From a phage, in the sequence record PZ168832.1: a stretch of DNA of 64,000 bases. One strand, written 5' to 3'. The position numbers and the translations under genes were made by a program. Positions 1-64,000 of the stretch are shown in pieces. Below the pieces are notes generated by a model. The model worked only from the letters and a program-made list of their open reading frames with translations. It was not told the DNA's origin and did not search any database. Position 1 is the stretch's first letter. Every line of letters begins with the position of its first letter.

Positions 1-354
1 ATTATTAGAACTCATTGATGTAAAGATTTCTGCACCAGAACGGTTTTCACCAATCAGGTTAATAAAGCCGCCAGTTGAACGAGGCTGAACGAAAGTGAAA
101 CGTTGCATCCACGGAGTGCGGTTGGCACCTTTCCCTGTGAATCCTTGAATCTGAATATTCAGGCCTTCTTGCTCGTTCACACCGATGTAAGTGGTAATTG
201 TTGCGCCAGTCGTCGCTGCGGTCTTGCCGTCCATCGCTTCGCAATCGTAAACAGCGATTGAATCGGAAGTACGGACAGCGGCTTCAGTCGCTTCCATATA
301 CATGGTTCCGAGAATAGCAGTTGCGGCAAGCGCGATTCCAGTGATGCGTTTCAT
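1..354 (-). CDS. secreted hypothetical protein (3' end cut by window edge)
   Basis: Not in the ORF track because it runs off the edge. Minus-strand ATG at 352-354 follows an AGAGGAAA SD. N-terminus MKRITGIALAATAILGTMYMEATEAA looks like a Sec signal peptide. Frame stays open to base 1. Confidence 0.55.
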   Translation of the reverse strand, partial: MKRITGIALAATAILGTMYMEATEAAVRTSDSIAVYDCEAMDGKTAATTGATITTYIGVNEQEGLNIQIQGFTGKGANRTPWMQRFTFVQPRSTGGFINLIGENRSGAEIFTSMSSNN

Positions 355-419
355 TTTCGTTTCCTCTATGATTTCTGCTTCAATGATTAAAGTATACGCC
401 CATTGAAGCAGAAAGCAAA

Positions 420-1415
420 TTATTTATTAGCAATATAAGCAAATTTTTGATAGTTATTTGCTTTGATGAGTTTTTCAACTTCAACAAGGTCATGAGCTAC
501 GTCATCAAGCAAGATGTTGCGCCATGTAGCGAATCGGCCAACACTGAATACGTTCAAATCCATAGTCAGCTGGAGCAGTAAGGCGTGTCGCAAGTCTTTC
601 GGAATGTCGACAATCTTGCCATATTTCTGGTCGACCTTTTCAACTTCTTCAAGAGCAATGTCACTCCATGAGAGGCCAAAGGCTGTCAATACTTCGTCAA
701 CTTCTGCACGCAACTTAATGTCACGGTAACGAGTGATGCCGCCAGCGGCTTCAATTGCGGCTTCACTTACGCTAACCAAAGGAATTGTTTCAATGATCAA
801 TGTGTCGCCAGTGATTGATGCGCGGTAAGTTCTGACGGAGTAGTCAGGAAAGTAAATGGTTTGATACAGTTCACACTTGCGTTTAATCTTAAAGCGGTAA
901 ACACGAATGTTTGCCTTGTCGAATGAGAAATCAATCTTTTGATCAATCCCAGCAAGCTTCATTATGACTGGCAGCGGCGATGTGTTGATGATTGGCGTCT
1001 CGCTATAGCCGCAAAGAGTATCAACAGGAGTATTAAAGAATATGCGGTCACCCAGTTTGTCGACAAGCTGATCATAAAAGTCATCAGGCGCAATATAACG
1101 CGTTGCAGTTTTAAGCTTCATGATTGAACGGCTGCCAAACTGATTGGTGACCTTCATGGAATACATGTTGGCAAGGTTGATTGGGCAATGGTCGTGGTAG
1201 TAGTTGCCGCGAAAATACACAGCCTTGTCAACTGTCACTGCCTTAAAAGGGATTCCGGTAATACGGCTTACTTCTTCGCCGCGAAAGCGTAGCAGCGCCT
1301 TGTGCTGTGGCGCTCGCTCCCCTGCTTCGTACACAATAGAGTTCGGGAAGTGACACGCGGTAATAAGTCCTGCCAAACCGCCGCCGATAATCATTACAGG
1401 TTGTTTCATGTTCAT
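420..1415 (-). CDS. FAD/NAD(P)-binding oxidoreductase-like protein
   Basis: 331-aa ORF with N-terminal Rossmann fingerprint VMIIGGGLAGLITA (GxGxxG). AAGGA SD. The start could instead be Met3 (1409). Confidence 0.7.
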   Translation of the reverse strand: MNMKQPVMIIGGGLAGLITACHFPNSIVYEAGERAPQHKALLRFRGEEVSRITGIPFKAVTVDKAVYFRGNYYHDHCPINLANMYSMKVTNQFGSRSIMKLKTATRYIAPDDFYDQLVDKLGDRIFFNTPVDTLCGYSETPIINTSPLPVIMKLAGIDQKIDFSFDKANIRVYRFKIKRKCELYQTIYFPDYSVRTYRASITGDTLIIETIPLVSVSEAAIEAAGGITRYRDIKLRAEVDEVLTAFGLSWSDIALEEVEKVDQKYGKIVDIPKDLRHALLLQLTMDLNVFSVGRFATWRNILLDDVAHDLVEVEKLIKANNYQKFAYIANK

Positions 1416-1493
1416 TTGTCCTTTGTGGGTGATATGAGAAGTATAATAGCTAAATTATTTTACAGCAACAAGTCATTTCTATTTAGTACAGAC

Positions 1494-1521
1494 GAAAAAA
1501 GACCCACAACAAGTGTGGGTC
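1494..1521 (-). terminator. rho-independent terminator after the KAE-rich gene
   Basis: Minus-strand hairpin GACCCACA-CTTGT-TGTGGGTC followed by TTTTTT. Confidence 0.75.
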
Positions 1522-1549
1522 AATTACCGCTATATAACCGTCCTACAGG

Positions 1550-2389
1550 TTATTCCGCTTGATCACCGTCTTCGGCATTGTCGTTGGATTCAACATCGAC
1601 AAACTCGATGTGTCCCATCTCTTCCAGCTTGCTCAGGTAGGAGCGAACGGAAGCGCCAAACAGTTGATCTTTAACTTTCTCGCCCAGCTCATCGATAGAC
1701 TGTGCCACGCCAACTTCGCCTTCTTTGATCGCCGCCAGAACGCGTCCACGGGTGGAATGCTCTTGCGGCTGGCTCAGGCCATTGCCAGTGTAGATGAAGT
1801 GAGTGGCTTTTGCACGACGCTGACCGTTTGCCTTTTTAGCAGCCTTGCGCTCTGCGATAGCTTTGCGACGTTCTTCAGCTTCTTTCTTACGCTGTTCTTT
1901 CTGCTGTTCCGCAGCTTCTTTCGCCGCAATCTTAGCAGCTTCACGCTCTGCCTTGCGTTTCGCCTTGGCTTCTTCTTTGGCCTTCTCTTTTTCGGCCTTC
2001 GCTGCAGCACGGGCTTGATCACGCTCTGCTTTCTTAGCAGCAGCCTGCTCTGCTTTCAGGCGCTTGGCTTCTTCTTTAGCCTTTGCCTTTTCGATTTCTT
2101 TTGCTGCTTTAGCGGCTTCACGCTCTGCTTTCTTAGCAGCAGCCTTTTCTGCACGCTCTTTAGCTTTCTTAGCTGCTTCTTCAGCACGCTTCTGAGCCTT
2201 CTCATCAGCAGCCTGTTTGCGCTTCAGCGCGGCTTCTTCACGCTTGGCTTGTTTTTCCTGCTCACGCTTCTGGCGTTTTTCTTCGGCTTCTTTCTTTTTA
2301 GCCAGGCGTTTTTCTTCAGCCACGCGACGACGTTCTGCTGCGGCTGCTTGTTTTTCTTCTTTAGATAATACTTTGATTGCTTCGGCCAT
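1550..2389 (-). CDS. Lys/Ala/Glu-rich charged-helix protein with a globular C-terminal domain
   Basis: About 200 aa of K/A/E/R low complexity (AEEKRLAKKKEAEEKRQKREQEKQAKREEAALKRK...), then a non-repetitive C-terminus (...RVLAAIKEGEVGVAQSIDELGEKV...SYLSKLEEMGHIEF). AAGGA SD sits 8 nt before ATG 2389; the ORF track starts at GTG 2395. Confidence 0.65.
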   Translation of the reverse strand: MAEAIKVLSKEEKQAAAAERRRVAEEKRLAKKKEAEEKRQKREQEKQAKREEAALKRKQAADEKAQKRAEEAAKKAKERAEKAAAKKAEREAAKAAKEIEKAKAKEEAKRLKAEQAAAKKAERDQARAAAKAEKEKAKEEAKAKRKAEREAAKIAAKEAAEQQKEQRKKEAEERRKAIAERKAAKKANGQRRAKATHFIYTGNGLSQPQEHSTRGRVLAAIKEGEVGVAQSIDELGEKVKDQLFGASVRSYLSKLEEMGHIEFVDVESNDNAEDGDQAE

Positions 2390-2548
2390 ATTCACAGTCC
2401 TTAAATAAATTAGTTTATTTTATATTCCCCGTTTGGGATAACTTAATTATGCCTTCAGTCGCCGCCAGTAGCAACTAAAAACTATGGCGGCAATGCCACT
2501 TTAATTAAACTGATTTTCAGTTTTATTTTTCGTAAATTTACGTCAACA

Positions 2549-3733
2549 TTAACGCGCTTTCAAATCACGGTACACGGTCAGATTCTTCTTAGCACGGGTG
2601 ATAGCGGTGTACATCATCTTGGAGTACGGAACGCCGCGCAGGATTTCTTCCAGCACGCACACGTTGTCCCACTCGCTGCCTTGCGATTTGTGGACCGTGA
2701 TTACATAGCCATAGTCCATCCCGCCAACAGCGCGTTGAGCCTCTTTGCGCACTTCCTGATCAGTAGAGAAGGAAAGAGGATTAATCTTAACCTTTATATC
2801 TTTGCCATCGGTAAGCGAGCGCAAATTGACATACATGATTTCATTGGACTCGTCTTCGTCCCTTTCAAAGTCCGGCACTGGCTCATAGCTAATAACAATC
2901 CCTTGCTCGCCATTACAGAATCCTGGGCCGTGTTGGTTGAAGGTGCAAATAACCTTCTCGCCGATTCCTGGCATTGGCGTTATACGTCCGCTCACTTGCC
3001 GTAATAATGAATTCCATTTGTCTTTGGTGCTATTATAGGAGCAAATAATTTGATCATCTTCGCCCATGAATTTCTTCAATGCAGTAACGCGCGGCGATTC
3101 TGCCAACACTTTGACGTCATCATATTCACGCGGAGGAAGGCGGTTGCCTTGGCGCACGAAGAAGGAGGCGCGGATAATGTTGGACTCTTTCCCTTGCCGC
3201 ATGATTTCTGTTAACAGTACGTCAACGGCTTCTTCGGTAAAGTAGGCGGCGGCTTTTACCGGAGGGACTTGTCCAATGTCGCCTAATGCCAGGACAGGGA
3301 TGCGGTGATCAAGAAGGCGCTCTGTGTCCCACTCGCCAACCATCGACGCTTCATCGAGTACAACAAGGTGCGGCCTTTCATCCAGCTTTGACTTTCTCGA
3401 AAAGATTGGCTCATTGTCGTCATTTACGCCGCGCACGTTATAGATGAACTGGTGAAGGGTCTTAGCGCCACGACAGCCTTTTTGCTTTAATCGGCTTGCA
3501 GCCTTTCCGGTCGGCGCAATATAGATAGCGCCGTACTCACCGACACAGCGGCGCACAATCTCGCGAGCAATAGAGGTTTTACCAGTCCCTGCATAGCCAG
3601 CGATGAAAAACACGCGCTTCGTCGTTTTACCGTCCTGCAATCGCTTGTACCATGCAACGGCTTTCTCGATGGCGTCGATTTGTTGCGCGTTAAACTGAAT
3701 CACTGGCTCATCATTAAATTCTGGAATGTTCAT
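2549..3733 (-). CDS. Dda/RecD-like SF1 DNA helicase
   Basis: Walker A GYAGTGKTS, Walker B VVLDEASMV, C-terminal ITVHKSQGSEWDNV. GGAG SD. Confidence 0.85.
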   Translation of the reverse strand: MNIPEFNDEPVIQFNAQQIDAIEKAVAWYKRLQDGKTTKRVFFIAGYAGTGKTSIAREIVRRCVGEYGAIYIAPTGKAASRLKQKGCRGAKTLHQFIYNVRGVNDDNEPIFSRKSKLDERPHLVVLDEASMVGEWDTERLLDHRIPVLALGDIGQVPPVKAAAYFTEEAVDVLLTEIMRQGKESNIIRASFFVRQGNRLPPREYDDVKVLAESPRVTALKKFMGEDDQIICSYNSTKDKWNSLLRQVSGRITPMPGIGEKVICTFNQHGPGFCNGEQGIVISYEPVPDFERDEDESNEIMYVNLRSLTDGKDIKVKINPLSFSTDQEVRKEAQRAVGGMDYGYVITVHKSQGSEWDNVCVLEEILRGVPYSKMMYTAITRAKKNLTVYRDLKAR

Positions 3734-4059
3734 TATAACTCCACTACGCTTTCAAGGTCCAGATATACTGGAATAAAATGGCAATCTTCTTTTCGTTCAA
3801 ACATCTCACCATCAACATGGCTGAAGAAAACAGTTGTGTTTGGTATCTTCCATCCTTTCTCGTCGCGCACTAAGTACGCCATGGATTCAACAGGGATGTA
3901 CAGCGATACCGGATTCGCGGCAAAAATAAATTTGATTCTGTCTGGTTGACCCAGGAATCGCATGATTGTTAGGCTTGAATTCAATCTTGTATTAAGGAAG
4001 GACTCAACGATTCCGACGTGTGTTGCACGCTCGCGTTGCTTCGTCTCTTTTTCGTTCAT
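3733..4059 (-). CDS. hypothetical protein
   Basis: 108-aa ORF. Its stop overlaps the helicase start, suggesting coupled translation. Confidence 0.55.
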   Translation of the reverse strand: MNEKETKQRERATHVGIVESFLNTRLNSSLTIMRFLGQPDRIKFIFAANPVSLYIPVESMAYLVRDEKGWKIPNTTVFFSHVDGEMFERKEDCHFIPVYLDLESVVEL

Positions 4060-4162
4060 TTCAGGCGACCTTTGTTAGTGCGGAAATATTTTTTGATAGT
4101 ATAATTGCAGATATAGTATAAAGCAAAGTAAATCGAAATTGTGAACTAAATGGTAAATATTG

Positions 4163-4190
4163 TTGACTTTGTATCACTCAATATTATACT
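4163..4190 (+). promoter_or_regulatory. sigma70-like promoter for the rightward replication/early block
   Basis: TTGACT (4163-4168), 16 nt spacer, TATACT (4185-4190). Lies 30 nt upstream of ATG 4220 in a divergent intergenic region. Confidence 0.6.
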
Positions 4191-4219
4191 GCAGGTATTG
4201 ATTACCGAAGGAAAGAAAG

Positions 4220-5302
4220 ATGGCTAGTTTAAGAGAAGAAGCAAAAATAATTGAAGAGTTTTTAACAGAACTCCAAAGAGGCATCCCAGAAGATGAGCGC
4301 GTCATGACGGTGTTTGCTCCTGAAGCAACGGTACAGACCGACGAGCGCGGCAAGAAGATCAACAGCAGCTTCTGGCCTAAGCCTTGGAAGTTGGGCAAGC
4401 CGCTCATGCAGCACCAAAACGGCTATGCGTGCATCAGTTCAATGCGTAAGTCTCCCAACCCAAAGACGGGTGAGATGCGATACTGGCGTACAGAGTCGGC
4501 CTTTGGTCACGGTATGGCGATGATGGTCGACGACATCGGCCACGGTAAAGGGTCCAAAGGCGATTTAGATTTGGAATTCTTTTTCGAGCGACTGAAGCCG
4601 ACTGTCATTGTCGAGACGTCACCGAACAACCACCAGCTTTGGTACTTCTTTAAAGAGCCGATTGACCATCTTATTCAGTTCAAAGCATTCCTTGGGTCTT
4701 TCGTAAACATGGTACTCAAGAAGGGCGGCGACAATACGATTAAAGACGTGACGCGCGTGGGCCGTGTTCCTGGGTGCATCAACAACAAGCGTGTGACTCA
4801 CGACGGCCCCTATAAATATGTCGATGAGAACGGCGACCCGTTCCGCTGCCGACTTGTCCATGCAGACTACTCCTTGCGCTACACCATCGAAGACATCTGT
4901 CAGGCATTTGGCTTTCACGTCGTTATGTCGCAAAAGCGTGAGATTCAAATTGACGTCGATGAATACAAGTACGATGCTGTTTGGTATAAAATAGCCCAGC
5001 AGATTCTAGCGCGCAACAAAATGGGTGAAGGGTCTGATGGCGACGTCATCGAGAACATGTCAGGCAAGTGCCGCATAATCTGTCCTTGGGGTGAAGAACA
5101 CACCAACGGCGACCCGTATGGCGCTTATTTTCGCGGCCCCATCCCTGGTGCTGAACATGAATTCGTTTTCGGTTGCGCTCACGACTGTCACCGGAAAGGG
5201 GAAGGCAAGAAAGGTTGGACCGCTTTTGTTGAAGCAGTAGTCATGCCTTATATTGAGAATCAACTTGATATGATAAATCGTCGCGCAGGTGGCATAAAAT
5301 AG
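4220..5302 (+). CDS. archaeo-eukaryotic-primase (AEP) type primase-polymerase
   Basis: Motifs MMVDDIGHG (DxD), SPNNHQLWYFF and GRVPGCINNK match the AEP/prim-pol pattern. C-terminal Cys/His cluster CRIICPWGEEH...GCAHDCH. Confidence 0.7.
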   Translation: MASLREEAKIIEEFLTELQRGIPEDERVMTVFAPEATVQTDERGKKINSSFWPKPWKLGKPLMQHQNGYACISSMRKSPNPKTGEMRYWRTESAFGHGMAMMVDDIGHGKGSKGDLDLEFFFERLKPTVIVETSPNNHQLWYFFKEPIDHLIQFKAFLGSFVNMVLKKGGDNTIKDVTRVGRVPGCINNKRVTHDGPYKYVDENGDPFRCRLVHADYSLRYTIEDICQAFGFHVVMSQKREIQIDVDEYKYDAVWYKIAQQILARNKMGEGSDGDVIENMSGKCRIICPWGEEHTNGDPYGAYFRGPIPGAEHEFVFGCAHDCHRKGEGKKGWTAFVEAVVMPYIENQLDMINRRAGGIK

Positions 5303-5303
5303 T

Positions 5304-5331
5304 TTGCTTTTATTTTCATAGCAACTATAAT
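5304..5331 (+). promoter_or_regulatory. sigma70-like promoter
   Basis: TTGCTT, 16 nt spacer, TATAAT. Confidence 0.5.
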
Positions 5332-5360
5332 CATTTTATGAACTGAAGCAGAGGTGATTT

Positions 5361-5507
5361 ATGCAAAGCGAAGAATTGAACATCGAGGTTGAATGTCTGT
5401 TAAAGTCGTTAGAACATAAACCAGTAGAGCTTCCGACCCTTCAAGGAGTCATGGCTCACCATCAAGCGGCTGCGGCCAAACACTACTCTGAATTTGTTAA
5501 GGAATAA
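5361..5507 (+). CDS. hypothetical small protein (48 aa)
   Basis: Below the ORF-track cutoff. GAGGTG SD. MQSEELNIEVECLLKSLEH...; fills the gap before 5510. Confidence 0.45.
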   Translation: MQSEELNIEVECLLKSLEHKPVELPTLQGVMAHHQAAAAKHYSEFVKE

Positions 5508-5509
5508 AA

Positions 5510-5800
5510 ATGAACGAACCAAAAATGATGACCGTTGAAGAAGCGCAAAAGCTTCGTGTTGAAAACGAGCTTAAGCTTGTCAACCAGATTCTCCCCTTGT
5601 TTGCAGGCTACGCAGTGGAGGAAGTTGTTGGGGCAATCCTTAACGTATCCACACATGTCGCTATGAATCTTCAGGCCGAACGATTCAATACGCTGCTGAC
5701 TATTAAAAACCTTACGGTCAGTGCAACGTTCACCGTTGAGCCAGTCAATTTTGACGAAGCTGCAGCCGCGATTCAACAACAGCGAGATCAAGAGGTGTAG
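5510..5800 (+). CDS. hypothetical protein
   Basis: 96-aa ORF with AAGGAA SD. Confidence 0.55.
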   Translation: MNEPKMMTVEEAQKLRVENELKLVNQILPLFAGYAVEEVVGAILNVSTHVAMNLQAERFNTLLTIKNLTVSATFTVEPVNFDEAAAAIQQQRDQEV

Positions 5801-5801
5801 C

Positions 5802-6065
5802 ATGGGTGCTTTCCGTAACGAGTTCACCTGGAACGTTACCAGAAATCTCTCGACTTGTCCTAACTGTGCAAGCGATGTTATCAAGGTGCGGCAGCATCGC
5901 AACGCGGAGGAAGGTGCCTGGGAAGATGGCGACCTTGTAGAGTGCCAGTGCTGCTCTCATGAAGGCGTTGTGGAGCTTTACGCTGGCGAAGGTTGCCCAC
6001 CAGCAGAGCGCACAGCACGCGTTGAATGGGATGCAACAGACTCCATTGGTGATCCTCAACAGTAA
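5802..6065 (+). CDS. hypothetical Cys-rich (zinc-ribbon-like) protein
   Basis: Internal ATG of ORF 5721-6065 with AGAGGTG SD. CPNC...CQCC pairs. Confidence 0.55.
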   Translation: MGAFRNEFTWNVTRNLSTCPNCASDVIKVRQHRNAEEGAWEDGDLVECQCCSHEGVVELYAGEGCPPAERTARVEWDATDSIGDPQQ

Positions 6066-6083
6066 ATTTAGGTATAGATACTT

Positions 6084-6188
6084 ATGAAAGCCGTAAAGAA
6101 ATACACATTAATCATTTCCCTTGTCATCATCCTGGGGCTATTATATGTATTGGATATGGCATATTATTTGGCAGGGGTGAGTGGATGA
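6084..6188 (+). CDS. hypothetical small membrane protein (34 aa)
   Basis: MKAVKKYTLIISLVIILGLLYVLDMAYYLAGVSG. ATGA overlap with the next gene; weak SD. Confidence 0.4.
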   Translation: MKAVKKYTLIISLVIILGLLYVLDMAYYLAGVSG

Positions 6189-6475
6189 ATATTGTAATTC
6201 TTTATGGTGAAAATATCAGCGATGACGACATCGAAGTTGCCGTTGATGTTTACGGTATCGATGAGGTGAAACGTGTTGAAGAAATTAGTGGCGCAAATCT
6301 CAATGAGATTGTCAAAGAAGCTGGCTGCCCTTCGGAAGAGATTCTGGTGGTTACTAACGATGACCTGTCTTCTATGGATCATTTGCGCCGCATCTTCACC
6401 GATTGCCAATACCTTCATGCTGTTCAATCAGTAAACAAATTGAGAAAGGCATACGCCAACCAATTTCCTTGCTGA
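6185..6475 (+). CDS. hypothetical protein
   Basis: 96-aa ORF with GGGGTGAG SD. Confidence 0.55.
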   Translation: MNIVILYGENISDDDIEVAVDVYGIDEVKRVEEISGANLNEIVKEAGCPSEEILVVTNDDLSSMDHLRRIFTDCQYLHAVQSVNKLRKAYANQFPC

Positions 6476-6525
6476 TAGTTCACCAGTTATATTGCTTTAA
6501 ATTGAGTTTTACTATATTAATATAC

Positions 6526-6552
6526 AACGCCAGATTTCTGGCGTTTATTTAC
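6526..6552 (+). terminator. rho-independent terminator
   Basis: ACGCCAG-ATTT-CTGGCGT hairpin followed by TTATTTA. Confidence 0.6.
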
Positions 6553-6611
6553 CGCACCCTGAAAGGATATATCCATGCAACAATATAACAAAGCCGTATC
6601 AGGAGGATTAA

Positions 6612-8282
6612 ATGTCAATTGAACATGACAATCTTCCAGAGGATACAGGTGATGAATTTGGTGCAATCTTTGACGAAATTCAAGACGCTGGTGTTTCAGA
6701 AGAAATGCAAGCAGCAGAGCAGCAAGGCACCAGAGCTAAAATAAGCCTTCAGCACAAGGCTGTTGAGAAAGATGCAGAGCGCATGGAATGCTACGGTGAA
6801 GAAGACTTGGTTGAAAGGGCACGTTTGCTCGCCTCACTTCAGGTAATCAAGTTCCCTCACTATAAACCGACGAAAGATGATTTTGTTCTTCAGGCGGACC
6901 GGACGAGTGACATGAACCGTTATGCGGTTTTCGACGCGTTGTTTGATAAGGGAAGCGGCGTTGTTCCATTCCCTCACAAAGATACTTTTCGTGGGCGCTT
7001 AGTCGACCATCGCGGCGAAACATTCACCGACCGGACGTTGGAAGTCACAGAGATAGTTGCCGCTGTCGACGCAGCAGGCCTGTCCAACCCAAACTCACGG
7101 CAGGTCGCTCAATCCTATAAGGAATGGGCCATGCGTTATCAGCGCGACGACCTGATGGACTTCTTCTACAAGAAGCTGCCTGAATGGGACGGTACTGCGC
7201 GCATTGAGAAATACCTTATCGAGCTATTCCGACCGTTCGATACAGAGTTAAACCGACAAATCGGTGTGTATTTTTGGCTATCGCTCTATAACCGCCTGAC
7301 CAACCCTGGCTGTCAAGCGCCAATATCCATTGCGCTCATCGGCGGCCAGAACGCAGGGAAGAGTTATTTTAGTAAGCTGCTTTGCGAAGCTATTATGAAC
7401 GACCGCCACGCAACACCGATTCCGTTGAACTTGGCCGCGCAAAACTTCAACCCGTTCTTGCGAGCTATTACGGGTCGCTCAATTATCGCGAACGTTGGCG
7501 AGATGACAGGCTTTAAAAAGGCCGACATCGAAAACATGAAAGCATTCCTGACTAAGACGGAAGATGACCTGGACTTCAAATTTGAAGACACGCAGGTTAA
7601 ACCACGCCAGTGGATTGCGATCATGGACGGCAACGAATACGCAGGCATGCAGCGTGACGACACGGGCAACCGTCGTGTTTACCCTATCTTTGTTGGCCAA
7701 CTTGCTGACAAGGACGGGCAACCGAACTGGTCTAAAGACTTCCAAGCTGACCTTTCCACTTTGAAAGAAGATGTTTGGCAGCTTATGGCTGAGTGCGCTG
7801 CGTGGATGGAGAAGCACGGCGAAGCAGGTTACAACGCCTTTGTTGGTGAAACGTCTCGTATGCTTACTGAGTTCAGCAAGAATGAAATGGAACGCGCTCG
7901 CGGCGTTATCCGTGATGAGATGGTCGACAACGACCTTGTTGAAGTCGTCATTACTGCGCCTTATGACCGACATCACAGCGGACGCTGGCACATCACCAGT
8001 GGTGCAATCGCTATGGGATTCAGAGCTAAGTGCGGCAAGTCGCCTTTCTCACGTACCCTTGCGCCGCACATGTCGAAACTTGGATTTGAGCCTGCAACCT
8101 ATCGCAACCAGCGTGGTTACTTTACGCCGCTGATTAAGAATGAAGCAGGGGAATACATTTCTGACTTGATGACTATCTTGGCGTATCTTATCCGCGACGA
8201 GTCTGACCCTGAAGATATTGAATTCTTGAAGAAGGTTATTGAACGCAAACGTTCTTTAGGAAGAGATAAGGATGAATTCTGA
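6612..8282 (+). CDS. VirE/D5-type primase-associated P-loop NTPase (putative replicative helicase)
   Basis: 556 aa. Walker A LIGGQNAGKSYFSKLL. Sits downstream of the AEP primase. AGGAGG SD. Confidence 0.75.
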   Translation: MSIEHDNLPEDTGDEFGAIFDEIQDAGVSEEMQAAEQQGTRAKISLQHKAVEKDAERMECYGEEDLVERARLLASLQVIKFPHYKPTKDDFVLQADRTSDMNRYAVFDALFDKGSGVVPFPHKDTFRGRLVDHRGETFTDRTLEVTEIVAAVDAAGLSNPNSRQVAQSYKEWAMRYQRDDLMDFFYKKLPEWDGTARIEKYLIELFRPFDTELNRQIGVYFWLSLYNRLTNPGCQAPISIALIGGQNAGKSYFSKLLCEAIMNDRHATPIPLNLAAQNFNPFLRAITGRSIIANVGEMTGFKKADIENMKAFLTKTEDDLDFKFEDTQVKPRQWIAIMDGNEYAGMQRDDTGNRRVYPIFVGQLADKDGQPNWSKDFQADLSTLKEDVWQLMAECAAWMEKHGEAGYNAFVGETSRMLTEFSKNEMERARGVIRDEMVDNDLVEVVITAPYDRHHSGRWHITSGAIAMGFRAKCGKSPFSRTLAPHMSKLGFEPATYRNQRGYFTPLIKNEAGEYISDLMTILAYLIRDESDPEDIEFLKKVIERKRSLGRDKDEF

Positions 8283-8929
8283 TGAATAAAGCAATCAACA
8301 TCGCTAAATTCTTTCAAAATCTCGGTGAACTGAACAAAGAGAGTGACGTTCACGGAGAAGAAATGAACCGGATGATTTCAACCGTGTTGCGTGGTTTTGG
8401 GTACGATAAGGACTCCATCAACTGTAAGCGCACGAAGCTTGTCGATGAGACATACCTTTACTACGTTGAATTGCGCGTAGGGAAAGAGTTGATGATCATC
8501 GACCCTAAATTGGAAGGGGCGCACTGTTTTGGCGCTCACCCTCGTGCGAGTGAATTCAAGGGTCGCGGTCGCAACCGACTCCAGAAGCTTGATGATGCAG
8601 GCGACTTGAACATCTCGATGTTCCTCAAAGAGTTCCTTGCGCTGCCGAAGGTTGCATCCTCAACGGGCCGTGATGACCTGTGCAAGATTGGATTCAGAAC
8701 TAAAGATTTGCGCAATGCGCTACGCAAGAAGGGATTTGTACCTTCTTATGATAACGTCGCCGCGCTGATGGCTTCCATGGAGGAAGCTGAAGCAATGGAT
8801 AAAGTGCGCGGCTATTTCCTGAATACAGGCTACACAATGTATGAGTGGCACACCAAAGGATTGACTGTCGCCGACTTCATCTATTCATTAGAGCAGAAGT
8901 ATGTACGCAATATGCAGGCCACAGGATAA
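8282..8929 (+). CDS. hypothetical protein
   Basis: 215-aa ORF. TGATG overlap with the upstream stop. Confidence 0.6.
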   Translation: MNKAINIAKFFQNLGELNKESDVHGEEMNRMISTVLRGFGYDKDSINCKRTKLVDETYLYYVELRVGKELMIIDPKLEGAHCFGAHPRASEFKGRGRNRLQKLDDAGDLNISMFLKEFLALPKVASSTGRDDLCKIGFRTKDLRNALRKKGFVPSYDNVAALMASMEEAEAMDKVRGYFLNTGYTMYEWHTKGLTVADFIYSLEQKYVRNMQATG

Positions 8930-8968
8930 TTATCATCAAAATATTTGCTTTTCTGACGAGGTGATATT

Positions 8969-9193
8969 ATGATTAACTTAGACAGGATTGAGTTAGCACT
9001 TAGTACCTTAATCAAATATTACCAGTTTGCTTTTAAGGCTAGTTTGTTCGGCTTGTTCAATCCTCATCAAGCAGCAAAGGCGCGAAGCAATGCCAACCGC
9101 CTGCGCTGTACTGGTATAGTTATCCACGACCGGATATTGACAGAGGGTAGATTCAGCCATGAATACACAAGGGAGAATAACAAATCAACGTAG
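8969..9193 (+). CDS. hypothetical protein
   Basis: 74-aa ORF with GAGGTG SD. Confidence 0.4.
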   Translation: MINLDRIELALSTLIKYYQFAFKASLFGLFNPHQAAKARSNANRLRCTGIVIHDRILTEGRFSHEYTRENNKST

Positions 9194-9368
9194 GGCTTTA
9201 CAAGTCCTCATCCACTACCTGTCACGCCTTTATCCAACGGCGCACGAGCAGAATCCATCAACGGGTCACCTGTTTAAGCGCCGTAACCTTTCGTTAAAAA
9301 CATTTGCTTTAATCCAATATGACCGCTACCTGGACGGGCGCTACTGCGGCCCGAAGGATTCTCTATGA
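9159..9368 (+). CDS. hypothetical protein
   Basis: 69-aa ORF. Has an unusual 35-nt overlap with the preceding ORF. Confidence 0.4.
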   Translation: MNTQGRITNQRRALQVLIHYLSRLYPTAHEQNPSTGHLFKRRNLSLKTFALIQYDRYLDGRYCGPKDSL

Positions 9369-9643
9369 TTACTACATACAAAGTATTCTTTGTCAAGTGC
9401 ACATCATCTATTGATGACCAATTTACTGCTGGCAAGAATTATCCCGTGATTTCTGAGTCAAGGCTAGATATAATCTTGAACGATCATGAAATCTATGAGC
9501 CGATGCCAGCGACTGCGTTTGATGTTATCGGTCATGTTCGGATTAAGACGAATGTTGAAACGATGCATGACCCGTTGTTCAAGAAGCAAATCAAGAATGC
9601 CATGCAAGACTTTTGCGCGGCCATGTTTAAATATTATAAGTGA
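9365..9643 (+). CDS. hypothetical protein
   Basis: 92-aa ORF with GAAGGA SD and ATGA overlap. Confidence 0.55.
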   Translation: MITTYKVFFVKCTSSIDDQFTAGKNYPVISESRLDIILNDHEIYEPMPATAFDVIGHVRIKTNVETMHDPLFKKQIKNAMQDFCAAMFKYYK

Positions 9644-9650
9644 GTTGAAG

Positions 9651-9872
9651 ATGAGCAAGAAAACCCTTAAGGCTGGCGACCGTATCCGTTGGGTGTCAGG
9701 ACAGCATATGCGCGCAGGCACCATCCTTGAGCTGGATGAATACCTTACCGATTCGCGCGGTCGCAATCATTACCGTGTAAGAATCGATACAGTAAAAGAA
9801 GATGACAAGTCACTGGTTGGTGAAGTCGTCATCGTAACTCCACGTCAAATCAAGGCGGCTTGTGAAGCATGA
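9651..9872 (+). CDS. hypothetical protein
   Basis: Internal ATG of ORF 9486-9872 (MSKKTLKAGDRIRW...). Chosen to avoid overlap with 9365-9643. Confidence 0.5.
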   Translation: MSKKTLKAGDRIRWVSGQHMRAGTILELDEYLTDSRGRNHYRVRIDTVKEDDKSLVGEVVIVTPRQIKAACEA

Positions 9873-10024
9873 ATAAATATCAATTTAGCGATAATAAAAT
9901 CAGTAAGGCAGATGCAATCAAGCAGCTTCGCCGCGTACTTGAAGCCAGCGGCCATACGAAAGAGCGCGCACGCGTCCTGGCCAAAGAGCATTATAAACGT
10001 TTTGTGTCACAAATCAGAGGTTGA
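9869..10024 (+). CDS. hypothetical small protein (51 aa)
   Basis: Below the ORF-track cutoff. ATGA overlap. MNKYQFSDNKISKADAIKQLRRVLEASGH... Confidence 0.45.
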   Translation: MNKYQFSDNKISKADAIKQLRRVLEASGHTKERARVLAKEHYKRFVSQIRG

Positions 10025-10026
10025 CC

Positions 10027-10374
10027 ATGGCTCATGTTAAAGACGAAGTGTTGTATGGCGCAGAAATTAAGAAGCGCGTGCGTGAGATGGCTTCCGGTGG
10101 CACGCTGCTGCCGCCGCGCGTTCGATGCGACCATGTGATTGGCGTATCCGGCACGAAAGAGATGGGTGTGTTGGTAAAAGACATTCGCGTTGGCGATGTC
10201 ATGGTCATAGACCGACAAGCACGCGTCGTTATCCAGGTGCAACCGAACGATGATGAAGGCTGTGTTCTATTGAAGCTGAAGAAGCTTTCATCCAGCCCAG
10301 CGAAGGCCGTCATCAAGAAGGTGTGGCCCGAAGGATTACGCAAACTCATTCGTCGACCCGTGGAGAATGTATAA
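10027..10374 (+). CDS. hypothetical protein
   Basis: AGAGG SD before ATG 10027; the ORF track starts at TTG 10021. Confidence 0.55.
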   Translation: MAHVKDEVLYGAEIKKRVREMASGGTLLPPRVRCDHVIGVSGTKEMGVLVKDIRVGDVMVIDRQARVVIQVQPNDDEGCVLLKLKKLSSSPAKAVIKKVWPEGLRKLIRRPVENV

Positions 10375-10610
10375 TGGAAGATTATATCAACGCTATGTAT
10401 ATGGCATTCTATGTCGTGCAACTTCCCAATGGCGCGGTATTCTATGGCGAGTATACCTTTGACGTTCAATATGACGTTTCAGAGCGTACAGTGTTAACAA
10501 GGGAGTTAATCGCGGACCTTAAGGACGACATCAAACGCGTCGCGCGGCAGCAGTTCAATTTGGATGACACCGTCATCGTTCGAATTACCGGAATAACAGA
10601 GGTGCAGTGA
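10374..10610 (+). CDS. hypothetical protein
   Basis: Internal ATG (MEDYINAMY...) with GGAGAA SD. Abuts the upstream stop. Confidence 0.5.
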   Translation: MEDYINAMYMAFYVVQLPNGAVFYGEYTFDVQYDVSERTVLTRELIADLKDDIKRVARQQFNLDDTVIVRITGITEVQ

Positions 10611-10939
10611 TGACCCGTGATCAGATACTCGCCGCGCATGAGCGTGGATTGATAAAGGAAGTTTGGAAGAAGGCCAATGTCTTTGCTGATTCTTATTACT
10701 TCTTAAAGAAGTGCATAAAAGAAAATGCAAGAATGGGCAACACAGTATTGACTTTTAATCTTCTATCTTATGGCGAAAAGCTTAATGCAATATATGCTTG
10801 TCGACTAGCCAGCATGAAGTTCGATAGAGGAAACGACGGAGAGTTGACCATCTATCGATTCTCTCACCGGACGGGTGATACAAAGATAACAAGGACACGT
10901 GACCAGATAGAGATTGACCTACTCCACTATGTAAAATGA
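10607..10939 (+). CDS. hypothetical protein
   Basis: 110-aa ORF with AGAGGTG SD and GTGATG overlap. Confidence 0.55.
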   Translation: MMTRDQILAAHERGLIKEVWKKANVFADSYYFLKKCIKENARMGNTVLTFNLLSYGEKLNAIYACRLASMKFDRGNDGELTIYRFSHRTGDTKITRTRDQIEIDLLHYVK

Positions 10940-10946
10940 ATATCAA

Positions 10947-10972
10947 AAGGTGAGCTAAATGCTTGCCTTTTA
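10947..10972 (+). terminator. terminator half of the terminator-promoter cassette (copy 1)
   Basis: AAGGTGAGC-TAAAT-GCTTGCCTT hairpin (two G-U pairs) followed by TTATTTT. Confidence 0.6.
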
Positions 10973-10991
10973 TTTTATCAATACTTATACT
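10963..10991 (+). promoter_or_regulatory. promoter half of the cassette (copy 1)
   Basis: TTGCCT lies inside the descending terminator stem, then 17 nt spacer and TATACT. Confidence 0.55.
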
Positions 10992-11023
10992 ATTTTCATC
11001 AAGACAAACAAGTGAGGCGAATT

Positions 11024-11341
11024 ATGATTTACTTAGGCATCGACCAGGAACAAGACGAGCGTTTAGGAAGCGTGTTAAACGTAGACTTAAACACAGCTGT
11101 ACACATCAAGCCTTGGCCAGAGGACCACGGCGACGTAGTTGTACCCGTTGCGCCTTGGACGCGTTACGTGGCCATTGACAATGACGGCCTTGTACATTGT
11201 TATTCAGAAAAGCCGACCTACTTCGAAAAGTATCACCAATGGCTCATGACTGGTTGGGCATTGGTACGCTGTTGCGGCGAAGTCGGTCTGGATGGCTGGA
11301 GCTTCGAGGCTAGTGAATCGTGTGTCGAGGTGCGATTATGA
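11024..11341 (+). CDS. hypothetical protein (paralogue family with 14281-14772)
   Basis: GTGAGG SD. Core RYVAIDNDGLVHCYSEKPTYFEKYHQWL aligns with RFIARDSNGGIWLYESKPVWEERRGQWL. Confidence 0.55.
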   Translation: MIYLGIDQEQDERLGSVLNVDLNTAVHIKPWPEDHGDVVVPVAPWTRYVAIDNDGLVHCYSEKPTYFEKYHQWLMTGWALVRCCGEVGLDGWSFEASESCVEVRL

Positions 11342-11556
11342 ATGCCGCGCTGGGTAAGCTGTCTTTCAACAAGCGCAACGAGTTGCGTATGGTGTCGCGC
11401 TTTCAACAAACGCATTTATCACTAATCAAGATTGCAAACAAGGCCTACTCTCTAAATTGTCCTGAAGAAGAATGGAAAGAATTGAATGAGCGTCGTAAAC
11501 AATTACAAAAGGCTGCGTTTAAGCTGCAGCAATATGCCATGGAGTATGCAAAATGA
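11338..11556 (+). CDS. hypothetical protein
   Basis: Internal ATG (MNAALGKLSF...) with GAGGTG SD and ATGA overlap. Confidence 0.5.
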   Translation: MNAALGKLSFNKRNELRMVSRFQQTHLSLIKIANKAYSLNCPEEEWKELNERRKQLQKAAFKLQQYAMEYAK

Positions 11557-11936
11557 GAATGAAGCGTTGCCCTTACTGCCACGATGTAATGCACCTTCCA
11601 CACGAAGAGTTTGTGCAGCACATGACTAACTGTGATAAGAATCCTAAGAGCGAAAGCCAACTTGAAGAAAGAATGTTCTTGGTGTCATTCAAAGCTTCTG
11701 CTTATGAAGTGCAACGTTCTTACGGCGCACCAAGTACGATTTACTGCCCAACAACATTGAGAAGCGACATCGACTCAATTCAGCTTGCGGCCTGGATTAA
11801 CGTTAAGGAAGGAGTCACGCCGCACTTTATTGCGCGCCTCCAATCTCAGATTCTACAAATGAAGCGCGAATACAACCGTGACATAACTGAAGTGAAGGTG
11901 TTGTCTATCACGCCTATGAATAAGGAGTTGCCGTGA
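11553..11936 (+). CDS. hypothetical protein with an N-terminal Cys/His motif
   Basis: 127 aa. N-terminus CPYCHDVMHLPHEEFVQHMTNC. Confidence 0.55.
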   Translation: MRMKRCPYCHDVMHLPHEEFVQHMTNCDKNPKSESQLEERMFLVSFKASAYEVQRSYGAPSTIYCPTTLRSDIDSIQLAAWINVKEGVTPHFIARLQSQILQMKREYNRDITEVKVLSITPMNKELP

Positions 11937-12193
11937 ACAAGGGTCCGATGACGAAGTTGGCCGTTGCCGCGCGGAAGCTTCGACAAGCCGTTAATGGGTC
12001 GCGGCCCGTGGCGTTAACACTCGACGATGCAAAGGCACTGGTAGAGCTGCTCGACGAGCACAACCGACGCAAGAATCTGGAGAACACATTACGCTGGCGC
12101 GTTACTCCGAAAGGGCGGGAGAGCGAAAAGAAAGCTTACTTGCGGCGCAAACTAAGGTCGGTCGGCCTTCACGAAGAGGCGAAGAATATTTAA
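11933..12193 (+). CDS. hypothetical protein
   Basis: GTG start 5 nt after AAGGAG. GTGA overlap. Confidence 0.5.
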   Translation: MNKGPMTKLAVAARKLRQAVNGSRPVALTLDDAKALVELLDEHNRRKNLENTLRWRVTPKGRESEKKAYLRRKLRSVGLHEEAKNI

Positions 12194-12199
12194 TTCAAA

Positions 12200-12226
12200 A
12201 AGGTGAGCTAAATGCTTGCCTTTTTA
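12200..12226 (+). terminator. terminator half of the terminator-promoter cassette (copy 2)
   Basis: Identical AAGGTGAGC-TAAAT-GCTTGCCTT hairpin followed by TTTTATTT. Confidence 0.6.
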
Positions 12227-12243
12227 TTTGCCTGTATTATACT
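12216..12243 (+). promoter_or_regulatory. promoter half of the cassette (copy 2)
   Basis: TTGCCT, 16 nt spacer, TATACT. Confidence 0.55.
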
Positions 12244-12271
12244 TAGTTCATCAAGCAAAGGAGAAATGATT

Positions 12272-12574
12272 ATGAGTTACGACGAAAGGTTTGGCAGAAG
12301 CGGATTATTTCATGACGCTGTACACAAAGACAGCAAAGATGTTGTCTGCGCATTCAAGGTTGATTCTTACGGTACACTGAAACCTTTTAAGGTCGGCGAA
12401 ACATACAAGCTGTTTCACGGCTGGTTGACGCGTCGCAACAACTTGCCTGACGTGGAGGTGTGGTGGATAGAATACAAGGGTCAGGCTCATCGGTGCAAGG
12501 TTGTAGAGATGCACGGCGTCAAATACTATCAATCGATCATCAGCGGCTTTGTTTTTAAAGAGGGTGAGCTATGA
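12272..12574 (+). CDS. hypothetical protein
   Basis: AAAGGAG SD sits 8 nt before ATG 12272. The ORF-track start 12212 lies inside the terminator. Confidence 0.55.
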   Translation: MSYDERFGRSGLFHDAVHKDSKDVVCAFKVDSYGTLKPFKVGETYKLFHGWLTRRNNLPDVEVWWIEYKGQAHRCKVVEMHGVKYYQSIISGFVFKEGEL

Positions 12575-12876
12575 GTACAGAAGCGATGAAGAAAAAGATT
12601 TTGAACGCTTTGCAAGAAGGCGTGAACTGTGGTGCTATCAAAGAGTTTAATGAGGCGCAAGTCAGCGGAGAGAATGCAATAGGATTTAGTAATAATAAAG
12701 GCGGCATCGCCGCAATCCTTTTGTTAAACAACACCGATGATAAGTTTATACTTTACGTCGGAGGGTATGAGCTTGTTGTTGATGATTTATTCATCACTTG
12801 TGCCGACGGCCTTAACCCTATGTTGACATTTGAACGTTGCGGAATTCGTGTTGCAACGTTTGGAGGGAATTTATGA
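12571..12876 (+). CDS. hypothetical protein
   Basis: 101 aa with GAGGGTGAG SD and ATGA overlap. Confidence 0.55.
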   Translation: MSTEAMKKKILNALQEGVNCGAIKEFNEAQVSGENAIGFSNNKGGIAAILLLNNTDDKFILYVGGYELVVDDLFITCADGLNPMLTFERCGIRVATFGGNL

Positions 12877-13058
12877 GTACCGAAGTCCATAACGCTTCAG
12901 CACTGGTGAGCTTTTACCGCAACAAAGGCGTGTCACTCGTTAAAACGCCGCAAGGCATGCTGTTCTTTGGCACGCGCTTCCTTAAGGCTTCGGAGCGTGA
13001 AACGCTGTCCAAGTTTGACCAGAAAACATTGCACGCAGTTTGGAGAAGACAACAATGA
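12873..13058 (+). CDS. hypothetical protein
   Basis: Internal ATG (MSTEVHNAS...) with GGAGGG SD and ATGA overlap. Confidence 0.5.
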   Translation: MSTEVHNASALVSFYRNKGVSLVKTPQGMLFFGTRFLKASERETLSKFDQKTLHAVWRRQQ

Positions 13059-13291
13059 CATCCAATCTTAAAGCCCGTTTGTTATTCATCAAGCCGCATG
13101 TGCCTTATAAGATTAGTAAGCGCACCTGGCTTAACATTTACAACCGCAGCGGCGACCGTTGTTTGTACAAGGCAAAGCGACGCAAGAAGGTATATTTAAA
13201 GGCTGTGGTGTCGCATCCTGTTGATGCATTCCTCGTCGGCGAAAATGAATTATCAATCGGCTATCAAATTGAATTAGGAGTAAAGAAATGA
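13055..13291 (+). CDS. hypothetical protein
   Basis: Internal ATG (MTSNLKARL...) with GGAGAAG SD and ATGA overlap. Confidence 0.5.
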   Translation: MTSNLKARLLFIKPHVPYKISKRTWLNIYNRSGDRCLYKAKRRKKVYLKAVVSHPVDAFLVGENELSIGYQIELGVKK

Positions 13292-13614
13292 AAATCGAAC
13301 AACTCGAAGCATTATTGGAAATGGCTGTAAAGGCAGGCGCAATAAAAAGCTATCGCCGCGAGAAGTCTGACGATGCTGCGCACTTTTGTCGCAACTTCTA
13401 TATTGTCGGCAACCTTAACGACCACTACACCATCGAGTGGTATACTAATATGATGACGCTTAAGTCGCGCACCATGGAGCTTTGGTGCGATGACGTTTGT
13501 CTTTCTCATAGCCACCCGTGCTACGACGTTGCGCTTGGATTCTTTTACAAAAGCAACCAGCCAATCGCCCACATCGGAGAGAAGTACGACCACTTGAAGG
13601 AGAAGGTTGAATAA
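13288..13614 (+). CDS. hypothetical protein
   Basis: 108 aa with AGGAG SD. Confidence 0.55.
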   Translation: MKIEQLEALLEMAVKAGAIKSYRREKSDDAAHFCRNFYIVGNLNDHYTIEWYTNMMTLKSRTMELWCDDVCLSHSHPCYDVALGFFYKSNQPIAHIGEKYDHLKEKVE

Positions 13615-13955
13615 TGGAAGAGCAAGAAGGTCGTGAGCTAACGTTCGACGAGCAAATGAAAGAGCTTCAGCGCACATCGCCGCTGCGCGGTAAGATTGTT
13701 GACATCGAGGCGAGCGAATCCAATCTCACCCAGTGGCGGCTCAAGTGCACCAGCACAAGCAAGGATATGTTAAGCTTCAAAGTCGGTCATACTTATTTGC
13801 TTTATGAGGCAAAAGGACTTATTATTGATGGAAGGCAAATTGTCTTCACCGTCGTCAACGGCATGCGTTGGTTCGTGAAGCGTGATGTCGAGGGCCGTGA
13901 CATGTTTGTCGCAGGCTTTCTAGAAACAAGATTCCAATTGGAGAAGGTTAAATGA
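13614..13955 (+). CDS. hypothetical protein
   Basis: 113 aa with GAAGGAGAAGG SD. Confidence 0.55.
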   Translation: MEEQEGRELTFDEQMKELQRTSPLRGKIVDIEASESNLTQWRLKCTSTSKDMLSFKVGHTYLLYEAKGLIIDGRQIVFTVVNGMRWFVKRDVEGRDMFVAGFLETRFQLEKVK

Positions 13956-14284
13956 AATTGAAATGGTATGTGGACCCTGAGCCGACAGGCCAATACAGGT
14001 CATTCCAACGTCGCGGCTGGCCGACTTGTTACAGCGGCAATCCCGATAAAGAAGACTGCGAGCTGCTTGCCGCTATCGTAAGCCTCGACCATCACGGCTA
14101 TGAAGGCCACTACGCGAGAGCAACCAACCTTCGGCTCAAGGTGCGCATCCATTTCAAGGTCGCAGGCGAGGACCGCACCGGACTCTCCAAGGAAGAGTTC
14201 AGCAGCATCGCCGACGCAAAGGCGTGGCTCAAGGCTTTCTATAAGAACAACCCTAAATTCTATCCAACTAAGGATGCATCATGA
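13952..14284 (+). CDS. hypothetical protein
   Basis: 110 aa with GGAGAAGG SD. Confidence 0.55.
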   Translation: MKLKWYVDPEPTGQYRSFQRRGWPTCYSGNPDKEDCELLAAIVSLDHHGYEGHYARATNLRLKVRIHFKVAGEDRTGLSKEEFSSIADAKAWLKAFYKNNPKFYPTKDAS

Positions 14285-14772
14285 CTAATAAAACTCAGCG
14301 CATCAAGTTCGAAGGCAAAGAATACAAAATAGACGTTCGTGCAAGATTCATTGCGCGCGATTCCAATGGCGGCATTTGGTTGTATGAGTCAAAACCTGTA
14401 TGGGAAGAGCGGCGCGGCCAGTGGTTGTACGAGACTTGTGGTTCGGTTTGGTGCGAGCGCATCGACCAAGTGAAGACGTTGAAAAAGAACCGACCAGCAT
14501 CACGAGATTCTCTGCAAGAAGTCGAATCAATCAAAATCCAAGACCCAGCAACGTCGACCGATAAACAATACGCAGTCGGGCAACGTGACATCGAGCAACT
14601 CGACGAGGGTGGCTATTATACGCGCCACATCTATGCCATGACTCATGAAGGACTTTACAGCAAGTCAGACATCGCCGCTGAACTGGCTCACCGTGACTTG
14701 CAAATTGACCTTCTCAAGATAGAAGTGCAAAACTTACGCAACACCCTGTTAAATACTTGGAGCTTAAAATGA
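14281..14772 (+). CDS. hypothetical protein (paralogue family with 11024-11341)
   Basis: 163 aa with AAGGA SD. Shares the motif noted at 11024. Confidence 0.55.
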   Translation: MTNKTQRIKFEGKEYKIDVRARFIARDSNGGIWLYESKPVWEERRGQWLYETCGSVWCERIDQVKTLKKNRPASRDSLQEVESIKIQDPATSTDKQYAVGQRDIEQLDEGGYYTRHIYAMTHEGLYSKSDIAAELAHRDLQIDLLKIEVQNLRNTLLNTWSLK

Positions 14773-15194
14773 TACAACGTTACGACCTGACATATGATGT
14801 GGTATCAGAAGATTGCGCCATCACTCCCGTTCCAGAGAGTCATGAAGGACGTTTTGTTGAATATGAGGACTATGCTGCGCTGGAAGCGAAATATAGTGAA
14901 GCGCAACGCGAGTTGGTTGCATTACGCTCACAGGTCCGTGATGCGTCGGCGCTTGTTAAGCAGTTGCACGACGTCGTTGCTACTATAGGCGTGGATGATG
15001 ATGCACCGAAGGAGGAAGCGTGGACCGTGTGGCTTGGTGGAGATAATCCGGTGCCTGGGAAGATGGTTGAGTTTGAATTACTCAACGGTTATAAATCAAA
15101 AGCTGCCGTTCCTTCGGACAGTTTGACATGGGATAAAGTCACAAGCCCGACTGGTGCAAAGATTATTGCCTATCGGGTCGTTAAGGAGGGGTGA
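14769..15194 (+). CDS. hypothetical protein
   Basis: Internal ATG (MIQRYDLTYD...) with GGAG SD and ATGA overlap. Confidence 0.55.
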   Translation: MIQRYDLTYDVVSEDCAITPVPESHEGRFVEYEDYAALEAKYSEAQRELVALRSQVRDASALVKQLHDVVATIGVDDDAPKEEAWTVWLGGDNPVPGKMVEFELLNGYKSKAAVPSDSLTWDKVTSPTGAKIIAYRVVKEG

Positions 15195-15643
15195 TGGGTA
15201 AAAAGCTTATCGCCGCTGGTTGGGCCATCCCGAAGTGGGCTCATCGTGCGCACTACTTTGATGAAGGAGAAGTGCAAAGCCTTTGTGGTCGCGCAACTTA
15301 TTTCGGTGATGAGCGCGTCAGCGGCGATTACATCGACTCGCTTTTAGGCAAAGGTGATTGCAAGAAATGTCAGGATATATTAAGAGATATTCTTACGCAA
15401 AGAGGATTGCTTGAGCTTGATGAATCGGAGGAAGTAATTGAACTTAAGCTTGAAGCGAATTACCTTATTTATACGTTCAAGAACTATTACGCAACTAATA
15501 TGCGCTCAAAAATGAGCGAGGAAGTAATAGAAAAGGTGTTCACCTACAATCCGCTAAGGATGAATAAAACTAAATTGAAGAAGTTTAATATAATGTTAAG
15601 GAAAGAATTTAAAAGGCTTGGAGTGAAGAATTTTATATTTTAA
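15194..15643 (+). CDS. hypothetical protein
   Basis: AAGGAGGGG SD. Last gene of the rightward early block. Confidence 0.55.
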   Translation: MGKKLIAAGWAIPKWAHRAHYFDEGEVQSLCGRATYFGDERVSGDYIDSLLGKGDCKKCQDILRDILTQRGLLELDESEEVIELKLEANYLIYTFKNYYATNMRSKMSEEVIEKVFTYNPLRMNKTKLKKFNIMLRKEFKRLGVKNFIF

Positions 15644-15661
15644 TAGTGATTAATGTTAAGA

Positions 15662-15681
15662 GGGCCGATTGGCCCTTTTTG
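15662..15681 (+). terminator. rho-independent terminator ending the early block
   Basis: GGGCC-GATT-GGCCC followed by TTTTT. Confidence 0.75.
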
Positions 15682-15797
15682 TTTGCCTGTGGAATGTGAG
15701 GCTTTTGTGGTTATTTACGATTCAAGGCTGTAATTTAAGAGAGCGAAAATATTATAATAATTTATCAAGATTATTGCATATTGTGGCAATCAACGTT

Positions 15798-16500
15798 TAT
15801 ACGTATTTATGACAGTTTAATCCACTAAATAATACGGATAGAACAGTGAGGAAAATACAGCGGTGTATTTTAGTGTAAATATTGAATCAAAAATAAATAA
15901 TTATGGTGCTATTATATACGCAGATTGTTTGTAATTTATAGGATATTTTATCGTGGAGTATTGGCTAACGGTGCGTTAGCCGTGGGTCTTGGTGCTTGTG
16001 GTGTTGATGCTCAGAATTTTAATAATGTTTTAGTTTTAGTAATCGTAGTCAATGATGATACGTATAAGAAAATGAGAGTCACCCCTTCACAGGATATTGT
16101 ACCGTGGCCCTGTGGTGCGCCGCGCCTGGGATTGCTGGTATACACTGGTGCTATTTTGCCGCGAAGGCAGTCATTCATACGTATCATGACGTATCATTGG
16201 GCTATTGATTTATAAGGAAAAATACGCTGATACGGATGATACGGGTGCAAACATAATATATATAGAATTCCAGAAAATTAATTAACTCCATTTTGAATTA
16301 ATTTAAATTAATTTTTTTCTACATCCTCATACTTATACTAAACTTATATTTATACGTATCATCCGTAAGATATAAGTAAAAACAAAGACTTGCGGCAATA
16401 CGGATGATACGTCATGATACGCTTCAACCAGCCATCTGCGGCTAAGTCATTGATTTGCATAACAAGCGGCGAAAGGGATGGATTTCTTTTATACGTATCA
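15798..16500. repeat. iteron cluster A: CGTATCATCCGTA / ACGGATGATACG units in both orientations around an AT-rich core (about 16250-16350)
   Basis: Units read at 15798, 15832, 16052, 16178-16197, 16229-16243, 16352-16367, 16398-16422 and 16491. The core contains GAATTC...AAATTAATT...TTTTTTT. Confidence 0.8.
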
Positions 16501-16586
16501 AACAGTACACCACGCACCACGGTCCGCAATCCACGCAGCATTATGATTTGTGTACATTTATAGCCATAATGAACATCAATCTGCAC

Positions 16587-16615
16587 TTGAATATAATGTC
16601 CATCCATTGTATAAT
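16587..16615 (+). promoter_or_regulatory. sigma70-like promoter upstream of terS
   Basis: TTGAAT (16587-16592), 17 nt spacer, TATAAT (16610-16615). Confidence 0.6.
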
Positions 16616-16650
16616 TCACACTATTAATTTGCACTATGGGATTTTGCACT

Positions 16651-17124
16651 ATGAGTCAAGACTATGTAGCGATGCCTGAAGACTTTGAAGACCCGCGATT
16701 TGCAGAGCACAATCAGGCTTTATTCGATGAGTTCATTGACCTTGTTATTCAGGGCCATGACATGCGCGCAGCTTTTGCACTAGTATTTGGAATGGAAGTT
16801 GCAACGGATAACTACACTGGACAGCGAATCCTTTGCGCGCAACGCAACCCATACTACAAAATGCGCTTCAAAAAGCGTATGGAAGAGATGCCACTCAAGG
16901 ATTTGTGGAGCGTAAAAGGTGCAATTCACAATTTGGTTAAGCTTGTGCGTGATCCAGAAGTCGCGGCGTCAGCCAAGCTTAATGCTATTCGCGAACTGAA
17001 TATCATCTACGGCATCACGATGATTGATGAAAACGGCAATAGTAAAATGGGCCGTTCCATGGACGATTTCTACAAGGATTTTGGAGAGGCAGCCAAAGAA
17101 GGCGAGCAATTCTCCCGCCACTAG
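16651..17124 (+). CDS. terS: terminase small subunit-like protein
   Basis: 157 aa. The segment PEVAASAKLNAIRELNIIYGI resembles the conserved helix of small terminases. N-terminal helical region. The ORF-track ATG 16636 lies inside the motif doublet and ATG 16651 is preferred. Assignment is by resemblance only. Confidence 0.5.
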   Translation: MSQDYVAMPEDFEDPRFAEHNQALFDEFIDLVIQGHDMRAAFALVFGMEVATDNYTGQRILCAQRNPYYKMRFKKRMEEMPLKDLWSVKGAIHNLVKLVRDPEVAASAKLNAIRELNIIYGITMIDENGNSKMGRSMDDFYKDFGEAAKEGEQFSRH

Positions 17125-17143
17125 CCAATTTGCACTATAAAAC

Positions 17144-17177
17144 GGCCCTAGAACACATCTTCTCCACTTCTAGGGCC
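17144..17177 (-). terminator. 10-bp perfect hairpin; likely terminator of the leftward island operon (and possibly of terS)
   Basis: GGCCCTAGAA-14 nt-TTCTAGGGCC. On the minus strand it is followed by GTTTTATAG. There is no U-run on the plus side. Confidence 0.55.
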
Positions 17178-17238
17178 GTCGGTAATACGACGGGGAAGGT
17201 TGCAACCGTAAACGCGTTAGAAAGTGTATTATTATAAG

Positions 17239-17502
17239 TCATCTTTTAGTCACCTTACGTAACAATTTACGACCTTCAGCCGTCCAATCGAACGACTCCA
17301 CCAGCAGATTCGCACTATAACCTAAGATGATGCGCCCTTTCTCGTTATCGACCCGCCAACAAGTCTCGAATAGCATTCGATTTGCACTATTAACTATCGC
17401 CGCAACGCGCGTAGGGTAAACGCAATTTGCACTATGGTCATAAAGGGATAAGGTGCGACCACTTCCGATGGACAACGTAGCGATGAGAATGAGCGTATTC
17501 AT
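17239..17502 (-). CDS. hypothetical protein with a signal-peptide-like N-terminus
   Basis: 87 aa with GGTGG SD. MNTLILIATLSIGSG.... Contains three in-frame copies of the reverse-complemented 12-mer (HSAN, NSAN, YSAN). Confidence 0.45.
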   Translation of the reverse strand: MNTLILIATLSIGSGRTLSLYDHSANCVYPTRVAAIVNSANRMLFETCWRVDNEKGRIILGYSANLLVESFDWTAEGRKLLRKVTKR

Positions 17503-17552
17503 AAGCCACCAATTTGCACTATGAAAAGCGACCCCGAAGGGCCGCCATTCGA

Positions 17553-18179
17553 TTAGATAATCTGGAAGGTGTAGGACTTGTTGCCGAACTCGAAGTTCAA
17601 GCGCCCAGCTTCCTTAAGCTTCATGCGGAAGCGAATATGTTTGCTATCCGGTAAGCCCAGCGCGGCGAACGCTACGCGGACCGATTTGAACTCTCCTACA
17701 CCCTCGACCATAACGCCGTTACGGGTAAGACGCTTTTGCGCCACTTCCTTATTATCCCAACTTTTTGCAATGCCTTCGCTATTCGAACGGCGATGGGAAG
17801 GAGTTCCGTTTTGCACTACGCAATTTGCACTATCGTTTAAACCGCTCTTAACGAAGGCTTCATACTCTTCGTCGGTCATCGCGTCGAGTTCTTCCTGCGT
17901 CGGCTCGGCCTTTTTAACGACCGCACGCGCCTTATGCGTTTTTACATCGCTGGACACTTCCTCGCGCGGCTTCGCGTCGGGGATGGGCGATTCGTTGGAC
18001 GGCTCATCGAGCGCGTTTAAGGACTCGATTAACGCGATTACGCGAGTCTCGGCGGTCCGGCGGTCCGAAAACTTCTTAATCGGTTTTGAGCCGGAATTTG
18101 CATTATAGAATGCAACGAGGTCGGCGGTCTTAGTTGCGATAACGTCGCCGCTAGTCGAGAAGCGATTTAAGCTAACCAT
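17553..18179 (-). CDS. hypothetical protein (possible DNA-binding protein of the island)
   Basis: 208 aa with AGGAG SD. Has a protein-like composition, an acidic/Pro-rich linker and a basic C-terminal domain (KRLTRNGV...SVRVAFAALGLPDSKHIRFRMKLK). Confidence 0.6.
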   Translation of the reverse strand: MVSLNRFSTSGDVIATKTADLVAFYNANSGSKPIKKFSDRRTAETRVIALIESLNALDEPSNESPIPDAKPREEVSSDVKTHKARAVVKKAEPTQEELDAMTDEEYEAFVKSGLNDSANCVVQNGTPSHRRSNSEGIAKSWDNKEVAQKRLTRNGVMVEGVGEFKSVRVAFAALGLPDSKHIRFRMKLKEAGRLNFEFGNKSYTFQII

Positions 18180-18259
18180 AATAAACTCCTATTTGTTAGG
18201 GCGCTAGGCGCGAAAGAATTTTATTAAAGCGCCGCGCACGACGCTCTAAAAATCCTCTC

Positions 18260-18544
18260 TTACGCTTCGACGAGGGAGAAGGTTTCAAATTCTTCTTCTC
18301 CCATAACGAGTAAAATATTCCCGATTTCGACCGCTTCGAAGAAGTATCCGTTAACGTTTACTTCGAATGATTCGCGGTCCGATTCCGGTAACGCCGCGTA
18401 AAGTTTAAAAGCCTCGGCGACCGTTACCCCACCCGCTTCAATAGTTTGATCTACGTTCGCGGCGTAGACTTCGGATAAATTTTGTTTTACGCCGTAGTTC
18501 TCGACGATAGCGTTACGGATAGAAGAAACGTTAAGAATAGCCAT
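18260..18544 (-). CDS. acidic small protein, island paralogue A1
   Basis: 94 aa with AGGAG SD. Paralogous to 19176-19466 (EVYAANVDQTIE / SVYLSNVDATIE; VNVNGYFFEAVEIG / VTINGFVYTITEIG). Confidence 0.6.
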   Translation of the reverse strand: MAILNVSSIRNAIVENYGVKQNLSEVYAANVDQTIEAGGVTVAEAFKLYAALPESDRESFEVNVNGYFFEAVEIGNILLVMGEEEFETFSLVEA

Positions 18545-18559
18545 TTTAAACTCCTAGTT

Positions 18560-18596
18560 GGGATAGGCGTTAACGACCTATTCGTTAACTCATCCC
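18560..18596 (-). other. conserved structured 5' leader (copy for A1)
   Basis: On the transcript: outer stem GGGAT/ATCCC and inner stem GTTAACGA/TCGTTAAC with loop ATAGG, just upstream of ACTAGGAG. Confidence 0.5.
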
Positions 18597-18612
18597 GTCC
18601 CGATATGAGTAC

Positions 18613-18640
18613 ATTATAATATAGTGTAGAAAAAAGTAAA
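18613..18640 (-). promoter_or_regulatory. island promoter P-L1
   Basis: TTTACT, 16 nt spacer containing TTTCTACACT, then TATAAT (minus strand). Confidence 0.6.
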
Positions 18641-18684
18641 GCACTTTTTCGATAAAAATGCGATAAATTATTTTATCTTTTTTC

Positions 18685-18712
18685 TTTACTTCTTCGTACA
18701 CTCGCGTATACT
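18685..18712 (+). promoter_or_regulatory. island promoter P-L2
   Basis: TTTACT, 16 nt spacer containing TTCGTACACT, then TATACT. Followed by GTTTATATCGAGACGGG, which is shared with the other copies. Confidence 0.6.
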
Positions 18713-18767
18713 TGTTTATATCGAGACGGGCGATGGCCTTTCTTCTACTAGCATCGGGAGCTTTATT

Positions 18768-19070
18768 ATGACTACTTTGATCTCTTCCATCCTTACTTAC
18801 GACGAAGACCGCTTAACCGTTCGCTCTCTTATCGCCGCCGTTAACGCGGAACTAGAATCTAGCGCCATTAAGGTCCGCGCGGTCGCCTTCATCGGCCTTT
18901 CCTTCGACGATATGAAGTACGCCGAACGTAGCGCCATCCGCTTCACGAAGACCGACGACGAAGCCGTTACCCTTATCGAGACGGTTACGCCGCGCGACGA
19001 AGCGTTAATTATCATCGAGTATATCGATATAGAAGGTGATAAAGCTTATAAATATTTTATCGCAAAATAA
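18768..19070 (+). CDS. acidic small protein, island gene B (possible distant paralogue of A1/A2)
   Basis: 100 aa with GGGAG SD. N-terminus MTTLISSI resembles MITLSAI and MAILNVSSI. Confidence 0.6.
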   Translation: MTTLISSILTYDEDRLTVRSLIAAVNAELESSAIKVRAVAFIGLSFDDMKYAERSAIRFTKTDDEAVTLIETVTPRDEALIIIEYIDIEGDKAYKYFIAK

Positions 19071-19081
19071 CGAAAAATTGC

Positions 19082-19110
19082 TTTACTTATTCGTACACTA
19101 AGACTATAAT
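19082..19110 (+). promoter_or_regulatory. island promoter P-L3
   Basis: TTTACT, 17 nt spacer containing TTCGTACACT, then TATAAT. Confidence 0.6.
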
Positions 19111-19121
19111 GTTTATATCGA

Positions 19122-19154
19122 GAGGGATGAGGAAGCGAATAGGTCGCTACCCTC
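19122..19154 (+). other. conserved structured 5' leader (copy for A2)
   Basis: Outer stem GAGGG/CCCTC and inner stem (A)GCGA/TCGC(T) with the same loop ATAGG, upstream of ACTAGGAG. Confidence 0.5.
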
Positions 19155-19175
19155 CCGACTAACTAGGAGAATATT

Positions 19176-19466
19176 ATGATTACTTTATCCGCTATCCGCG
19201 CCGCTCGCGTCGAAACTTCCGAAAACTCTAATGTATTTGGCGAAACCTTAGAGAGCGTTTATCTCTCTAACGTAGACGCGACTATCGAGTCTATTTATGA
19301 ACCGATCAACTTCCTCGACCTTTACAAGTATCGCGACGAGGACGTAGCATCCTACCGCGTAACGATTAACGGCTTCGTCTATACGATTACCGAAATCGGC
19401 GGCGAATATCTCGCGATCCCGCAACTCGGCGGAGAAGTGACTTATTTTAAAATCGTAAGCCTTTAA
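19176..19466 (+). CDS. acidic small protein, island paralogue A2
   Basis: 96 aa with AGGAG SD. Paralogue of 18260-18544. Confidence 0.6.
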   Translation: MITLSAIRAARVETSENSNVFGETLESVYLSNVDATIESIYEPINFLDLYKYRDEDVASYRVTINGFVYTITEIGGEYLAIPQLGGEVTYFKIVSL

Positions 19467-19477
19467 GGAGAAGAAAA

Positions 19478-19687
19478 ATGACTAATATGAATAACTCTCT
19501 TAACGCGCGCGCCCATCGTACCGCCGTCATCGATATGTTCCGCGAACTTAAGGAATTATGCGATAATATGAACGCGATGTTATCCATCGGCGGCTGGGGA
19601 TACGAAGAAGAGGTTAAATACGCGGTTATGCGTCGTAAGCGCGATAACGTCCTGGGACAAATTAAACGCGCCGGATTATTCCTTTAA
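19478..19687 (+). CDS. hypothetical small protein, island gene C
   Basis: 69 aa with AAGGAG SD. Confidence 0.55.
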   Translation: MTNMNNSLNARAHRTAVIDMFRELKELCDNMNAMLSIGGWGYEEEVKYAVMRRKRDNVLGQIKRAGLFL

Positions 19688-19713
19688 TTATAATTACCCA
19701 CCGTTACTAATAG

Positions 19714-19738
19714 GCCGCGCTTAGTCGCGGCTTTTCTT
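19714..19738 (+). terminator. rho-independent terminator of the rightward island operon
   Basis: GCCGCG-CTTAGT-CGCGGC followed by TTTTCTT. Confidence 0.7.
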
Positions 19739-19857
19739 CGTCCCTATTTCGATGCGCTTCTCCGCGAAAACTCCTTTATCCTTCCCTTCGTCGTCGCATA
19801 ATCTTCTTCGAGATGCTCCTTAGTTCGCATAACAGGTATTACGTTAAATGGAGAACA

Positions 19858-19931
19858 TCGCGTAAGTCCTTGTTTTATATAGACACCTATATCGGACCGT
19901 TAGGGCGGGTCGCGTAAGTCGTTGTTTTATA
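19858..19931 (+). repeat. two 22-bp direct repeats TCGCGTAAGTC(C/G)TTGTTTTATA
   Basis: Copies at 19858-19879 and 19910-19931, 52 bp apart, in non-coding DNA. Confidence 0.8.
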
Positions 19932-20056
19932 AAGGCGCAAAACTTTCCCTTCGTTCCGAACTAAAACGAGGAATATGCCGACCCTTCGTCCGAAAATAGT
20001 ACGCATGCGAAATTACATGCATCTAGAATAATCCCCACCGATATTATCCTACACGC

Positions 20057-20119
20057 AATCATTCGCTTTCGAATCATTATGCTTCATATTGTTATGCGTC
20101 AAATCATTCGCTTTCGAAT
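20057..20119 (+). repeat. two 18-bp direct repeats AATCATTCGCTTTCGAAT
   Basis: Copies at 20057-20074 and 20102-20119. Each contains the dyad ATTCG-CTTT-CGAAT. Confidence 0.8.
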
Positions 20120-20332
20120 TGTAACGCTGGAAACTGTAACGGCTATTGATTATTGCGTTCGTGTGGTTTTTATGGCATGGGTCTTTTGGTGCGTTTTGGT
20201 ACTTGATGGAATTTGCGGTACACTAATCAAAATACGACACATTTGGTCCACTAACTTTTCAAAGAAAAAGTCCCAGACAGTACCGTACTATTTTGTACCC
20301 ACAGTAAATTTGCAGTACACTCCTGCGCGGCA

Positions 20333-20361
20333 GGCAAAATAAAGGGCCGCCACAGCGACCC
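20333..20361 (-). terminator. rho-independent terminator ending the leftward accessory block
   Basis: Minus strand GGGTCGC-TGTG-GCGGCCC (one G-U pair) followed by TTTATTTTG. Confidence 0.6.
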
Positions 20362-20391
20362 ACGATTCACGGTTAAATCAACAAGCACCCA

Positions 20392-20772
20392 CTATTCACT
20401 CTTATGGGCATCACCAAAGCCATCCGCAATCTGGCTGATCAGCGATTCAATGGACACAGTTTTACCAATTGATCGAGCGGTAATAGCAAGCATATTATCA
20501 ATCAAACCATGATTGGATGCATATGATCCAGGTTTTGAATCATCTTCAGAACAACCAAAAAGCTGGTCGCGCAGACTTTCAAGAGAACGCTCAATATTTT
20601 CCAACTTCTCTTCTAAATCGGATTGGCGACGTAAAACCCACGTCAAGTCACGGTTGCCAACTTCCAATCCATCAGAATAGCAAGGTGGAGCGTCAATTTT
20701 GATGCTGGAACCAAAAGCAATGCCGCTGCCTTTAGTATATGTGTGACTCATAGAATCATTTTTATTTGACAT
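20392..20772 (-). CDS. hypothetical protein
   Basis: Internal ATG (MSNKNDSMSH...) with GAAGG SD. ORF-track start is 20838. Confidence 0.55.
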   Translation of the reverse strand: MSNKNDSMSHTYTKGSGIAFGSSIKIDAPPCYSDGLEVGNRDLTWVLRRQSDLEEKLENIERSLESLRDQLFGCSEDDSKPGSYASNHGLIDNMLAITARSIGKTVSIESLISQIADGFGDAHKSE

Positions 20773-20847
20773 ATCGTTACCTTCAATATTTGGGTGATTA
20801 ACAATAAGTATAATAAAGCCGCATAGCGCGGCATTCAAATCGATTTA

Positions 20848-21096
20848 TTAATTGTGACGATTGGATTCATCAATCGATACCAATTGTGCAGGGTCGCCGG
20901 ATACAGTTGCGCCGATGATGCCCATCTGAGAGAAAAATTCTGAATAAACTTCCTTCCAGTACTTACGCGCTGCTTTCTGGGCTTGTCCTTTGCGCTTGAA
21001 GCTTTTGCCTTGAAAGATGAAACGGTCTTTTGGCGCGGAATACTCCACCACACCTTCCAGCCATTGTAAGAATGCTACTGATTCATTTTGATTCAT
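20848..21096 (-). CDS. hypothetical protein
   Basis: 82 aa with TGAGGA SD. Confidence 0.5.
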   Translation of the reverse strand: MNQNESVAFLQWLEGVVEYSAPKDRFIFQGKSFKRKGQAQKAARKYWKEVYSEFFSQMGIIGATVSGDPAQLVSIDESNRHN

Positions 21097-21103
21097 ATAA
21101 TCC

Positions 21104-21505
21104 TCAATATTTTAATAAGAAAGCGCCCAACCAACTTTCCTCAATCTCGCGGCCAGTAGCCACACGGTCGGTCTTTGCTATGGGTCTGGATTCGCCGCAG
21201 GGTAATCCGTCTTGTAGCTGTGTACTATTGCCAATTCTCACCAAAACCTTTCCATCAGGGTCGATATAAGCGCGACAACCCATGATTTCGAGTCGCTGTA
21301 GACACTGGCGAATCGTTTTCAGCTTCTCACCGGACCGGATAGAGCGTGGTCGCGACCGCGACCGCTGACCGTTCTTATTCACTGTACGCTTGAAAACCGG
21401 AATATCATTGGTGCGTTGTGGCTTGGGTCGGTAGTAGGCTTCTTCACCAGGAGTTGCGCCTGGTGTCAGTTCGCGCTTAAGCGCCTTTTCGATATCGATG
21501 ATCAT
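21104..21505 (-). CDS. hypothetical basic protein
   Basis: 133 aa with an Arg/Ser-rich centre (GQRSRSRPRSIRSG). Confidence 0.55.
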   Translation of the reverse strand: MIIDIEKALKRELTPGATPGEEAYYRPKPQRTNDIPVFKRTVNKNGQRSRSRPRSIRSGEKLKTIRQCLQRLEIMGCRAYIDPDGKVLVRIGNSTQLQDGLPCGESRPIAKTDRVATGREIEESWLGAFLLKY

Positions 21506-21508
21506 AAT

Positions 21509-21607
21509 TCATGCCGCAGCAGCATGGATGATTGCGTAAACAATTCCAAACAGGGCGACAACACAAACAGTGCCCCAAAATGCAAAGCGTCGTGACTCTT
21601 TATCCAT
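21509..21607 (-). CDS. hypothetical single-pass membrane peptide (32 aa)
   Basis: Below the ORF cutoff. MDKESRRFAFWGTVCVVALFGIVYAIIHAAAA. Its start overlaps the upstream stop (ATGGATAA). Confidence 0.35.
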   Translation of the reverse strand: MDKESRRFAFWGTVCVVALFGIVYAIIHAAAA

Positions 21608-21809
21608 TGTCCACCGCCCCAATATCAGTTAAGAACTCGTGCAACGCGCCTTTCTTATTGAGTCTTTGCATAGTTTTGATATCATCAAGCGATATACTCT
21701 GATCACTTTGCTGTTTATCTATGCAGACAAGGCCGCCTTTCTTAGCCTTGATTGTCATGCCTTTGGCTTCAATACTTTTTACGAAATCGGACAATAATTT
21801 AATTTCCAT
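21600..21809 (-). CDS. hypothetical protein
   Basis: ATG 21809 follows a GTGAGGTG SD. The ORF track starts at GTG 21821. Confidence 0.5.
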   Translation of the reverse strand: MEIKLLSDFVKSIEAKGMTIKAKKGGLVCIDKQQSDQSISLDDIKTMQRLNKKGALHEFLTDIGAVDNG

Positions 21810-21852
21810 AATACACCTCACTTGTTAACGTATAATGAGTATAACTTAATAG

Positions 21853-21883
21853 CCCATAAAGTAAAGGCGCTTTTCAGCGCCTT
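21853..21883 (-). terminator. hairpin terminator after the tail-fibre gene
   Basis: AAGGCGC-TGAAAA-GCGCCTT followed by TACTTTAT on the minus strand. Confidence 0.5.
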
Positions 21884-21890
21884 GAGTGAA

Positions 21891-24248
21891 TTATTTCGCT
21901 GCTTTCAGCGCGGCTATCTCTGCCTTGAGTTCATCTATCTGATCCATCAATGCAAGAATAGCCTCGTGGTGCAGTGCTGCTGCTACACCTGGTGTGTTGA
22001 CAGATTTTATGTTATCCAACGTCGAACCGTCGCGCAGAGTAACAGGCGATGACTGTGTTTCAGATACTGCTTCAGGAAAGTCTTTCTCTACATCCTGGGC
22101 GATGAAGCCAAAACCGACGGAGCCATTAGTTTCCAGAGTCCATGCCACGCCTCTGATGTTGCGCATCTTGACAAGTGGATCAGTGATCCGCTCAATGTTA
22201 CTTTTAATACGTTCATCAGATATACTCCGCCACTCCTGACACCTTGCTATTCCATCGGAGCCAAAAAGATAAGAGGCCGCGCCGCCTGTCCCGCTGTAAA
22301 CGTTCAATTGCGCGCGGTCCAGCGTGGTCGTGCTACTCCTTATGCCTCCGAGAATCCAGCTTCCACTGTACCAGTCACCGCTGATTGAGTTTACAAAATT
22401 TCCTTCTGGAACGTTGGCATAGTTTTGAATCCTTATGGCGTTGTTTTCTGCAGCAGCAACGCCTACTGAATTAACTGGGGATGCAACAAGGTCTTTAGAC
22501 CGGATATATGCATCAACAACTATTGTCCCATCAGGGCGCAGAGTTCCAATCTGGGATGTGGAATTCGGCAACACCAATTTGCCATCTTGGTTAAATGCCC
22601 ACTCTTGCACCCCATTAGATATCACAGCACCTTGTTCAGACGTCAATCCATCAATTTTGCCGTATGCCTGCAAGAATGCTTGATACGCGATGTTCGTGCC
22701 AATCTTATATTCAGATTTTACACTACCGCCTCTGACAAGCATTCCGGCTGCAGGTTTTACTGCGTCGCCGTTAATCACACTCCAAGAAGTATTCGCGGCA
22801 ACAAATCCACCCGATGCACGAATCACCCAAACGCCAACAAAGTTGCGACCCATGATTTCGTCAGTTGCCGCTCCATAAATCGGGCTTGATCTGGATGCAT
22901 CAATATTTATTGTATTGAGACGCCCCTCTACTGCCCCGCTTCCAACAGGTATGGTGTCGCCAGCGCCTTGGGGGTACAAATCGTTGTTTGTGTAAAAAGC
23001 ACCTCGGACGGCTGTGCCAAAGATTTGCGCATAAGTGCCTGCCGATACACCAGCGGCTGAGCCTGTGATGTTTGGTGCAGCAGATTCAAATATTTGACCG
23101 TTCGCAGTGGAGTTGCCGCCATCACCGCGCCCGTAAAGCGCCCGTACAGAGCCTGTCTGAACACCGTTAAGGTCTGGGACACGGAATGTCGTTGTGCCGT
23201 TACCTGAAGAATATTTTGCACGTTTGAACTTATCCGCAAGCCAGTCGGCATCTGCGATGGGCGAAAGCATTTGCGCATACGCCCAAAGTTCAGGCCAGTC
23301 AGCACGGTTTAGCAATTGCCCGTCTGCAACGACTTCGTATGGCTGAATATATGATCTACTATTGCGAAGATGGAAATCGCCAACACCATAGTTCATGACG
23401 CCGTTCATACTTGGACCAACGGTGCCTGTGTTTACTAAGTTTTCAACCCAACGCTTAGTCGCGGCATCATAATCATTTACAGGGTCGCCAGCGAGCGGCG
23501 TTGATCCTTGTGGACGGATGTTTAGCCACGCCTGAGCATTATCTGCAGAGCCTGTGCCGCCCATTGAAGTTGGAACGATGCTCTGATCAGCAACAGGGCC
23601 GAATCCAAAAGCAGACTTCATCCCTTGGATGGTAGTTTGCCCTGTGCCGCCGTTGGCGACTGGGATGACAGATTTACTGTTGTATAATTGCGCCCATTGA
23701 CTCCAAACCCCATTTACCGCGTTGTAAGTCCTTTGGTATGTAACATTGTTGTAATATGTTGAGTATCTTTGGACGCAACTTTCTATTGATGGTCCAGTTT
23801 TTAGGACTTCAAGGACTCCTGCTTGTGAAACTGGGTAATTAAGAACAGTCTGAGCATCTGCATTGAAGTCTTGGAAATAATTTCCAAACCAAGAGCCTGT
23901 CAGAAAGTTGAGATTTATCCCAGAAGGAAGTTTGCCATAATTTCTTACAACCCCTGTTAAGGTCGCAGCAGTGTTACGAATAGAAAGCATGTCACCAGCA
24001 GACCATGCACGCGCTGCCGTACCTTCTTGTGCGCGCTGCACGGTCAGGACGTCTCCAACCACGGCTGTCACTGTGACAATTTCGAATTGGCGGCCTGTTG
24101 CAGCGTCGACGATTGTCGCCACTACACGCTCGTTCGCGCCCAAGGTCGGAAATCCCGACCCTGAGCGAATTGTGATTGTGGTGTCTGAAGTCGTCGTTGG
24201 TTGAGCCAGCGCGACCTCAAAGTTGTTTTTGAATATTAGCCTTGGCAT
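21891..24248 (-). CDS. tail fibre/tailspike with a C-terminal intramolecular chaperone (peptidase S74-like) domain
   Basis: 785 aa. The C-terminus SDERIKSNIERITDPLVKMRNIRGVAWTLETNGSVGFGFIAQDVEKDFPEAV, followed by a coiled-coil tail, matches the S74 auto-cleaving chaperone pattern seen in endosialidase and T5 L-shaped-fibre proteins. Confidence 0.85.
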   Translation of the reverse strand: MPRLIFKNNFEVALAQPTTTSDTTITIRSGSGFPTLGANERVVATIVDAATGRQFEIVTVTAVVGDVLTVQRAQEGTAARAWSAGDMLSIRNTAATLTGVVRNYGKLPSGINLNFLTGSWFGNYFQDFNADAQTVLNYPVSQAGVLEVLKTGPSIESCVQRYSTYYNNVTYQRTYNAVNGVWSQWAQLYNSKSVIPVANGGTGQTTIQGMKSAFGFGPVADQSIVPTSMGGTGSADNAQAWLNIRPQGSTPLAGDPVNDYDAATKRWVENLVNTGTVGPSMNGVMNYGVGDFHLRNSRSYIQPYEVVADGQLLNRADWPELWAYAQMLSPIADADWLADKFKRAKYSSGNGTTTFRVPDLNGVQTGSVRALYGRGDGGNSTANGQIFESAAPNITGSAAGVSAGTYAQIFGTAVRGAFYTNNDLYPQGAGDTIPVGSGAVEGRLNTINIDASRSSPIYGAATDEIMGRNFVGVWVIRASGGFVAANTSWSVINGDAVKPAAGMLVRGGSVKSEYKIGTNIAYQAFLQAYGKIDGLTSEQGAVISNGVQEWAFNQDGKLVLPNSTSQIGTLRPDGTIVVDAYIRSKDLVASPVNSVGVAAAENNAIRIQNYANVPEGNFVNSISGDWYSGSWILGGIRSSTTTLDRAQLNVYSGTGGAASYLFGSDGIARCQEWRSISDERIKSNIERITDPLVKMRNIRGVAWTLETNGSVGFGFIAQDVEKDFPEAVSETQSSPVTLRDGSTLDNIKSVNTPGVAAALHHEAILALMDQIDELKAEIAALKAAK

Positions 24249-24286
24249 TTTACGGTCCTCGTTTTGTCGACAACCGTATTATAACC

Positions 24287-24628
24287 TTAATTTCTTTTGA
24301 GAGGAATATGACGGTGGCTGCCATTATTTGGTTTAATAATGAGCATAAAAACGATTAGAAAGATGATGGCTGATATACTTAATTCAATCAGCGCGGCTTG
24401 AGATATGGATTGGTCTTCGTGATACTGCTTTTGCATTTCCGCTTTCTTCTGAGCGCAAACTTCAGGTGATATATAATCGCCTTTTGAGTTGCCATAATAA
24501 ATCTCGCCATTCTCAGAAATAAGTCTGCCGCAAATATCAGTTTCAGCCTTTGCGCTTGACATCATAATGACGGTGCCGATGATAGCGGCAATTGTCCAGA
24601 TTAGCAGTTGTGATAAAGTGTTGTTCAT
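24287..24628 (-). CDS. secreted/membrane-anchored hypothetical protein
   Basis: Internal ATG with AAGAGGT SD. Signal-like MNNTLSQLLIWTIAAIIGTVIMMSSAKA and a C-terminal TM segment LIELSISAIIFLIVFMLII. Confidence 0.5.
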   Translation of the reverse strand: MNNTLSQLLIWTIAAIIGTVIMMSSAKAETDICGRLISENGEIYYGNSKGDYISPEVCAQKKAEMQKQYHEDQSISQAALIELSISAIIFLIVFMLIIKPNNGSHRHIPLKRN

Positions 24629-24824
24629 GATGACCTCTTTAAATTCCCTTCCCACATCGGGAAGGGTGAATATTATTTTAAACGAAAGAATAGGCGCGTG
24701 CCACACAGAGAGTCCCAACGGCCTTCGCCGTCCCATATCGAACCAACGCCAGCAGTGATTGGGCCAGCAGAATTGGCGGCATTGGCCCAAGCGAGACGTT
24801 TCAACTTCCAACTGCACCAACGAT

Positions 24825-25058
24825 TCACAGTTCACCTCCAGATTGCAAAACAAGTCCCGCATAGAGGATTGCTAAAGCTAAAGGCGCACCACTTCCAGCT
24901 TCTCTATTCTCTTTGATTTGAAGAGTGTCCTTAAGGAATTGCAGCTGAACGTTGAATTCATTTTCAATTCCAAGCACTCCAGCTAATTCTTTTACAGAAT
25001 CTGCATATGCCTTGTCTAGCACTTCTTTTGGTACTGTTAAAGTCAATTCATTTGCCAT
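24825..25058 (-). CDS. hypothetical protein with a hydrophobic C-terminus
   Basis: Internal ATG (MANELTL...) with GGAGTGGAAAG SD. Confidence 0.4.
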   Translation of the reverse strand: MANELTLTVPKEVLDKAYADSVKELAGVLGIENEFNVQLQFLKDTLQIKENREAGSGAPLALAILYAGLVLQSGGEL

Positions 25059-25269
25059 TTTCTTTCCACTCCACAAATGTGCTGCCACTTGTTTCTCTAT
25101 TTAGCAGGTATCTGCCGCGCATTCCATGAAGGCTGAATTCAACCGTCGATGGATTAGATTTTGAAAGCCACATCGCTTGACCGTCGAATGGTCCGCCAAC
25201 GCATGTGTATTTGGCTTTTGGCTCACTCCTTTTGGGCCGTTTTGCCCGCTCTTTGATTGATAGTCTCAT
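25048..25269 (-). CDS. hypothetical protein
   Basis: 73 aa with AAGGTGAAG SD and TGATG overlap. Confidence 0.5.
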   Translation of the reverse strand: MRLSIKERAKRPKRSEPKAKYTCVGGPFDGQAMWLSKSNPSTVEFSLHGMRGRYLLNRETSGSTFVEWKENGK

Positions 25270-25484
25270 CAGTCTTCACCTTGAGATTCAAGACAAGTAA
25301 GAACAAGCCATGTCATCGGAAGAATCAAAACCAGAGAAATAAGGGACCAGATGGACCAGCACAAGATGACAGACTTGAATGTGTGAACGTCGCCAAACGC
25401 AGCAGTGAAACAAAATCCCATCACGAAAGCAAGCGCGGTGGAGTGGTTATCAATGGCTTTGATGGCACGGTCGATGAGTTTCAT
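25269..25484 (-). CDS. small multi-TM membrane protein (holin-like topology)
   Basis: 71 aa with GGAGGT SD. Two or three hydrophobic segments and an acidic C-terminus ESQGED. Confidence 0.5.
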   Translation of the reverse strand: MKLIDRAIKAIDNHSTALAFVMGFCFTAAFGDVHTFKSVILCWSIWSLISLVLILPMTWLVLTCLESQGED

Positions 25485-25573
25485 ATTACCTCCGGTTTTG
25501 AGTTAATATGATTATAACGCAGAGCTTCAGAAAGGCAAACTTTTTGTGAATTTATGCCGTCCATGGCAAATGA

Positions 25574-25804
25574 TTAGTGAGAAGACACGACTAATGTGCC
25601 GCTTCCTTTCGCGAAAATCTCAACACCTGGCGGGATTGTGACCGTGCCAACCACTGCGATTCCGATCAACTTGTCATCGGCTTTTTCTTCGAAACAGATC
25701 TCTGCGGCACCGCCGCGAACTTGAATAAGTGCGCCTGATACGTTTTCAGCAACAGAAAGAACGGAAGTGTAAGATGGAGTGAGTTGAATATTTACTAGGG
25801 CCAT
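25574..25804 (-). CDS. hypothetical protein
   Basis: 76 aa with AGGAG SD. Confidence 0.55.
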   Translation of the reverse strand: MALVNIQLTPSYTSVLSVAENVSGALIQVRGGAAEICFEEKADDKLIGIAVVGTVTIPPGVEIFAKGSGTLVVSSH

Positions 25805-25818
25805 GATTTACTCCTGAT

Positions 25819-25845
25819 AAAAAAATGGCCAGAAAGAATCTGGCC
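25819..25845 (-). terminator. terminator-like hairpin located inside the 5' leader of gene 25574-25804
   Basis: Minus strand GGCCAG-ATTCTTT-CTGGCC-A-TTTTTTT, between the predicted promoter (25886-25914) and the SD. Confidence 0.55.
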
Positions 25846-25885
25846 GAAAAGATCACCCTTTATCCACTACTAAGCTGGAATCATA

Positions 25886-25914
25886 ATTTTACTTGATATA
25901 GCTGTCGCAAGCAA
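25886..25914 (-). promoter_or_regulatory. sigma70-like promoter for the leftward accessory block
   Basis: Minus strand TTGCTT, 17 nt spacer, TAAAAT. Overlaps the terL promoter back-to-back. Confidence 0.5.
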
Positions 25915-25922
25915 ACTATAAT
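25893..25922 (+). promoter_or_regulatory. sigma70-like promoter for terL
   Basis: TTGATA, 18 nt spacer, TATAAT. The -10 element ends at 25922, directly abutting ATG 25923. Confidence 0.55.
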
Positions 25923-27383
25923 ATGAATAAAATATTAACACATAATTGGAAAGTCATGTACCAGTTGAATCCTGCTTTAAGAGAAGTCTGGAAGACGAAA
26001 GCGCGATACAAAGTAATATACGGCGGTCGTGCATCTTCCAAATCGCATGATGCCGCTGGTTTTGCTATTTATTTGGCGGCAAACTTTAAATTAAAATTCC
26101 TTTGCGTTCGACAATTCCAGAACAAGATTTCTGAATCAGTATATACGCTATTAAAAGACAAAATAGAAATTTCTGATTTCAAAGATGAGTTCAACTTGTT
26201 AAAGAACTCCATTGAACACAAAAGAACAAAATCTGAATTCTTATTTTACGGTATCGCACGCAACGTTGACGAAATCAAATCAACAGAAGGCGTTGATGTT
26301 CTTTGGCTTGAAGAAGCGCACGCACTTACTGAAGAGCAGTGGGACATCATTGAGCCGACAATTCGTAAGGAAGGGTCCGAAATATGGATCATATTTAACC
26401 CTGATGAAGAGGCTGATTTCGTCTACCAGAACTTTGTTATGCGACCGCCTAAAAATGCCATCGTTAAGAAGATTAACTGGCAGGACAATCCATTCTTGTC
26501 GCAAACAATGCTGGACGTTATCGCTGGCATGTATGAGCGCGACCCGAAAAAGGCAGAACACGTTTATGGCGGAGTACCGAAGACAGGCGGCGACAAGTCG
26601 GTCATCAACCGTGCATTCGTCAAGGCCGCACTAAACCTCCACAAACACCCTACGTTGGGATGGAGCTTGTCAGGGTCTAACCGTATAGGCTTTGACGTGG
26701 CAGACGACGGCGACGACTTAAACGCCACAGCATTTGTCACGGGCAACGTATTGCGCGGCATAAAGACATGGGAAGGTCTGGAAGATGAATTGCTTAAGTC
26801 CGCAAGCGGAGTTTGGAAAGATGCATTAACATTCGGCGCATCAATTACCTATGACGCCATCGGTGTTGGTGCATTTGCTGGTTCAAAATTTGATGAGCTT
26901 AATGAGTATGCAATCCATGAAAATCCAACATTCCCAAGAATCGAATTTAATGCGTTCAACGCGCAAGGTGCTGTTGATGATCCTGATGACGTCTTCCTTG
27001 AGTTACCACACGTTGAAATACTCAATAAAGACCATTTCGCAAACATAAAAGCGCAAAAATGGACTGAGATTGCCGAACGATTCAGGAAGACATATGAGTA
27101 TGCAACAGGGCAGGCCGTATACCCGACTGATGAGCTGATTTCCATCGACACAGACGGCATTCCAGAACTTGGGATTCCTGCTTGGTCTGCGGAAGAAATT
27201 GAGACATTTCTTTTTGAGATGTCAGCGCCGCGCAAAGACACGTCTGTGCTTGGTAAGTTTAAAGTTGAATCGAAAAAGGATATGGCAAAGCGTGGAGTCA
27301 AATCGCCTAACAAAGCGGACGCAGCAATCATGGCGTTGATGAAACCAATTGTTGCAGCATCCGGCTTCTTCTCTAACCTTTAA
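25923..27383 (+). CDS. terL: terminase large subunit
   Basis: Walker A-like YGGRASSKSHD and Walker B VLWLEEA, with a C-terminal nuclease-type region. Met12 (25956, GGAAAG SD) is the better-supported start because ATG 25923 has no SD and abuts the -10 element. Confidence 0.85.
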   Translation: MNKILTHNWKVMYQLNPALREVWKTKARYKVIYGGRASSKSHDAAGFAIYLAANFKLKFLCVRQFQNKISESVYTLLKDKIEISDFKDEFNLLKNSIEHKRTKSEFLFYGIARNVDEIKSTEGVDVLWLEEAHALTEEQWDIIEPTIRKEGSEIWIIFNPDEEADFVYQNFVMRPPKNAIVKKINWQDNPFLSQTMLDVIAGMYERDPKKAEHVYGGVPKTGGDKSVINRAFVKAALNLHKHPTLGWSLSGSNRIGFDVADDGDDLNATAFVTGNVLRGIKTWEGLEDELLKSASGVWKDALTFGASITYDAIGVGAFAGSKFDELNEYAIHENPTFPRIEFNAFNAQGAVDDPDDVFLELPHVEILNKDHFANIKAQKWTEIAERFRKTYEYATGQAVYPTDELISIDTDGIPELGIPAWSAEEIETFLFEMSAPRKDTSVLGKFKVESKKDMAKRGVKSPNKADAAIMALMKPIVAASGFFSNL

Positions 27384-27386
27384 CAA

Positions 27387-27626
27387 TTAAAGCATTCCGT
27401 GCTGAAGGTCGAGTTTTCTTGCGGCAAACGACCTGGCACGGAATCGCTTACCCGCCCTTACTGCCTGTCGAATCTTCTTTTGCAAACACTTACGATCAAA
27501 ATCGTTGCGGTCGACGGCTTCGAGTAAATCACGACGCAAAGCACCCAGTGTCGACTTTTCAGAGACTTCAACGCCCAGCGCCGCTGCAACGTCTTTCAAA
27601 ACATCGAGTTCGGTTAAAGTTCTCAT
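27387..27626 (-). CDS. hypothetical basic protein
   Basis: 79 aa with AAGGGGA SD. 4-nt overlap with the upstream gene. Confidence 0.5.
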   Translation of the reverse strand: MRTLTELDVLKDVAAALGVEVSEKSTLGALRRDLLEAVDRNDFDRKCLQKKIRQAVRAGKRFRARSFAARKLDLQHGML

Positions 27627-28039
27627 TTGATAATCCCCTTGATGTCTGATTCTGCCATAAAGATTGGAGTTCCGCCGCCAGGAACAATCGAGCGCGTGAC
27701 TTTATCAAACATATCGTTTTCTTCAACTTGAATACGATAGAATTTATTTTTGGATGAAGATGGGCACAATCCCATAAATTTGCCGATTCCGCGAACGCAT
27801 TCATCTTCAAAGTATACTGTTTCACCTTGAATGGAGTCGATGTTGTCTACTGGATAGACTTTGCGACCCAACAACCACTCATCCAAAGTAGCTTGCAAGA
27901 CGTTTCGCGCATCTAAAATCCACGGGTCAATAATAGCACCTTCATATCGCGCAGCAGTGGCTTTTGCCAGCTCTTCATATTCGCATACGTTTACCACTTC
28001 GCCTTGATGAAGGACGACAAATACAATTGTTGTGCTCAT
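27623..28039 (-). CDS. hypothetical protein
   Basis: 138 aa with AAGGAG SD. Confidence 0.55.
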   Translation of the reverse strand: MSTTIVFVVLHQGEVVNVCEYEELAKATAARYEGAIIDPWILDARNVLQATLDEWLLGRKVYPVDNIDSIQGETVYFEDECVRGIGKFMGLCPSSSKNKFYRIQVEENDMFDKVTRSIVPGGGTPIFMAESDIKGIIK

Positions 28040-28134
28040 TTCAATCTCCTTTCGTTTGGTTAACTAAAATATAACTCAAAATGATACAAAAGCAAAATAT
28101 TTTATGAACTATTTATGATTACTATACATATCAT

Positions 28135-28163
28135 TTGCTTACAAACACATGAATATTTATAAT
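28135..28163 (+). promoter_or_regulatory. sigma70-like promoter for the portal gene
   Basis: TTGCTT, 17 nt spacer, TATAAT. Confidence 0.6.
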
Positions 28164-28201
28164 ATAGATTGATTCCCTTTCACTGTCAGGTGGCGTTAAC
28201 A

Positions 28202-30577
28202 ATGAAAATTCTTGGCATAAAACTCTGGGAGAAGACGCAACCAGAAGCCGAACCAGCGGAGATGCCGCCAGGCGACCCATTGGCACCGTTTGAACGCCTT
28301 GAAAGGCGCGGCAGCGGTCAACGCTGGGAAAAGACTGAAAGCAATCGACCGACCTTTAAAACGGTTGATGACTTCCCTTTATATGAGCCTGATATTAATG
28401 GCGATGGTGTTGCAATCATAAAAGGTCGTTCAGTCGATTCCGCAACAGTATCCAAAAAGGTTATGGATAATGCCTTAAAGAACATCAGTTCAGAAGGGCA
28501 AGTCAACCCATACACAGTACCTATTCAACTTCAAAACTGGTATTTGTCACAGTCATTTATCGGCTATCAAGCTTGTGCCATCATCGCACAGCATTGGCTG
28601 GTGAACAAGGCTTGCTCTATGGTAGGCCGTGATGCAGTGCGTAAAGGTTGGGAAGTAAAATCAAGCTCTGAATCAGAATTGTCTGTGCAGGCCAGCGAAC
28701 GCTTAAAGCAAATTGATAAAGAATTTAATATCAAAGAGCACTTAGTTGAAGCCGAACGATTCAAAAATATTTTTGGTATCCGCGTCATCATATTTGATGT
28801 GCGTAGCGATGATCCAGAATACTACAGCAAACCTTTTAACATTGATGGTGTGACAAAGGGGTCTTATAAGGGAATCATTCAGGTTGACCCTTATTGGATG
28901 ATGCCATTTTTGACGTCTGAAAACACCGCCGACCCTGCATCACAGCACTTCTATGATCCAGAATACTGGGTGATCAGCGGACAACGTTATCATCGAAGCC
29001 ACCTGATCATTTTGCGAAACGATGAGCCAGCTGATATTCTCAAGCCGACTTATATTTACGGCGGCATCCCTCTGACTCAGCAGATTTATGAACGCATCTA
29101 TGCCGCTGAACGTACCGCTAACGAAGCGCCATTGCTGGCGATGTCCAAGCGTACAACCACGCTGCGGACCGACGTTGACAAGGCGATTGCCAATGAGCGG
29201 TCTTTTGCTGAACGTCTGATGATGTGGATTAAGTACCGCGACAACTATGCAGTCAAAGTGCTTGGTCAAAAAGAAGAGATGGACCAGTTCGACATCAACT
29301 TGTCAGACTTCGACAGCATCATCATGAACCAGTACCAGCTGGTGGCCGCAATCGCAAAAGTTCCGTCGACCAAACTTCTTGGGACTTCGCCAAAAGGCTT
29401 TAACGCCACTGGTGAATTTGAGATGGTCAGCTATCACGAAGAGTTGGAAACGTGCCAGCAGCATGACCTGACAAAAATTCTCGACCGCCATTACAAAATC
29501 CTTCTCAAATCAGAAGGGGTGGAAGTCGACGTTAAGGTTGCATGGGAACCAGTTGGCTCACTTACTGCTACTCAACTTGCAGAAATCAACGACAAGCGAG
29601 CTAACACTGGCAAAACTCTCATTGATGCTGGCGTCATTTCTCCTGATGAAGAGCGCGACCGCATCAAAGACGACAAAAACAGCGGCTACAACCGTCTGCC
29701 GGAAGACGCAGCAGAAGAAACCCCAGGGATGTCTCCAGAGAATATGGCATTGCTTGGCAAGTCTGCTGGTGAAGTCCTGCAAGGTAAGGCCGATATTGAA
29801 CAGGCGAAAGTTGATGTCGTTAAGATGGGCGGCCAGTTCTATAGCGAAACAGGTATTATGCCAGAGGGTGCCGCGCGTGGTGAGTTGGCGGAAAACCCTG
29901 ACAAAGCGCCTGTCGAAATCAACATGGACGATACCGATGATGAATCAAGCCATCAGGTTGATGTCCTAACGCAGTTGAAAGAAGGGCTGGAGGGTATTGC
30001 GGATTACTACCTGAAAGAAGGTCAGGATGTGGATTTTGACCCTCAAAAAGATTCACGGTCGGTGCAACCGTCTACCCTTCCAAGCGTTAAAGGACACGTC
30101 GTCAACTTACGCCACAACGTGGGTAAAATGGACGCAGCATCATTACCTAAGATGAAGTTGCACGGAATGATTCTTGGCATTGAGAATCCGCGAAACAGCA
30201 TTCGTAGAGGAAACAGCCTTGACGGTGAATGGGCCGTGAAGATGCCGCACCACTACGGATTCATCAAGGGCACCAAGGGCGCAGACGGTGATGAAGTCGA
30301 CTGCTTTGTGGGTCCAAATCTGAAGTCGCCGAAAGTCTTTATCGTGAACCAAAACGATAACTACTCTGGCGAGTTTGATGAACACAAGTGTATGCTTGGA
30401 TTCGATTCAGCAGAAGAAGCGAAAGAAGCTTATCAAGCATCATTTGGTAACGGTTGGAACGGATTCGACTCAATCCACGAATTAGATGTGAACTCATTCA
30501 AGGAGTGGTTGAAGGGTGATTGCTCTCAAGCATACGGAGCACTCAATAATCCTACTAATTCACCGAAGCAAGGTTGA
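28202..30577 (+). CDS. portal protein with a C-terminal inorganic-pyrophosphatase-like domain
   Basis: 791 aa from ATG 28202 (AGGTGG SD). Assigned as portal by size and by position after terL and before the Mu-F-like gene. The C-terminus HHYGFIKGTKGADGDEVDCFVGP resembles the family-I PPase core. Confidence 0.75.
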   Translation: MKILGIKLWEKTQPEAEPAEMPPGDPLAPFERLERRGSGQRWEKTESNRPTFKTVDDFPLYEPDINGDGVAIIKGRSVDSATVSKKVMDNALKNISSEGQVNPYTVPIQLQNWYLSQSFIGYQACAIIAQHWLVNKACSMVGRDAVRKGWEVKSSSESELSVQASERLKQIDKEFNIKEHLVEAERFKNIFGIRVIIFDVRSDDPEYYSKPFNIDGVTKGSYKGIIQVDPYWMMPFLTSENTADPASQHFYDPEYWVISGQRYHRSHLIILRNDEPADILKPTYIYGGIPLTQQIYERIYAAERTANEAPLLAMSKRTTTLRTDVDKAIANERSFAERLMMWIKYRDNYAVKVLGQKEEMDQFDINLSDFDSIIMNQYQLVAAIAKVPSTKLLGTSPKGFNATGEFEMVSYHEELETCQQHDLTKILDRHYKILLKSEGVEVDVKVAWEPVGSLTATQLAEINDKRANTGKTLIDAGVISPDEERDRIKDDKNSGYNRLPEDAAEETPGMSPENMALLGKSAGEVLQGKADIEQAKVDVVKMGGQFYSETGIMPEGAARGELAENPDKAPVEINMDDTDDESSHQVDVLTQLKEGLEGIADYYLKEGQDVDFDPQKDSRSVQPSTLPSVKGHVVNLRHNVGKMDAASLPKMKLHGMILGIENPRNSIRRGNSLDGEWAVKMPHHYGFIKGTKGADGDEVDCFVGPNLKSPKVFIVNQNDNYSGEFDEHKCMLGFDSAEEAKEAYQASFGNGWNGFDSIHELDVNSFKEWLKGDCSQAYGALNNPTNSPKQG

Positions 30578-30578
30578 T

Positions 30579-31430
30579 ATGGCTTTTAAAGCTTCGAAAA
30601 AACGTGAACGCCGCTCACCCGATAGAATCGGACGCGGCAGTCCGATAATCCCATCAAACGCTATTGCGATGGCCTACCGTCGTGAGATGAAAGGTCTTTG
30701 CTATGCGATGATTGATGACTATCAGGCAGGCATTTCAGAATGGCTTGACAAGAAGCAGGTGCAGAAGTTTTTTGCGCAAGACTCTGCTGATTCGACATTC
30801 CAGACCCTTATGAAACGGCTGCAACTGAAATGGGCAAAGGCGTTTGCACGTGTTGGGTCGAAGATTGCCGCTGATTTTATCAAATCGGTCGAAAAGGGTG
30901 CCACTTCTGCTACATTCGCAAGCCTTAAGTCCGCAGGCATAGAAGCGCCAAAGGCCACATATAACAAATTCGTTGAGAACACTCTTAGAACAAGCGAGAA
31001 GTTTAACACGACTCTAGTGACTAAGGTCGGCGAGGATATTCACAACAGGGTGTACGAAGCGGTGATGCTTTCGCTGACTTCGCCAGACCCAGCACAGCAA
31101 GGCGCATCCGGCATTCAGGCGGCATTAAGAAATGTCAAACACTTCTCTGCAAAACGCGTAGACCTTATCGCCAAAGACCAAACGAGCAAACTTTATTGCG
31201 TATTAAGTGATGAAAGGATGCGACAGAATGGCGTGGAGGAATTTGAGTGGGCGCATTCAGGAGCAGGCAAAGAGCCGCGAATATCACATGAGCACGTCGA
31301 CGGCATGAGATTCAAGCTTGATGACAAACGCTTATGGGAAGTAGGTGGAGAACTTAAGTTCAAAAAGGGTGACATCGGTCCTCCTGGATGGGCAATACAC
31401 TGCAAGTGCAGAAAAATACCAATTATCTGA
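30579..31430 (+). CDS. head morphogenesis protein (Mu F / SPP1 gp7 family)
   Basis: Internal ATG (MAFKASKKRE...). The C-terminal HEHVDGMRF...GPPGWAIHCKCRKIP matches the Mu-F signature. Confidence 0.8.
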   Translation: MAFKASKKRERRSPDRIGRGSPIIPSNAIAMAYRREMKGLCYAMIDDYQAGISEWLDKKQVQKFFAQDSADSTFQTLMKRLQLKWAKAFARVGSKIAADFIKSVEKGATSATFASLKSAGIEAPKATYNKFVENTLRTSEKFNTTLVTKVGEDIHNRVYEAVMLSLTSPDPAQQGASGIQAALRNVKHFSAKRVDLIAKDQTSKLYCVLSDERMRQNGVEEFEWAHSGAGKEPRISHEHVDGMRFKLDDKRLWEVGGELKFKKGDIGPPGWAIHCKCRKIPII

Positions 31431-31502
31431 ATTAAGATAGTTGTAAATAAGCGCAATTTAAACTGTGCAATTATTAATTTGATATGAACTAAAGAGGAAG
31501 TT

Positions 31503-31640
31503 ATGCAAAAGATTATTCAGTCACGTTATGTTAAAGTGCGAAATATTAATTGCAACTCTTTGCTTTCTTGGAAATGGGCTGTTTATGACTCAATGCTGAT
31601 TGGCGTTTTAGTTGCTGGAGTGCTTTTTAATATTCACTGA
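31503..31640 (+). CDS. hypothetical small membrane protein (45 aa)
   Basis: Below the ORF cutoff. AAAGAGGAAG SD. ...WKWAVYDSMLIGVLVAGVLFNIH. Confidence 0.4.
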   Translation: MQKIIQSRYVKVRNINCNSLLSWKWAVYDSMLIGVLVAGVLFNIH

Positions 31641-31672
31641 ATCGCCTGGCAATGGATTGCCGCAGGATTTCA

Positions 31673-31950
31673 CGCGTATAATGACGTATCATCCGTATCA
31701 AGTAAGTAGTTGTTTTCAAAAGAATCTTACGGATGATACGGATGATACGCGTTGCCGCGATACTTTATAGGAATTCAAATAAATTAATTTAAAATTATAT
31801 ATCTAATTTAATTTTATTTTTTTATAAACTCTTATATATGAAAAGTATCCGTATCATCCGTATCATCCGTAGCACACCAGTGATAGCGCGGCTTATACAC
31901 CGATACGGATAAAAATACGCCTCATTTTATCCGTATCATCCGTATCACAC
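31673..31950. repeat. iteron cluster B, colinear with cluster A
   Basis: ATGACGTATCATCCGTATCA (31681), TTACGGATGATACGGATGATACGCG (31728), AT-rich core 31765-31840 with GAATTC...AAATTAATTTAAA...TTTTTTT, GTATCCGTATCATCCGTATCATCCGTAG (31845), CGATACGGATAAAAATACG (31901), ATCCGTATCATCCGTATCAC (31929). Confidence 0.85.
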
Positions 31951-32004
31951 TAATTAAGGCGCGGCTATATCGGTTGTTATACATATTCAAACCATAATTA
32001 TTGT

Positions 32005-32033
32005 TTGCCTAAGTTTTTTTCATTAGATATAAT
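32005..32033 (+). promoter_or_regulatory. sigma70-like promoter for the scaffold-capsid operon
   Basis: TTGCCT, 17 nt spacer, TATAAT. Confidence 0.6.
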
Positions 32034-32062
32034 ACACAATACTTATTTGAGGGTGGATGCGA

Positions 32063-33475
32063 ATGCAAACGGCACGCGAAATTGACAAAAATGGATTCTT
32101 GACGATTGTGGGTTGTCCCATTTCGTCATTTGGCATTTTTGATTATTCTGCAGGTCAGGTTGGACTTGATGGTGATCCGAATCGCATCGTAAAAGTTTAT
32201 CGCCCAGAGTCAGCGGTGAAAGACCCCGAAGCGATAGATTCATTCAAAAATATCCCTTTCATCGACAATCACGAAATGCTTTCTGGATTCGAAGGTGATG
32301 AGGATAACACAGCACCCGAAGAGTATGGAGTTGATGGCGTTCTGACTGGCAATGTTTATTATGACAAGCCATGGATGCGCGGCGACCTTAAAGTGTTTAG
32401 CCGTCGTCTGAAGAAGGCCATTGATTCTGGAAAGGTTGACTTGTCTTTGGGCTATGACTGTGAATTCATCATACAGTCTGGAGAGTTTGACGGGCAGCCG
32501 TATGAAGTGGTGCAGACAACTCTTCGCGGCAACCACATTGCTCTCGTGGACGTTGGTCGAGTACCAGGTGCACGGGTGCTGGATGGTCGTTGCTTTGACC
32601 ATCTTTGTTTGACGACTGTAACACCATCCAACGAGGATTTAGACATGCCAAAACCGTTAAAAGGTAAAGCGCGTGATAATGCTGTTGAACAGCTGAAATC
32701 ACTGATCCCTGCGCTCGAACAATTTCTGAATGAAGAGAGTACTGAAGCTGCTCATCAGGACGAAGTTGAAGTGAAAGCAGAAGAGAAGGACTCAACCGAA
32801 AATCGTGAAGAAGTAATGGTTGATCCAGAAGTCAAGGCAGAAGCAGAAGAAACCCCAGAAGGTGAAGAGAAGTTTGAAGTTGAAACTGAATCTAACGCTG
32901 GCGGCGAACTTCCGCAATTGATCAGCCAAATCGAAGCACTTATTGCAAAACTGAAAGGTGGCGCGGTAGGTGATGAAGAAGAAGTTGAAGCCGAAGTCAA
33001 AGACGAAGAAGTTGAAGTCAAGGCTGAAGATGTATCACCTTGCGACAAAGCTGAAGATGTGGTTAGCGGCCTGCAAAACAGCAACGTAAAGGGGGCTTCG
33101 GTCGAAAAAGATGACAAACCGACAAAAGCGGCGAAAGCGTCGCCAGGTCCAGCAAAAGGGGAACACTCAATGGCATCTGATTCAGCAGTTGCTGCTTTCT
33201 ACGCTGATTCTGCTCGTAAGAATAGCCTCTACCAGCGCCTGTCTAAAGTTGTTGGTGCCTTTGATCATGCAACTATGGACTCCAAGTCCGTAGCGAAATA
33301 TGGCGCTAAAAAGTTAGGCTTGAAGTGCGTTGATGGTGCTGAGTTTGACGTGGTGGATAATTATCTGCGTGGCGTTGAACACGGTCAAAAACAGCGTGTA
33401 GTCGCAAAACAAAAGGCCGCTGCGGATTCTGCAGCAACTGACGAAGCATTTGAAGCTTGGTTGAAAGGGGAATAA
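32063..33475 (+). CDS. prohead scaffold / protease-like protein
   Basis: Lies immediately upstream of the capsid genes. Globular N-terminal half and a highly acidic repetitive centre (EEVEAEVKDEEVEVKAEDV). GAGGGTGG SD favours ATG 32063. Confidence 0.6.
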   Translation: MQTAREIDKNGFLTIVGCPISSFGIFDYSAGQVGLDGDPNRIVKVYRPESAVKDPEAIDSFKNIPFIDNHEMLSGFEGDEDNTAPEEYGVDGVLTGNVYYDKPWMRGDLKVFSRRLKKAIDSGKVDLSLGYDCEFIIQSGEFDGQPYEVVQTTLRGNHIALVDVGRVPGARVLDGRCFDHLCLTTVTPSNEDLDMPKPLKGKARDNAVEQLKSLIPALEQFLNEESTEAAHQDEVEVKAEEKDSTENREEVMVDPEVKAEAEETPEGEEKFEVETESNAGGELPQLISQIEALIAKLKGGAVGDEEEVEAEVKDEEVEVKAEDVSPCDKAEDVVSGLQNSNVKGASVEKDDKPTKAAKASPGPAKGEHSMASDSAVAAFYADSARKNSLYQRLSKVVGAFDHATMDSKSVAKYGAKKLGLKCVDGAEFDVVDNYLRGVEHGQKQRVVAKQKAAADSAATDEAFEAWLKGE

Positions 33476-33477
33476 AT

Positions 33478-34095
33478 ATGACTTTCCAAACTAGTGTAGG
33501 CCGTCAATATACAACTGGCTTTCCTGGCGACATCGTTCGCGACGGCCCACAGCGTGGGAAGCCAGGTCGAATTGCCAACGCCAACGAAGGCGCAAACGTA
33601 AACGCCATCAGCCGTGTGTTCGGTTTTAAGGCTGACGTATCCTTAATGGGTACTGGTCAAACCAAAACTTTGGGCGCGCAGGACTTTGAAGTTGAGCTGG
33701 GCGGCACCAACTACTACGGCATCCTCGGCAATAGCAAGCGTTACGCGCTGTATGGCAACTCTACTGGTCCTTTGGGCGCCAGCATGGTTCTGCCTCAATA
33801 TAGCGAAGGCGAGTTCTACGACATGTGCACGGGCCTCGTAGTTGAAGTATTCAACCCAAGCACCAGCCCGCAGACGCTTAACTATGGCGATTTGCTCGCT
33901 TATGTACCTAAAGGCATCTCCAGCACGGATAACCCGAACAACTTGCCTATTGGTGCAATTATCGCCTATACTGGCTCACTGCCAACTGGCATGGTTGCCA
34001 TTCCAGGCGGTATCGTGATTGACCCGACTGCTATTGCCCTTTCCGGCCCAAGCGTCCAGTCTTCCACTTATACCATTGTACAATTGACTCGTTAA
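33478..34095 (+). CDS. capsid-associated structural protein (decoration-like)
   Basis: 205 aa between the scaffold and major capsid genes. AAGGGGA SD. Confidence 0.55.
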   Translation: MTFQTSVGRQYTTGFPGDIVRDGPQRGKPGRIANANEGANVNAISRVFGFKADVSLMGTGQTKTLGAQDFEVELGGTNYYGILGNSKRYALYGNSTGPLGASMVLPQYSEGEFYDMCTGLVVEVFNPSTSPQTLNYGDLLAYVPKGISSTDNPNNLPIGAIIAYTGSLPTGMVAIPGGIVIDPTAIALSGPSVQSSTYTIVQLTR

Positions 34096-34109
34096 TAGGC
34101 AGGTGAATA

Positions 34110-35249
34110 ATGACTCGCATTAGCCAAACACACTCTCGCCTCCCAGCGAGCAAGGTGCGCCCTTTTGATATGCAATCCGTCACCGACGCGGCTGTTTCCC
34201 AGCTTGCTCGTATCGGTATTGTGTTTGATTCCGCGATTGTGCGTGATCAGATTGAGCACTTAAACCGTGCAGGCGCTTTCCGCGTAGGTGATGCCGCGTT
34301 TACTGCGCCGCAGACTACTCCGTCAATCCCGACCCCGTTGCAGTTCCTGCAGCAGTGGTTGCCTGGCTTCGTCAAAATCATGACAGCTGCTCGTAAAATC
34401 GACGAGCTGGTTGGTATTGATACCGTTGGTCAGTGGGAAGATGCAGAAATCGTTCAGGGCATCGTTGAACCAGCTGGCACCGCAGTTGAATATGGTGATT
34501 TCACCTCTATTCCTCTGGCAAGCTGGAACGTAAACTTTGAACGTCGCTCTATCGTTCGCGGTGAAATGGGCATGGCAGTTGGTATGCTGGAAGAAGGCCG
34601 CGCGTCTGCGATGCGTCTGAACTCCGCAGAAACCAAACGCCAGCAGGCTGCTGTATCTCTGGAAATCATGCGTAACGCAATCGGCTTCTATGGTTGGTAC
34701 AACGGGAACAACCGCACGTTCGGCTTCCTGAATGATCCAAACCTGCCAGCGGCGATGACTTCCACCACCACTTCCGGCTGGGCCACTGCGACTTTCCAAC
34801 AGGTGACTGCAGACATCCGTTTGATGGTTCGTCAAATTCGTGTGAACTCTCAGGACCAGATTGATCCAGAGAAGGTTGACATGACTCTTGCGCTGCCGAC
34901 TAACTCTATCGATTGGCTGTCCAACACCACTGACTTCGGTATTTCTGTACGTGACTGGATCACCCAGACTTATCCGAAGATGAAGATCAAGTCTGCACCG
35001 GAACTCAACGGCGCACTTGGCAGCGACCCGACTTTCTTGAACGTGGCATACCTGTACGCTGATCACATCGATTCCTCAATCGATGGTTCAAGCGATGATG
35101 GTTCCGTATTCAGTCAGCTGGTTCAAACCAAGTTCATGACTCTGGGCGTTGAAAAGCGTGCTAAGAGCTACGTTGAAGACTACGCAAACGCAACAGCAGG
35201 CGTTCTGCTCAAGCGTCCGTTCGCAGTCGTCCGTATGACTGGTATTTAA
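34110..35249 (+). CDS. major capsid protein
   Basis: 379 aa. Assigned by its position after the scaffold, strong codon regularity and an AGGTGA SD. Followed by a hairpin. Family assignment was not verified. Confidence 0.7.
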
Positions 35250-35276
35250 TTGCTGTGATTACACAGTAAAACACAT

Positions 35277-35302
35277 GGGGCGTGGTCGAAAGGCTTCGCC
35301 CC
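35277..35302 (+). terminator. hairpin after the capsid gene (partial terminator?)
   Basis: GGGGCG-14 nt-CGCCCC with no clear U-run. Confidence 0.35.
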
Positions 35303-35364
35303 ATATCAATAGACCTCAAGGGCTGTAGGGGCTTATCTGAGGCTTATATAAATAGGACTACAAA

Positions 35365-35829
35365 ATGCCAAAATACATCGTTTCAACTATGTCTATGTCA
35401 GTCAACTACACTTTCTATACGGAAGTGAAAGAAAACCCGAATGCAAAAGCTGGTTCAGGCGCTCTTCCAAATATTCGCAAACAGATTCTGATCAAGGGCG
35501 GTGCTGGTCTTACTTCGGCAACTTCCGGCTTTGGTGAAATGGCAAAAGGCGCTGATGGTGCACCTTTGTGGACTCCTGAAGGAATCGTCACCGTTGTAAG
35601 CGATGCTGATTTTGAACATTTAAAAGATCATCACGTATTCAAGCAGCACCTTGAAAAAGGTCTGGTTAAAGTGGTTAACCACGACATCGTTGGCAATCAT
35701 AAAGCTGTCGCTAAAGAAGTGCGCGGCATGTCAGATGACCCGTTCGCACCTATGACGCGTGAGACGGCTGACAAGCGCATCAAGGTTAAATTGAGCGGCG
35801 AACAAGAAGATGATTTGTTCCGCGTTTAA
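35365..35829 (+). CDS. hypothetical structural protein
   Basis: 154-aa ORF in the head module. Confidence 0.55.
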   Translation: MPKYIVSTMSMSVNYTFYTEVKENPNAKAGSGALPNIRKQILIKGGAGLTSATSGFGEMAKGADGAPLWTPEGIVTVVSDADFEHLKDHHVFKQHLEKGLVKVVNHDIVGNHKAVAKEVRGMSDDPFAPMTRETADKRIKVKLSGEQEDDLFRV

Positions 35830-35843
35830 ATAAGGTGAATGCC

Positions 35844-36299
35844 ATGTCATTAGATTACGAAAAGTTCAGAATAAAATTTCCACAGTTTGCTGATCAGGTA
35901 AAATTCCCTGACACAACGCTTCAAGTATTCTATGACATGGCATGTGAATTTATTGAATCACAAGACAGTCCTTGTCGTGTTTTAAATGGCAGTAAATTGG
36001 AGCTGGCATTGGAATATATGACGGCTCATCTTTTATGCATAGCCACAGACCAACAGGTGTCTGTGTCTTCTGGTGACGGAGTCGAACAAGGCGGCTTCGT
36101 GACTGGTGCAACAATCGGTGACATCACCGTGAATAAGGTAGCGCCGCCTGCAAGTGATGGTTGGGAATACTGGCTTTCAAGCACTCCTTATGGCATGGCG
36201 CTTTGGGCGCTTCTGCAAGCACTGGCTGTCGGCGGCTTGTCGTTTGGCGGTCTTCCAGAGCGCGAAGGATTTCGTAAAATTGGTGGGGTATTCTGGTGA
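35844..36299 (+). CDS. head-tail connector/adaptor-like protein
   Basis: The N-terminus YEKFRIKFPQFADQVKFPDTTLQVFYDMA resembles head-tail adaptor families. AAGGTG SD. Confidence 0.55.
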   Translation: MSLDYEKFRIKFPQFADQVKFPDTTLQVFYDMACEFIESQDSPCRVLNGSKLELALEYMTAHLLCIATDQQVSVSSGDGVEQGGFVTGATIGDITVNKVAPPASDGWEYWLSSTPYGMALWALLQALAVGGLSFGGLPEREGFRKIGGVFW

Positions 36300-36682
36300 G
36301 GATTCCTGGCGTAAACTTATATCGAGTTGCGACAAAGGTCATCGGTCGCCAACCGATTCAATATTACATGTACAAGGGGCGCACTCTTGATAAAATGCGC
36401 AACTACGTTACCACTTATGAAGAACCAATCACGCTACTTGCTTCGGTGCAGGCTGTTCTTCGAAATCAATACGTCGAGCTTGGATTGGAGCTTCAAAAGA
36501 ACTATGTCAAAATATGGGTAGACAAAGACATTGTTGACCTTGACCGCGACGCTTCCGGCGACTATTTTGTGTTTGGTGGGAAAACGTATAAAATGGAAGA
36601 TGAAACGACATGGTTTGACCAAGATGGTTGGACTACTTGCCTTGCCGTGGAAATAAAACAAAGCTTTCCAGTGTCTACTTGA
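36296..36682 (+). CDS. hypothetical neck protein
   Basis: 128 aa. GTG start overlapping the upstream stop. Confidence 0.5.
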   Translation: MRIPGVNLYRVATKVIGRQPIQYYMYKGRTLDKMRNYVTTYEEPITLLASVQAVLRNQYVELGLELQKNYVKIWVDKDIVDLDRDASGDYFVFGGKTYKMEDETTWFDQDGWTTCLAVEIKQSFPVST

Positions 36683-36689
36683 GGTGTAT

Positions 36690-37265
36690 ATGACAGATGT
36701 CGACCTGATTGACATGCTGGCAACGCGAATTGAAGAAGGTCTGGCGGCGTATAGTCGTGCAGACCTTTCTGCTGTTCCGGTCCAGAAAAAGTATCAACCG
36801 ACTCAACAGGGTATTCCGACTGGTGACCAAATTTGGTTTAACCTTTTATTCTCAGTTCCGTTTGGATGGTCCATGAGGAAAAGTGAATTTGTCAATGATG
36901 AGTCTCAATTTGTAAACGGAAAATTCAAAGATATTGAAGATCAAATATACGCTACACGTTTTCAAATCAGCGGCTTATTTCCAGAAGTTCCTGGCAATCC
37001 AGAAAAGCCTACTGCTAATGACGTATTGACTTATTTGGCAAGATTCATAACTCATAAAGCGAATTTGAGGGATTGGTTCAAAAAGCATCAGGCATCAGTA
37101 TATCGAATCGACATGAATAATAATGAAAAGTTTTATGATGACATGTCGCAATTTGAATCATTCCCTTCTTTTGATTTGGTAATACTTCACAGAAACGCAA
37201 TTTCAATTGATACTCCTGCTGTTGCAAGAGCTGTTAATAATGATTTGGGTGATATTCCGGTGTAA
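36690..37265 (+). CDS. hypothetical neck/tail-completion protein
   Basis: ORF 36684-37265; the first ATG is at 36690. Confidence 0.5.
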   Translation: MTDVDLIDMLATRIEEGLAAYSRADLSAVPVQKKYQPTQQGIPTGDQIWFNLLFSVPFGWSMRKSEFVNDESQFVNGKFKDIEDQIYATRFQISGLFPEVPGNPEKPTANDVLTYLARFITHKANLRDWFKKHQASVYRIDMNNNEKFYDDMSQFESFPSFDLVILHRNAISIDTPAVARAVNNDLGDIPV

Positions 37266-37266
37266 T

Positions 37267-37752
37267 ATGACAAAATCAAAAATGATAGAAAAACAGATTA
37301 AGGCGCTTCAGTCTATGAAGGGTCTTACTGTTGAGGCAGGATGGTTTGATTCTACCAGATACCCTTCAGAAACTGGTGGAGAAGGAATACTGGTGTCAGA
37401 AGTCGCGCGGCTTAACGAGTTTGGTCACATAGCCGTTTTGAACTTTGGACAAGGACCAGTCAGGGTAGAAGTGCCACCCAGACCATTCATGAGATATGCC
37501 TATGAATTATTCGTTAGTGAGCGCAGTGAAATAGAGAATAAAATTGCTAAAAAGATTTTTTCCGGTAAAATAGACGCTAGACAGGCATTGGGTCAAATTG
37601 GGCTTGCGATGGAAGCAAAGATTGTCGAATCAATTAAAAACGGACCGTGGCAACCAAATGCCAGATATACTGTACGTGTGAAGGGATTCGACAAGCCTTT
37701 GATTCACACTAGCCTCATGTGGCAATCTGTCAGCAGCCAAGTCATTAAATAA
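37267..37752 (+). CDS. HK97 gp10-like head-tail joining protein
   Basis: Internal ATG (MTKSKMIEKQ...). Motif EVPPRPFMRYA. Confidence 0.55.
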   Translation: MTKSKMIEKQIKALQSMKGLTVEAGWFDSTRYPSETGGEGILVSEVARLNEFGHIAVLNFGQGPVRVEVPPRPFMRYAYELFVSERSEIENKIAKKIFSGKIDARQALGQIGLAMEAKIVESIKNGPWQPNARYTVRVKGFDKPLIHTSLMWQSVSSQVIK

Positions 37753-37764
37753 GAGGACACCGAC

Positions 37765-39303
37765 GTGATCAGTCAATCTCGTTATATTAAAATTGTATCA
37801 GGGGTCGGAGCAGGCGCGGCTGTTGCAGTTCGCAAACTGTCGCTTCGCATCATGACTTCCAATACAGTTCTGCCGCCAGGCATTGTAGCAGAATTTTCAA
37901 CTGCTGATGCCGTTGGATCATATTTCGGTTTTTCTTCCGAAGAATACAAGCGTGCAGCACTGTATTTTGGATTCATCAGCAAGCAAATCAACTCGCCTGA
38001 TTCAATCAGTTTTTCTCGCGTTGTATCCACGGCGATTCCTGCAATGGTTATCGGCGATACTGAGCCTAAAACACTTGCTACTTTTCAGGCATTCACTGGC
38101 GCTATCTTAAGCATCACTTATGACGGCACAGACTACCTGACCGACGCAATCAACCTTTCAGCGGCAACAAGCCTTGCCAACGTAGCGGAACTTTTGGAAA
38201 CGGCAATCAACACCAAGTTTGCAGCAGAAGGTGGGACATCGGTGCCTGCACTTGCTGATGCAGAAGTGTATTGGAACGCCAACACCCAGCAGTTCACTTT
38301 GGAAGCCGCGCCGTCGACCGCTGGCGCTGGCAACCTTTCGATTAACGTTACAGGTCAACCGACAGACCCATCTCAGGCGCTTGGTTGGACGACTACTGGC
38401 ACCGTTACGGTCGATGGTCAGGGCGTAGCAAGTCCGGTAGAAGCCATCGCGGCATCTGTAGAGATTTCCAACAACTTTGGCTCATTCCTTTTCGCTGGAG
38501 CAGACCGAACGCTGGAAGAAATCACCGCTGTTGCAGCTTGGACTCACTCGCAGAACAATATGTACATGTATCTGTTCTCGACTGCATTCGCCAACATCGG
38601 CTCATACTATACCGCGCTGAAAGGTTACTCAGGCGTTGGCATGATGATCCGTGCAACCAACCTCGCGAATGATTACATCGACCAGGCACCTGCTGAAATT
38701 CTTGCGGCAACAAACTATAATACTGTAAACGCAACTCAAAACTACATGTATTATCAGTTTGACACGCGAAATGTTACTGTATCGACTGATTCACGCGCAG
38801 ATACTGCTGATCAAAACCGTGCAAACTATATCGGCGCTACTCAGCAAGCTGGTCAAACGCTCGCATTCTTCCAGCGTGGCGTTCTGATGGGCGGGTCTAC
38901 CGCAGCAGTTGACATGAACACTTATGCCAACGAGATGTGGCTTAAATCTGCTATCACTTCTCAATTGTTCAGCATGTTCTTGAATCTTGGTCGCGTGCCT
39001 GCAAACGAAGAAGGCAAAGCGACTGTACAAGCCATGATTCAAGTTGCTGTTGACAATGCGAAGGTTAACGGCACCATCTCTGTCGGTAAGGCGCTGACGG
39101 AAATCCAGAAACAGTACATCACGCAAACTTCCGGTGACAACACTGCTTGGCGGCAGGTTGAGACTATCGGCTATTGGTTGACTGTCGATTTTGACACTGA
39201 AACCACTTCCGATAACCGAACCGAATACTATGCAACATACACGCTAATCTACTCTAAAGATGATGCTGTGCGTCGCGTTGAAGGTCGTGACGTTCTTATT
39301 TAA
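37765..39303 (+). CDS. tail sheath protein
   Basis: 512 aa, immediately upstream of the tube gene. GTG start. Confidence 0.75.
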   Translation: MISQSRYIKIVSGVGAGAAVAVRKLSLRIMTSNTVLPPGIVAEFSTADAVGSYFGFSSEEYKRAALYFGFISKQINSPDSISFSRVVSTAIPAMVIGDTEPKTLATFQAFTGAILSITYDGTDYLTDAINLSAATSLANVAELLETAINTKFAAEGGTSVPALADAEVYWNANTQQFTLEAAPSTAGAGNLSINVTGQPTDPSQALGWTTTGTVTVDGQGVASPVEAIAASVEISNNFGSFLFAGADRTLEEITAVAAWTHSQNNMYMYLFSTAFANIGSYYTALKGYSGVGMMIRATNLANDYIDQAPAEILAATNYNTVNATQNYMYYQFDTRNVTVSTDSRADTADQNRANYIGATQQAGQTLAFFQRGVLMGGSTAAVDMNTYANEMWLKSAITSQLFSMFLNLGRVPANEEGKATVQAMIQVAVDNAKVNGTISVGKALTEIQKQYITQTSGDNTAWRQVETIGYWLTVDFDTETTSDNRTEYYATYTLIYSKDDAVRRVEGRDVLI

Positions 39304-39309
39304 ATAATT

Positions 39310-39327
39310 GCCGCCGTAACTGGCGGC
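39310..39327 (+). other. intercistronic hairpin between the sheath and tube genes
   Basis: GCCGCC-GTAACT-GGCGGC with no U-run. Confidence 0.4.
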
Positions 39328-39350
39328 CATCTCTCTGAGAGGAATCTGTA

Positions 39351-39818
39351 ATGATTAACGTTTCCGGTTTTGGCGCTTCGATTCGTTTGGTAGCATCAAA
39401 CACTTTTCCGAATGGTGTGACTCTTTCTGATTTTGCAGATGATGCTGATCCGATTGACGCGCCGGACCTGCAAATCTCTGAGGCCGCAATGGGCCTTAAC
39501 GGTGACCTAGTAGTATGGAACCGTGCAAACCCACTTGAAGTAGGTGTGAACATCATCCCTACTTCTGAAAGTGATGTCAACTTGGACGTTCTTGCAGCTG
39601 CAAACCGCGTAGGCAAGCGTAAGAACTCCGCAAAAGACGTGATCACACTTGTGCTGACTTATCCTTCTGGAATGGTTATCACGCTAAACAAAGGCACCTT
39701 GACAACTGGTTCAGTAATTCCTGGCATCCAGTCTCAAGGTCGTGTGAAAACACGTCAATATCGCTTCAAGTTTGAGAACGTAGTCAAAACTGGCGTGAGC
39801 AACCAAGAGATTTTATAA
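39351..39818 (+). CDS. tail tube protein
   Basis: 155 aa directly after the sheath gene. GAGAGGA SD. Confidence 0.7.
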   Translation: MINVSGFGASIRLVASNTFPNGVTLSDFADDADPIDAPDLQISEAAMGLNGDLVVWNRANPLEVGVNIIPTSESDVNLDVLAAANRVGKRKNSAKDVITLVLTYPSGMVITLNKGTLTTGSVIPGIQSQGRVKTRQYRFKFENVVKTGVSNQEIL

Positions 39819-40147
39819 TGTATCAAATACCACTTGACAGCGTACCTAACCAGAATATCAGCTTTAACGTTGACGGTGCATATTGGCAGTTGCACATTTT
39901 TGCCGCTATCGAGCATATGTGTGCCGACGTATATCGCAATGGTGAACTTTTGATTCAAGGGGTGCGCTGTTTTGGTGGTATCCCAATGGTGCCTTATAAG
40001 TATCTCATGATTGGGTACGGTAATTTCATTTTCGACAGCGTACCTGATTATGAAAGTTTTAACTCTGGCGGCTGTAATCTATATTACATGTCAGAATCTG
40101 AGTTGGCTGAATTCCAGGCCACTGCTGAAGCGGAGTTTGCAATTTGA
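39818..40147 (+). CDS. hypothetical tail protein
   Basis: 109 aa with TAATG overlap. Confidence 0.55.
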   Translation: MYQIPLDSVPNQNISFNVDGAYWQLHIFAAIEHMCADVYRNGELLIQGVRCFGGIPMVPYKYLMIGYGNFIFDSVPDYESFNSGGCNLYYMSESELAEFQATAEAEFAI

Positions 40148-40500
40148 CAACTCTAACCATTGAAGTGAACGAAAATAATGACCTTTTTCTACCTGATGGA
40201 AGAAACTTAAATATTCTTTCAGGAGAAAAAGCAATGGTGCAAGTAATCAAGGCCGCGCATCAGATGCGACTTGGTGAAGACTTGTACGATATAGAAAACG
40301 GGGTCGATTATTTGGGGACCGTTTTCAAGTCGCCCGTTGACGAAGACGGTGCGCGAAAGTCGATTGCAGATGCTATTCTGAAGAAAGCAGACGTTGCCGG
40401 AATCGACTCATTGACTGTCACCATCCAAAACGGTATCCTTGGATTCACTGCAGAAGTGGTGACTATTTATGGCGAACGTATAAAGGTGAGTAATCAATAA
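40144..40500 (+). CDS. hypothetical tail protein
   Basis: 118 aa. TTG start as given in the ORF track. Confidence 0.5.
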   Translation: MTTLTIEVNENNDLFLPDGRNLNILSGEKAMVQVIKAAHQMRLGEDLYDIENGVDYLGTVFKSPVDEDGARKSIADAILKKADVAGIDSLTVTIQNGILGFTAEVVTIYGERIKVSNQ

Positions 40501-40766
40501 TGGCACAAGTAATTCATTTTGCAAATGGCGTCATGAAATTTGGCGAAAAATTTGAAGACGCATCAGAGCTGTTTAATAAGAAGGTTGAGCCTGTTACAGA
40601 AATCAAAGAGCAGGTCGAAGAAAAGTCCGTTGAACAAAAACTCGATTTTGATTCCATGAGCGTTTCAGAATTGAAGTCTTATGCCAAAGAAAATGGCATC
40701 GACATCAAGGGTCTTTCTTATAAGGATGAAATTCTTGCTGCAGTTAAATCTGCATCTGCGGAGTAA
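40500..40766 (+). CDS. hypothetical protein with a HeH/SAP-like motif
   Basis: 88 aa. MSVSELKSYAKENGIDIKGLSYKDEILAAV. Confidence 0.5.
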   Translation: MAQVIHFANGVMKFGEKFEDASELFNKKVEPVTEIKEQVEEKSVEQKLDFDSMSVSELKSYAKENGIDIKGLSYKDEILAAVKSASAE

Positions 40767-40768
40767 AC

Positions 40769-41266
40769 ATGGTCAATATTAGTGGATTTGGCACAAGCAT
40801 TAGAATTGTCGCTCTTCAATCTTTTCCTGTTGGGCTGAATATCAGTTCTTTGTCTGATGACCAGGATTCGCTAATTATTGAGGAAGTTGAATCAGTAGGT
40901 TATCAACTTACTTACGACGGCGGCATTTGCATATACGACAAAGCCGCCGTCGTTCGCGTATCCATTGCGGTCATTCCAAACACTGAAGATGACATAAATC
41001 TTAAGCTTTTATTATCTGCCCGTAAAGGTGGATTCAAGTGGTTGCCAATTCAGGATGTGACATCAATGCTTATTACATATCCTGACGGTGGAAGGGTGGC
41101 ATTCTCTAACGGAACAATAATCAGCGGTCCGCTTGGTGACTCCATAGAGCAATCAGGCCGTCGCAAGACAAACCGATACACATTTGTGTTTGCCAGCTAC
41201 GGTGGCGCACAGAGCACGTCTCAAATTGCCAAGGGCGTGGTGCAAAGCATATTGGGGTCCATTTAA
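40769..41266 (+). CDS. tail tube paralogue
   Basis: MVNISGFGTSIRIVALQSFPVGLNISSLSDDQD aligns with MINVSGFGASIRLVASNTFPNGVTLSDFADDAD of 39351-39818. Confidence 0.6.
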   Translation: MVNISGFGTSIRIVALQSFPVGLNISSLSDDQDSLIIEEVESVGYQLTYDGGICIYDKAAVVRVSIAVIPNTEDDINLKLLLSARKGGFKWLPIQDVTSMLITYPDGGRVAFSNGTIISGPLGDSIEQSGRRKTNRYTFVFASYGGAQSTSQIAKGVVQSILGSI

Positions 41267-41799
41267 TGGCTATCGATTTACTGTCATATAGTCTATCAAA
41301 CAGAAGCTTCACGATAAAGAGCTTCAACCTTGGAGAAGTATCCACGCTTGGATGGGCCATAGTCAACGTCAAAATAAGACTCCAAGCGAAGATATTCAAA
41401 AACCAAAGGGAAGACGGCAGCTATATTGTCGATGGCAGAGTAAAGATGCCGCGAATACTCACTGTCACCGTGATAGCTCAGACGAAAAGCGCATCAGACG
41501 CAATAGCTAAGATGTTGCAAAACAGGTCGACTATATACACAATTAATTCCCGTGGTCTAATATTCGAACGTATGGTGCTGCAAAATAACAACTTCAGCCA
41601 GGACGCTGACAATATAACGTCTCAGCCCATACAATTGGTCTTCCATGAGATATTAACACAGCAGGATGTGTCTATTCAAACAGCGCAGGCAGGCGACTCA
41701 ACAGTAATAGAGCGCGGCATTGCATACATAAAAGAAACTTCTGCCAGCGTCACTGGCGTCGCTACAAAGGTGATGAATGGTATCAAGGGGATGTTCTGA
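41266..41799 (+). CDS. hypothetical tail protein
   Basis: 177-aa coupled ORF. Confidence 0.55.
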   Translation: MAIDLLSYSLSNRSFTIKSFNLGEVSTLGWAIVNVKIRLQAKIFKNQREDGSYIVDGRVKMPRILTVTVIAQTKSASDAIAKMLQNRSTIYTINSRGLIFERMVLQNNNFSQDADNITSQPIQLVFHEILTQQDVSIQTAQAGDSTVIERGIAYIKETSASVTGVATKVMNGIKGMF

Positions 41800-42359
41800 T
41801 GGACTTCGTTTCGATTCTGCTTTCTGGTCAATCTTTGACCATAACGAATGAGTCAACAGGTCTTCCTGTCTGGACAAGGCTTTCACCTGTTTCTGCAGAA
41901 ATAACATCCCCAGCAGAAACAACTCAATTCCCTCTTGCTGGTACAGCCATGCAGGTTGTCGAAGTATCAAGCACGTCATCAGTAAGCAATTTACAGGCGG
42001 CAAAGGTTGTAATGCCAGCCCATATGGCGTTAAACGTAATTTGCAATGACCAGTCTACAATTGAAAATATCATAAATTCATTTGATGATGACGAAGTCAC
42101 ATTTTCAATAACTTCTCGAAGCATCATTGCCAGTAAAATGTCGATGTCCGACGTTGAAATAACCCAGTCAGAAGAAAACTTGAATGGAGTCTCAATAGTA
42201 ATAACTTTCGAGCAAACGTCATTTAGCATTCAAGGAAGCTTCGACCCTAAACAATCTGCAGACGAATCATCAAATGGTGTTGCTATTAAAGAACCAGTCA
42301 GTTTGACTACAACTGTGAGTTCGTTATATAATAAAATAAAATCAACAGTAGGAATATAA
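41799..42359 (+). CDS. hypothetical tail protein
   Basis: 186-aa coupled ORF. Confidence 0.55.
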   Translation: MDFVSILLSGQSLTITNESTGLPVWTRLSPVSAEITSPAETTQFPLAGTAMQVVEVSSTSSVSNLQAAKVVMPAHMALNVICNDQSTIENIINSFDDDEVTFSITSRSIIASKMSMSDVEITQSEENLNGVSIVITFEQTSFSIQGSFDPKQSADESSNGVAIKEPVSLTTTVSSLYNKIKSTVGI

Positions 42360-42360
42360 A

Positions 42361-42777
42361 ATGAAGATCACCAACAAACAAACTGGTCGTACAGTAGAAA
42401 TTAAAATCAGCAAAATGACTGCGATGGAAGGCTGGAATATTCAGCGTCGCTTTGTCGAATTTGCAATGTCGAAGGACCCTGCGTTTCGTTCAGAGTATAC
42501 GATGGAAGTGTTGAGCTTCGCAAAAGTCGAGCTTGATGTTGGCCAAGAAATCCCATTAAGTACTGGTGCACTAATTGACAACCATCTTGGTGACTGGGAA
42601 AACCTTAAAGAAGTCTTCGAAGCAGTCCTCATGGAGAACGGTATAAACCCAGATACTCACGCCGAGCGTGAAGGCTACTGGGAACAAGCTGGCGGCGAAA
42701 TGGCTGCAGCATTCATCGGCGAATCGATGCGATTAATCGCGCCATTCCTCAGCGGCGAGACTCCAAACAAGGGGTAA
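42361..42777 (+). CDS. tail assembly chaperone-like protein (by position)
   Basis: 138 aa, immediately upstream of the tape measure gene. Confidence 0.5.
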   Translation: MKITNKQTGRTVEIKISKMTAMEGWNIQRRFVEFAMSKDPAFRSEYTMEVLSFAKVELDVGQEIPLSTGALIDNHLGDWENLKEVFEAVLMENGINPDTHAEREGYWEQAGGEMAAAFIGESMRLIAPFLSGETPNKG

Positions 42778-42780
42778 ACT

Positions 42781-44961
42781 GTGTCTGACTCATTAGAAAA
42801 ATTTGTGCTTCAATATACGGTGGACTTGAAAGAGTCCATCAATCGTCTTGAGCAATTGCAAGATAAGGTTGATCAGACAAACAAAAAGGCAAAATCCGCT
42901 GGCAAAGATTTCTCTGGAGCATTCAAAGATGTTTTTGGCGAGCTAAAGCCGCTTACTGGTGAGCTAGGGTCAATTGACGGAATACTTGCGCGGCTGACAT
43001 ATCGTTTTGCCGCGCTCGTCCCTGTTGTCGCAGGATTGGCAGTCGTCGTCAAATCCATCGTTGATGTTCGAAAAGAATACGAAGCGCAAAGAAAGCTTGG
43101 TTTTGAAGCCGGACTCTCTCCAATGGGTGTCGAACAACTACAACGACAGTTGAATGAAAGTTCAGGTGGCATCCTTGGCGCACAGGGGTCGCGAGACTTA
43201 ATCAGCAAAGCTTCTAATCTGGCATTCAATGCATACACCAACCCCGATGTGATGAACAAGGACAACTTGTTGTTGAACAAGATGGGGACAAGTCCTTTCA
43301 ACAGTAACGGCGGCATCAAAGACACGAATCAGCTGCTTGATGAAATTGGAACAAAGCTGAGAAGTGTGAATGAGCAAACCGCTCGTGCTATTGGTGCTCT
43401 GGCAGGTTTTACCGCCGATGAAGTCCGCGCCCTTCGCGAGCGCAACCAGTCTGTGAAAGAAAGCACACGCATAAGCGATGAGGAAACGGCAAAGCTGCAG
43501 CGCCAACAAGCTGCTCTTGAGACTATACGAAATAGTATGGGGCAAATTCAAGAAGATTGGCGGCGTATTGAGCTGGTTATCGGTGAAAACGTTATGCCTG
43601 CATTCTCGACGCTTGTCAGCAAAACCGCCGATACAGTCGAAGGATTCCAGATGATGTTCCAAAGAATGTCTGACGGATGGAGCGAATTTGTCGACAATTT
43701 CATCGCTGACTTGAAACACCCGTTTGATAAACAGGCGGCTGTTAACGAGCGTCACGAGCGTGCCGTTGATAGATGGATCACGCAGATGGCCGAAGGCGAT
43801 GTGAAACGCCAGAGGAACCAGGAGCAAAACGCAGCTGAACAACGTTCTGCGCAAGCACTTTTCACTCGCGATATAAACCTGTTTTCAAGCGCCGTTTCAA
43901 CATTTGCTGGCGTCATTGATGAGCGACAAGCATGGGCTGCATGGGCTGGTGAAATAGGACGAAGCGCAGGTCAATCTGCCATGCCTGGAACACCAGCACT
44001 AAGTACTGGCGCGACCGTAGGCAACAACTTGGGATCAGGCAATCCGACCGCTTACGACTCAATATATGAGGAAGCATCCAAGCGTTATGGAATCCCTGTT
44101 GCGATGATGAAGGCCGTAACAGAAGTCGAATCTGGATTCAACCCCAATGCCGTAAGCGGAGCAGGTGCGACCGGACTGATGCAAATCATGCCTTCCAACT
44201 TCAAGGGCCTTGGTATCACAGACGGCAACGACCCTAGACAAAACATTATGGGCGGCGCTCAACTGTTGAAAGAGTATTTAAACGCTGCCAACGGCGATTG
44301 GAATCTTGCGCTGACGATGTATCACGGCGGCTACGACCGCAGCGGCTGGGGCAAGAATACACGCGCTTATCCTGGAAAGGTCATGGCCGCTCTCGACCGA
44401 CAATCCAATGGTGAGTATGCCACGGCAGCGCCGCAAGGTGCACCAGTTACTCCAGTACTTAGCGGTAGCGGAGCGGAAGCACCAAAGGGCAGCTATGCAC
44501 CAGTACAAGGCCAATCGCGCCAAACGGTGCAATACAGGCAATTGCAAGAAGCCATTGCAGGATACCTGAACGTACCAGTTGAGCAGTTGATGCAGGGACA
44601 AGTAAACAAAGGTGATATTGACTTTGCTCAAACTTACCTTAAGCTTGGAACGCAAAGGGATTATATTAAAAATATGCAGCTGGCTTCAACTCCAGGTGTA
44701 AGACCGAACATTCAAGCCGAAGCGATGAAAAACGCTCGTCTTGCTGCATTCCAACTTGAAGCATTCCAGAAATATGGCGGCGACCTTTCCGCGAATAGTC
44801 GACCTGGTGGGCGTGATATTACTATGGGTCAGAAAAACGTTGTCATCAACGTAAACGGCGCTCAAGACCCACGCAGCACGGCGTTCGAAACGAAACGGGT
44901 GCTTGAACAAGATGATATCAACGACATAAACAACCTTACTGCTACACCTTTGAAGTGGTGA
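42781..44961 (+). CDS. tape measure protein with a lytic transglycosylase (SLT) domain
   Basis: 726 aa with a helical N-terminal half. SLT motif AVTEVESGFNPNAVSGAGATGLMQIMPSNF. Confidence 0.85.
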   Translation: MSDSLEKFVLQYTVDLKESINRLEQLQDKVDQTNKKAKSAGKDFSGAFKDVFGELKPLTGELGSIDGILARLTYRFAALVPVVAGLAVVVKSIVDVRKEYEAQRKLGFEAGLSPMGVEQLQRQLNESSGGILGAQGSRDLISKASNLAFNAYTNPDVMNKDNLLLNKMGTSPFNSNGGIKDTNQLLDEIGTKLRSVNEQTARAIGALAGFTADEVRALRERNQSVKESTRISDEETAKLQRQQAALETIRNSMGQIQEDWRRIELVIGENVMPAFSTLVSKTADTVEGFQMMFQRMSDGWSEFVDNFIADLKHPFDKQAAVNERHERAVDRWITQMAEGDVKRQRNQEQNAAEQRSAQALFTRDINLFSSAVSTFAGVIDERQAWAAWAGEIGRSAGQSAMPGTPALSTGATVGNNLGSGNPTAYDSIYEEASKRYGIPVAMMKAVTEVESGFNPNAVSGAGATGLMQIMPSNFKGLGITDGNDPRQNIMGGAQLLKEYLNAANGDWNLALTMYHGGYDRSGWGKNTRAYPGKVMAALDRQSNGEYATAAPQGAPVTPVLSGSGAEAPKGSYAPVQGQSRQTVQYRQLQEAIAGYLNVPVEQLMQGQVNKGDIDFAQTYLKLGTQRDYIKNMQLASTPGVRPNIQAEAMKNARLAAFQLEAFQKYGGDLSANSRPGGRDITMGQKNVVINVNGAQDPRSTAFETKRVLEQDDINDINNLTATPLKW

Positions 44962-44965
44962 TAAT

Positions 44966-45838
44966 TTGAAAAAGAGAATCCTTAAAGTCACCTTATCTAT
45001 GCCGGATGGCACAAGCCAAGTGCTTGATGAAGGATTGATGCTTAGATGCCGAATCAAAAAGGCAGCACTTTCCGTGCAAAATAAGGCCACAATCGAAGTC
45101 GCAGGATTGACAGGGTACTTGAGAGAGCACCTGCTTTCCAACTTCACCGCATTCAACAAACGTCTGCGTGATCAAGGCCAATTGGCGGCGAATTACGTCA
45201 ACGTAACAATTGAAGCTGGATATAGAGAAGGCAACGTTGTTAGCAGCAACTTAGTCTACAAGGGGCAAGTCACAACGGTCGAGATAACAGCGCCGCCGCC
45301 GAACATCGTCATACGCATCACTTGCTACACCAACCAGATAAACAGGACTAAGTTCATCACTCAAGCTGCACCGTCAAACCCAACATTCAAAGAGTTTGTG
45401 GAGTGGTCGGCAAAGCAAATGGATATTGATACTGTTATCTGCGATACTTCGATTAACAATCAGCGTCTTGTTAACCCAGGCCGCACAACATATGTTGCAG
45501 CCGCCTTGCTGCTTGAGATTCAGAACTATCAAAGGAACTCTATTGCGGCATATATCGATGATGATACGCTCATCGTCAAGGATAAAGACAAAATTCTGAA
45601 TCCAGAACAGATAACGGTGATTGAGGAATTTGTCGGAATACCGATGTGGAACGAGTGGGGCGCTGACTTCACTTGCATGTATAACGCGGATTTGAAGCTT
45701 GCCCAAGGTGTGAAATTCAAATCAGTCTTAAACCCAAGCTTGAACGACACCACATTCGTCATCATGCAACTTGAATATGATTTAGCAAGTCGTGATGACA
45801 TATTTACGGTGACGGGCGGCGTTGCACCATCGGCCTAA
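44966..45838 (+). CDS. baseplate hub/tail protein
   Basis: 290 aa. TTG start after GGTGA. Assigned by position after the tape measure. Confidence 0.55.
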   Translation: MKKRILKVTLSMPDGTSQVLDEGLMLRCRIKKAALSVQNKATIEVAGLTGYLREHLLSNFTAFNKRLRDQGQLAANYVNVTIEAGYREGNVVSSNLVYKGQVTTVEITAPPPNIVIRITCYTNQINRTKFITQAAPSNPTFKEFVEWSAKQMDIDTVICDTSINNQRLVNPGRTTYVAAALLLEIQNYQRNSIAAYIDDDTLIVKDKDKILNPEQITVIEEFVGIPMWNEWGADFTCMYNADLKLAQGVKFKSVLNPSLNDTTFVIMQLEYDLASRDDIFTVTGGVAPSA

Positions 45839-45840
45839 AT

Positions 45841-46362
45841 ATGAGAAAGAATAAAGTAATTGAGTTGTTTGGAGTTACTTATGAAATACATCAATTCAGC
45901 GCAATAGATGCGTTTGAAATGGTTGATGCGATAAGCATATTAACTCCACTTGAATTATTAAGTGAATGTCATGTTATTAAATATGACGGAACTAAAGTCA
46001 GGTTAAACTCTGAGAAGGCCATAAGTGAAGAAGTGAAAAGTGTGCCAAATCACTTGCCGCCAAACCTTGTATTGAAAGTTCTAATGGAAGCGGTAAAGAA
46101 GCACAATTTTGGATTCCTCAGTGATTGGAAAGGCACTAAGATTCCAAATAGATTCTTGGCTGACGTTCCGACCGTGGAGCCTAATTATCTTGAGCCGATG
46201 GTTGCAAGCCTAATAAACAATGGTCTTGCTTCGTTAAAAGAACTGGAAGAATATTATTCATTGCGTGATGCATTCGCCATGTTTGATGGACTAATAGCAA
46301 AATCACTTAATGAAGCCTACTCAAACGAAGCTGCCATTAAAGAATCAAAGTCAAATCGCTAA
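45841..46362 (+). CDS. hypothetical baseplate protein
   Basis: 173-aa ORF. Confidence 0.5.
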   Translation: MRKNKVIELFGVTYEIHQFSAIDAFEMVDAISILTPLELLSECHVIKYDGTKVRLNSEKAISEEVKSVPNHLPPNLVLKVLMEAVKKHNFGFLSDWKGTKIPNRFLADVPTVEPNYLEPMVASLINNGLASLKELEEYYSLRDAFAMFDGLIAKSLNEAYSNEAAIKESKSNR

Positions 46363-46366
46363 AATA

Positions 46367-46395
46367 TTGCTTATAGACTCCTTATAGATTATAAT
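46367..46395 (+). promoter_or_regulatory. internal sigma70-like promoter in the tail module
   Basis: TTGCTT, 17 nt spacer, TATAAT. Confidence 0.5.
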
Positions 46396-46419
46396 TTGTT
46401 GATCAGATATAAGGAGTCT

Positions 46420-47148
46420 ATGATGGCAGAAAAGTTAACCCAACTTACAAGCCCCAACCAAACTGACAAATCAAGTATGTTTGCCGCGCTGCAGGGAATG
46501 CTGGACCGTGGCAAGTATACCACTGACGGCATGATTCCTGCACAAGTAATATCTTATGACCGCAAACAGAATTTAGCAGTCATAAAGCCTGTTATTCATT
46601 TCGTAAGTCTTGATGATAGACCAGTGGAGCGTCAACCACTGGTGTCAATTCCTGTATTGGCAATCGGCGGCGGCGGCTTCGTAATCAACTTTCCTCTGAA
46701 AGAGGGTGATTTGGGCTGGATATTCGCTGGCGACCGCGAGTTGTCGACATTCCTTGAAGAATTGAAGCCGACCGCGCCTACCAATGGCCGCGCGAAAACT
46801 TTCGCTGATGGACTGTTCATACCGGATGTATTTCGAAAATACACCATAAGCGGAGAGGATGCAGGCTCAATGGTAATCCAGTCACTCAGCGGAGCTGTCC
46901 GCATCGCATTAAGTGATGACTCGATAAACATAACTGCATCGGCTGGAGTAAATGTGAAAACACCAATAACCACTATCGACCAACAATTGATAGTTAATGG
47001 AAAGGCAACGTTCAATGGTGGTATAGAAGGGAAAGAAGGAACGACGGCAACGCTTCCGACTGGCACAACAATCGGCGGCACAAATGTATCCACTCACGGT
47101 CACATAGGTAACGGACCTGGAAACAGAACTGGGGATATGATAGAATGA
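46420..47148 (+). CDS. baseplate central spike (gpV / gp138-like)
   Basis: OB-fold-like N-terminus AQVISYDRKQNLAVIKP...PLKEGDLGWIFAGDREL and a C-terminal apex STHGHIGNGPGNRTG. AAGGAG SD (start 46420 or 46423). Confidence 0.7.
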   Translation: MMAEKLTQLTSPNQTDKSSMFAALQGMLDRGKYTTDGMIPAQVISYDRKQNLAVIKPVIHFVSLDDRPVERQPLVSIPVLAIGGGGFVINFPLKEGDLGWIFAGDRELSTFLEELKPTAPTNGRAKTFADGLFIPDVFRKYTISGEDAGSMVIQSLSGAVRIALSDDSINITASAGVNVKTPITTIDQQLIVNGKATFNGGIEGKEGTTATLPTGTTIGGTNVSTHGHIGNGPGNRTGDMIE

Positions 47149-48416
47149 GTGCACAATATTCTTACATAGTAAGCACTGGTGTAATAACCATCGACACAGC
47201 CGATTTGCTGGCTGACGTTCAAAGTGAATGGATTGAGTCATTAGGGGTCGGGCTTGACGTTGATGCCTCGACACCGCAAGGCACCCTAATCGCGACAGAG
47301 ACTTTGGCAAGAACTTCAGTCATGAAGAATAACGCCGAGCTGGGAAGTCTCATCAACCCTAATTATTCATATGGCGTATACCTTGATGCCATCGCGGCGT
47401 TGCTTGGTATTGAGCGAACGAAAAACATCAGCACGATGTTGAAAGGCATTACCGCAGAAGGAACGCCGCTGTTGGAAATTCCTGCTGGAAGTTTGCTGAC
47501 GGATTCAAATGGCACATACTGGTATGTTTTGGAAGACGTTCAAATCACTTCGACTGGCAAGACAAGCAATATGACTCTTGCATCAAAAGAGTATGGCTCA
47601 TTTACTGTTGCACCTGATGAAGAGTTTACCGTGGTGCAAGGATATGACGTCATCGGATGGTCAAGAACGTATTCAACATCAGCAACGACGACCGTACCAG
47701 GTACGCAATACATGGGCGACGGAGCGTTAAAGGCCGCTCGCGTTAAGCGCCTTTACCAGCAGGGAATTGCATCGCTTGGTGCTATTCGCGCTCGCGCCAT
47801 GTCGGTCGACGGCGTGGAATCGGTGATGGTAGTGGAGAATGACACGGGATTGCCTGGAACGGTGCGCGGCATCACCTTTTCAACGCCTAACGGTGTCTGG
47901 GTGTGCGCAAGCGGAACGTTCGATAAGCAAGTTTTTGCTGAGACTATTTTCAAGGCAAAGATGGGCGGCCAACCGTGGGACTTTGGTGCTACCAACCAGG
48001 GTGATCCAGTCAACTCGCCTGATGGAATAGAAGTTGTCGACGAAGAATCGCAACTGTCTTATTTCGTAAAGTTCAACACTGCTGTCATATATGACTTGTA
48101 TGTCGACATTACTGTTGTAAGAGGCACCGCAACCGCCGATGCCGAATCTATTATTGCCGCTGTGTTGAATTACGGTAATGGAAATTTTAACGGCGAGCAA
48201 GGATATGCAGTGGGTCAATCTCAATCTTCTTTTGAGATTGCTTCATCAGTGTCTTGCGAGTATCCAGGTCTGTACATTAAAGATTGCAAAATTGCAGCAG
48301 TTAAAAGCGGACAGGCAGCGCCAAATTATCCATCCGATTACGGCAGCGAGTGGATTGCCAATCCTTGGGATAAGGCTAATACTATGCGCGGCTTCATCAA
48401 CGTTAAATTTGTGTGA
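47145..48416 (+). CDS. baseplate J-like wedge protein
   Basis: 423 aa. The N-terminus pattern ...DVDASTPQGTLIATETLARTS...YLDAIAALLGIER is typical of the gpJ/gp47 family. Confidence 0.7.
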   Translation: MSAQYSYIVSTGVITIDTADLLADVQSEWIESLGVGLDVDASTPQGTLIATETLARTSVMKNNAELGSLINPNYSYGVYLDAIAALLGIERTKNISTMLKGITAEGTPLLEIPAGSLLTDSNGTYWYVLEDVQITSTGKTSNMTLASKEYGSFTVAPDEEFTVVQGYDVIGWSRTYSTSATTTVPGTQYMGDGALKAARVKRLYQQGIASLGAIRARAMSVDGVESVMVVENDTGLPGTVRGITFSTPNGVWVCASGTFDKQVFAETIFKAKMGGQPWDFGATNQGDPVNSPDGIEVVDEESQLSYFVKFNTAVIYDLYVDITVVRGTATADAESIIAAVLNYGNGNFNGEQGYAVGQSQSSFEIASSVSCEYPGLYIKDCKIAAVKSGQAAPNYPSDYGSEWIANPWDKANTMRGFINVKFV

Positions 48417-48422
48417 GGAACT

Positions 48423-51161
48423 ATGCAAAAGTTTGACACAAACCTGTTGCAAAACCTTAAGTGGATGCAGAACAATGCGCCAAACATCACATCTTTGGTG
48501 CAAAAGAAAAGTGACTGGTATGAAAGATACCAAGATCAGTTTTGGACTGACTGGTACAATAACATTTTTAACATTGACACTTGTGATGCAATGGGCATTT
48601 ATATTTGGTGCGACATCCTTTGCATACCAAGAGACTTTGTGGACTTAAGCAACTATGAGCACAACTGGGCGTTTGGACCCACACGCGACAATTTCGAAGG
48701 GCCGGACAATATCGGCGGCAACTTCTTTGGTGCTGGCGGAAAGGTTGTGAAAAACATCGAAGAAGCCCGCATCCTTCTGAAGCTTCGTTATCTGACGCTT
48801 ACAAGTGATGGCCGCATAGAAAGCATCAACCGTATGCTTAAGTGGATTTTCAACCGTGGAGAAGATTGGGATTACTCTTCATCGCGCTACGCATATGTGA
48901 CAGATAATACTCAAGGCGCGGTGTCTTCTTCTGAAGCAACAAACGGCTCATTCCTTCTGTACGACTGGCAGGGGTCAACTGAGATTCAGCACGATTATAA
49001 ACAAGTTCTTTTGAGCCACGGCAACAACGCAGGACTTACCATAAGTGGGGTGGCAGGGACCGTTTCGCGAATGGCACACCCAGACTGGTATTCATGGGGT
49101 AATGGTTCCGGCGCTGGTATTGTCGGTGGCGACACCAGACAGTACGGCGGCCCTGATTACTATGGACAGTTGTGTGGCGATTACCCAGGTGAGGCAATAG
49201 AGAATTTTGCCAACGCAGTAAGGGTCGTCAAGACGGCTTCAAGCGGTGAGCCTGTGTATTCTTTGGCTAATAATCCAAGCGCACAGTCAATTGCCCTTCC
49301 TTCGCAGGCTGGCGTTAACGTTTGCTATAGCTTCTACATAAAGGTGCTTTCTGAAAACGTCGCTTCTGTTTCTGTTACAGAGAATAGTGATGCATCGAGC
49401 AATGGAAAGCTGTTTGACCCCGTCACCGGCCAGTTCAACTTGGACCCGTCATTGAGCTATTTCATCAAAGGCAAATTCGATGGAGTAAGAAGGGAATCAA
49501 ACCGTGGTGGCATAAAAGCAATTGGCGGCGATTGGTATCGAATCTGGATTGTAGAGCAGACGGCAACCGCTGCTTCTGGAGTAAGTACCAGCTTTTCAAT
49601 AGAGTTGAAGGCGACTGCCGCTGGATCAACTCAAACTCGTGAATTGCCTGAAGGGTCTGATGCACTTCTTTTTGGATACTCGATTTGCGTCTGCGACCCT
49701 GTTCAGAATCCAAATGGGCCTGAGCCTTATTTTTATGGAACGCAAAACCCTCCTTCTGACGGAACAGCAATACTGTCTGTAACGGCGGGAACGCTCAACA
49801 ACATCTCCTGTGCAAACGGACCGCTGACGACAAGAAACGGTGTGGTTGGCGAGTCATTCATGCAACCTGGCTCATCACTTGCATACTCTGGCTCAATCGG
49901 CGGCTACCCGTACCCAGGGAACGCCACATTGATTGCAGAGACTGACGGCATCAGACGCTCATGGAACGTTAGCAGGCTTGATGGAGTACCGCCGCCGCCG
50001 ACCGCTGACTATTACATGGAATACGTCATCGGACCTTATTTCGCCAACAACCTGTCAGACAACTTTAAGACGCTAGTTGGCGACAGGAATGAAGGATTCT
50101 TGCCAGCAAATGCCGGAATACGTTGGCAGCTTTACCAAGAAGTCGCAGACTTATCTGATATTGATTTGACCGTCAGCAACATAACAGACACGCGAGTAGG
50201 ATTCGAAACGGAAGGTGTCGCATGGATTAACACTGACGGCATCATCAGAGTTGGCGGCATAAACGAGTGGCCGTTGAACAACTTCAAAGGTGTTATACGA
50301 CAGCTTGAATCTTTGAAAGGTGTGAACCAAGTTATCGACGGCGCACTTGTCAACGACTATTCAATCTCAAAAGCATCAAGAGATGACTTTGGTCGTGAAA
50401 TCCCACGTGCCGCGATCACAAACTACTGGCGATACACACAGCCCAATGACGGCACATCTTTTGGAAATATCGTCAAGGACGGAGATAACACGGTAACGGC
50501 GACGCCAATCAGCGGTGTGCCCAACCAGTTCCCATCATTCAAGCTTTCCGCTACAATAGGGACTGTGCCAGCGTCCGGCTATGCACGTGCTGTACTTGCT
50601 ACTAAATACACTGGCAACCTGACTGGTCCTTTGTCATTTATCGCAATAGTTAAAAACAACACGGTAAACGGTCAAAAACTTTTCGTAACCGTACCGGATG
50701 GTATGGGCGGCTATATCCCTAAATTCTACAGCATAGGCGCAGGTGATTTGCAACGTATCGAAATTGACCTTGCCGCTGAGATTGTTGCAGGAACGACTTG
50801 GGATGGTTCGACAGGTGGAATCAGCATTGGTTTGATATCAGGGAAAGACTTGCCGACCGAAGTTGGTACGACTCTTGAACTTGATATTTTAAGCTTGATG
50901 CTTGTTTCTGGTAATACGATGAATGCTCTTGCGATTTCAACAAGCGAAGATTTTGCAAAGAAAACTGCAACTTCTATATACATCAAAAACCCAGGGTCAC
51001 TGGCGACTGGAGTTCAATTGATAGCTTCGAATGGGGATGTTGTAGCGACAGTAAACTTTCCAAGAAGTGCTGCTGGCGGTTATGTTTCAAGCATGAATAT
51101 AACTGACTTGACTGGTGATTGGGCATCGACCCTTTTATCAAAAATTAAATACATCGTGTAG
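48423..51161 (+). CDS. baseplate/tail-fibre-attachment protein with a long C-terminal extension
   Basis: 912 aa. The N-terminal approximately 120 aa (NLKWMQNNAPNITSLVQKKSDWYERYQDQFWTDWYNNIFNIDT) resembles gpI-like baseplate proteins. Confidence 0.65.
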   Translation: MQKFDTNLLQNLKWMQNNAPNITSLVQKKSDWYERYQDQFWTDWYNNIFNIDTCDAMGIYIWCDILCIPRDFVDLSNYEHNWAFGPTRDNFEGPDNIGGNFFGAGGKVVKNIEEARILLKLRYLTLTSDGRIESINRMLKWIFNRGEDWDYSSSRYAYVTDNTQGAVSSSEATNGSFLLYDWQGSTEIQHDYKQVLLSHGNNAGLTISGVAGTVSRMAHPDWYSWGNGSGAGIVGGDTRQYGGPDYYGQLCGDYPGEAIENFANAVRVVKTASSGEPVYSLANNPSAQSIALPSQAGVNVCYSFYIKVLSENVASVSVTENSDASSNGKLFDPVTGQFNLDPSLSYFIKGKFDGVRRESNRGGIKAIGGDWYRIWIVEQTATAASGVSTSFSIELKATAAGSTQTRELPEGSDALLFGYSICVCDPVQNPNGPEPYFYGTQNPPSDGTAILSVTAGTLNNISCANGPLTTRNGVVGESFMQPGSSLAYSGSIGGYPYPGNATLIAETDGIRRSWNVSRLDGVPPPPTADYYMEYVIGPYFANNLSDNFKTLVGDRNEGFLPANAGIRWQLYQEVADLSDIDLTVSNITDTRVGFETEGVAWINTDGIIRVGGINEWPLNNFKGVIRQLESLKGVNQVIDGALVNDYSISKASRDDFGREIPRAAITNYWRYTQPNDGTSFGNIVKDGDNTVTATPISGVPNQFPSFKLSATIGTVPASGYARAVLATKYTGNLTGPLSFIAIVKNNTVNGQKLFVTVPDGMGGYIPKFYSIGAGDLQRIEIDLAAEIVAGTTWDGSTGGISIGLISGKDLPTEVGTTLELDILSLMLVSGNTMNALAISTSEDFAKKTATSIYIKNPGSLATGVQLIASNGDVVATVNFPRSAAGGYVSSMNITDLTGDWASTLLSKIKYIV

Positions 51162-51171
51162 AGGAACGGCA

Positions 51172-52959
51172 ATGCCAACACTTATTAACAGACCTTTCGC
51201 GCAAAGCGGTGATGTATCCGTGGTGCCGGATGCAAGCCCAAGTGGTTATGTGAACTTCCAGCGCGGATACACCCCTGACTATGCGCTTGCTCTGGCGGCT
51301 GGAAACGTCTCCGCGAAAGCTGTTGAGCGCGAATCGATGAACTGGTTGTTGAATCTGATTACAGACAACCTTATGTTTATTCAAGATCATGGCGCTCAAC
51401 AATATTTCTCTTCTGACTTGAAGCCGGATGGATACCCGAAAAACGCCATCGTAGTAAGCAACTCTGGAACTCCTTCAGCGCCTGAATGGCGCATTTTCCA
51501 GAGCGTAGTTGACGGAAACACAAGCGCCGTCCCGGCCAACGGAGAAACGGAATCTTGGCAGGAATTAACACTGCCCAGCGAAGCGCGAAAATACATTCCT
51601 ATGCCTGCTGGCGGCGATGCGCAAAACCCGTATTTTGTTCGCGGATTGATTTCAAGTGTTGTTGACTTTGACAATATCACGACTTCCACAACTATCGTGA
51701 TTCAATCCGATGCCGTTGCCGCTCTGTGCTCTAACATACCGAATGCTGTTGGCGCAACGAAGGTTGCAGGTCGGCTGCAGGTATGCGCTTGGCAGGTCGA
51801 TGAACAAACCTTTGCCTTGCAGCAATATACATCAATGAATGGCTATTTGTTTACTCGCTCTTATACTTCTGGTGCTTGGAGTGCTTGGATTCAAAATGCC
51901 ACTGTTCAAGACGTTCAAATTGGAACGCCGAATCTTGCATCAGGTAAAGGAGCGCAAGACATAATCCTTACCGTCCCAGCAGGTTATTCATGGCCTCCGT
52001 CAGCAGGTAGTCGCCTGACAATCGTCAATGATGTGACGACTACCGGACCTGTCACTGTGACCATTGGTGTAAACAAAGTTGCCGTTCTTGGATTCGACGG
52101 CAGCGAGTTGCCAGCTGGCGCTATCGTAGGCCTGTTGCCATTCACCATCATCTATGACGGCACTGTTTGGCGTCTTCTTCAGGCATTCGGCGCGGCGCAA
52201 ATCGGCGTTGATGCTACGGAGCCGCAGCAGTTTGTTACCAAAAGGCAACTTGACGCGCTTGCCGCGAAGTTGATTACCATGGGTGACGTATTCGAAGTCG
52301 GTGAGACTCGATTCCTTACCAACGGGACCAACCCGAATACTAAACTGGGCGCTTACGGCCAGGTATGGACACGACTGCCTGATAACATGGTGATTCGCAC
52401 GTCCGGCGCTGCGCGAAACGGTCTTGATACAGGCGGAGCAGACTCTGTTACTCTCACCGCCGCCATGCTTCCTCTCCATAATCACAGCGTGAACATTACC
52501 ACGCGACAAAGTGGTCCATGGTCCAATACCACTGGAGACGCAGGCAACCATAACCACACAGGCGATACCAGTCAAAACGGCGCTCACGTGCACGGAATGG
52601 ACACGGCAGGCAACCACCATCATGACAGTAGCTGGGGTGAAGCGAATACGAACGATGCACGATACGGCGTTTATGATGGAACACACAACAACTTCGGAAG
52701 TCGAAAGGGCGGCGACTGGGACAACTACAAATACAACACTTCAACCAACGGCAACCACGTCCATAATATTCAGTCGTCTGGATCACACACCCATGGGTTG
52801 AATATAAATTACGCTGGCAATCACAGCCATAGCTATACCCTTCCCGCTCACACTCACGATGTGGTCGGTAACACTGGCAACGCAGGGCAGTCCGTTCCAA
52901 CGGCTGTTTCAACCCTGCCGCGATATGTCGTCTTGAACGGCTGGTACAGAAGCGCATAA
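51172..52959 (+). CDS. tail fibre protein with HxH repeats
   Basis: Internal ATG with AGAGGAA SD. The C-terminal GNHNHTGD, GAHVHGMD, GNHHHD, GNHVHNIQ, GSHTHGLN, GNHSHSY and AHTHDV are metal-binding HxH repeats as seen in T4-type fibres. Confidence 0.8.
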   Translation: MPTLINRPFAQSGDVSVVPDASPSGYVNFQRGYTPDYALALAAGNVSAKAVERESMNWLLNLITDNLMFIQDHGAQQYFSSDLKPDGYPKNAIVVSNSGTPSAPEWRIFQSVVDGNTSAVPANGETESWQELTLPSEARKYIPMPAGGDAQNPYFVRGLISSVVDFDNITTSTTIVIQSDAVAALCSNIPNAVGATKVAGRLQVCAWQVDEQTFALQQYTSMNGYLFTRSYTSGAWSAWIQNATVQDVQIGTPNLASGKGAQDIILTVPAGYSWPPSAGSRLTIVNDVTTTGPVTVTIGVNKVAVLGFDGSELPAGAIVGLLPFTIIYDGTVWRLLQAFGAAQIGVDATEPQQFVTKRQLDALAAKLITMGDVFEVGETRFLTNGTNPNTKLGAYGQVWTRLPDNMVIRTSGAARNGLDTGGADSVTLTAAMLPLHNHSVNITTRQSGPWSNTTGDAGNHNHTGDTSQNGAHVHGMDTAGNHHHDSSWGEANTNDARYGVYDGTHNNFGSRKGGDWDNYKYNTSTNGNHVHNIQSSGSHTHGLNINYAGNHSHSYTLPAHTHDVVGNTGNAGQSVPTAVSTLPRYVVLNGWYRSA

Positions 52960-52967
52960 GGTGATTT

Positions 52968-53612
52968 ATGATTAATGCAAACGTAATATCTAAAGGGACC
53001 GGATGCAGCATGGATGTCGCAGAGAAATGGGTGGACCCTTTCAAGCAGGCTTGTGAGCACTACGGAATCAAAAGCAAGAATGCCATCGCGGCATTCCTTG
53101 CAAACGTAGGAGTAGAGACAGGCAGCTTGAGAACATTTGTGGAAAATCTCAACTACTCTGCACAGGGTCTTGCCAACACGTGGCCTAGCCGTTACAGCGT
53201 CAGCGGTCGTTTCGGTGGCGCACCAAACTCCTTGGCGTTGTCGATTGCCCGTAAACCAATGGAAATCGCCAATAATACATATGCAAACCGAATGGGAAAT
53301 GGTTCGGTAGCATCTGGCGACGGTTGGAAGTACCGTGGCCGTGGTGCCATTCAGCTGACTGGAAAGGACAACTATGCAGAGTATTCAAAGCAATCAGGGT
53401 ATGACGCCTTGAATAACCCTGACATTTTGACTGAGCCGAAATACATCGCTGACAGCGCGGCGTGGTTCTTCAAGAACAGCGGTTGCATTCCACTTGCCGA
53501 TGCGGGTGCATTTGATTCGACCGTGAAGCGGATTAACGGGGCCGCGCCGAATACGGCTAACCATGGGGATTTGCGACGGAAGCGTTACAAGGATGCACTA
53601 GCAGTTATGTAA
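52968..53612 (+). CDS. endolysin, glycoside hydrolase family 19 (chitinase-like) type
   Basis: AAFLANVGVETGSLRTFVENLNYS...YANRMGNG...GWKYRGRGAIQLTGKDNY. Confidence 0.85.
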   Translation: MINANVISKGTGCSMDVAEKWVDPFKQACEHYGIKSKNAIAAFLANVGVETGSLRTFVENLNYSAQGLANTWPSRYSVSGRFGGAPNSLALSIARKPMEIANNTYANRMGNGSVASGDGWKYRGRGAIQLTGKDNYAEYSKQSGYDALNNPDILTEPKYIADSAAWFFKNSGCIPLADAGAFDSTVKRINGAAPNTANHGDLRRKRYKDALAVM

Positions 53613-53640
53613 GAAAAAGGCCCATATGGGCCTTTGTTTA
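53611..53640. terminator. bidirectional terminator between convergent genes
   Basis: AAAAA-GGCCCATATGGGCC-TTTGTTTATTT. Confidence 0.75.
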
Positions 53641-53868
53641 TTTCACGGCTTCAACCTGGACTGGCGGCGCGGAACTTGTATCAATGTCTGGCAAGTCGAA
53701 GTAATACCCCGCCATGCCAATCACGCCAACAATCGCGGCCCGTGCCACCTTGTTGCTAATTGACTCCCCAATAAGCTTTACCAACAGGGACAAGATTTGA
53801 GACGTCAAAGCCTTTTTCAGCCTTTTGTTTTCTTCCAAATCTTTCTGCATAACTACCACCCATGTCAA
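53638..53868 (-). CDS. hypothetical single-TM protein
   Basis: 76 aa. TM segment AAIVGVIGMAGYYF. Overlaps the upstream stop. Confidence 0.45.
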   Translation of the reverse strand: MTWVVVMQKDLEENKRLKKALTSQILSLLVKLIGESISNKVARAAIVGVIGMAGYYFDLPDIDTSSAPPVQVEAVK

Positions 53869-54407
53869 CGCACATCCTGTGTCTTAACATTACCTGAAGC
53901 ATCTCTTAAGGGCAGTGGATAGTAGGCCATTTGGTAGTCTGATACGCCTTCAACATGATAAAACACGATTACGTCTTTGCTGTTGATGAGCATGTTAACG
54001 ACATCTGATTTATCTTCTGGAGTGAGTATGAGTGCGCCGCCTGTCCTGCTGTCTACTGCAACAGGGTATGTCTTGTCGACAAGGCCGCTGTCCAATGTAT
54101 TATACCTGACAACGATTTCAGCGGCATCAACTTTTGCAATTGACATTCCGAACACAAACGACACGACTTGGCGACCGCGATCATTCATTACGCACATCTT
54201 TTCCTTATCAAACCTTTCCTTTATCACATCATATTTGTTCCAGCAAAATTCGAACGATTGGCCGTTGTTAAAATATCTCGTTAACACTTTGGCATTACTA
54301 TTTGGCGGCGTAAACATACTTTCAGCCGCTGCACTTTTGGTGAAGAACAAGACTGTCAGCATAGCCATGATGGTGATCAAAACAATCTTTAAAGTTTTCG
54401 ATTTCAT
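53865..54407 (-). CDS. secreted hypothetical protein
   Basis: 180 aa. Signal peptide MKSKTLKIVLITIMAMLTVLFFTKSAAA. AAGGTG SD. Confidence 0.55.
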   Translation of the reverse strand: MKSKTLKIVLITIMAMLTVLFFTKSAAAESMFTPPNSNAKVLTRYFNNGQSFEFCWNKYDVIKERFDKEKMCVMNDRGRQVVSFVFGMSIAKVDAAEIVVRYNTLDSGLVDKTYPVAVDSRTGGALILTPEDKSDVVNMLINSKDVIVFYHVEGVSDYQMAYYPLPLRDASGNVKTQDVR

Positions 54408-54438
54408 TATAATTCACCTTTTGATTACGAATATTAAT

Positions 54439-54466
54439 AGTATAGGCCGAAGGTTTTGAAAGTAAA
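54439..54466 (-). promoter_or_regulatory. possible sigma70-like promoter
   Basis: Minus strand TTTACT, 16 nt spacer, TATACT. Confidence 0.4.
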
Positions 54467-54482
54467 TAAGGCGAAAGGTAAA

Positions 54483-54509
54483 TAAAAGAAAAGCCGGAGA
54501 TTTCCGGCT
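54483..54509 (-). terminator. rho-independent terminator after the ligase gene
   Basis: Minus strand AGCCGGA-AATC-TCCGGCT followed by TTTCTTTTATTT. Confidence 0.7.
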
Positions 54510-54583
54510 TTATGTATACACTGTATATTAAATTCTATAAAACGACGCGATAGATTATCCGCACCAATTATTTATCTAGTGTC

Positions 54584-55546
54584 TTAAAAATACTCCATAT
54601 CGGTAATATCACGGAAGCATTTATACAAAGCAGAGCGCGGCACATCAACGATGCCAAAGTTAAAGAATTTATACGTTAGATATTTATCGCGATAGTTCTC
54701 GCGATTCTCCCAAAGCATTTTTCTCTCTGCCATAGGCATTGAACCAGCGGATACGCGGAAAGGAATCATTTCACCTTTTTCATCCACATATTTTGGATTG
54801 ACGACTACGAATGAGCCAAGGTGTCCTTTCGCAACTAAACCTTCAGCCTCTTTTGAACGCTTGGTGCGACCCAATTCGTCAATGAATGCTTCGTTGTTGT
54901 TCTCCATCATCTCAACGAAGTCTATGATCAATCCTTCTTCATCCGTCCACGGCTTGTCCTTCCACACATCACGTGACTTCGGCGTCGCGCGGCCATGCTT
55001 GTATTTGCCCGTCCAAGACTTGCCATACAAGCCTTCATATCCAAGCTGGTCTGCTTCGATTTGCATCGCCGCGTACTGTTCCATATTTTCGATGTTTCGA
55101 TATTCGAGAGCGCGAAGGAATGGGCGTCGACCATGGTTGATGAGATGTTGATTAACTTCAGCAACTCTGGCTCGATAGTTTGCATAACGCTTTTCAAAAG
55201 GCAGATCAGGGTCGCTGAAGTCATCAAACACCCACCATGTAAAGTTAGTTATTGCGTCAGTATTCATGCATGCAGTATAGGCCTGTTGCATTACGTTCTT
55301 ATCATTTGGATTGCCGTCGATTAGCTCTCCATCAAGTCCGTGAATTAGTTCACCCAAAAAGAGGAACTCTTTTTTGATTTGAACGTTGCGCAACGGCATG
55401 CCGGAAGTGCCCATTGGCAAGTTGTCATACGCCATTGCACGTATGCCATCGACCTTGAATGACAGTCCGCAAGGCAGCGGCACGTCTTCGCCGCGCTCGA
55501 TAATCTGCTTACGTTGGCAACCCTTCATTGGTTTTAATGCTGTCAT
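54584..55546 (-). CDS. ATP-dependent DNA ligase
   Basis: 320 aa. Adenylation motif I SFKVDGIRA (KxDG). Size matches T7-type ligases. Confidence 0.85.
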   Translation of the reverse strand: MTALKPMKGCQRKQIIERGEDVPLPCGLSFKVDGIRAMAYDNLPMGTSGMPLRNVQIKKEFLFLGELIHGLDGELIDGNPNDKNVMQQAYTACMNTDAITNFTWWVFDDFSDPDLPFEKRYANYRARVAEVNQHLINHGRRPFLRALEYRNIENMEQYAAMQIEADQLGYEGLYGKSWTGKYKHGRATPKSRDVWKDKPWTDEEGLIIDFVEMMENNNEAFIDELGRTKRSKEAEGLVAKGHLGSFVVVNPKYVDEKGEMIPFRVSAGSMPMAERKMLWENRENYRDKYLTYKFFNFGIVDVPRSALYKCFRDITDMEYF

Positions 55547-55548
55547 AA

Positions 55549-56172
55549 TTATTGTCCTGTAACTTCTCTGATCACACGGTCTTCAAGTTCCAGCTTCTTT
55601 ACCATTTTGCAGGAGTGCTCATAAGCTGGATCAGTCGATTTGATAAACGTGCCGTTGTACATGACACCTTTGCGGTCCTTGATGTCTTCGTAGGCCGCTT
55701 GCGCACAGTCGGATAATCGAAGGCCATAATCATGAGCTACGCCGGAAAGGTAATCGACTGCGGCCATGATAGTGACGTCAATATCCATGGCCTGATTCTT
55801 GGCAATAGCATCACCAAGTCGTCCAAGGGTCTTTGCCAGGCGAAGGATAAATGAATGAGGGTGAGCGCCCTTATCAGCGCAACCGCCGCCATTAATGTTT
55901 TCGATTTCAGTACCGTTTTGCGCTGCCAGGATGGCCAACACAACAAGGCAATCGCCGATGTCGTCCTTAATTGCCGCCTGCAAGTCACAGATGGCCTGCT
56001 CTGTATATCCAATTTCAGGGTCAAAGAACACAAGGTCATGGAGTTGATCAACGTGGTCGGTTAACTCCCCAAACTCGCTGATAAGCTTCGGATATTGGTC
56101 TTTAAGGTCGCAACCTTGGATGATGTTACGGTCAGAAGCCCACTGGCGAATGTTTGCATAAATCTGGTTCAT
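55549..56172 (-). CDS. MazG-like nucleotide pyrophosphohydrolase
   Basis: 207 aa. N-terminus IRQWASDRNI...KLISEFGELTDHV and a later acidic helix fit the all-alpha NTP-PPase pattern. Confidence 0.65.
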   Translation of the reverse strand: MNQIYANIRQWASDRNIIQGCDLKDQYPKLISEFGELTDHVDQLHDLVFFDPEIGYTEQAICDLQAAIKDDIGDCLVVLAILAAQNGTEIENINGGGCADKGAHPHSFILRLAKTLGRLGDAIAKNQAMDIDVTIMAAVDYLSGVAHDYGLRLSDCAQAAYEDIKDRKGVMYNGTFIKSTDPAYEHSCKMVKKLELEDRVIREVTGQ

Positions 56173-56687
56173 TTATTTTCCTTTGATGCATTTAATTGAT
56201 CGATTTTTATTTTAGCCTGATTATAAGTATCAATCAAGCTATTAACTTTCTCTTTTAATCGGTTTGTTTCTGCGGCGAACTGAACAAGAAATCTGACATC
56301 CTCTTCTGATAGTCCACAGTTTCCTTCTGGGATAGAGAGGCGTCCAGTGGTCGCAGAGTCGGGCACACTCCTGAGTAACTCACGGGAGCAGCTGAGTTGC
56401 TCGCGCAGCTTGATATTCCCAGACTTGTAACGAGCAATAGTGTCATCAGCAACCAGTTGCGCTTCCTGGCGACCCTTCTCATATGCCGATGCCGATTCAA
56501 CCTGTAAAGTTGCAATTTGCTCTTCGAGTGCATTTATCTTGTCCTTACGCTCATTAAGCGATGTCAGATATTGATTATCCTTGGCCAGTGATGCGTTGGT
56601 TTGCTGCAGGTCTTCAACGTATGATCCAGCGGCAAACGCACCAACAAGGGCCAGAATCTTCAGGAGCGGTACAATTCTTTCTATCAT
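56169..56687 (-). CDS. i-spanin (Rz-like)
   Basis: N-terminal TM segment IVPLLKILALVGAFAAGSYV followed by a long coiled coil. Contains an embedded lipoprotein ORF in the +1 frame. Confidence 0.7.
   Translation of the reverse strand: MIERIVPLLKILALVGAFAAGSYVEDLQQTNASLAKDNQYLTSLNERKDKINALEEQIATLQVESASAYEKGRQEAQLVADDTIARYKSGNIKLREQLSCSRELLRSVPDSATTGRLSIPEGNCGLSEEDVRFLVQFAAETNRLKEKVNSLIDTYNQAKIKIDQLNASKENK
56255..56482 (-). CDS. o-spanin (Rz1-like lipoprotein), fully embedded in the i-spanin gene
   Basis: MRRVARKRNWLLMTLLLVTSLGISSC has a lipobox-like LGISS-C, followed by a short Pro-containing mature peptide. Start at Met18 of ORF 56255-56533 (or Met30, 56446). Confidence 0.6.
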   Translation of the reverse strand: MRRVARKRNWLLMTLLLVTSLGISSCASNSAAPVSYSGVCPTLRPLDASLSQKETVDYQKRMSDFLFSSPQKQTD

Positions 56688-56744
56688 GATGCACCAGATA
56701 AATAAAAGGCCGCCAAACGGCAGCCTTGTTGATTTGATTGTCGA

Positions 56745-57605
56745 TTAAAACTCTTCTGCGTCGGTCGGAGTTTCATTGACAGGACCAGCGGCACCGCTTG
56801 CTTCTTCCTGCTTGCTGCGGTCGATGTTAACGTTACCGCCAACTACGTCGTTGTGGAATGCCTTGGCGACTTCGTACAGGCCTTTGTCCTGCACCAGACC
56901 TTCCAGCTCAAACTTCAGAACAGACCAGGTGTTGCCGTCTTTGGACTGGGATGCAGTACCCATGCGAACGATGTTCATAAAGGTCGGCGGCGTTTTCAGA
57001 CCCTGCGGAGTCTGAACTTTCTTCTGCTGCAGCGCGGTCATCAGCATGCGAGACGGCTTGATCATGGAAGAAGTCAGAGACAGCATTGCGCTACCAAATT
57101 CACCAGTTTCTTCGTTCAACAGAATCACAAAGTGGTTGCGTGTATCTGCGTAGTAAGGCGATTTCTTCTCGTGCACCTTGCCGTTTTCGTCTGGCACAAA
57201 CACCTTACCGTTGATCTCAACAGCGCGGCCTGCCGCGACTTCTGCATCAACGTGCTCTTTGGTGAATTCACCTTTAAAGCCTTTATCGTCGGACTCGCGA
57301 CCGCCCCAAAGAATGAAGGTGCGTTTGAATGCGCAAGGGATGATCTGCACGCCTTTCTTGCCGTCATACAACTCACCAGTAACGGTGTTGTAAAGCATGC
57401 CAGCTTTTGCGCCAGGAACGTGTTTTGGATCATCTTCGTCGACCATAGGAGACATCTTCTGCAGTACGACGATAAAAGGAATGGCATACGCATCGGCATC
57501 GGCACCTTCAAAACCAGCGCCAAAATCGGTCATGTCGACAAAATCAGCCATAGCGGACATCTGGGTGTTTTTCACTGCAACTTCGGTGGTTTCTTTCTTA
57601 GACAT
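56745..57605 (-). CDS. putative ssDNA-binding protein (gp2.5-like)
   Basis: 286 aa in the replication module. The acidic C-terminal tail ends in Phe (...ETPTDAEEF), as in T7 gp2.5 and bacterial SSB tails. Fold not verified. Confidence 0.45.
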   Translation of the reverse strand: MSKKETTEVAVKNTQMSAMADFVDMTDFGAGFEGADADAYAIPFIVVLQKMSPMVDEDDPKHVPGAKAGMLYNTVTGELYDGKKGVQIIPCAFKRTFILWGGRESDDKGFKGEFTKEHVDAEVAAGRAVEINGKVFVPDENGKVHEKKSPYYADTRNHFVILLNEETGEFGSAMLSLTSSMIKPSRMLMTALQQKKVQTPQGLKTPPTFMNIVRMGTASQSKDGNTWSVLKFELEGLVQDKGLYEVAKAFHNDVVGGNVNIDRSKQEEASGAAGPVNETPTDAEEF

Positions 57606-57664
57606 TTGATATTTTCCTATAGTATCAAGTTTCGTGGCAACCTGATTTCAAGATAAAGGTTAAA

Positions 57665-58222
57665 TTACTTTTTGCTTTTAGGCAAGGTTATTTTAGCTTC
57701 TTTGTATTCAAAAACGCTAATATCTTCACTAACTGGATTGCCCGCTTCCAGCTGTTCTTTTACAAACGACTTCAGTGTAGCAGAATGAACGCCTTGTTTC
57801 AACGTGGCTTCAACACCATCTTCACGCAGCGCGGCAACAATCTCTTGCGCCTGTTCGATTTCTTCGCGACCGAACTCAGCCGTGACGCTGGACTTGATCA
57901 AGCCGCCGTAACCGTTGTTGACAAGCCAATCGAAAACTTTTAATTCGTTTTCTTTCTTGATTGAAGCGTTCACCTTGGACTCGACCTTGATTTTGGTCTT
58001 GTCCTCAAGCTTGATTTCGGACACGCCAAGCTCATCCATAACGCCAGGAAGCAGAACAGTTTTGATTTCACTGATGCGCTGCTTTTGCATATCAGCTTCA
58101 TCTTCAAGCTTTGTCAAAACTTCTTGTCGTTCTGCCAGTTCAGACACTAAGCGCGCAAGGCGCTCTTGAATGCTCTCAGGAGCAACCTGCGGCAAATCAT
58201 CTTCCCAATTAATATTGCTCAT
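57665..58222 (-). CDS. hypothetical coiled-coil protein (Gp157/Gam-like by context)
   Basis: 185 aa with an N-terminal coiled coil. Sits next to the SNF2 helicase. Confidence 0.4.
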   Translation of the reverse strand: MSNINWEDDLPQVAPESIQERLARLVSELAERQEVLTKLEDEADMQKQRISEIKTVLLPGVMDELGVSEIKLEDKTKIKVESKVNASIKKENELKVFDWLVNNGYGGLIKSSVTAEFGREEIEQAQEIVAALREDGVEATLKQGVHSATLKSFVKEQLEAGNPVSEDISVFEYKEAKITLPKSKK

Positions 58223-58482
58223 ATTTTACCTTCTTGCATTAGCCCTTCAACACGGGTCATTTGATAACGTTCAGGCTTCCAAGCCGCCAAAGCCTTCTCA
58301 GCGCCTTTTAAGGTTTTATATGCCTTGATGCCAGGCATAATAACGGTATTCACCCCAGCACCGTTGCCATAATCAAACTCTTTAACAACGCGGAACATAC
58401 CGTCAATTTCTTTGACCAAAAGACGTTTGAAAGCGATTGCGCCAGTAGCTTCATTTTTGTAACGTTCAAGGATGCGTACCAT
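58219..58482 (-). CDS. hypothetical protein
   Basis: 87 aa with AGAGGA SD. Confidence 0.5.
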   Translation of the reverse strand: MVRILERYKNEATGAIAFKRLLVKEIDGMFRVVKEFDYGNGAGVNTVIMPGIKAYKTLKGAEKALAAWKPERYQMTRVEGLMQEGKI

Positions 58483-58556
58483 TTTGTGTTCCTCTGTTTC
58501 GTTTCGATGAAGTAATTATGACTCATCTTCCATGACAAGTCAAATTATTTTTGATA

Positions 58557-60080
58557 TTAATTCATCTTTTTGCCGTCGAGGATGTGATCAGCAAGCATAG
58601 ATTTCATGCTCAGTGAACGCTGAATTTCTTCGTCGATGGTATCAACGCCAATAAAATCAACATACAACACGCTTGATTTGGTGCCGATGCGGTGATTTCG
58701 GTCTTCGGATTGCTTGCGCAACTCGTTGTCATAGTTGCAAGAATAATAGATTGCCAAGTCGGCGGCTGTAAGCGTGATTCCGATGCCTGCCGCTGCAGCG
58801 TGACAAACAAGCACTTGCGTCCCACCGTTCTCGACTGTGTTCTTCTGGAAGTCATCAATCAAGAACTCACGCTGCTCTTTTGACGTCTCACCGTTATATA
58901 AACCAGTGACCACTCCTTCAGACTCAAGCCAATCCTTAATCTGGTTCATCTCTTCCTTAAAGATGGCCCAAACAATGAATTTGCGCTCTGGGTCGTCTTC
59001 CAGCACCCCTTCCACATAGTCCTTAAAGGCCGTGAATCGTGGGTTGTCTTCCATGTAGACCATCTCATCATACACCTTAACAAAGCCTGATGTAACCTGC
59101 TTCATCTTAGTGCGAGATGCGATCATCTCAAACTTAACGTTTTCTTCTTCGCCCTTGTATTCCATCAAATAGTTGTACTCATTCTTGAGTTCATCGTAGA
59201 CATCGCGTTGTTTAGGCGACAGCTCGAAGTCGATAAACTTATACACCTTCTCTGGAAGGTCAGGCAAGTATTCCGCTTTTGTCGCACGAAAATAGTGCGG
59301 TTCCATCAGCCGGATAAGCTTGTCAAGGTTTTTGTACATCGGTCGGCCAAACTGGTCTTTGCGCGGCACTTGCGGAATCCCATGGCCATTGCCGCCGATT
59401 TTCTTGAGAATGGCCTGCATCTCTGGGTCGTGCGCTTCAAGCAGCACCGTGAATTCAGAATTGAATGCACGGAACGATTTTGTGCCAAGCAAGCCAGCTT
59501 CAAGGAAGTGATACTGCATGTAAATATCAGCAGGCGAGCGCGGCAGCGGCGTACCGGAAAGGATTCGACGGGCCTTTGCCAGCCGTCCCAATTCCACAAC
59601 CTTGATGGAGCGTTTGGCTGTGTTATTTTTGATACGCGTCGATTCATCAATGATCATCAAACAGCGGTACTTCTTCAGGACGGACTCAATGTGTTGATAA
59701 CCGACTGGCGTATTCACCGTATCAATGTTGAATGAGAAGATGCGCGCAGGCACTTCACCTTCAGGGTAGTGATCAGCAAACATCTTCTCCCAAAGCGCCT
59801 TGCCCTTTTTAGTCTTCATCTTGTCATTGCCGCGCCAGTAATGCCCAATCCACTTGATGGAAAGGTGTTCTGGTGCTTCACGACGAATCCAGTTTGAGTG
59901 CACACCGTTAGGAGCGATGACAACCATGGCATCAAATGCGCCAGCGGCGAAGTGTTTTTCAAACTCTGCCAAAGCAGTCCAGGTTTTGCCAAGACCCTGC
60001 TCCATGAAATAAGCAAAGTATTTTCTGCGGCCTGCTTTATCAAGCGCCAATAATTGGTGGCGCATTCCTTGTGTTTTCAT
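58557..60080 (-). CDS. SNF2-family helicase/ATPase
   Basis: MEQGLGKT (motif I), MIIDESTRIKN (motif II, DExx), C-terminal helicase domain. Confidence 0.85.
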   Translation of the reverse strand: MKTQGMRHQLLALDKAGRRKYFAYFMEQGLGKTWTALAEFEKHFAAGAFDAMVVIAPNGVHSNWIRREAPEHLSIKWIGHYWRGNDKMKTKKGKALWEKMFADHYPEGEVPARIFSFNIDTVNTPVGYQHIESVLKKYRCLMIIDESTRIKNNTAKRSIKVVELGRLAKARRILSGTPLPRSPADIYMQYHFLEAGLLGTKSFRAFNSEFTVLLEAHDPEMQAILKKIGGNGHGIPQVPRKDQFGRPMYKNLDKLIRLMEPHYFRATKAEYLPDLPEKVYKFIDFELSPKQRDVYDELKNEYNYLMEYKGEEENVKFEMIASRTKMKQVTSGFVKVYDEMVYMEDNPRFTAFKDYVEGVLEDDPERKFIVWAIFKEEMNQIKDWLESEGVVTGLYNGETSKEQREFLIDDFQKNTVENGGTQVLVCHAAAAGIGITLTAADLAIYYSCNYDNELRKQSEDRNHRIGTKSSVLYVDFIGVDTIDEEIQRSLSMKSMLADHILDGKKMN

Positions 60081-60499
60081 GACAATTCCTCTAAATACTT
60101 GATGATGTGATGAATAGTTCCCTTCACGATTATCTCACGTTGAACGTCTGCAGTATTATAACGCTTTAATTCAATAGAAGGGTGGACTAAATAAAACATC
60201 TTCTCAGAATCAACCTTAAGCAAAACGAATGATGGGTATCGCCAATCATTCCACGAAGAAAGGAAGCTGCACTGTCCTTTCTCAAATGCATTTCTGAAAG
60301 GTGCAGTGGTTGCCCTTGCAGGCCACGATTCAAAGAACTTCATTTCAAGCCAAAAGCCGCGCCCTTTCCGGTTGGTGCCGATTACGTCCGGCACGCCATC
60401 ACCAGTCATTGACTCGATTCGTTGAAGCTTCAATACCGATTCTGAATGCTTCTTCAAAGGCACGAATATGTATTTCTGCTCACGGTTATTTGTTGCCAT
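60077..60499 (-). CDS. VRR-NUC domain nuclease
   Basis: GVPDVIG...GRGFWLEMKF (PD-(D/E)xK core). Confidence 0.8.
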   Translation of the reverse strand: MATNNREQKYIFVPLKKHSESVLKLQRIESMTGDGVPDVIGTNRKGRGFWLEMKFFESWPARATTAPFRNAFEKGQCSFLSSWNDWRYPSFVLLKVDSEKMFYLVHPSIELKRYNTADVQREIIVKGTIHHIIKYLEELS

Positions 60500-63383
60500 C
60501 TGGATACACCTGTTTGATCACGTCAACGATGAACATGTCAATGCCTTCAAGCTTACGACCTTTCATCAGGAAGAATGCGCCGTTCCCGACGTTTTCAGCA
60601 ATGTACTTCCCGTACTTCTGGAACTTCTCTGGACGAATCCTGAAGCGCATTGGCGAGTCGGTCGAGTCGTCTTTGCACATAAGGTCGATGAACTGAGTCT
60701 CAAGCTTGTTCCCGTACTGGTCAAACTCTGCGTAGCGGCCATCAGCTTGAAGACCCTTTTTAAGCTTTCCGTACTTTGTATAAATGCCGCGCTCAAGACG
60801 TTTGCGGATGCGTGTTGCTTCGTTCTCGTCTGCAAGCACTTTCTTTGTCAACTTGCCGATTACTATTGCGCGCTCGTCATCACCGACTTCCTTCATCTGG
60901 CGTATTGAAGCGCCGGACGTCACGCCAATAAGATAAGGGTCATTATACGCCCAGCCAAACTTTGTGTGCATCTCTGTAAGGTCGCCGTATTTGACTTCAG
61001 CATTGGCCAATGCATCCTTTTGCTTTTGCGTTAAGGTTCCGGCTTCACGTGCTTCGATATACTTCATCGCCTTCACCATTCCGTACCCTTTCGCGTTCAT
61101 GATGCCGCCGATTAGCTTTCCGTTCGCGATGGTCCAGTTCATTGAAGAGTGATCAGGGTCGATTGGCACATAATCCACGCCTTCCTTCGCAAGTTCACGT
61201 AATATCGCAATCGTCTGGTCTTCATCCTTGGCAGCGCGTAAGCAGGCAGCGGCAAATTCCAACGGGTAGTGTCGCTTAAGCCACAAGGTCCAGTAGGTCA
61301 CGACCGCGTATGACACGGAGTGTGATTTGTTAAAGCCCCATGACCCGAACGTAGCCATCGCTTGCCAAAGCTTTCTTGCATCCGCTTCCGGTACGCCGTT
61401 ATTGATTGCGCCTGCAACAAAGTCCTCGCCAAGCTTGTTAAAGTATTCTTCACCCTTACGGCCTGACATCGCCTTACGGACAGCGGACGTTTTCGCCCAG
61501 TCAAATGAACCAATCTCTTTAACCACGGCCATGATTTGCTCTTGGTAAAGAAACACGCCGTAAGTCTCTTTTAAGTACGGCTCAAGCTGCGGCACGTCGT
61601 ATTCAATCGGCGCACGCCCTGCCGCGCGTTCAATGTATTTCTGGGCCATACCGGATGACAACGGGCCAGGTCGACCCAAAGCCGTCAGGTTGTCGATTTT
61701 GTTAAAGTTATCGACGTGCACAAAGTTTGTTACTGAGCGTACAGCGTCGCCTTCAAACTGGAAGATGCCTGACATCTTGTTTTCGTTAAGAATGTCAAGG
61801 ACGCTTTGATCATCAAGCTTGATGCCGTAGAGCGTTTCAGCATCAATAACGCCTGTATCAGAAATAATGCCGAGAGTACGAAGGCCCAGCGCATCAAGCT
61901 TCAAAAGGTTAAGGTATTCGCTGTCAGGCTTATCGATTTGTGCAATCCCTTCTGCAGTTACAGTACAGTAATCAGAGATTGGGTCATTACACACAATGAT
62001 TCCCGCTGCGTGAACACCTGTGTGGGACGGGTGAATCTCAAGGTCACCCATGCAACGCGCGGCGTCAGGATATTTCGCCACGAACTCTTGGCCCGTGGTC
62101 GTTGTTGCAAAGGTATCCTCCAGGCCGTGACCATAACGGGCGTCACCGGATGAGTATTCAAGCAGTGCGTTTTTAATGTTGGCCGTTTCGTGGTATCCAA
62201 TGTTGAACTTCTTACCAACCTGCGCCATTACTGAGTTGGCCTTAAGCGTGTTGATGTTGCCAAGCTTTGCAACGTTCATTTCGCCGTATTTCTCTTTAAG
62301 GTAATCAAACACCATGTAGCGTTTGGTATCTTCAAAGTCGATGTCGATGTCAGGAAGGTCGGCGCGGCTTACGTCGATGAATCGGGCAAACAGCAGCTTA
62401 TACGGGATTGGGTCCACTTCCGTGATGCCGAGGCAATAGCAAACAAGTGAACCAGCCGATGAGCCGCGAGCAGGACCGACGAGCATTTTTGTTTTTGCGA
62501 ATCGTACAAGGTCCGCTACTACCAGAAAGTATGAGTCGAAATCTTTCAGCTGAATCTGGTGAATTTCTTCGTTGAAGCGGTCCTCATATTCCTGAGTCCA
62601 TTCTTTGATGTGACCTGCTTTGAGACGGTACTCCATCCCCTCACGCGCAAGCTTTACCATATCACCAGCAAGGTGAATAATCGGTGCCTTGCGTAATTTC
62701 AGGTCAAGTCCGACTATGCCGTTTGCTATGTCAACAGCATTGGCCGTTGCCTGATTCAGCTCATCTTCCGTCAAGATGCCTTTAAGCTGTTTGCGCAAGT
62801 CTTCCGCGTCAACGATGCAGTGCGGCTTGACCGTGTCGCGCACTTCCCAAGCATAAGCAAAGTCAACGTGCTCAGGTGAAGGCATGTGGTTGTATCCGGT
62901 TAAAACCAGCGGCCTTCCACCGCTACGATGAGCCAATGCCTGGCGCTTTGCCAAAAGGAACGATGATGGGTTGACGTCTATATAGTCGTAGTCCTCTGGC
63001 CGCAGCAACTCCACGGCACCGCCACAGAATTTAACGACGCCATCGAGCGCACCGAACTCTGCACGGGTAAGCCCACCGCGCTGCGTTGAAAGTGTTGTCG
63101 CGTTGTAAAAAGATTTTAAGTCAAGGGCCAATATCCAAGCCTTCGGTTTGAATCCCTTTTTAGGGTCCGCATCAGGGTCGATGATTGGAATCTCCATCCC
63201 AAACATAGGCTTAATATCATTTTTCTGGCATTCCTTTTCCCAGCGAACGTGACCCCATGTGTTGTTATCAACTAATGCCGCGACTTCGCAGCCCAACTCT
63301 TTGAGCCGTGCTATAATTTCAGGATGCCGTCCATAAACTTCTTTGAACGTGTAACCGCTGCAAACTCTCAATTGTGGAAACAT
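60486..63383 (-). CDS. dnaE: DNA polymerase III alpha subunit-like replicative polymerase
   Basis: 965 aa. N-terminal PHP-like region; DLPDIDIDFE and GSSAGSLVCYCLGIT palm motifs; KSHSVSYA. Confidence 0.9.
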   Translation of the reverse strand: MFPQLRVCSGYTFKEVYGRHPEIIARLKELGCEVAALVDNNTWGHVRWEKECQKNDIKPMFGMEIPIIDPDADPKKGFKPKAWILALDLKSFYNATTLSTQRGGLTRAEFGALDGVVKFCGGAVELLRPEDYDYIDVNPSSFLLAKRQALAHRSGGRPLVLTGYNHMPSPEHVDFAYAWEVRDTVKPHCIVDAEDLRKQLKGILTEDELNQATANAVDIANGIVGLDLKLRKAPIIHLAGDMVKLAREGMEYRLKAGHIKEWTQEYEDRFNEEIHQIQLKDFDSYFLVVADLVRFAKTKMLVGPARGSSAGSLVCYCLGITEVDPIPYKLLFARFIDVSRADLPDIDIDFEDTKRYMVFDYLKEKYGEMNVAKLGNINTLKANSVMAQVGKKFNIGYHETANIKNALLEYSSGDARYGHGLEDTFATTTTGQEFVAKYPDAARCMGDLEIHPSHTGVHAAGIIVCNDPISDYCTVTAEGIAQIDKPDSEYLNLLKLDALGLRTLGIISDTGVIDAETLYGIKLDDQSVLDILNENKMSGIFQFEGDAVRSVTNFVHVDNFNKIDNLTALGRPGPLSSGMAQKYIERAAGRAPIEYDVPQLEPYLKETYGVFLYQEQIMAVVKEIGSFDWAKTSAVRKAMSGRKGEEYFNKLGEDFVAGAINNGVPEADARKLWQAMATFGSWGFNKSHSVSYAVVTYWTLWLKRHYPLEFAAACLRAAKDEDQTIAILRELAKEGVDYVPIDPDHSSMNWTIANGKLIGGIMNAKGYGMVKAMKYIEAREAGTLTQKQKDALANAEVKYGDLTEMHTKFGWAYNDPYLIGVTSGASIRQMKEVGDDERAIVIGKLTKKVLADENEATRIRKRLERGIYTKYGKLKKGLQADGRYAEFDQYGNKLETQFIDLMCKDDSTDSPMRFRIRPEKFQKYGKYIAENVGNGAFFLMKGRKLEGIDMFIVDVIKQVYPDGNK

Positions 63384-63925
63384 TATTTACTCCAGATGTC
63401 ATATATGCCAATTTGTTGGCAGACTTTGTGCAGTAATATTACGTCGTCTAATGCACGGTGTTTCTGTTCATATTTTCCGAAATATAATTCATACAGCTCT
63501 TGAAGCTTAACTCTTCGGCCAAAAATAGGCAAGGTTTGCTCAACTGTACAAATGTTTATTTCTGGAAAATTAACATCATCAAGCGTAAGTCCTTCGCGCT
63601 GTAGTGCATAATCAAGAATGTTTTTATCGAACGCATGGTTGTGCGCGATAGTGGCATCCGTCTTCTTGAAGATTTCTTTTAGCTGCGGGACAAAATTGAT
63701 GAATGGTGGATTGCACTCAAGGTCTTCATTTGTTAATCCGGTAATCTTTGTGATAATTTCTTCAATCACGATTTCAGGATTAATTATGAATTCAAACGTT
63801 TCAAGAATCTCTTTGCCGTCTGTCAACAGACCTGCAAATTCAATAGGGCGCGGCTGCATCCCAAGCGGCGCTTTCGGGTGCACGGTCAATCCGGTTGTTT
63901 CGAAGTCATAAGGGAGAAATAACAC
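63383..63925 (-). CDS. DnaQ-like 3'-5' exonuclease
   Basis: ExoI YDFETTGL, ExoII AHNHAFD, ExoIII HRALDD. GTG start after AGGAGG. Confidence 0.85.
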   Translation of the reverse strand: MLFLPYDFETTGLTVHPKAPLGMQPRPIEFAGLLTDGKEILETFEFIINPEIVIEEIITKITGLTNEDLECNPPFINFVPQLKEIFKKTDATIAHNHAFDKNILDYALQREGLTLDDVNFPEINICTVEQTLPIFGRRVKLQELYELYFGKYEQKHRALDDVILLHKVCQQIGIYDIWSK

Positions 63926-63936
63926 ATTAGCCTCCT

Positions 63937-63963
63937 ACAAAAAGGCCGCCCATTAGGACGGCC
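63937..63963 (-). terminator. rho-independent terminator of the gene upstream (outside the window)
   Basis: Minus strand GGCCG-10 nt-CGGCC followed by TTTTTG. Confidence 0.55.
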
Positions 63964-64000
63964 ACAGATTCACGATTTGTTATACAGTGTACGGAGTACC

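What the first reader, a model, noticed from the sequence alone, without database searches (positions are those of the whole stretch)
16452..18106. One-directional array of at least 10 copies of AATTTGCACTAT running from the terS start codon through the adjacent minus-strand genes
**Copies (read by eye, plus strand):**
- AATTTGCACTAT at 16626
- ATTTTGCACTAT at 16641
- AATTTGCACTAT at 17127
- ATTCGCACTAT at 17308
- GATTTGCACTAT at 17379
- AATTTGCACTAT at 17424
- AATTTGCACTAT at 17511
- GTTTTGCACTAC at 17808
- AATTTGCACTAT at 17822
- AATTTGCATTAT at 18095

Weaker relatives are GATTTGCATAAC at 16452, AATTTGCGGTAC at 20210 and AATTTGCAGTAC at 20307.

**Arrangement:** Every copy has the same orientation, although the underlying genes switch strand (terS is plus; 17239-18179 is minus). 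Two tandem doublets, offset by 15 and 14 bp, occur at 16626/16641 and 17808/17822. The first doublet lies between the predicted terS -10 element (16610-16615) and the terS ATG, which it overlaps. I did not notice the 12-mer elsewhere in the 64 kb. Ten copies of a 12-mer in 1.5 kb is far beyond chance.

**Candidate roles (all inference):**
- A TerS recognition or pac region.
- Operator or centromere-like sites for an island-encoded DNA binder such as the 208-aa protein.
- Strand-specific nick sites.
- A phage-specific promoter core. GCACTAT(A/G) recalls the CACTATAG core of T7/SP6-class promoters, but no RNA polymerase gene lies in this window.
Basis: partly seen in the sequence, partly recalled or inferred. 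Interest (0 to 1): 0.75.

Follow-up and report, generated by a model that had tools for sequence, protein, structure and literature searches.

The report
Polar 12-mer array in phage terminal repeat
A 12-base word (RATYYGCACTAY) is repeated about ten times, always on the same strand, in the left half of the 3.9-kb terminal repeat of this E. coli Wifcevirus; related phages keep it unchanged and interleave it with same-oriented Chi sites, so it is most likely a direction-dependent DNA signal for handling the genome end, not a promoter and probably not the packaging site.

Summary
All ten listed copies are at the stated coordinates. There are also one missed copy (16774) and one degenerate copy (16613). 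Every copy is on the + strand, and the core occurs nowhere else in 64 kb.

The window is a Wifcevirus genome. The array lies at +323 to +1816 of the 3897-bp direct terminal repeat (DTR, 16290-20186).

The same word, RATYYGCACTAY, forms same-strand arrays at the same place in six other lineages whose TerS is only 41-68% identical. Counts are 69 copies against 0 in the opposite orientation. Copy positions turn over between lineages, while number, zone and orientation are kept.

In five of these lineages the array is interleaved with clusters of Chi, all oriented for RecBCD entering at the left genome end. Myosmarvirus-like relatives have Chi only.

No second conserved element lies within 40 nt, so these are not promoters. 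Lineage-specific inverted repeats centred on the DTR end are better terminase-site candidates.

My best reading (confidence about 0.35) is a polar end-processing or replication-start signal, read from the left end. TerS binding remains the main rival. The array is not described in the papers I could search.

The parts
16290..20186 (.). Direct terminal repeat (DTR), 3897 bp. The array occupies its left half.
   Evidence: **Left end:** five independent records (Mansfield, WFH, WFC, SP13, Ro157lw) start at window 16290/16291. **Right end:** the end of the WFH record and the end of Mansfield's PhageTerm-defined DTR both map to 20186.
16613..16624 (+). Degenerate copy AATTCACACTAT. It overlaps the predicted terS -10.
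   Evidence: Invariant in 13 Wifcevirus genomes.
16626..16637 (+). Copy AATTTGCACTAT, in the terS leader.
16641..16652 (+). Copy ATTTTGCACTAT. It overlaps the terS ATG (16651).
16772..16783 (+). Copy CTTTTGCACTAG inside terS.
17127..17138 (+). Copy AATTTGCACTAT, intergenic. It lies just before the bidirectional terminator hairpin and is preceded by the Chi-like word CCACTAGC (17118-17125).
17298..17305 (-). The only canonical Chi in the DTR. It reads CCACCAGC on the + strand, which is GCTGGTGG on the - strand. It is active for RecBCD entering at the left end and directly abuts the next copy.
17307..17318 (+). Copy GATTCGCACTAT, inside the 87-aa minus-strand gene.
17379..17390 (+). Copy GATTTGCACTAT, inside the 87-aa minus-strand gene.
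17424..17435 (+). Copy AATTTGCACTAT, inside the 87-aa minus-strand gene.
17511..17522 (+). Copy AATTTGCACTAT, intergenic, next to the terminator of the 208-aa gene.
17808..17819 (+). Copy GTTTTGCACTAC, inside the 208-aa minus-strand gene. Absent in the ECML-117 clade.
17822..17833 (+). Copy AATTTGCACTAT, inside the 208-aa minus-strand gene. Absent in the ECML-117 clade.
18095..18106 (+). Variant copy AATTTGCATTAT (core GCATTA), inside the 208-aa gene. It is the least conserved copy.
16651..17124 (+). terS (small terminase subunit).
   Evidence: A profile of the family matches PDB 7UXE 'Small terminase' (10 chains) at E = 4e-73. Mansfield annotation.
16054..16500 (.). Context, not part of the array: short repeats (CGTATCAT / ATACGGATGATACG) in inverted arrangement, centred on the left DTR end. 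These are a better candidate for the terminase recognition site.
   Evidence: I3, I6, I10, I11, D8, D16. Kyle has the same architecture built from a different word.
4220..5302 (+). Candidate trans-acting reader (inference only): a RepB-family DNA primase.
   Evidence: Pfam PF16793 RepB_primase, E = 5.5e-36. It is 71% identical in Kyle and 59% in TropicalSun.

Best explanation
**What it is.** The array is a direction-dependent cis-acting signal that belongs to the left end of the linear genome. It is not tied to any transcription unit.

**Shown:**
- It lies in the left half of the direct terminal repeat.
- Orientation is strict.
- The word is invariant across diverged lineages.
- Individual sites turn over while copy number is kept.
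- It shares zone and orientation with Chi clusters.

**Inferred mechanism:**
1. After infection the left genome end is entered and unwound from the terminus. In the Chi-bearing relatives RecBCD does this.
2. The 3'-ended (minus) strand that survives carries 5'-RTAGTGCRRATY-3' many times in the first ~2 kb.
3. A conserved factor reads this word in one direction only. This limits loss of the end and starts DNA synthesis or recombination inward.
4. The intact right half of the repeat supplies homology with the other repeat copy, for circle or concatemer formation.

**Preferred concrete reader.** I favour the phage's RepB-family primase, whose plasmid relatives prime only at strand-specific single-strand initiation sites. 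A Chi-like attenuation of an unidentified helicase-nuclease is the alternative within the same model.

**Wifcevirus specifically.** In Wifcevirus and its sister lineage L155, Chi has almost disappeared and only this word remains. The word's action is therefore probably independent of RecBCD.
For: **Location.** The array lies at +323 to +1816 of the 3897-bp DTR. There are no copies in the right half of the repeat, and counts outside are at chance level.

**Orientation.**
- The motif is 69 to 0 on the terS strand in seven lineages.
- Chi is 45 to 0 in the orientation active for entry at the left end, in ten lineages. The orientation rule follows PMC12315714, read.

**Co-occurrence with Chi.**
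- Five lineages carry both arrays, interleaved: Kyle, PA1, L156, L157, L158.
- Wifcevirus and L155 carry the motif with 0-1 Chi.
- Myosmarvirus-like phages carry Chi only, at the same place.

**Chi-like evolutionary behaviour.** Kyle and PA1 are 61% identical in this region.
- 6 of 12 motif copies and 6 of 9 Chi sites are at orthologous columns.
- The remaining copies are lineage-specific, and the totals are kept.
- At one aligned column a Chi in Kyle corresponds to a motif copy in PA1.

**Selection acts on the DNA.** Copies lie in intergenic DNA, in a plus-strand gene (two frames) and in minus-strand genes (both stop-free frames).

**Invariance.**
- The word RATYYGCACTAY is unchanged in lineages whose TerS is 41-68% identical.
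- The repeats flanking the DTR end change with lineage.
- Within Wifcevirus, the first eight core copies have 4 of 80 variable columns against 118 of 890 in the flanks (p = 0.03).

**Primase candidate.**
- The phage primase is RepB family and is among the most conserved proteins.
- RepB' of RSF1010 starts only at strand-specific ssiA/ssiB sites, inside a GTG triplet (PMC8567376).
- The minus-strand reading of the motif contains GTG.

**Precedent.** Oriented terminal Chi clusters that support phage growth through recombination are reported for P1 and for lambdoid phage LLS (PMC12315714).
Against: - **No reader is identified.** RecBCD is not known to respond to this word.
- **RepB' sites look different.** They are 40-nt hairpin-containing elements, whereas here only 12 nt are conserved.
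- **Motif-less relatives.** TropicalSun and Pbunavirus have homologous primase, TerS and DTR-region proteins but no such array.
- **Entry order is unknown.** Which genome end enters the cell first is not known.
- **Packaging rival still fits some features.** Several lineages have copies between the terS promoter and the terS ATG (window, L155-L158). This also fits an operator or packaging role.
- **Co-location may be coincidental.** Chi and the motif could share the zone only because both functions need to be near the left end.
- **The 96-aa ORF could not be verified.** It is restricted to motif-bearing genera, and Mansfield annotates it as RepB'-like, but the AlphaFold2 model has pLDDT 58.
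Confidence: 0.35

Rival explanations
1. **TerS/terminase loading zone (pac- or cosB-like), or a cosQ-like signal read by the translocating terminase.** TerS, whose Pbunavirus homologue is a decamer, binds the direct repeats to the right of the left cut. This fixes the direction of packaging and autoregulates terS. Alternatively the motor reads the words when it enters the terminal repeat at the end of packaging.
For: - The array starts at the terS leader and ATG, 323 bp from the left cut, and surrounds terS.
- The homologous E217 TerS is a ring decamer with N-terminal helix-turn-helix motifs, and there are about 10 copies.
- In lambda, SPP1 and P22 the TerS sites lie next to or inside terS (PMC9611059).
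- Motif-bearing lineages share TerS residues that the motif-less lineages lack. For example, [QKR]R-N-P-Y-Y replaces E-S-N-P-Y-Y.
- TerL is the most conserved protein: 75% identity to Kyle.
Against: - The word is invariant while TerS falls to 41-46% identity.
- The repeats centred on the cut site do change with lineage, and they are the more natural terminase site.
- Relatives with homologous TerS have no equivalent array.
- The 1.5-kb span, the irregular spacing of 13-355 bp and the site turnover are unlike known pac or cosB sites.
- Kyle has no copy upstream of terS.
- E217 TerS showed no appreciable DNA binding in vitro (PMC9611059).
- The shared TerS residues are confounded by phylogeny.
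Confidence: 0.25
2. **Binding sites for another phage-encoded double-strand DNA-binding protein.** This could be an operator, silencer or roadblock protein that coats the left part of the repeat. It might shut off terS or the early genes, or protect the end.
For: - Copies sit at +1 to +40 of the predicted terS promoter.
- Several small proteins of unknown function are restricted to the motif-bearing genera: 96 aa at 6185-6475, 215 aa at 8282-8929, 180 aa at 53865-54407 and 108 aa at 3733-4059.
Against: - Strict co-orientation at irregular spacing is not required for simple operator binding.
- Most copies are inside coding sequence, far from promoters.
- The word does not co-vary with anything, although the candidate proteins are only 30-47% identical between genera.
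- None of the candidates has a recognisable DNA-binding domain.
- The 208-aa, 87-aa and 69-aa DTR proteins are excluded by their distribution.
Confidence: 0.12
3. **Strand-specific nick sites (T5-, tf- or phiKMV-like localised single-strand interruptions), or nick-primed replication or recombination starts.**
For: - Strict strand specificity.
- A defined, non-palindromic word of about 12 nt.
- Known phage nick sites have consensus words of similar length on one strand only (my own knowledge of T5, tf and phiKMV).
Against: - Known nick systems scatter their sites along the genome, whereas here all copies are within 1.5 kb.
- No nickase, HNH or HUH gene is recognisable in the annotation.
- No read-level data were available to test this.
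Confidence: 0.1
4. **Control of DNA entry.** A T5-like first-step-transfer stop, or handles for a motor that pulls the first-entering end into the cell.
For: - The DTR carries early sigma-70-type promoters and small genes, like the T5 and SPO1 terminal repeats.
- The polarity is defined relative to one end.
Against: - No homologue of the T5 A1/A2 system was seen.
- The array is in the left half of the repeat, not at its inner boundary where a stop signal would be expected.
- No known entry machinery reads DNA sequence.
Confidence: 0.05
5. **Promoters for a phage-specific RNA polymerase or sigma factor.** This was the reader's T7/SP6 analogy.
For: - GCACTAT resembles the CACTATAG core of T7, SP6 and K11 promoters (my own knowledge).
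Against: - Only 12 nt are conserved, and there is no partner element within +/-40 nt.
- Copies are antisense to or inside genes.
- One copy is immediately followed by a terminator.
- No RNA polymerase or sigma gene is annotated.
Confidence: 0.01

Closest known systems
Terminal clusters of oriented Chi sites in phages (P1; lambdoid LLS; Pseudomonas MD8). Source: Genome Res 2025, PMC12315714.
   Same: - Short asymmetric word.
- Many copies, all in one orientation, concentrated near one genome end or terminal repeat.
- Positions are not fixed.
- In the sister lineages of this phage, genuine Chi clusters occupy the same zone with the same polarity.
   Different: - The word is RATYYGCACTAY, not GCTGGTGG.
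- It is 12 nt long rather than 8.
- No enzyme is known to read it.
- It persists where Chi has been lost (Wifcevirus, L155), so it is probably not read by RecBCD.
Small-terminase recognition sites: lambda cosB R-sites, SPP1 pacL/pacR, P22 pac. Also the polar termination signal cosQ.
   Same: - Lies next to and inside terS, a few hundred bp from the packaging cut.
- Made of repeated short words.
- cosQ is orientation-dependent.
   Different: - It spans 1.5 kb with 13-355 bp spacing.
- All copies are co-oriented.
- The word is invariant while TerS diverges.
- It is absent from relatives with homologous TerS.
- Other repeats are centred on the cut site.
Single-strand initiation sites ssiA/ssiB of IncQ plasmid RSF1010, used by primase RepB' (PMC8567376).
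   Same: - Strand-specific.
- Sequence-specific.
- Used by a RepB-family primase, which this phage encodes.
- The start lies within GTG, and the minus-strand reading of the motif contains GTG.
   Different: - The ssi sites are single 40-nt hairpin elements, one per strand.
- Here there are about ten copies of a 12-nt word with no hairpin, all on one strand.
Repeats and strand-specific nicks in the long terminal repeat of T5-like phages (my own knowledge).
   Same: - A long DTR carrying early genes.
- Repeated short elements in the repeat.
- Strand-specific features.
   Different: - T5 nicks are spread over the genome.
- T5 repeat clusters are non-coding and of mixed orientation.
- No sequence or gene homology was seen.

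Membership tests
Chi (RecBCD recombination hotspot) | Sequence 5'-GCTGGTGG-3' (in enterobacteria) | tested here: not met
   On the minus strand the motif reads RTAGTGCRRATY. Only one true Chi (17298) and one Chi-like word (17118) lie in the DTR.
Chi (RecBCD recombination hotspot) | Orientation-dependent; copies clustered and oriented toward an entering DNA end | tested here: met
   Orientation is 69 to 0. The copies lie within about 2 kb of the left end, in the same zone and with the same polarity as 45 to 0 oriented Chi sites in relatives.
Chi (RecBCD recombination hotspot) | Recognised by RecBCD, with attenuation of nuclease activity and RecA loading | not testable with these tools
   This needs RecBCD assays in vitro or recB/recD genetics.
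pac/cos small-terminase binding site | Close to the packaging cut and to terS | tested here: met
   The first copies are 323-362 bp from the left DTR end and overlap the terS leader and ATG.
pac/cos small-terminase binding site | Site co-varies with its TerS and is present in relatives with homologous TerS | tested here: not met
   The word is identical in lineages with TerS at 41-68% identity. It is absent from Myosmarvirus-like phages, Pa193 and PCSE1, which have homologous TerS.
pac/cos small-terminase binding site | Specific binding by TerS | not testable with these tools
   This needs EMSA or footprinting. The review PMC9611059 reports no appreciable DNA binding by the homologous E217 TerS.
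Promoter (sigma-70 type or single-subunit phage RNAP type) | Bipartite elements, or conserved elements of about 19 bp or more, at fixed spacing | tested here: not met
   Information content is confined to positions -5 to +6. Nothing is conserved within +/-40 nt.
Promoter (sigma-70 type or single-subunit phage RNAP type) | Co-oriented with downstream genes; cognate polymerase or sigma factor encoded | tested here: not met
   Six copies lie inside minus-strand genes, and one lies just in front of a terminator. No RNAP or sigma gene is annotated.
RepB'-type single-strand initiation site (ssi) | Cognate RepB-family primase encoded | tested here: met
   The product of window 4220-5302 matches PF16793 RepB_primase at E = 5.5e-36.
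RepB'-type single-strand initiation site (ssi) | About 40 nt with a hairpin at nt 7-27 and the start in a GTG triplet 3' of it | tested here: not met
   GTG is present in the minus-strand reading. However, only 12 nt are conserved and there is no conserved hairpin. The ssi features are taken from PMC8567376.
RepB'-type single-strand initiation site (ssi) | Supports primer synthesis on single-stranded template | not testable with these tools
   This needs an M13-type priming assay.
Replication-origin iterons / partition centromere | Regularly phased repeats (about 11 or 22 bp) in non-coding DNA, with a Rep or ParB/ParR gene | tested here: not met
   Spacings are 13, 15, 131, 355, 180, 72, 45, 87, 297, 14 and 273 bp. 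Most copies are coding. No Rep or Par gene is annotated.
T5/tf/phiKMV-type localised nicks | Physical single-strand interruptions at a consensus word on one strand | not testable with these tools
   Strand specificity is met. No read-level or gel data were available.

The most novel reading that the evidence does not exclude
RATYYGCACTAY is a previously unrecognised polar regulatory DNA word: a second 'Chi-like' or priming signal. It would be read in one direction on the strand exposed at an entering phage genome end. It would work alongside Chi in Kylevirus-like phages and replace Chi in E. coli Wifceviruses. Its reader would be a host or phage enzyme not known to have such specificity. Candidates are a RepB-family primase acting on unwound ends, or a helicase-nuclease other than canonical RecBCD-Chi.
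Probability: 0.25. Interest if true: 0.85.

Novelty: new variant of a known kind. Interest (0 to 1): 0.65.

Why it matters
How phages with long direct terminal repeats protect, replicate and recombine their ends is poorly understood outside T7 and T5.

This work shows a conserved, orientation-locked word that shares its zone and polarity with Chi clusters. That gives a concrete cis-element, and a small set of candidate readers, that can be tested by recoding. Four Wifcevirus isolates that grow on engineered E. coli K-12 are available (Bas98-101, PMC11990801).

- If the word proves to be a new polar signal for a primase or a nuclease, it adds a member to the very short list of direction-dependent DNA signals (Chi, KOPS, Ter, cosQ, ops).
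- If it proves to be the TerS site, it would be the first defined recognition sequence for the E217-type decameric small terminase, whose DNA binding has not been detected in vitro.

The survey also found Chi clusters in the terminal repeats of Kylevirus and Myosmarvirus-like phages. This extends the 'Chi-dependent phage growth' idea from temperate lambdoid and P1-like phages to virulent myoviruses.

Tried and rejected
1. **Promoter reading.** Rejected by the information profile, gene orientation and the absence of an RNA polymerase gene.
2. **208-aa, 87-aa and 69-aa DTR proteins as binders.**
   - The first two have homologues in motif-less phages.
   - The 69-aa 'regulator' is absent from Kyle.
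3. **General host-factor site shared by unrelated phages.**
   - Two IMG/VR scans for motif pairs returned more than 200 loci.
   - Outside this clade, all multi-copy cases were coding tandem repeats. They showed 9-, 12-, 22- or 24/42-bp periods, or gaps that were multiples of 3.
4. **Literature search for the word itself.** It found only primers. No searched paper that mentions Wifcevirus describes the array.
5. **Depletion of the word elsewhere in the genome.** Not significant against a third-order Markov expectation.
6. **Helical phasing of copies.** None is apparent from the spacings.
7. **More lineages from metagenome and IMG/VR protein-guided scans.** These returned only Wifcevirus, Kyle and Myosmarvirus-like loci. 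The protein database plus Logan contigs did give four new lineages.
8. **Verifying the 96-aa ORF (6185-6475) as RepB'-like.**
   - There was no PDB or Pfam hit.
   - The AlphaFold2 model has pLDDT 58, so I ran no fold search.
9. **Phylogenetic profiling for a reader.** Only five or six small proteins of unknown function are specific to the motif-bearing genera, and all are confounded by phylogeny.
10. **Resemblances recalled from memory.** I noted resemblances to Tus-Ter, DnaA boxes, the T4 MotA box, the sigma-54 -12 element, IHF and H-NS sites, and the RSF1010 oriT nick region. None matched its consensus well enough to pursue.

Full report
**1. The observation**

- The 9-mer TTTGCACTA occurs nine times, all on the + strand between 16628 and 17824. 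It occurs nowhere else on either strand of the 64 kb.
- TYGCACTAY gives 9 matches against 1.8 +/- 1.2 in dinucleotide-preserving shuffles; no shuffle reaches 9.
- The three 'weaker relatives' (16452, 20210, 20307) lack the core that later proved invariant. I do not count them.

**2. Where the array sits**

The window is a nearly complete Wifcevirus genome, an E. coli myovirus of about 68 kb. It is 96% identical to ManiWeber/Bas99.
- Phage Mansfield carries an annotated, PhageTerm-defined direct terminal repeat.
- Five independent records begin at window 16290/16291.
- The end of the WFH record and the end of Mansfield's repeat both map to window 20186.
- The DTR is therefore 16290-20186 (3897 bp), and the array occupies +323 to +1816, its left half.
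- The right half carries early sigma-70-like promoters and small genes, and no copy.
- The plus-strand gene at 16651-17124 is a bona fide small terminase. A family profile hits PDB 7UXE 'Small terminase' at E = 4e-73. This is the E217 decamer discussed in PMC9611059.

**3. Conservation beyond the genus**

| Lineage | TerS identity to window | Motif copies | Chi copies |
|---|---|---|---|
| Kylevirus (Pantoea phages Kyle, PA1) | 41-43% | 12-13 | 7-9 |
| Logan contig L155 | 68% | 9-10 | 0 |
| Logan contig L156 | 51% | 9 | 6 |
| Logan contig L157 | 47% | 6 | 2 |
| Logan contig L158 | 54% | 10 | 5 |

- Kylevirus DNA is otherwise barely alignable with the window, yet the array is on the terS strand in the same place.
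- Across seven lineages, 69 copies of YYGCACTA lie on the terS strand in the first ~2 kb and none on the other strand.
- A matrix built from 74 copies gives R-A-T-Y-Y-G-C-A-C-T-A-Y.
- Information content is confined to these 12 positions. Nothing is conserved within +/-40 nt.
- Copies lie in intergenic DNA, in terS (two frames) and in minus-strand genes (both frames that avoid the TAG). Selection therefore acts on the DNA, not on a peptide.
- Within 13 Wifcevirus genomes, the first eight core copies vary less than their surroundings: 4 of 80 columns against 118 of 890 (p = 0.03).
- One clade (ECML-117, RCIP0319, Eco4M-7) lacks the three copies in the 208-aa gene. Copy number therefore ranges from 8 to 11.

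**4. Behaviour of the sites**

Kyle and PA1 are only 61% identical across this region.
- Six of 12 motif copies are at orthologous columns. The rest are lineage-specific, and the total stays at 12-13.
- What is conserved is number, zone and orientation, not exact position or spacing.
- Spacings in the window are 13 to 355 bp with no phasing.

**5. The link to Chi**

- At the equivalent place, Erwinia phage TropicalSun (Myosmarvirus) has five copies of CCACCAGC, the complement of Chi, and only one Chi elsewhere in its 68 kb.
- Kyle has nine Chi sites at 255-1979, interleaved with the 12-mer. PA1, L156, L157 and L158 have 2-7. Two further Myosmarvirus-like contigs have four each.
- Across ten lineages the count is 45 to 0 in one orientation.
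- By the rule stated in PMC12315714, Chi must lie on the strand whose 3' end is at the entry point. This orientation is therefore active for RecBCD entering at the left (terS-proximal) genome end.
- Chi shows the same partial orthology and turnover as the motif. At one aligned column Kyle has Chi where PA1 has the 12-mer.
- The window retains one Chi (17298) and one Chi-like word (17118), each directly 5' of a motif copy. L155 has none.
- The 12-mer therefore shares zone, polarity and evolutionary behaviour with a signal known to be read directionally from a DNA end. It also persists where Chi has decayed.

**6. What it is not**

*Not a promoter.*
- Only 12 nt are conserved.
- Many copies point against or lie within genes.
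- One copy is followed at once by a terminator.
- No RNA polymerase gene is annotated.

*Not sites for the 208-aa or 87-aa proteins.* These have homologues in motif-less Pbunavirus, Myosmarvirus and XcP1.

*Not a widespread host-factor site.* Two IMG/VR scans found multi-copy cases outside this clade only as coding tandem repeats.

**7. Terminase site or not**

*In favour:*
- proximity to terS and to the left cut;
- copies in the terS leader in most lineages;
- a decameric TerS with helix-turn-helix motifs.

*Against:*
- The word is identical in lineages whose TerS is 41-68% identical.
- Relatives with homologous TerS have no comparable array.
- The left DTR end lies at the dyad centre of a different set of short repeats, and these do change with lineage: CGTATCAT-type in Wifcevirus and L155, AGAATATCCGAA in Kyle, AATATCG in PCSE1.
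- The right end has its own repeats, plus a conserved element 24 bp outside the repeat in both Wifcevirus and Kyle.
- These boundary elements are the more natural terminase signals.

I keep TerS or terminase as the main rival at 0.25.

**8. Most likely mechanism**

Strict polarity, irregular spacing, site turnover and confinement to one end are the hallmarks of signals read by something that moves along DNA from a defined entry point. I therefore read the array as a polar end-processing signal of the left genome end (0.35).

*Shown:* location, polarity, invariance and co-occurrence with Chi.

*Inferred:*
- The left end is unwound from the terminus.
- The surviving 3'-ended (minus) strand exposes RTAGTGCRRATY repeatedly.
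- A conserved factor acts there to limit loss and to start synthesis or recombination.
- The intact right half of the DTR provides homology to the other copy.

*The most concrete candidate reader is the phage primase.*
- It belongs to the RepB family (PF16793, E = 5.5e-36).
- It is 71% identical between Wifcevirus and Kyle.
- Its plasmid prototype, RepB', primes only at strand-specific ssi sites, starting in a GTG (PMC8567376).

*Weaknesses of the primase idea:*
- ssi sites are 40-nt hairpin elements.
- Motif-less relatives have the same primase family.
- The 96-aa ORF found only in the 32 motif-bearing records could not be verified as a primase domain.

A Chi-like effect on an unidentified helicase-nuclease is the alternative within the same model. 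Nick sites, a roadblock or operator protein, and control of DNA entry remain possible at lower probability.

**9. Novelty and verdict**

- I found no description of the word or the array in any searched paper that mentions Wifcevirus, nor by searching for the sequence itself.
- Terminal, oriented Chi clusters are known for P1 and lambdoid phages. This is a different word with an unknown reader, in virulent DTR myoviruses.
- I class it as a new variant of a known kind (polar terminal signal clusters).
- It is a real, conserved and experimentally tractable feature.
- Its mechanism is not settled by sequence analysis.

Noticed in passing
window 16054-16500 (left DTR end at 16290): Short repeats (CGTATCAT, ATACGGATGATACG, TATACGTATCA) lie in an inverted arrangement whose dyad centre coincides with the left end of the terminal repeat. 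Kyle has the same architecture built from a different word (AGAATATCCGAA, centred on its DTR start). L155 has TGATACGT four times, and Salmonella phage PCSE1 has AATATCG / ATATAACGG repeats upstream of terS. These are probably the terminase recognition structure for the left cut.
   Followed up: partly
window 20057-20137 and 20210-20233 (right DTR end at 20186); Kyle L008 3419-3591 and 3627-3648: Direct repeats (AATCATTnnCTTTCGAA, TGTAACG) lie just inside the right end of the repeat. A conserved element, AATTTnnnGTACACTAATCAnAAT, lies exactly 24 bp outside it in both Wifcevirus and Kylevirus.
   Followed up: partly
L008 (Kyle) 255-1979; L005 (PA1) 3648-5220; L007 (TropicalSun) 5487-5999; L139, L140, L156-L158: Clusters of 2-9 canonical Chi sites, all oriented for RecBCD entering at the terS-proximal genome end, occur in Kylevirus, Myosmarvirus-like phages and related metagenomic contigs. 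TropicalSun has 5 of its 6 Chi sites within 500 bp. I found no paper describing this for these virulent myoviruses.
   Followed up: partly
window 18613-18712 and 19082-19110; inverted repeat 18622-18654 / 19068-19100: Three strong sigma-70-like promoters (TTTACT-N16/17-TATAAT or TATACT) sit within an 85%-complementary inverted repeat. They drive divergent small genes in the right half of the DTR. This looks like an early or host-takeover module inside the terminal repeat, as in T5 and SPO1.
   Followed up: no
window 17553-18179 (208-aa gene), copies at 17808, 17822, 18095: ECML-117, RCIP0319 and vB_Eco4M-7 carry a divergent allele of part of this gene that lacks these three motif copies. This suggests recombinational exchange within the DTR.
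   Followed up: no
window 6185-6475 (+), 96 aa: This small ORF lies between the RepB-family primase and the VapE-like helicase. In the phage collection it is found only in the 32 Wifcevirus and Kylevirus records, exactly the motif-bearing set. Mansfield annotates it as RepB'-like, but there is no PDB or Pfam hit and the AlphaFold2 model is poor.
   Followed up: partly
window 17578-18108 (+), 176-aa ORF antisense to the 208-aa gene: A long open frame lies on the opposite strand of the 208-aa gene. It is also open in Kyle and TropicalSun: tblastn hits this shadow frame. It is probably a compositional shadow, and I did not examine it.
   Followed up: no

What the first reader, a model, noticed from the sequence alone, without database searches (positions are those of the whole stretch)
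15798..16500. Iteron/AT-rich module A in the 1-kb gap between the early block and terS
The approximately 1-kb non-coding gap carries many copies of a 9-13 bp unit, CGTATCATCCGTA and its complement ACGGATGATACG, in both orientations:
- 16178-16197: ATACGTATCATGACGTATCAT
- 16229-16243: GATACGGATGATACG
- 16352-16367: ATACGTATCATCCGTA
- 16398-16422: AATACGGATGATACGTCATGATACG
- Half-sites at 15798, 15832, 16052 and 16491

These surround an approximately 100-bp very AT-rich core (16250-16350). The module ends about 90 bp upstream of the predicted terS promoter.

Inverted iteron arrays flanking an AT-rich unwinding-type element are the classical architecture of a replication origin. Alternatively, the module could be an enhancer or activator-binding region for the late operon that starts here.
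Basis: partly seen in the sequence, partly recalled or inferred. Interest (0 to 1): 0.6.

Follow-up and report, generated by a model that had tools for sequence, protein, structure and literature searches.

The report
Origin-like repeat module holding genome end
The repeat-flanked AT-rich module upstream of the small terminase gene of this E. coli Wifcevirus phage is real, and its centre is the physical left end of the packaged DNA; it also has a second copy 15 kb away and the layout of a helicase-loading replication origin, so it probably serves as both origin and packaging start.

Summary
Observation confirmed. CGTATCAT occurs 14 times in the window (2 expected), and 13 of these lie in two clusters: module A (16055-16501) and a paralogous module B (31676-47).

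The window is a Wifcevirus, about 98% identical to phage HermannAdler.

Main new fact: the records of Mansfield, WFH and WFC all begin at window 16290 (AATTAACTCC|ATTTTGAA). This is inside module A's AT-rich core, about 10 bp from its dyad centre. It is the left boundary of a direct terminal repeat (16290-20186).

The same holds in two other genera:
- Pantoea phage Kyle's left end lies in the equivalent core.
- Long reads place Pseudomonas phage JG024's putative pac start between the arms of its equivalent module.

The twin modules recur at the same two syntenic sites in four genera. Each genus has its own repeat motif. All share a polar pentamer: GCCGC left of the core, GCGGC right (39:2).

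The two cores are the least stable DNA in the window. The phage encodes a SaPI-Rep-like self-loading helicase with a predicted winged-helix domain.

Best reading (0.45): a SaPI-type origin element in two copies, whose terS-proximal copy also defines the packaging start and left genome end. Main rival (0.3): a purely TerS-bound pac site. The late-operon enhancer reading is not supported.

The parts
15662..15681 (+). Hairpin plus T-run (GGGCCGATTGGCCC TTTTT) ending the early gene block. It marks the left limit of the gap.
   Evidence: Sequence. Annotated as a terminator at the same place in phage WFH.
16055..16062 (-). Outlying repeat unit (ATGATACG).
   Evidence: Exact 8-mer hit.
16119..16162 (-). 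Two GCCGC pentamers (16119, 16158) left of the core. These are the left half of the polar pentamer set.
   Evidence: Across 8 modules of 4 genera the count is 39 outward against 2 inward, p = 8e-10.
16177..16197 (+). Left outer array: two CGTATCA units with a 10-bp period.
16228..16243 (-). Left inner array: two units with a 9-bp period (TGATACGGATGATACG). It is kept in all Wifcevirus genomes although the surrounding DNA is unalignable.
16244..16351 (.). AT-rich core (19% GC) with phased A/T tracts. It is the second least stable 100-bp stretch of the window.
16280..16297 (+). Conserved box AATTAACTCC|ATTTTGAA. The virion left end and DTR left boundary fall between 16289 and 16290, about 10 bp left of the dyad centre (16299-16300.5).
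   Evidence: The records of Mansfield (PhageTerm DTR), WFH and WFC start here. The box is identical in a metagenomic relative whose helicase is 75% identical.
16352..16367 (+). Right inner array (ATACGTATCATCCGTA). It forms a 14-bp inverted repeat with 16399-16412.
16392..16470 (+). Three GCGGC pentamers (16392, 16438, 16466) right of the core. These are the right half of the polar set.
16397..16421 (-). Right outer array of three units. It is the mirror image of 16177-16197.
16489..16501 (+). Distal unit (TTATACGTATCAA). A short C+A-rich stretch follows at 16505-16540.
   Evidence: invariant in the genus.
16570..16615 (+). Two overlapping sigma70-like promoters for terS, pointing away from the module.
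16651..17124 (+). terS (small terminase). It is a homologue of the decameric TerS of Pseudomonas phage E217.
   Evidence: PDB 7UXE, E = 7e-34. 41% identical to JG024 ORF80.
16290..20186 (+). Inferred direct terminal repeat of this genome (3,897 bp).
   Evidence: Both boundaries were mapped by homology to the Mansfield DTR (1-3673) and to the WFH record ends.
20055..20186 (+). Tandem array of about 15-bp units (AATCATTCGCTTTCG and variants) ending about 35 bp before the right DTR boundary (…GGCATGGGTCTTT|). Candidate right-end signal.
   Evidence: A like array with the same unit precedes the right end of Pantoea phage Kyle.
31676..31947 (.). Module B, the paralogue of module A. Arrays at 31685/31694 (+), 31734/31743 (-), 31850/31859/31868 (+), 31901 (-) and 31932/31941 (+). 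Core 31765-31846 (9.8% GC). GCCGC at 31659 and 31754; GCGGC at 31888 and 31961.
   Evidence: About 100% identical in 8 genomes.
32005..32033 (+). Sigma70-like promoter of the protease/scaffold and major capsid operon, downstream of module B.
6612..8282 (+). VapE-like helicase resembling the SaPI self-loading Rep. Predicted winged-helix topology at aa 436-505. Candidate origin binder.
   Evidence: PF05272. PDB 7PDS by sequence and by fold over about 480 columns.
4220..5302 (+). RepB-type (RSF1010-like) primase.
   Evidence: PF16793, E = 5.5e-36.

Best explanation
Module A is one of two copies of a dyad-symmetric, origin-type assembly site, and its AT-rich core is also where the left end of the packaged genome is made.

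Shown:
- The repeat arrays and the inverted arms exist.
- The core is exceptionally unstable DNA.
- The virion left end, which is the start of the terminal repeat, lies at 16289|16290.
- A paralogous module sits upstream of the capsid operon.

Inferred:
- The phage's SaPI-Rep-like helicase, through its C-terminal winged helix, binds repeats on both sides of the core. The candidates are the polar GCGGC pentamers and/or the CGTATCA arrays.
- The helicase melts the core and, with the RepB-type primase, starts DNA synthesis at both modules.
- At module A only, a double-strand end is produced at AACTCC|ATTTTG. It is made either by terminase cutting the opened or bent core, or by cleavage of the branch left by rightward synthesis.
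- The DNA is then packaged rightwards through terS.
- The right end is cut at 20186, next to a separate 15-bp repeat array. This gives a 3.9-kb direct terminal repeat.
For: Ends:
- Three records from two laboratories (Mansfield by PhageTerm on a TruSeq library; WFH and WFC with the repeat at both ends) start at the same base in the core and share the same right boundary.
- The repeat length is constant (3,673 and 3,701 bp) while genome length varies. The ends are therefore set by sequence, not by headful measurement.
- Pantoea phage Kyle (another genus) starts inside the AT-rich core of its own module.
- In JG024, 36 of 161 long reads start at 59,376. This lies between the arms of its module, about 20 bp from the dyad centre.
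- Correctly oriented Chi-like octamers lie 160-360 bp to the right of module A in four genera. None lies near any module B.

Origin-like features:
- Twin modules occupy the same two syntenic sites in Wifcevirus, Kylevirus, Pbunavirus and Bcepfunavirus. The 8-mer sharing scores are 64-86 against a background of 20 or less.
- The genus-specific motif changes together in both copies.
- The pentamer GCCGC|GCGGC is polar in 39 of 41 cases (p = 8e-10) and 6:0 in Aeromonas phage Gekk3-15.
- This fits the published SaPI ori definition: short iterons, at least 2 on each side of a central AT-rich region, pointing in opposite directions, next to rep (PMC9371898).
- The cores of B and A rank first and second for lowest GC and lowest duplex stability, about 4.5 SD from the window mean.
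- The helicase matches SaPI PriRep1 (7PDS) by sequence and by full-length fold, and has a winged-helix topology.
- A RepB-type primase is encoded.
- The module lies directly downstream of the helicase gene in JG024, Maja, Gekk3-15, XcP1 and two integrated relatives.
Against: - No replication data exist for any of these phages.
- In this window the module is about 8 kb from the helicase gene and directly upstream of terS, which is where pac sites usually lie.
- Repeats flanking a cut site are also the layout of the P1 and SPP1 pac sites.
- Tandem units spaced 9-10 bp apart would suit DNA wrapped on a decameric TerS.
- An origin gives no obvious reason for the end to fall in its core, so a coupling step has to be assumed.
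- The pentamer is short and frequent (about 1.2 per 500 bp per strand). Copies A and B in one genome are not independent samples.
- Cumulative GC skew shows no origin signal that can be separated from gene orientation.
Confidence: 0.45

Rival explanations
1. Pure packaging site. The CGTATCA arrays are binding sites for the TerS decamer on both sides of the cut. The AT-rich core is a bendable spacer that presents AACTCC|ATTTTG to the TerL nuclease. Module B is a second TerS platform that is not cut, for example for synapsis or for control of the capsid operon. There is no origin function.
For: - Ends map to the core in three genera.
- The module lies immediately upstream of terS here and in Kyle.
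- TerS is a homologue of the decameric E217 TerS.
- Units repeat every 9-10 bp.
- Chi-like sites occur only beside module A.
- The cut box is conserved in module A and absent from module B in Wifcevirus.
- The layout resembles the P1 pac site and SPP1 pacL/pacC/pacR (own knowledge).
Against: - An uncut second site kept in four genera, and invariant in 8 Wifcevirus genomes, needs an extra ad hoc role.
- In Kyle the core of B is nearly identical to that of A across the cut position.
- In XcP1 the module stays with the helicase gene, 3 kb and seven genes away from terS.
- The extreme instability of both cores and the cross-genus polar pentamer are not needed for a pac site.
- A different repeat array, shared by the two DTR genera, sits at the right end and is an equally good TerS target.
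Confidence: 0.3
2. Replication origin only. The coincidence with the genome end is indirect: the terminase recognises some other signal and cuts whatever easily opened DNA lies nearby.
For: The same origin-like features as in the best explanation.
Against: - The cut is exact to the base in three Wifcevirus records, within a conserved 18-bp box.
- It recurs in the core in Kyle and between the arms in JG024.
- The even more AT-rich core of module B is not an end.
Confidence: 0.1
3. Upstream activator or repressor region controlling the late terS and capsid promoters.
For: Both modules lie 60-170 bp upstream of sigma70-like promoters that fire away from them. Both downstream operons are late functions.
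Against: - There is no module at the terL or portal operons.
- In XcP1 the module precedes seven small genes, not terS, and there is none at the capsid operon.
- The size, the dyad symmetry and the genome end in the core are not explained.
Confidence: 0.05
4. Miniature mobile element (MITE-like) bounded by 18-bp terminal inverted repeats, present in two copies.
For: A perfect 18-bp inverted repeat with arms 206 bp apart, and two copies per genome.
Against: - Both copies hold fixed syntenic positions across four genera.
- The motifs are genus-specific and change together in both copies.
- There are no target-site duplications and no other copies.
Confidence: 0.02

Closest known systems
SaPI replication origin with its Rep/PriRep self-loading helicase (Staphylococcus pathogenicity islands)
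   Same: - Short repeats lie on both sides of a central AT-rich region, at least two per side, pointing in opposite directions.
- The helicase has the same fold (7PDS) and a C-terminal winged helix.
- The primase is a separate or fused partner.
- The element lies directly after the helicase gene in most relatives.
   Different: - Here the host is a 68-kb virulent myophage, not a satellite.
- There are two copies per genome.
- A second, genus-specific repeat family forms hairpin-capable inverted pairs.
- The copy in this window is 8 kb from the helicase gene.
- Its core is a physical genome end.
- Neither binding nor melting has been tested.
P1 pac site and SPP1 pacL-pacC-pacR (own knowledge)
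   Same: - Repeated short motifs flank the place where terminase makes the first cut.
- The site lies next to terS.
- TerL is annotated as SPP1-like.
- A putative pac start maps to the equivalent module in the headful relative JG024.
   Different: - In this genus the result is an exact 3.7-3.9-kb direct terminal repeat, not a permuted headful series.
- A second, uncut copy exists.
- The core is far more AT-rich than known pac centres.
Satellite phage P4 ori plus crr, bound by the alpha primase-helicase (own knowledge)
   Same: - Two separated cis elements carry the same short repeat.
- The binding protein is a primase-helicase with a C-terminal DNA-binding domain.
   Different: In P4 only one element is the start site and the other is an enhancer-like region. 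Neither is a genome end, because cos is separate.
SPP1 oriL and oriR (own knowledge)
   Same: One phage carries two origin-type elements. Each has initiator boxes plus an AT-rich region, and the two lie far apart.
   Different: The initiator is of a different type (G38P). No link to the pac cut is known.
T7 concatemer junction processing, in which DNA synthesis primed near the left boundary duplicates the terminal repeat (own knowledge)
   Same: - A direct terminal repeat has to be duplicated by synthesis starting at its left boundary.
- An inverted repeat lies at that boundary.
   Different: - The T7 repeat is 160 bp.
- T7 has no repeat arrays or SaPI-type helicase.
- The T7 primary origin lies elsewhere.
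RSF1010 oriV ssiA/ssiB with the RepB' primase (own knowledge)
   Same: - A RepB-family primase is encoded.
- Hairpin-forming sites lie on opposite strands, arranged as a large inverted repeat beside an AT-rich region.
   Different: - There is no sequence similarity to the ssi sites.
- The observed end lies 64 nt from the nearest hairpin base, which is not the RSF1010 geometry.

Membership tests
SaPI-type origin (Rep self-loading helicase) | The element encodes a Rep-like helicase with a C-terminal winged-helix domain. | tested here: met
   PF05272. 7PDS by sequence, E = 4e-11. AF2 model with pLDDT 90 shows an H-E-H-H-E-E topology at aa 436-505. The best PDB match is 7PDS over about 480 columns, E = 3e-16.
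SaPI-type origin (Rep self-loading helicase) | Short penta- or hexanucleotide iterons, at least two on each side of a central AT-rich region, pointing in opposite directions. | tested here: met
   Module A has GCCGC at 16119 and 16158, and GCGGC at 16392, 16438 and 16466. Module B has 2 + 2. Across genera the count is 39:2. The definition is taken from PMC9371898.
SaPI-type origin (Rep self-loading helicase) | The origin lies immediately downstream of the rep gene. | tested here: not met
   In this window the helicase gene ends at 8282 and the module starts near 16050. The feature is met in JG024, Maja, Gekk3-15, XcP1 and two integrated relatives.
SaPI-type origin (Rep self-loading helicase) | Rep binds the iterons, melts the AT-rich region, and replication starts there. 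| not testable with these tools
   Only the low duplex stability of the core could be computed.
pac-type terminase site (P1/SPP1 style) | The first packaging cut, and hence a DNA end, maps within the site. | tested here: met
   Record termini of Mansfield, WFH, WFC and Kyle. Long-read starts in JG024.
pac-type terminase site (P1/SPP1 style) | The site lies within or next to terS. | tested here: met
   The cut is 361 bp upstream of terS. It is not adjacent in XcP1.
pac-type terminase site (P1/SPP1 style) | TerS binds the flanking repeats. | not testable with these tools
   The TerS identity is confirmed. Binding is unknown.
pac-type terminase site (P1/SPP1 style) | Headful, circularly permuted product. 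| tested here: not met
   The repeat boundaries are exact and conserved, and the repeat length is constant in genomes of different length. Permutation is reported for the relative JG024.
Iteron-plasmid or lambda-type origin (17-22-bp direct iterons beside an AT-rich region, DnaA boxes) | Direct repeats of about 20 bp at a spacing of about 22 bp; host DnaA or IHF boxes. | tested here: not met
   The units are 7-9 bp at a 9-10-bp spacing and occur in both orientations. No IHF consensus was found in either module. The closest DnaA-like 9-mer, TTATCCGTA, matches 7 of 9 positions by inspection.
Known structured RNA | Match to an Rfam family. | tested here: not met
   No Rfam hit at gathering threshold anywhere in the window.

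The most novel reading that the evidence does not exclude
The left genome end is defined by origin firing rather than by a sequence-specific terminase cut.

- Rightward leading-strand synthesis starts at 16290 in the melted core of module A.
- This synthesis copies the terminal repeat by strand displacement.
- A branch-cutting nuclease, possibly TerL, then releases a flush end at the 5' end of the nascent strand.
- Terminase recognises only the 15-bp repeat array at the right boundary.

This would explain three things: why the end sits in an origin core, how the repeat is duplicated, and why module B fires without making an end.
Probability: 0.15. Interest if true: 0.85.

Novelty: new variant of a known kind. 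Interest (0 to 1): 0.6.

Why it matters
Wifcevirus and its relatives, above all the Pbunavirus phages used in Pseudomonas therapy, have no mapped origin or pac site. Published reports on Pbunavirus genome ends contradict each other.

A conserved, easily recognised module that marks the packaging start gives a concrete target for experiments. This holds both for genera with exact terminal repeats and for a headful genus, and the module looks like a helicase-loading origin.

It would also help genome engineering and rebooting, by showing where ends must be placed, and it would help correct genome orientation in databases.

If origin and end formation are mechanically coupled, that would be a new answer to how long direct terminal repeats are regenerated.

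Tried and rejected
Tried, with no useful result:
- Rfam scan of the whole window: nothing.
- IHF consensus in both modules: none.
- Pfam, PHROGs and NCBIfam on terS neighbours and on the last early genes: no functions.
- Single-sequence AF2 model of the helicase: unusable, pLDDT 34. It was redone with a 59-sequence alignment.
- Cumulative GC skew: its extremes (3880, 53701) follow gene orientation, so it does not inform on origins.
- Transcription start sites of phage 14-1: the supplement is not held.
- The Ceyssens 2009 and E217 terminase papers are not held.
- Degenerate-pattern scan of viral contigs with TerS: it returned only Wifcevirus and Pbunavirus.

Ideas tested and rejected:
- A headful explanation of the repeat. 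Rejected because the repeat length is constant while genome length varies.
- A fragile-DNA artefact as the source of the end. Rejected because the more AT-rich core of module B is not an end, and the repeat is present at both ends of several records.
- A MITE. Rejected on synteny.
- Host factor sites (Fur, DnaA, MetJ-like). Considered by inspection only and dropped, because the motif changes with the phage genus.

Attempts to discriminate the two main readings that did not succeed:
- Seeing whether the module follows terS or the helicase gene when the two are separated. The outcomes conflict: it stays with terS in Wifcevirus and Kyle, and with the helicase gene in XcP1.
- Comparing divergence of TerS (41%) and helicase (45%) between genera, which was uninformative.

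Full report
**Identity of the window**

The region 15600-16700 is 97.9% identical to Escherichia phage HermannAdler_Bas98. It matches 29 records of the genus Wifcevirus, which are E. coli/Shigella myophages of 66-72 kb. According to the BASEL paper these are distant relatives of the Pseudomonas Pbunavirus (PB1-like) phages.

**The observation**

All four quoted repeat arrays are present within 1 bp of the given coordinates.
- CGTATCAT occurs 14 times in the window, against 2 expected and at most 7 in shuffles. Thirteen copies lie in two clusters, 16055-16421 and 31685-31939.
- A 17-mer search allowing three mismatches finds 9 sites against 0.14 expected, all in the same two places.
- The whole genome of the relative Mansfield has only these two clusters.

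The basic unit is the heptamer CGTATCA. It occurs as two or three tandem copies spaced 9 or 10 bp apart.

Module A is dyad-symmetric.
- Its outer arms, 16180-16197 and 16404-16421, are a perfect 18-nt inverted repeat.
- Its inner arms, 16231-16243 and 16355-16367, are a perfect 13-nt inverted repeat.
- The symmetry centre is therefore at 16299-16300.5.
- Within each arm the two arrays are themselves inverted. Each arm could form a 14-16-bp hairpin if single-stranded, with z-scores of -3.2 to -5.3.

The core 16244-16351 is 19% GC.

**The genome end**

The record of phage Mansfield is annotated as opened at the boundary of a 3,673-bp direct terminal repeat. That repeat was predicted by PhageTerm from a TruSeq library. 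Its first base aligns to window 16290, and its last bases continue into the left half of module A.

Phages WFH and WFC were sequenced by another laboratory, which reported terminal repeats of about 3.7 kb. Their records carry the repeat at both ends and start at the same homologous base. WFH ends at …GGGCATGGGTCTTT, exactly where the Mansfield repeat ends. This corresponds to window 20186.

Two more records, SP13 and Ro157lw, place terS at 360-361. This fits the same start.

The repeat length is constant (3,673 and 3,701 bp) while unique genome lengths differ. The ends are therefore set by sequence, not by head filling.

In this window the repeat would be 16290-20186. The cut lies in AATTAACTCC|ATTTTGAA, about 10 bp left of the dyad centre. 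This box is identical in a metagenomic relative whose helicase is only 75% identical.

**Conservation within the genus**

- To the right of the cut the sequence is almost invariant in seven genomes.
- To the left it exists in three unalignable versions. All three keep the inner array ACGGATGATACGGAT about 45 bp from the cut, further CGTATCA units, and GCCGC pentamers.
- Module B, together with the promoter that follows it, is essentially identical in eight genomes. It is more conserved than the flanking genes.

**The same design in other genera**

Pseudomonas phage JG024 (Pbunavirus)
- It has two paralogous modules: one upstream of terS and one upstream of the protease/scaffold gene.
- These are the same two syntenic positions as in the window.
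- The motifs differ: GGTAATTT units and a 21-bp inverted repeat around an AT-rich centre.

Pantoea phage Kyle (Kylevirus)
- It has the same pair, with GGTTATT units.
- Its record carries a 3,603-bp terminal repeat at both ends.
- The record starts inside the AT-rich core of the terS-proximal module.

Burkholderia phage Maja (Bcepfunavirus)
- It has the pair, with TAGTTAAC units.

An 8-mer sharing test finds the twin at scores of 64-86, against a background of 20 or less, in these four genera. It finds no twin in the sampled parts of Xanthomonas phage XcP1 or Aeromonas phage Gekk3-15. Each of those two has a single module.

For JG024 a published long-read analysis reports three observations and proposes a headful pac site at position 59,376:
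- 36 of 161 reads longer than 30 kb start at 59,376 +/- 5.
- An XbaI fragment matches that start.
- Coverage dips just upstream of it.

That position lies between the inverted arms of JG024's terS-proximal module, about 20 bp from its dyad centre.

In summary, DNA ends map to the centre of this module in three genera. Two of them have exact terminal repeats, and one is reported as headful.

**Further support that a double-strand end exists at module A only**

The octamer CCACCANC is Chi (GNTGGTGG) on the bottom strand. In that orientation it would be met by RecBCD entering from a break in the core and moving right.
- It occurs 160-360 bp to the right of module A in Kyle (2 copies), JG024 (2), Maja (1) and Gekk3-15 (2).
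- It never occurs in the wrong orientation, and never beside a module B.
- In the window the nearest exact copy is at 17298, about 1 kb inside the end.

**Features pointing to an origin**

1. The cores of modules B and A are the lowest-GC 80-bp windows of the whole window (8.8% and 15%). They are also the least stable 100-bp windows, at -100.8 and -101.5 kcal/mol against a mean of -138.3 with SD 8.3.

2. A second motif is shared by all genera and is strictly polar: GCCGC to the left of the core and GCGGC to the right.
   - The count is 39 outward against 2 inward over eight modules of four genera (binomial p = 8e-10). It is 6:0 in Gekk3-15.
   - It is about four times enriched over background.
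   - It runs against the local GC skew, so it is not a compositional by-product.
   - The same polarity appears in XcP1 and in an integrated relative from Caballeronia.

3. The phage encodes a RepB-type primase and a VapE-like helicase.
   - The helicase matches SaPI Rep1 (7PDS) by sequence.
   - A confident model (pLDDT 90) from a 59-sequence alignment matches 7PDS over about 480 columns. It shows a winged-helix topology at residues 436-505.

4. The paper describing 7PDS defines SaPI origins as follows:
   - six to twelve penta- or hexanucleotide iterons;
   - located just downstream of rep;
   - half of them on each side of a central AT-rich region;
   - at least two per side, pointing in opposite directions;
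   - read by the Rep winged helix.

   The modules fit this definition, except that in this window the module is 8 kb from the helicase gene.

5. In JG024, Maja, Gekk3-15, XcP1 and two integrated relatives the module follows the helicase gene directly.

**Weighing the readings**

Every reading must accept that the left end of the packaged DNA lies in the core of module A. The open question is what the repeats bind.

A pure TerS platform explains the following:
- the position next to terS;
- the cut;
- the 9-10-bp spacing, which would suit the decameric TerS family.

It does not explain:
- why an uncut second copy is preserved in four genera;
- why both cores are so unstable;
- why a polar pentamer is shared across genera;
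- why in XcP1 the module stays with the helicase gene, 3 kb from terS.

There is also a different tandem array of about 15-bp units (AATCATT…GC). It sits just inside the right repeat boundary in both DTR genera, with the same unit in each. It is an equally plausible terminase target.

An origin explains the twin, the unstable core, the pentamers and the helicase. It needs an added link to explain why the end falls in the core.

I therefore rank the readings as follows.
- Combined reading, 0.45: an origin-type element in two copies, whose terS-proximal copy also defines the packaging start.
- Pure pac site, 0.3.
- Origin with only an incidental end, 0.1.
- Late-promoter control region, 0.05. 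The module is absent from the terL and portal operons and from the XcP1 capsid operon. The sigma70-like promoters lie outside the module and fire away from it.
- Mobile element, 0.02.

**What is shown and what is inferred**

Shown by sequence and public records:
- the repeats and their confinement to two modules;
- the dyad symmetry;
- the end position and the terminal repeat;
- the twin modules and their synteny across genera;
- the pentamer polarity;
- the low stability of the cores;
- the identities of TerS, the helicase and the primase.

Inferred:
- which protein binds which repeat;
- melting and priming at the cores;
- how the end is made;
- the direction of packaging;
- any role of module B.

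**Novelty**

The terminal repeat of Wifcevirus phages is already recorded in GenBank and in two papers. A putative pac position has been proposed for JG024.

Full-text searches found no description of any of the following:
- the repeat module;
- its twin;
- the polar pentamers;
- the link to a SaPI-type helicase.

I class the finding as a new variant of a known kind.

Noticed in passing
window 31676-32060: Module B is a paralogue of module A, upstream of the protease/scaffold and capsid operon. It has the same CGTATCA arrays and the most AT-rich core of the window (9.8% GC). About 330 bp, including the promoter, are identical in 8 Wifcevirus genomes, which is more conserved than the neighbouring genes.
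   Followed up: yes
window 20055-20186: The right boundary of the terminal repeat (…GGCATGGGTCTTT|TGGTGCG, 20186|20187) is preceded by a tandem array of about 15-bp units (AATCATTCGCTTTCG and variants). Pantoea phage Kyle has about 11 units of the same kind running up to its right end (L029 6990-7169). This is a candidate right-end signal for terminase.
   Followed up: partly
window 17298; L029 3820-3870; L016 7715-7760; L031 (reverse strand) about 22350-22370: Chi-like octamers (CCACCANC on the top strand) lie 160-360 bp inside the left end in Kyle, JG024, Maja and Gekk3-15. They are oriented to meet RecBCD entering from that end, and none lies beside any module B. In the window the nearest exact Chi complement is about 1 kb inside the end.
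   Followed up: partly
window 15690-16230: The DNA just left of the cut, which is the right-hand end of the unique sequence, exists in three unalignable versions among Wifcevirus genomes. The DNA right of the cut is nearly invariant. The top strand is G+T-rich to the left of the module and, in relatives, C+A-rich to the right.
   Followed up: partly
window 4220-8282: The primase-helicase functions are spread over separate genes with small ORFs between them: the RepB primase domain (4220-5302), a 96-aa ORF (6185-6475) that the Mansfield record annotates as RepB-like, and the VapE-like helicase (6612-8282).
   Followed up: no
L036 9730-10370 and L037 9671-10333: Integrase-flanked elements in Caballeronia and Cupriavidus genomes carry a helicase of this family. 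In both it is followed by a gap of about 650 bp and then a 163-173-aa gene. In Caballeronia the gap holds its own repeat unit (GTAACTC/GAGTTAC) and the same GCCGC|GCGGC polarity. The Cupriavidus gap was not read. These look like temperate or integrated relatives of a phage group regarded as virulent.
   Followed up: partly
window 31300-31480: The sequence just upstream of the small ORF that precedes module B differs in the window from the seven other Wifcevirus genomes aligned. This suggests a gene replacement next to the module.
   Followed up: no
window 17553-18179 (minus strand): A 208-aa gene of unknown function (phrog_4730) lies on the opposite strand just after terS. Reverse-strand genes of similar size sit in the same position in Kyle, JG024 and XcP1. 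No domain was found.
   Followed up: partly
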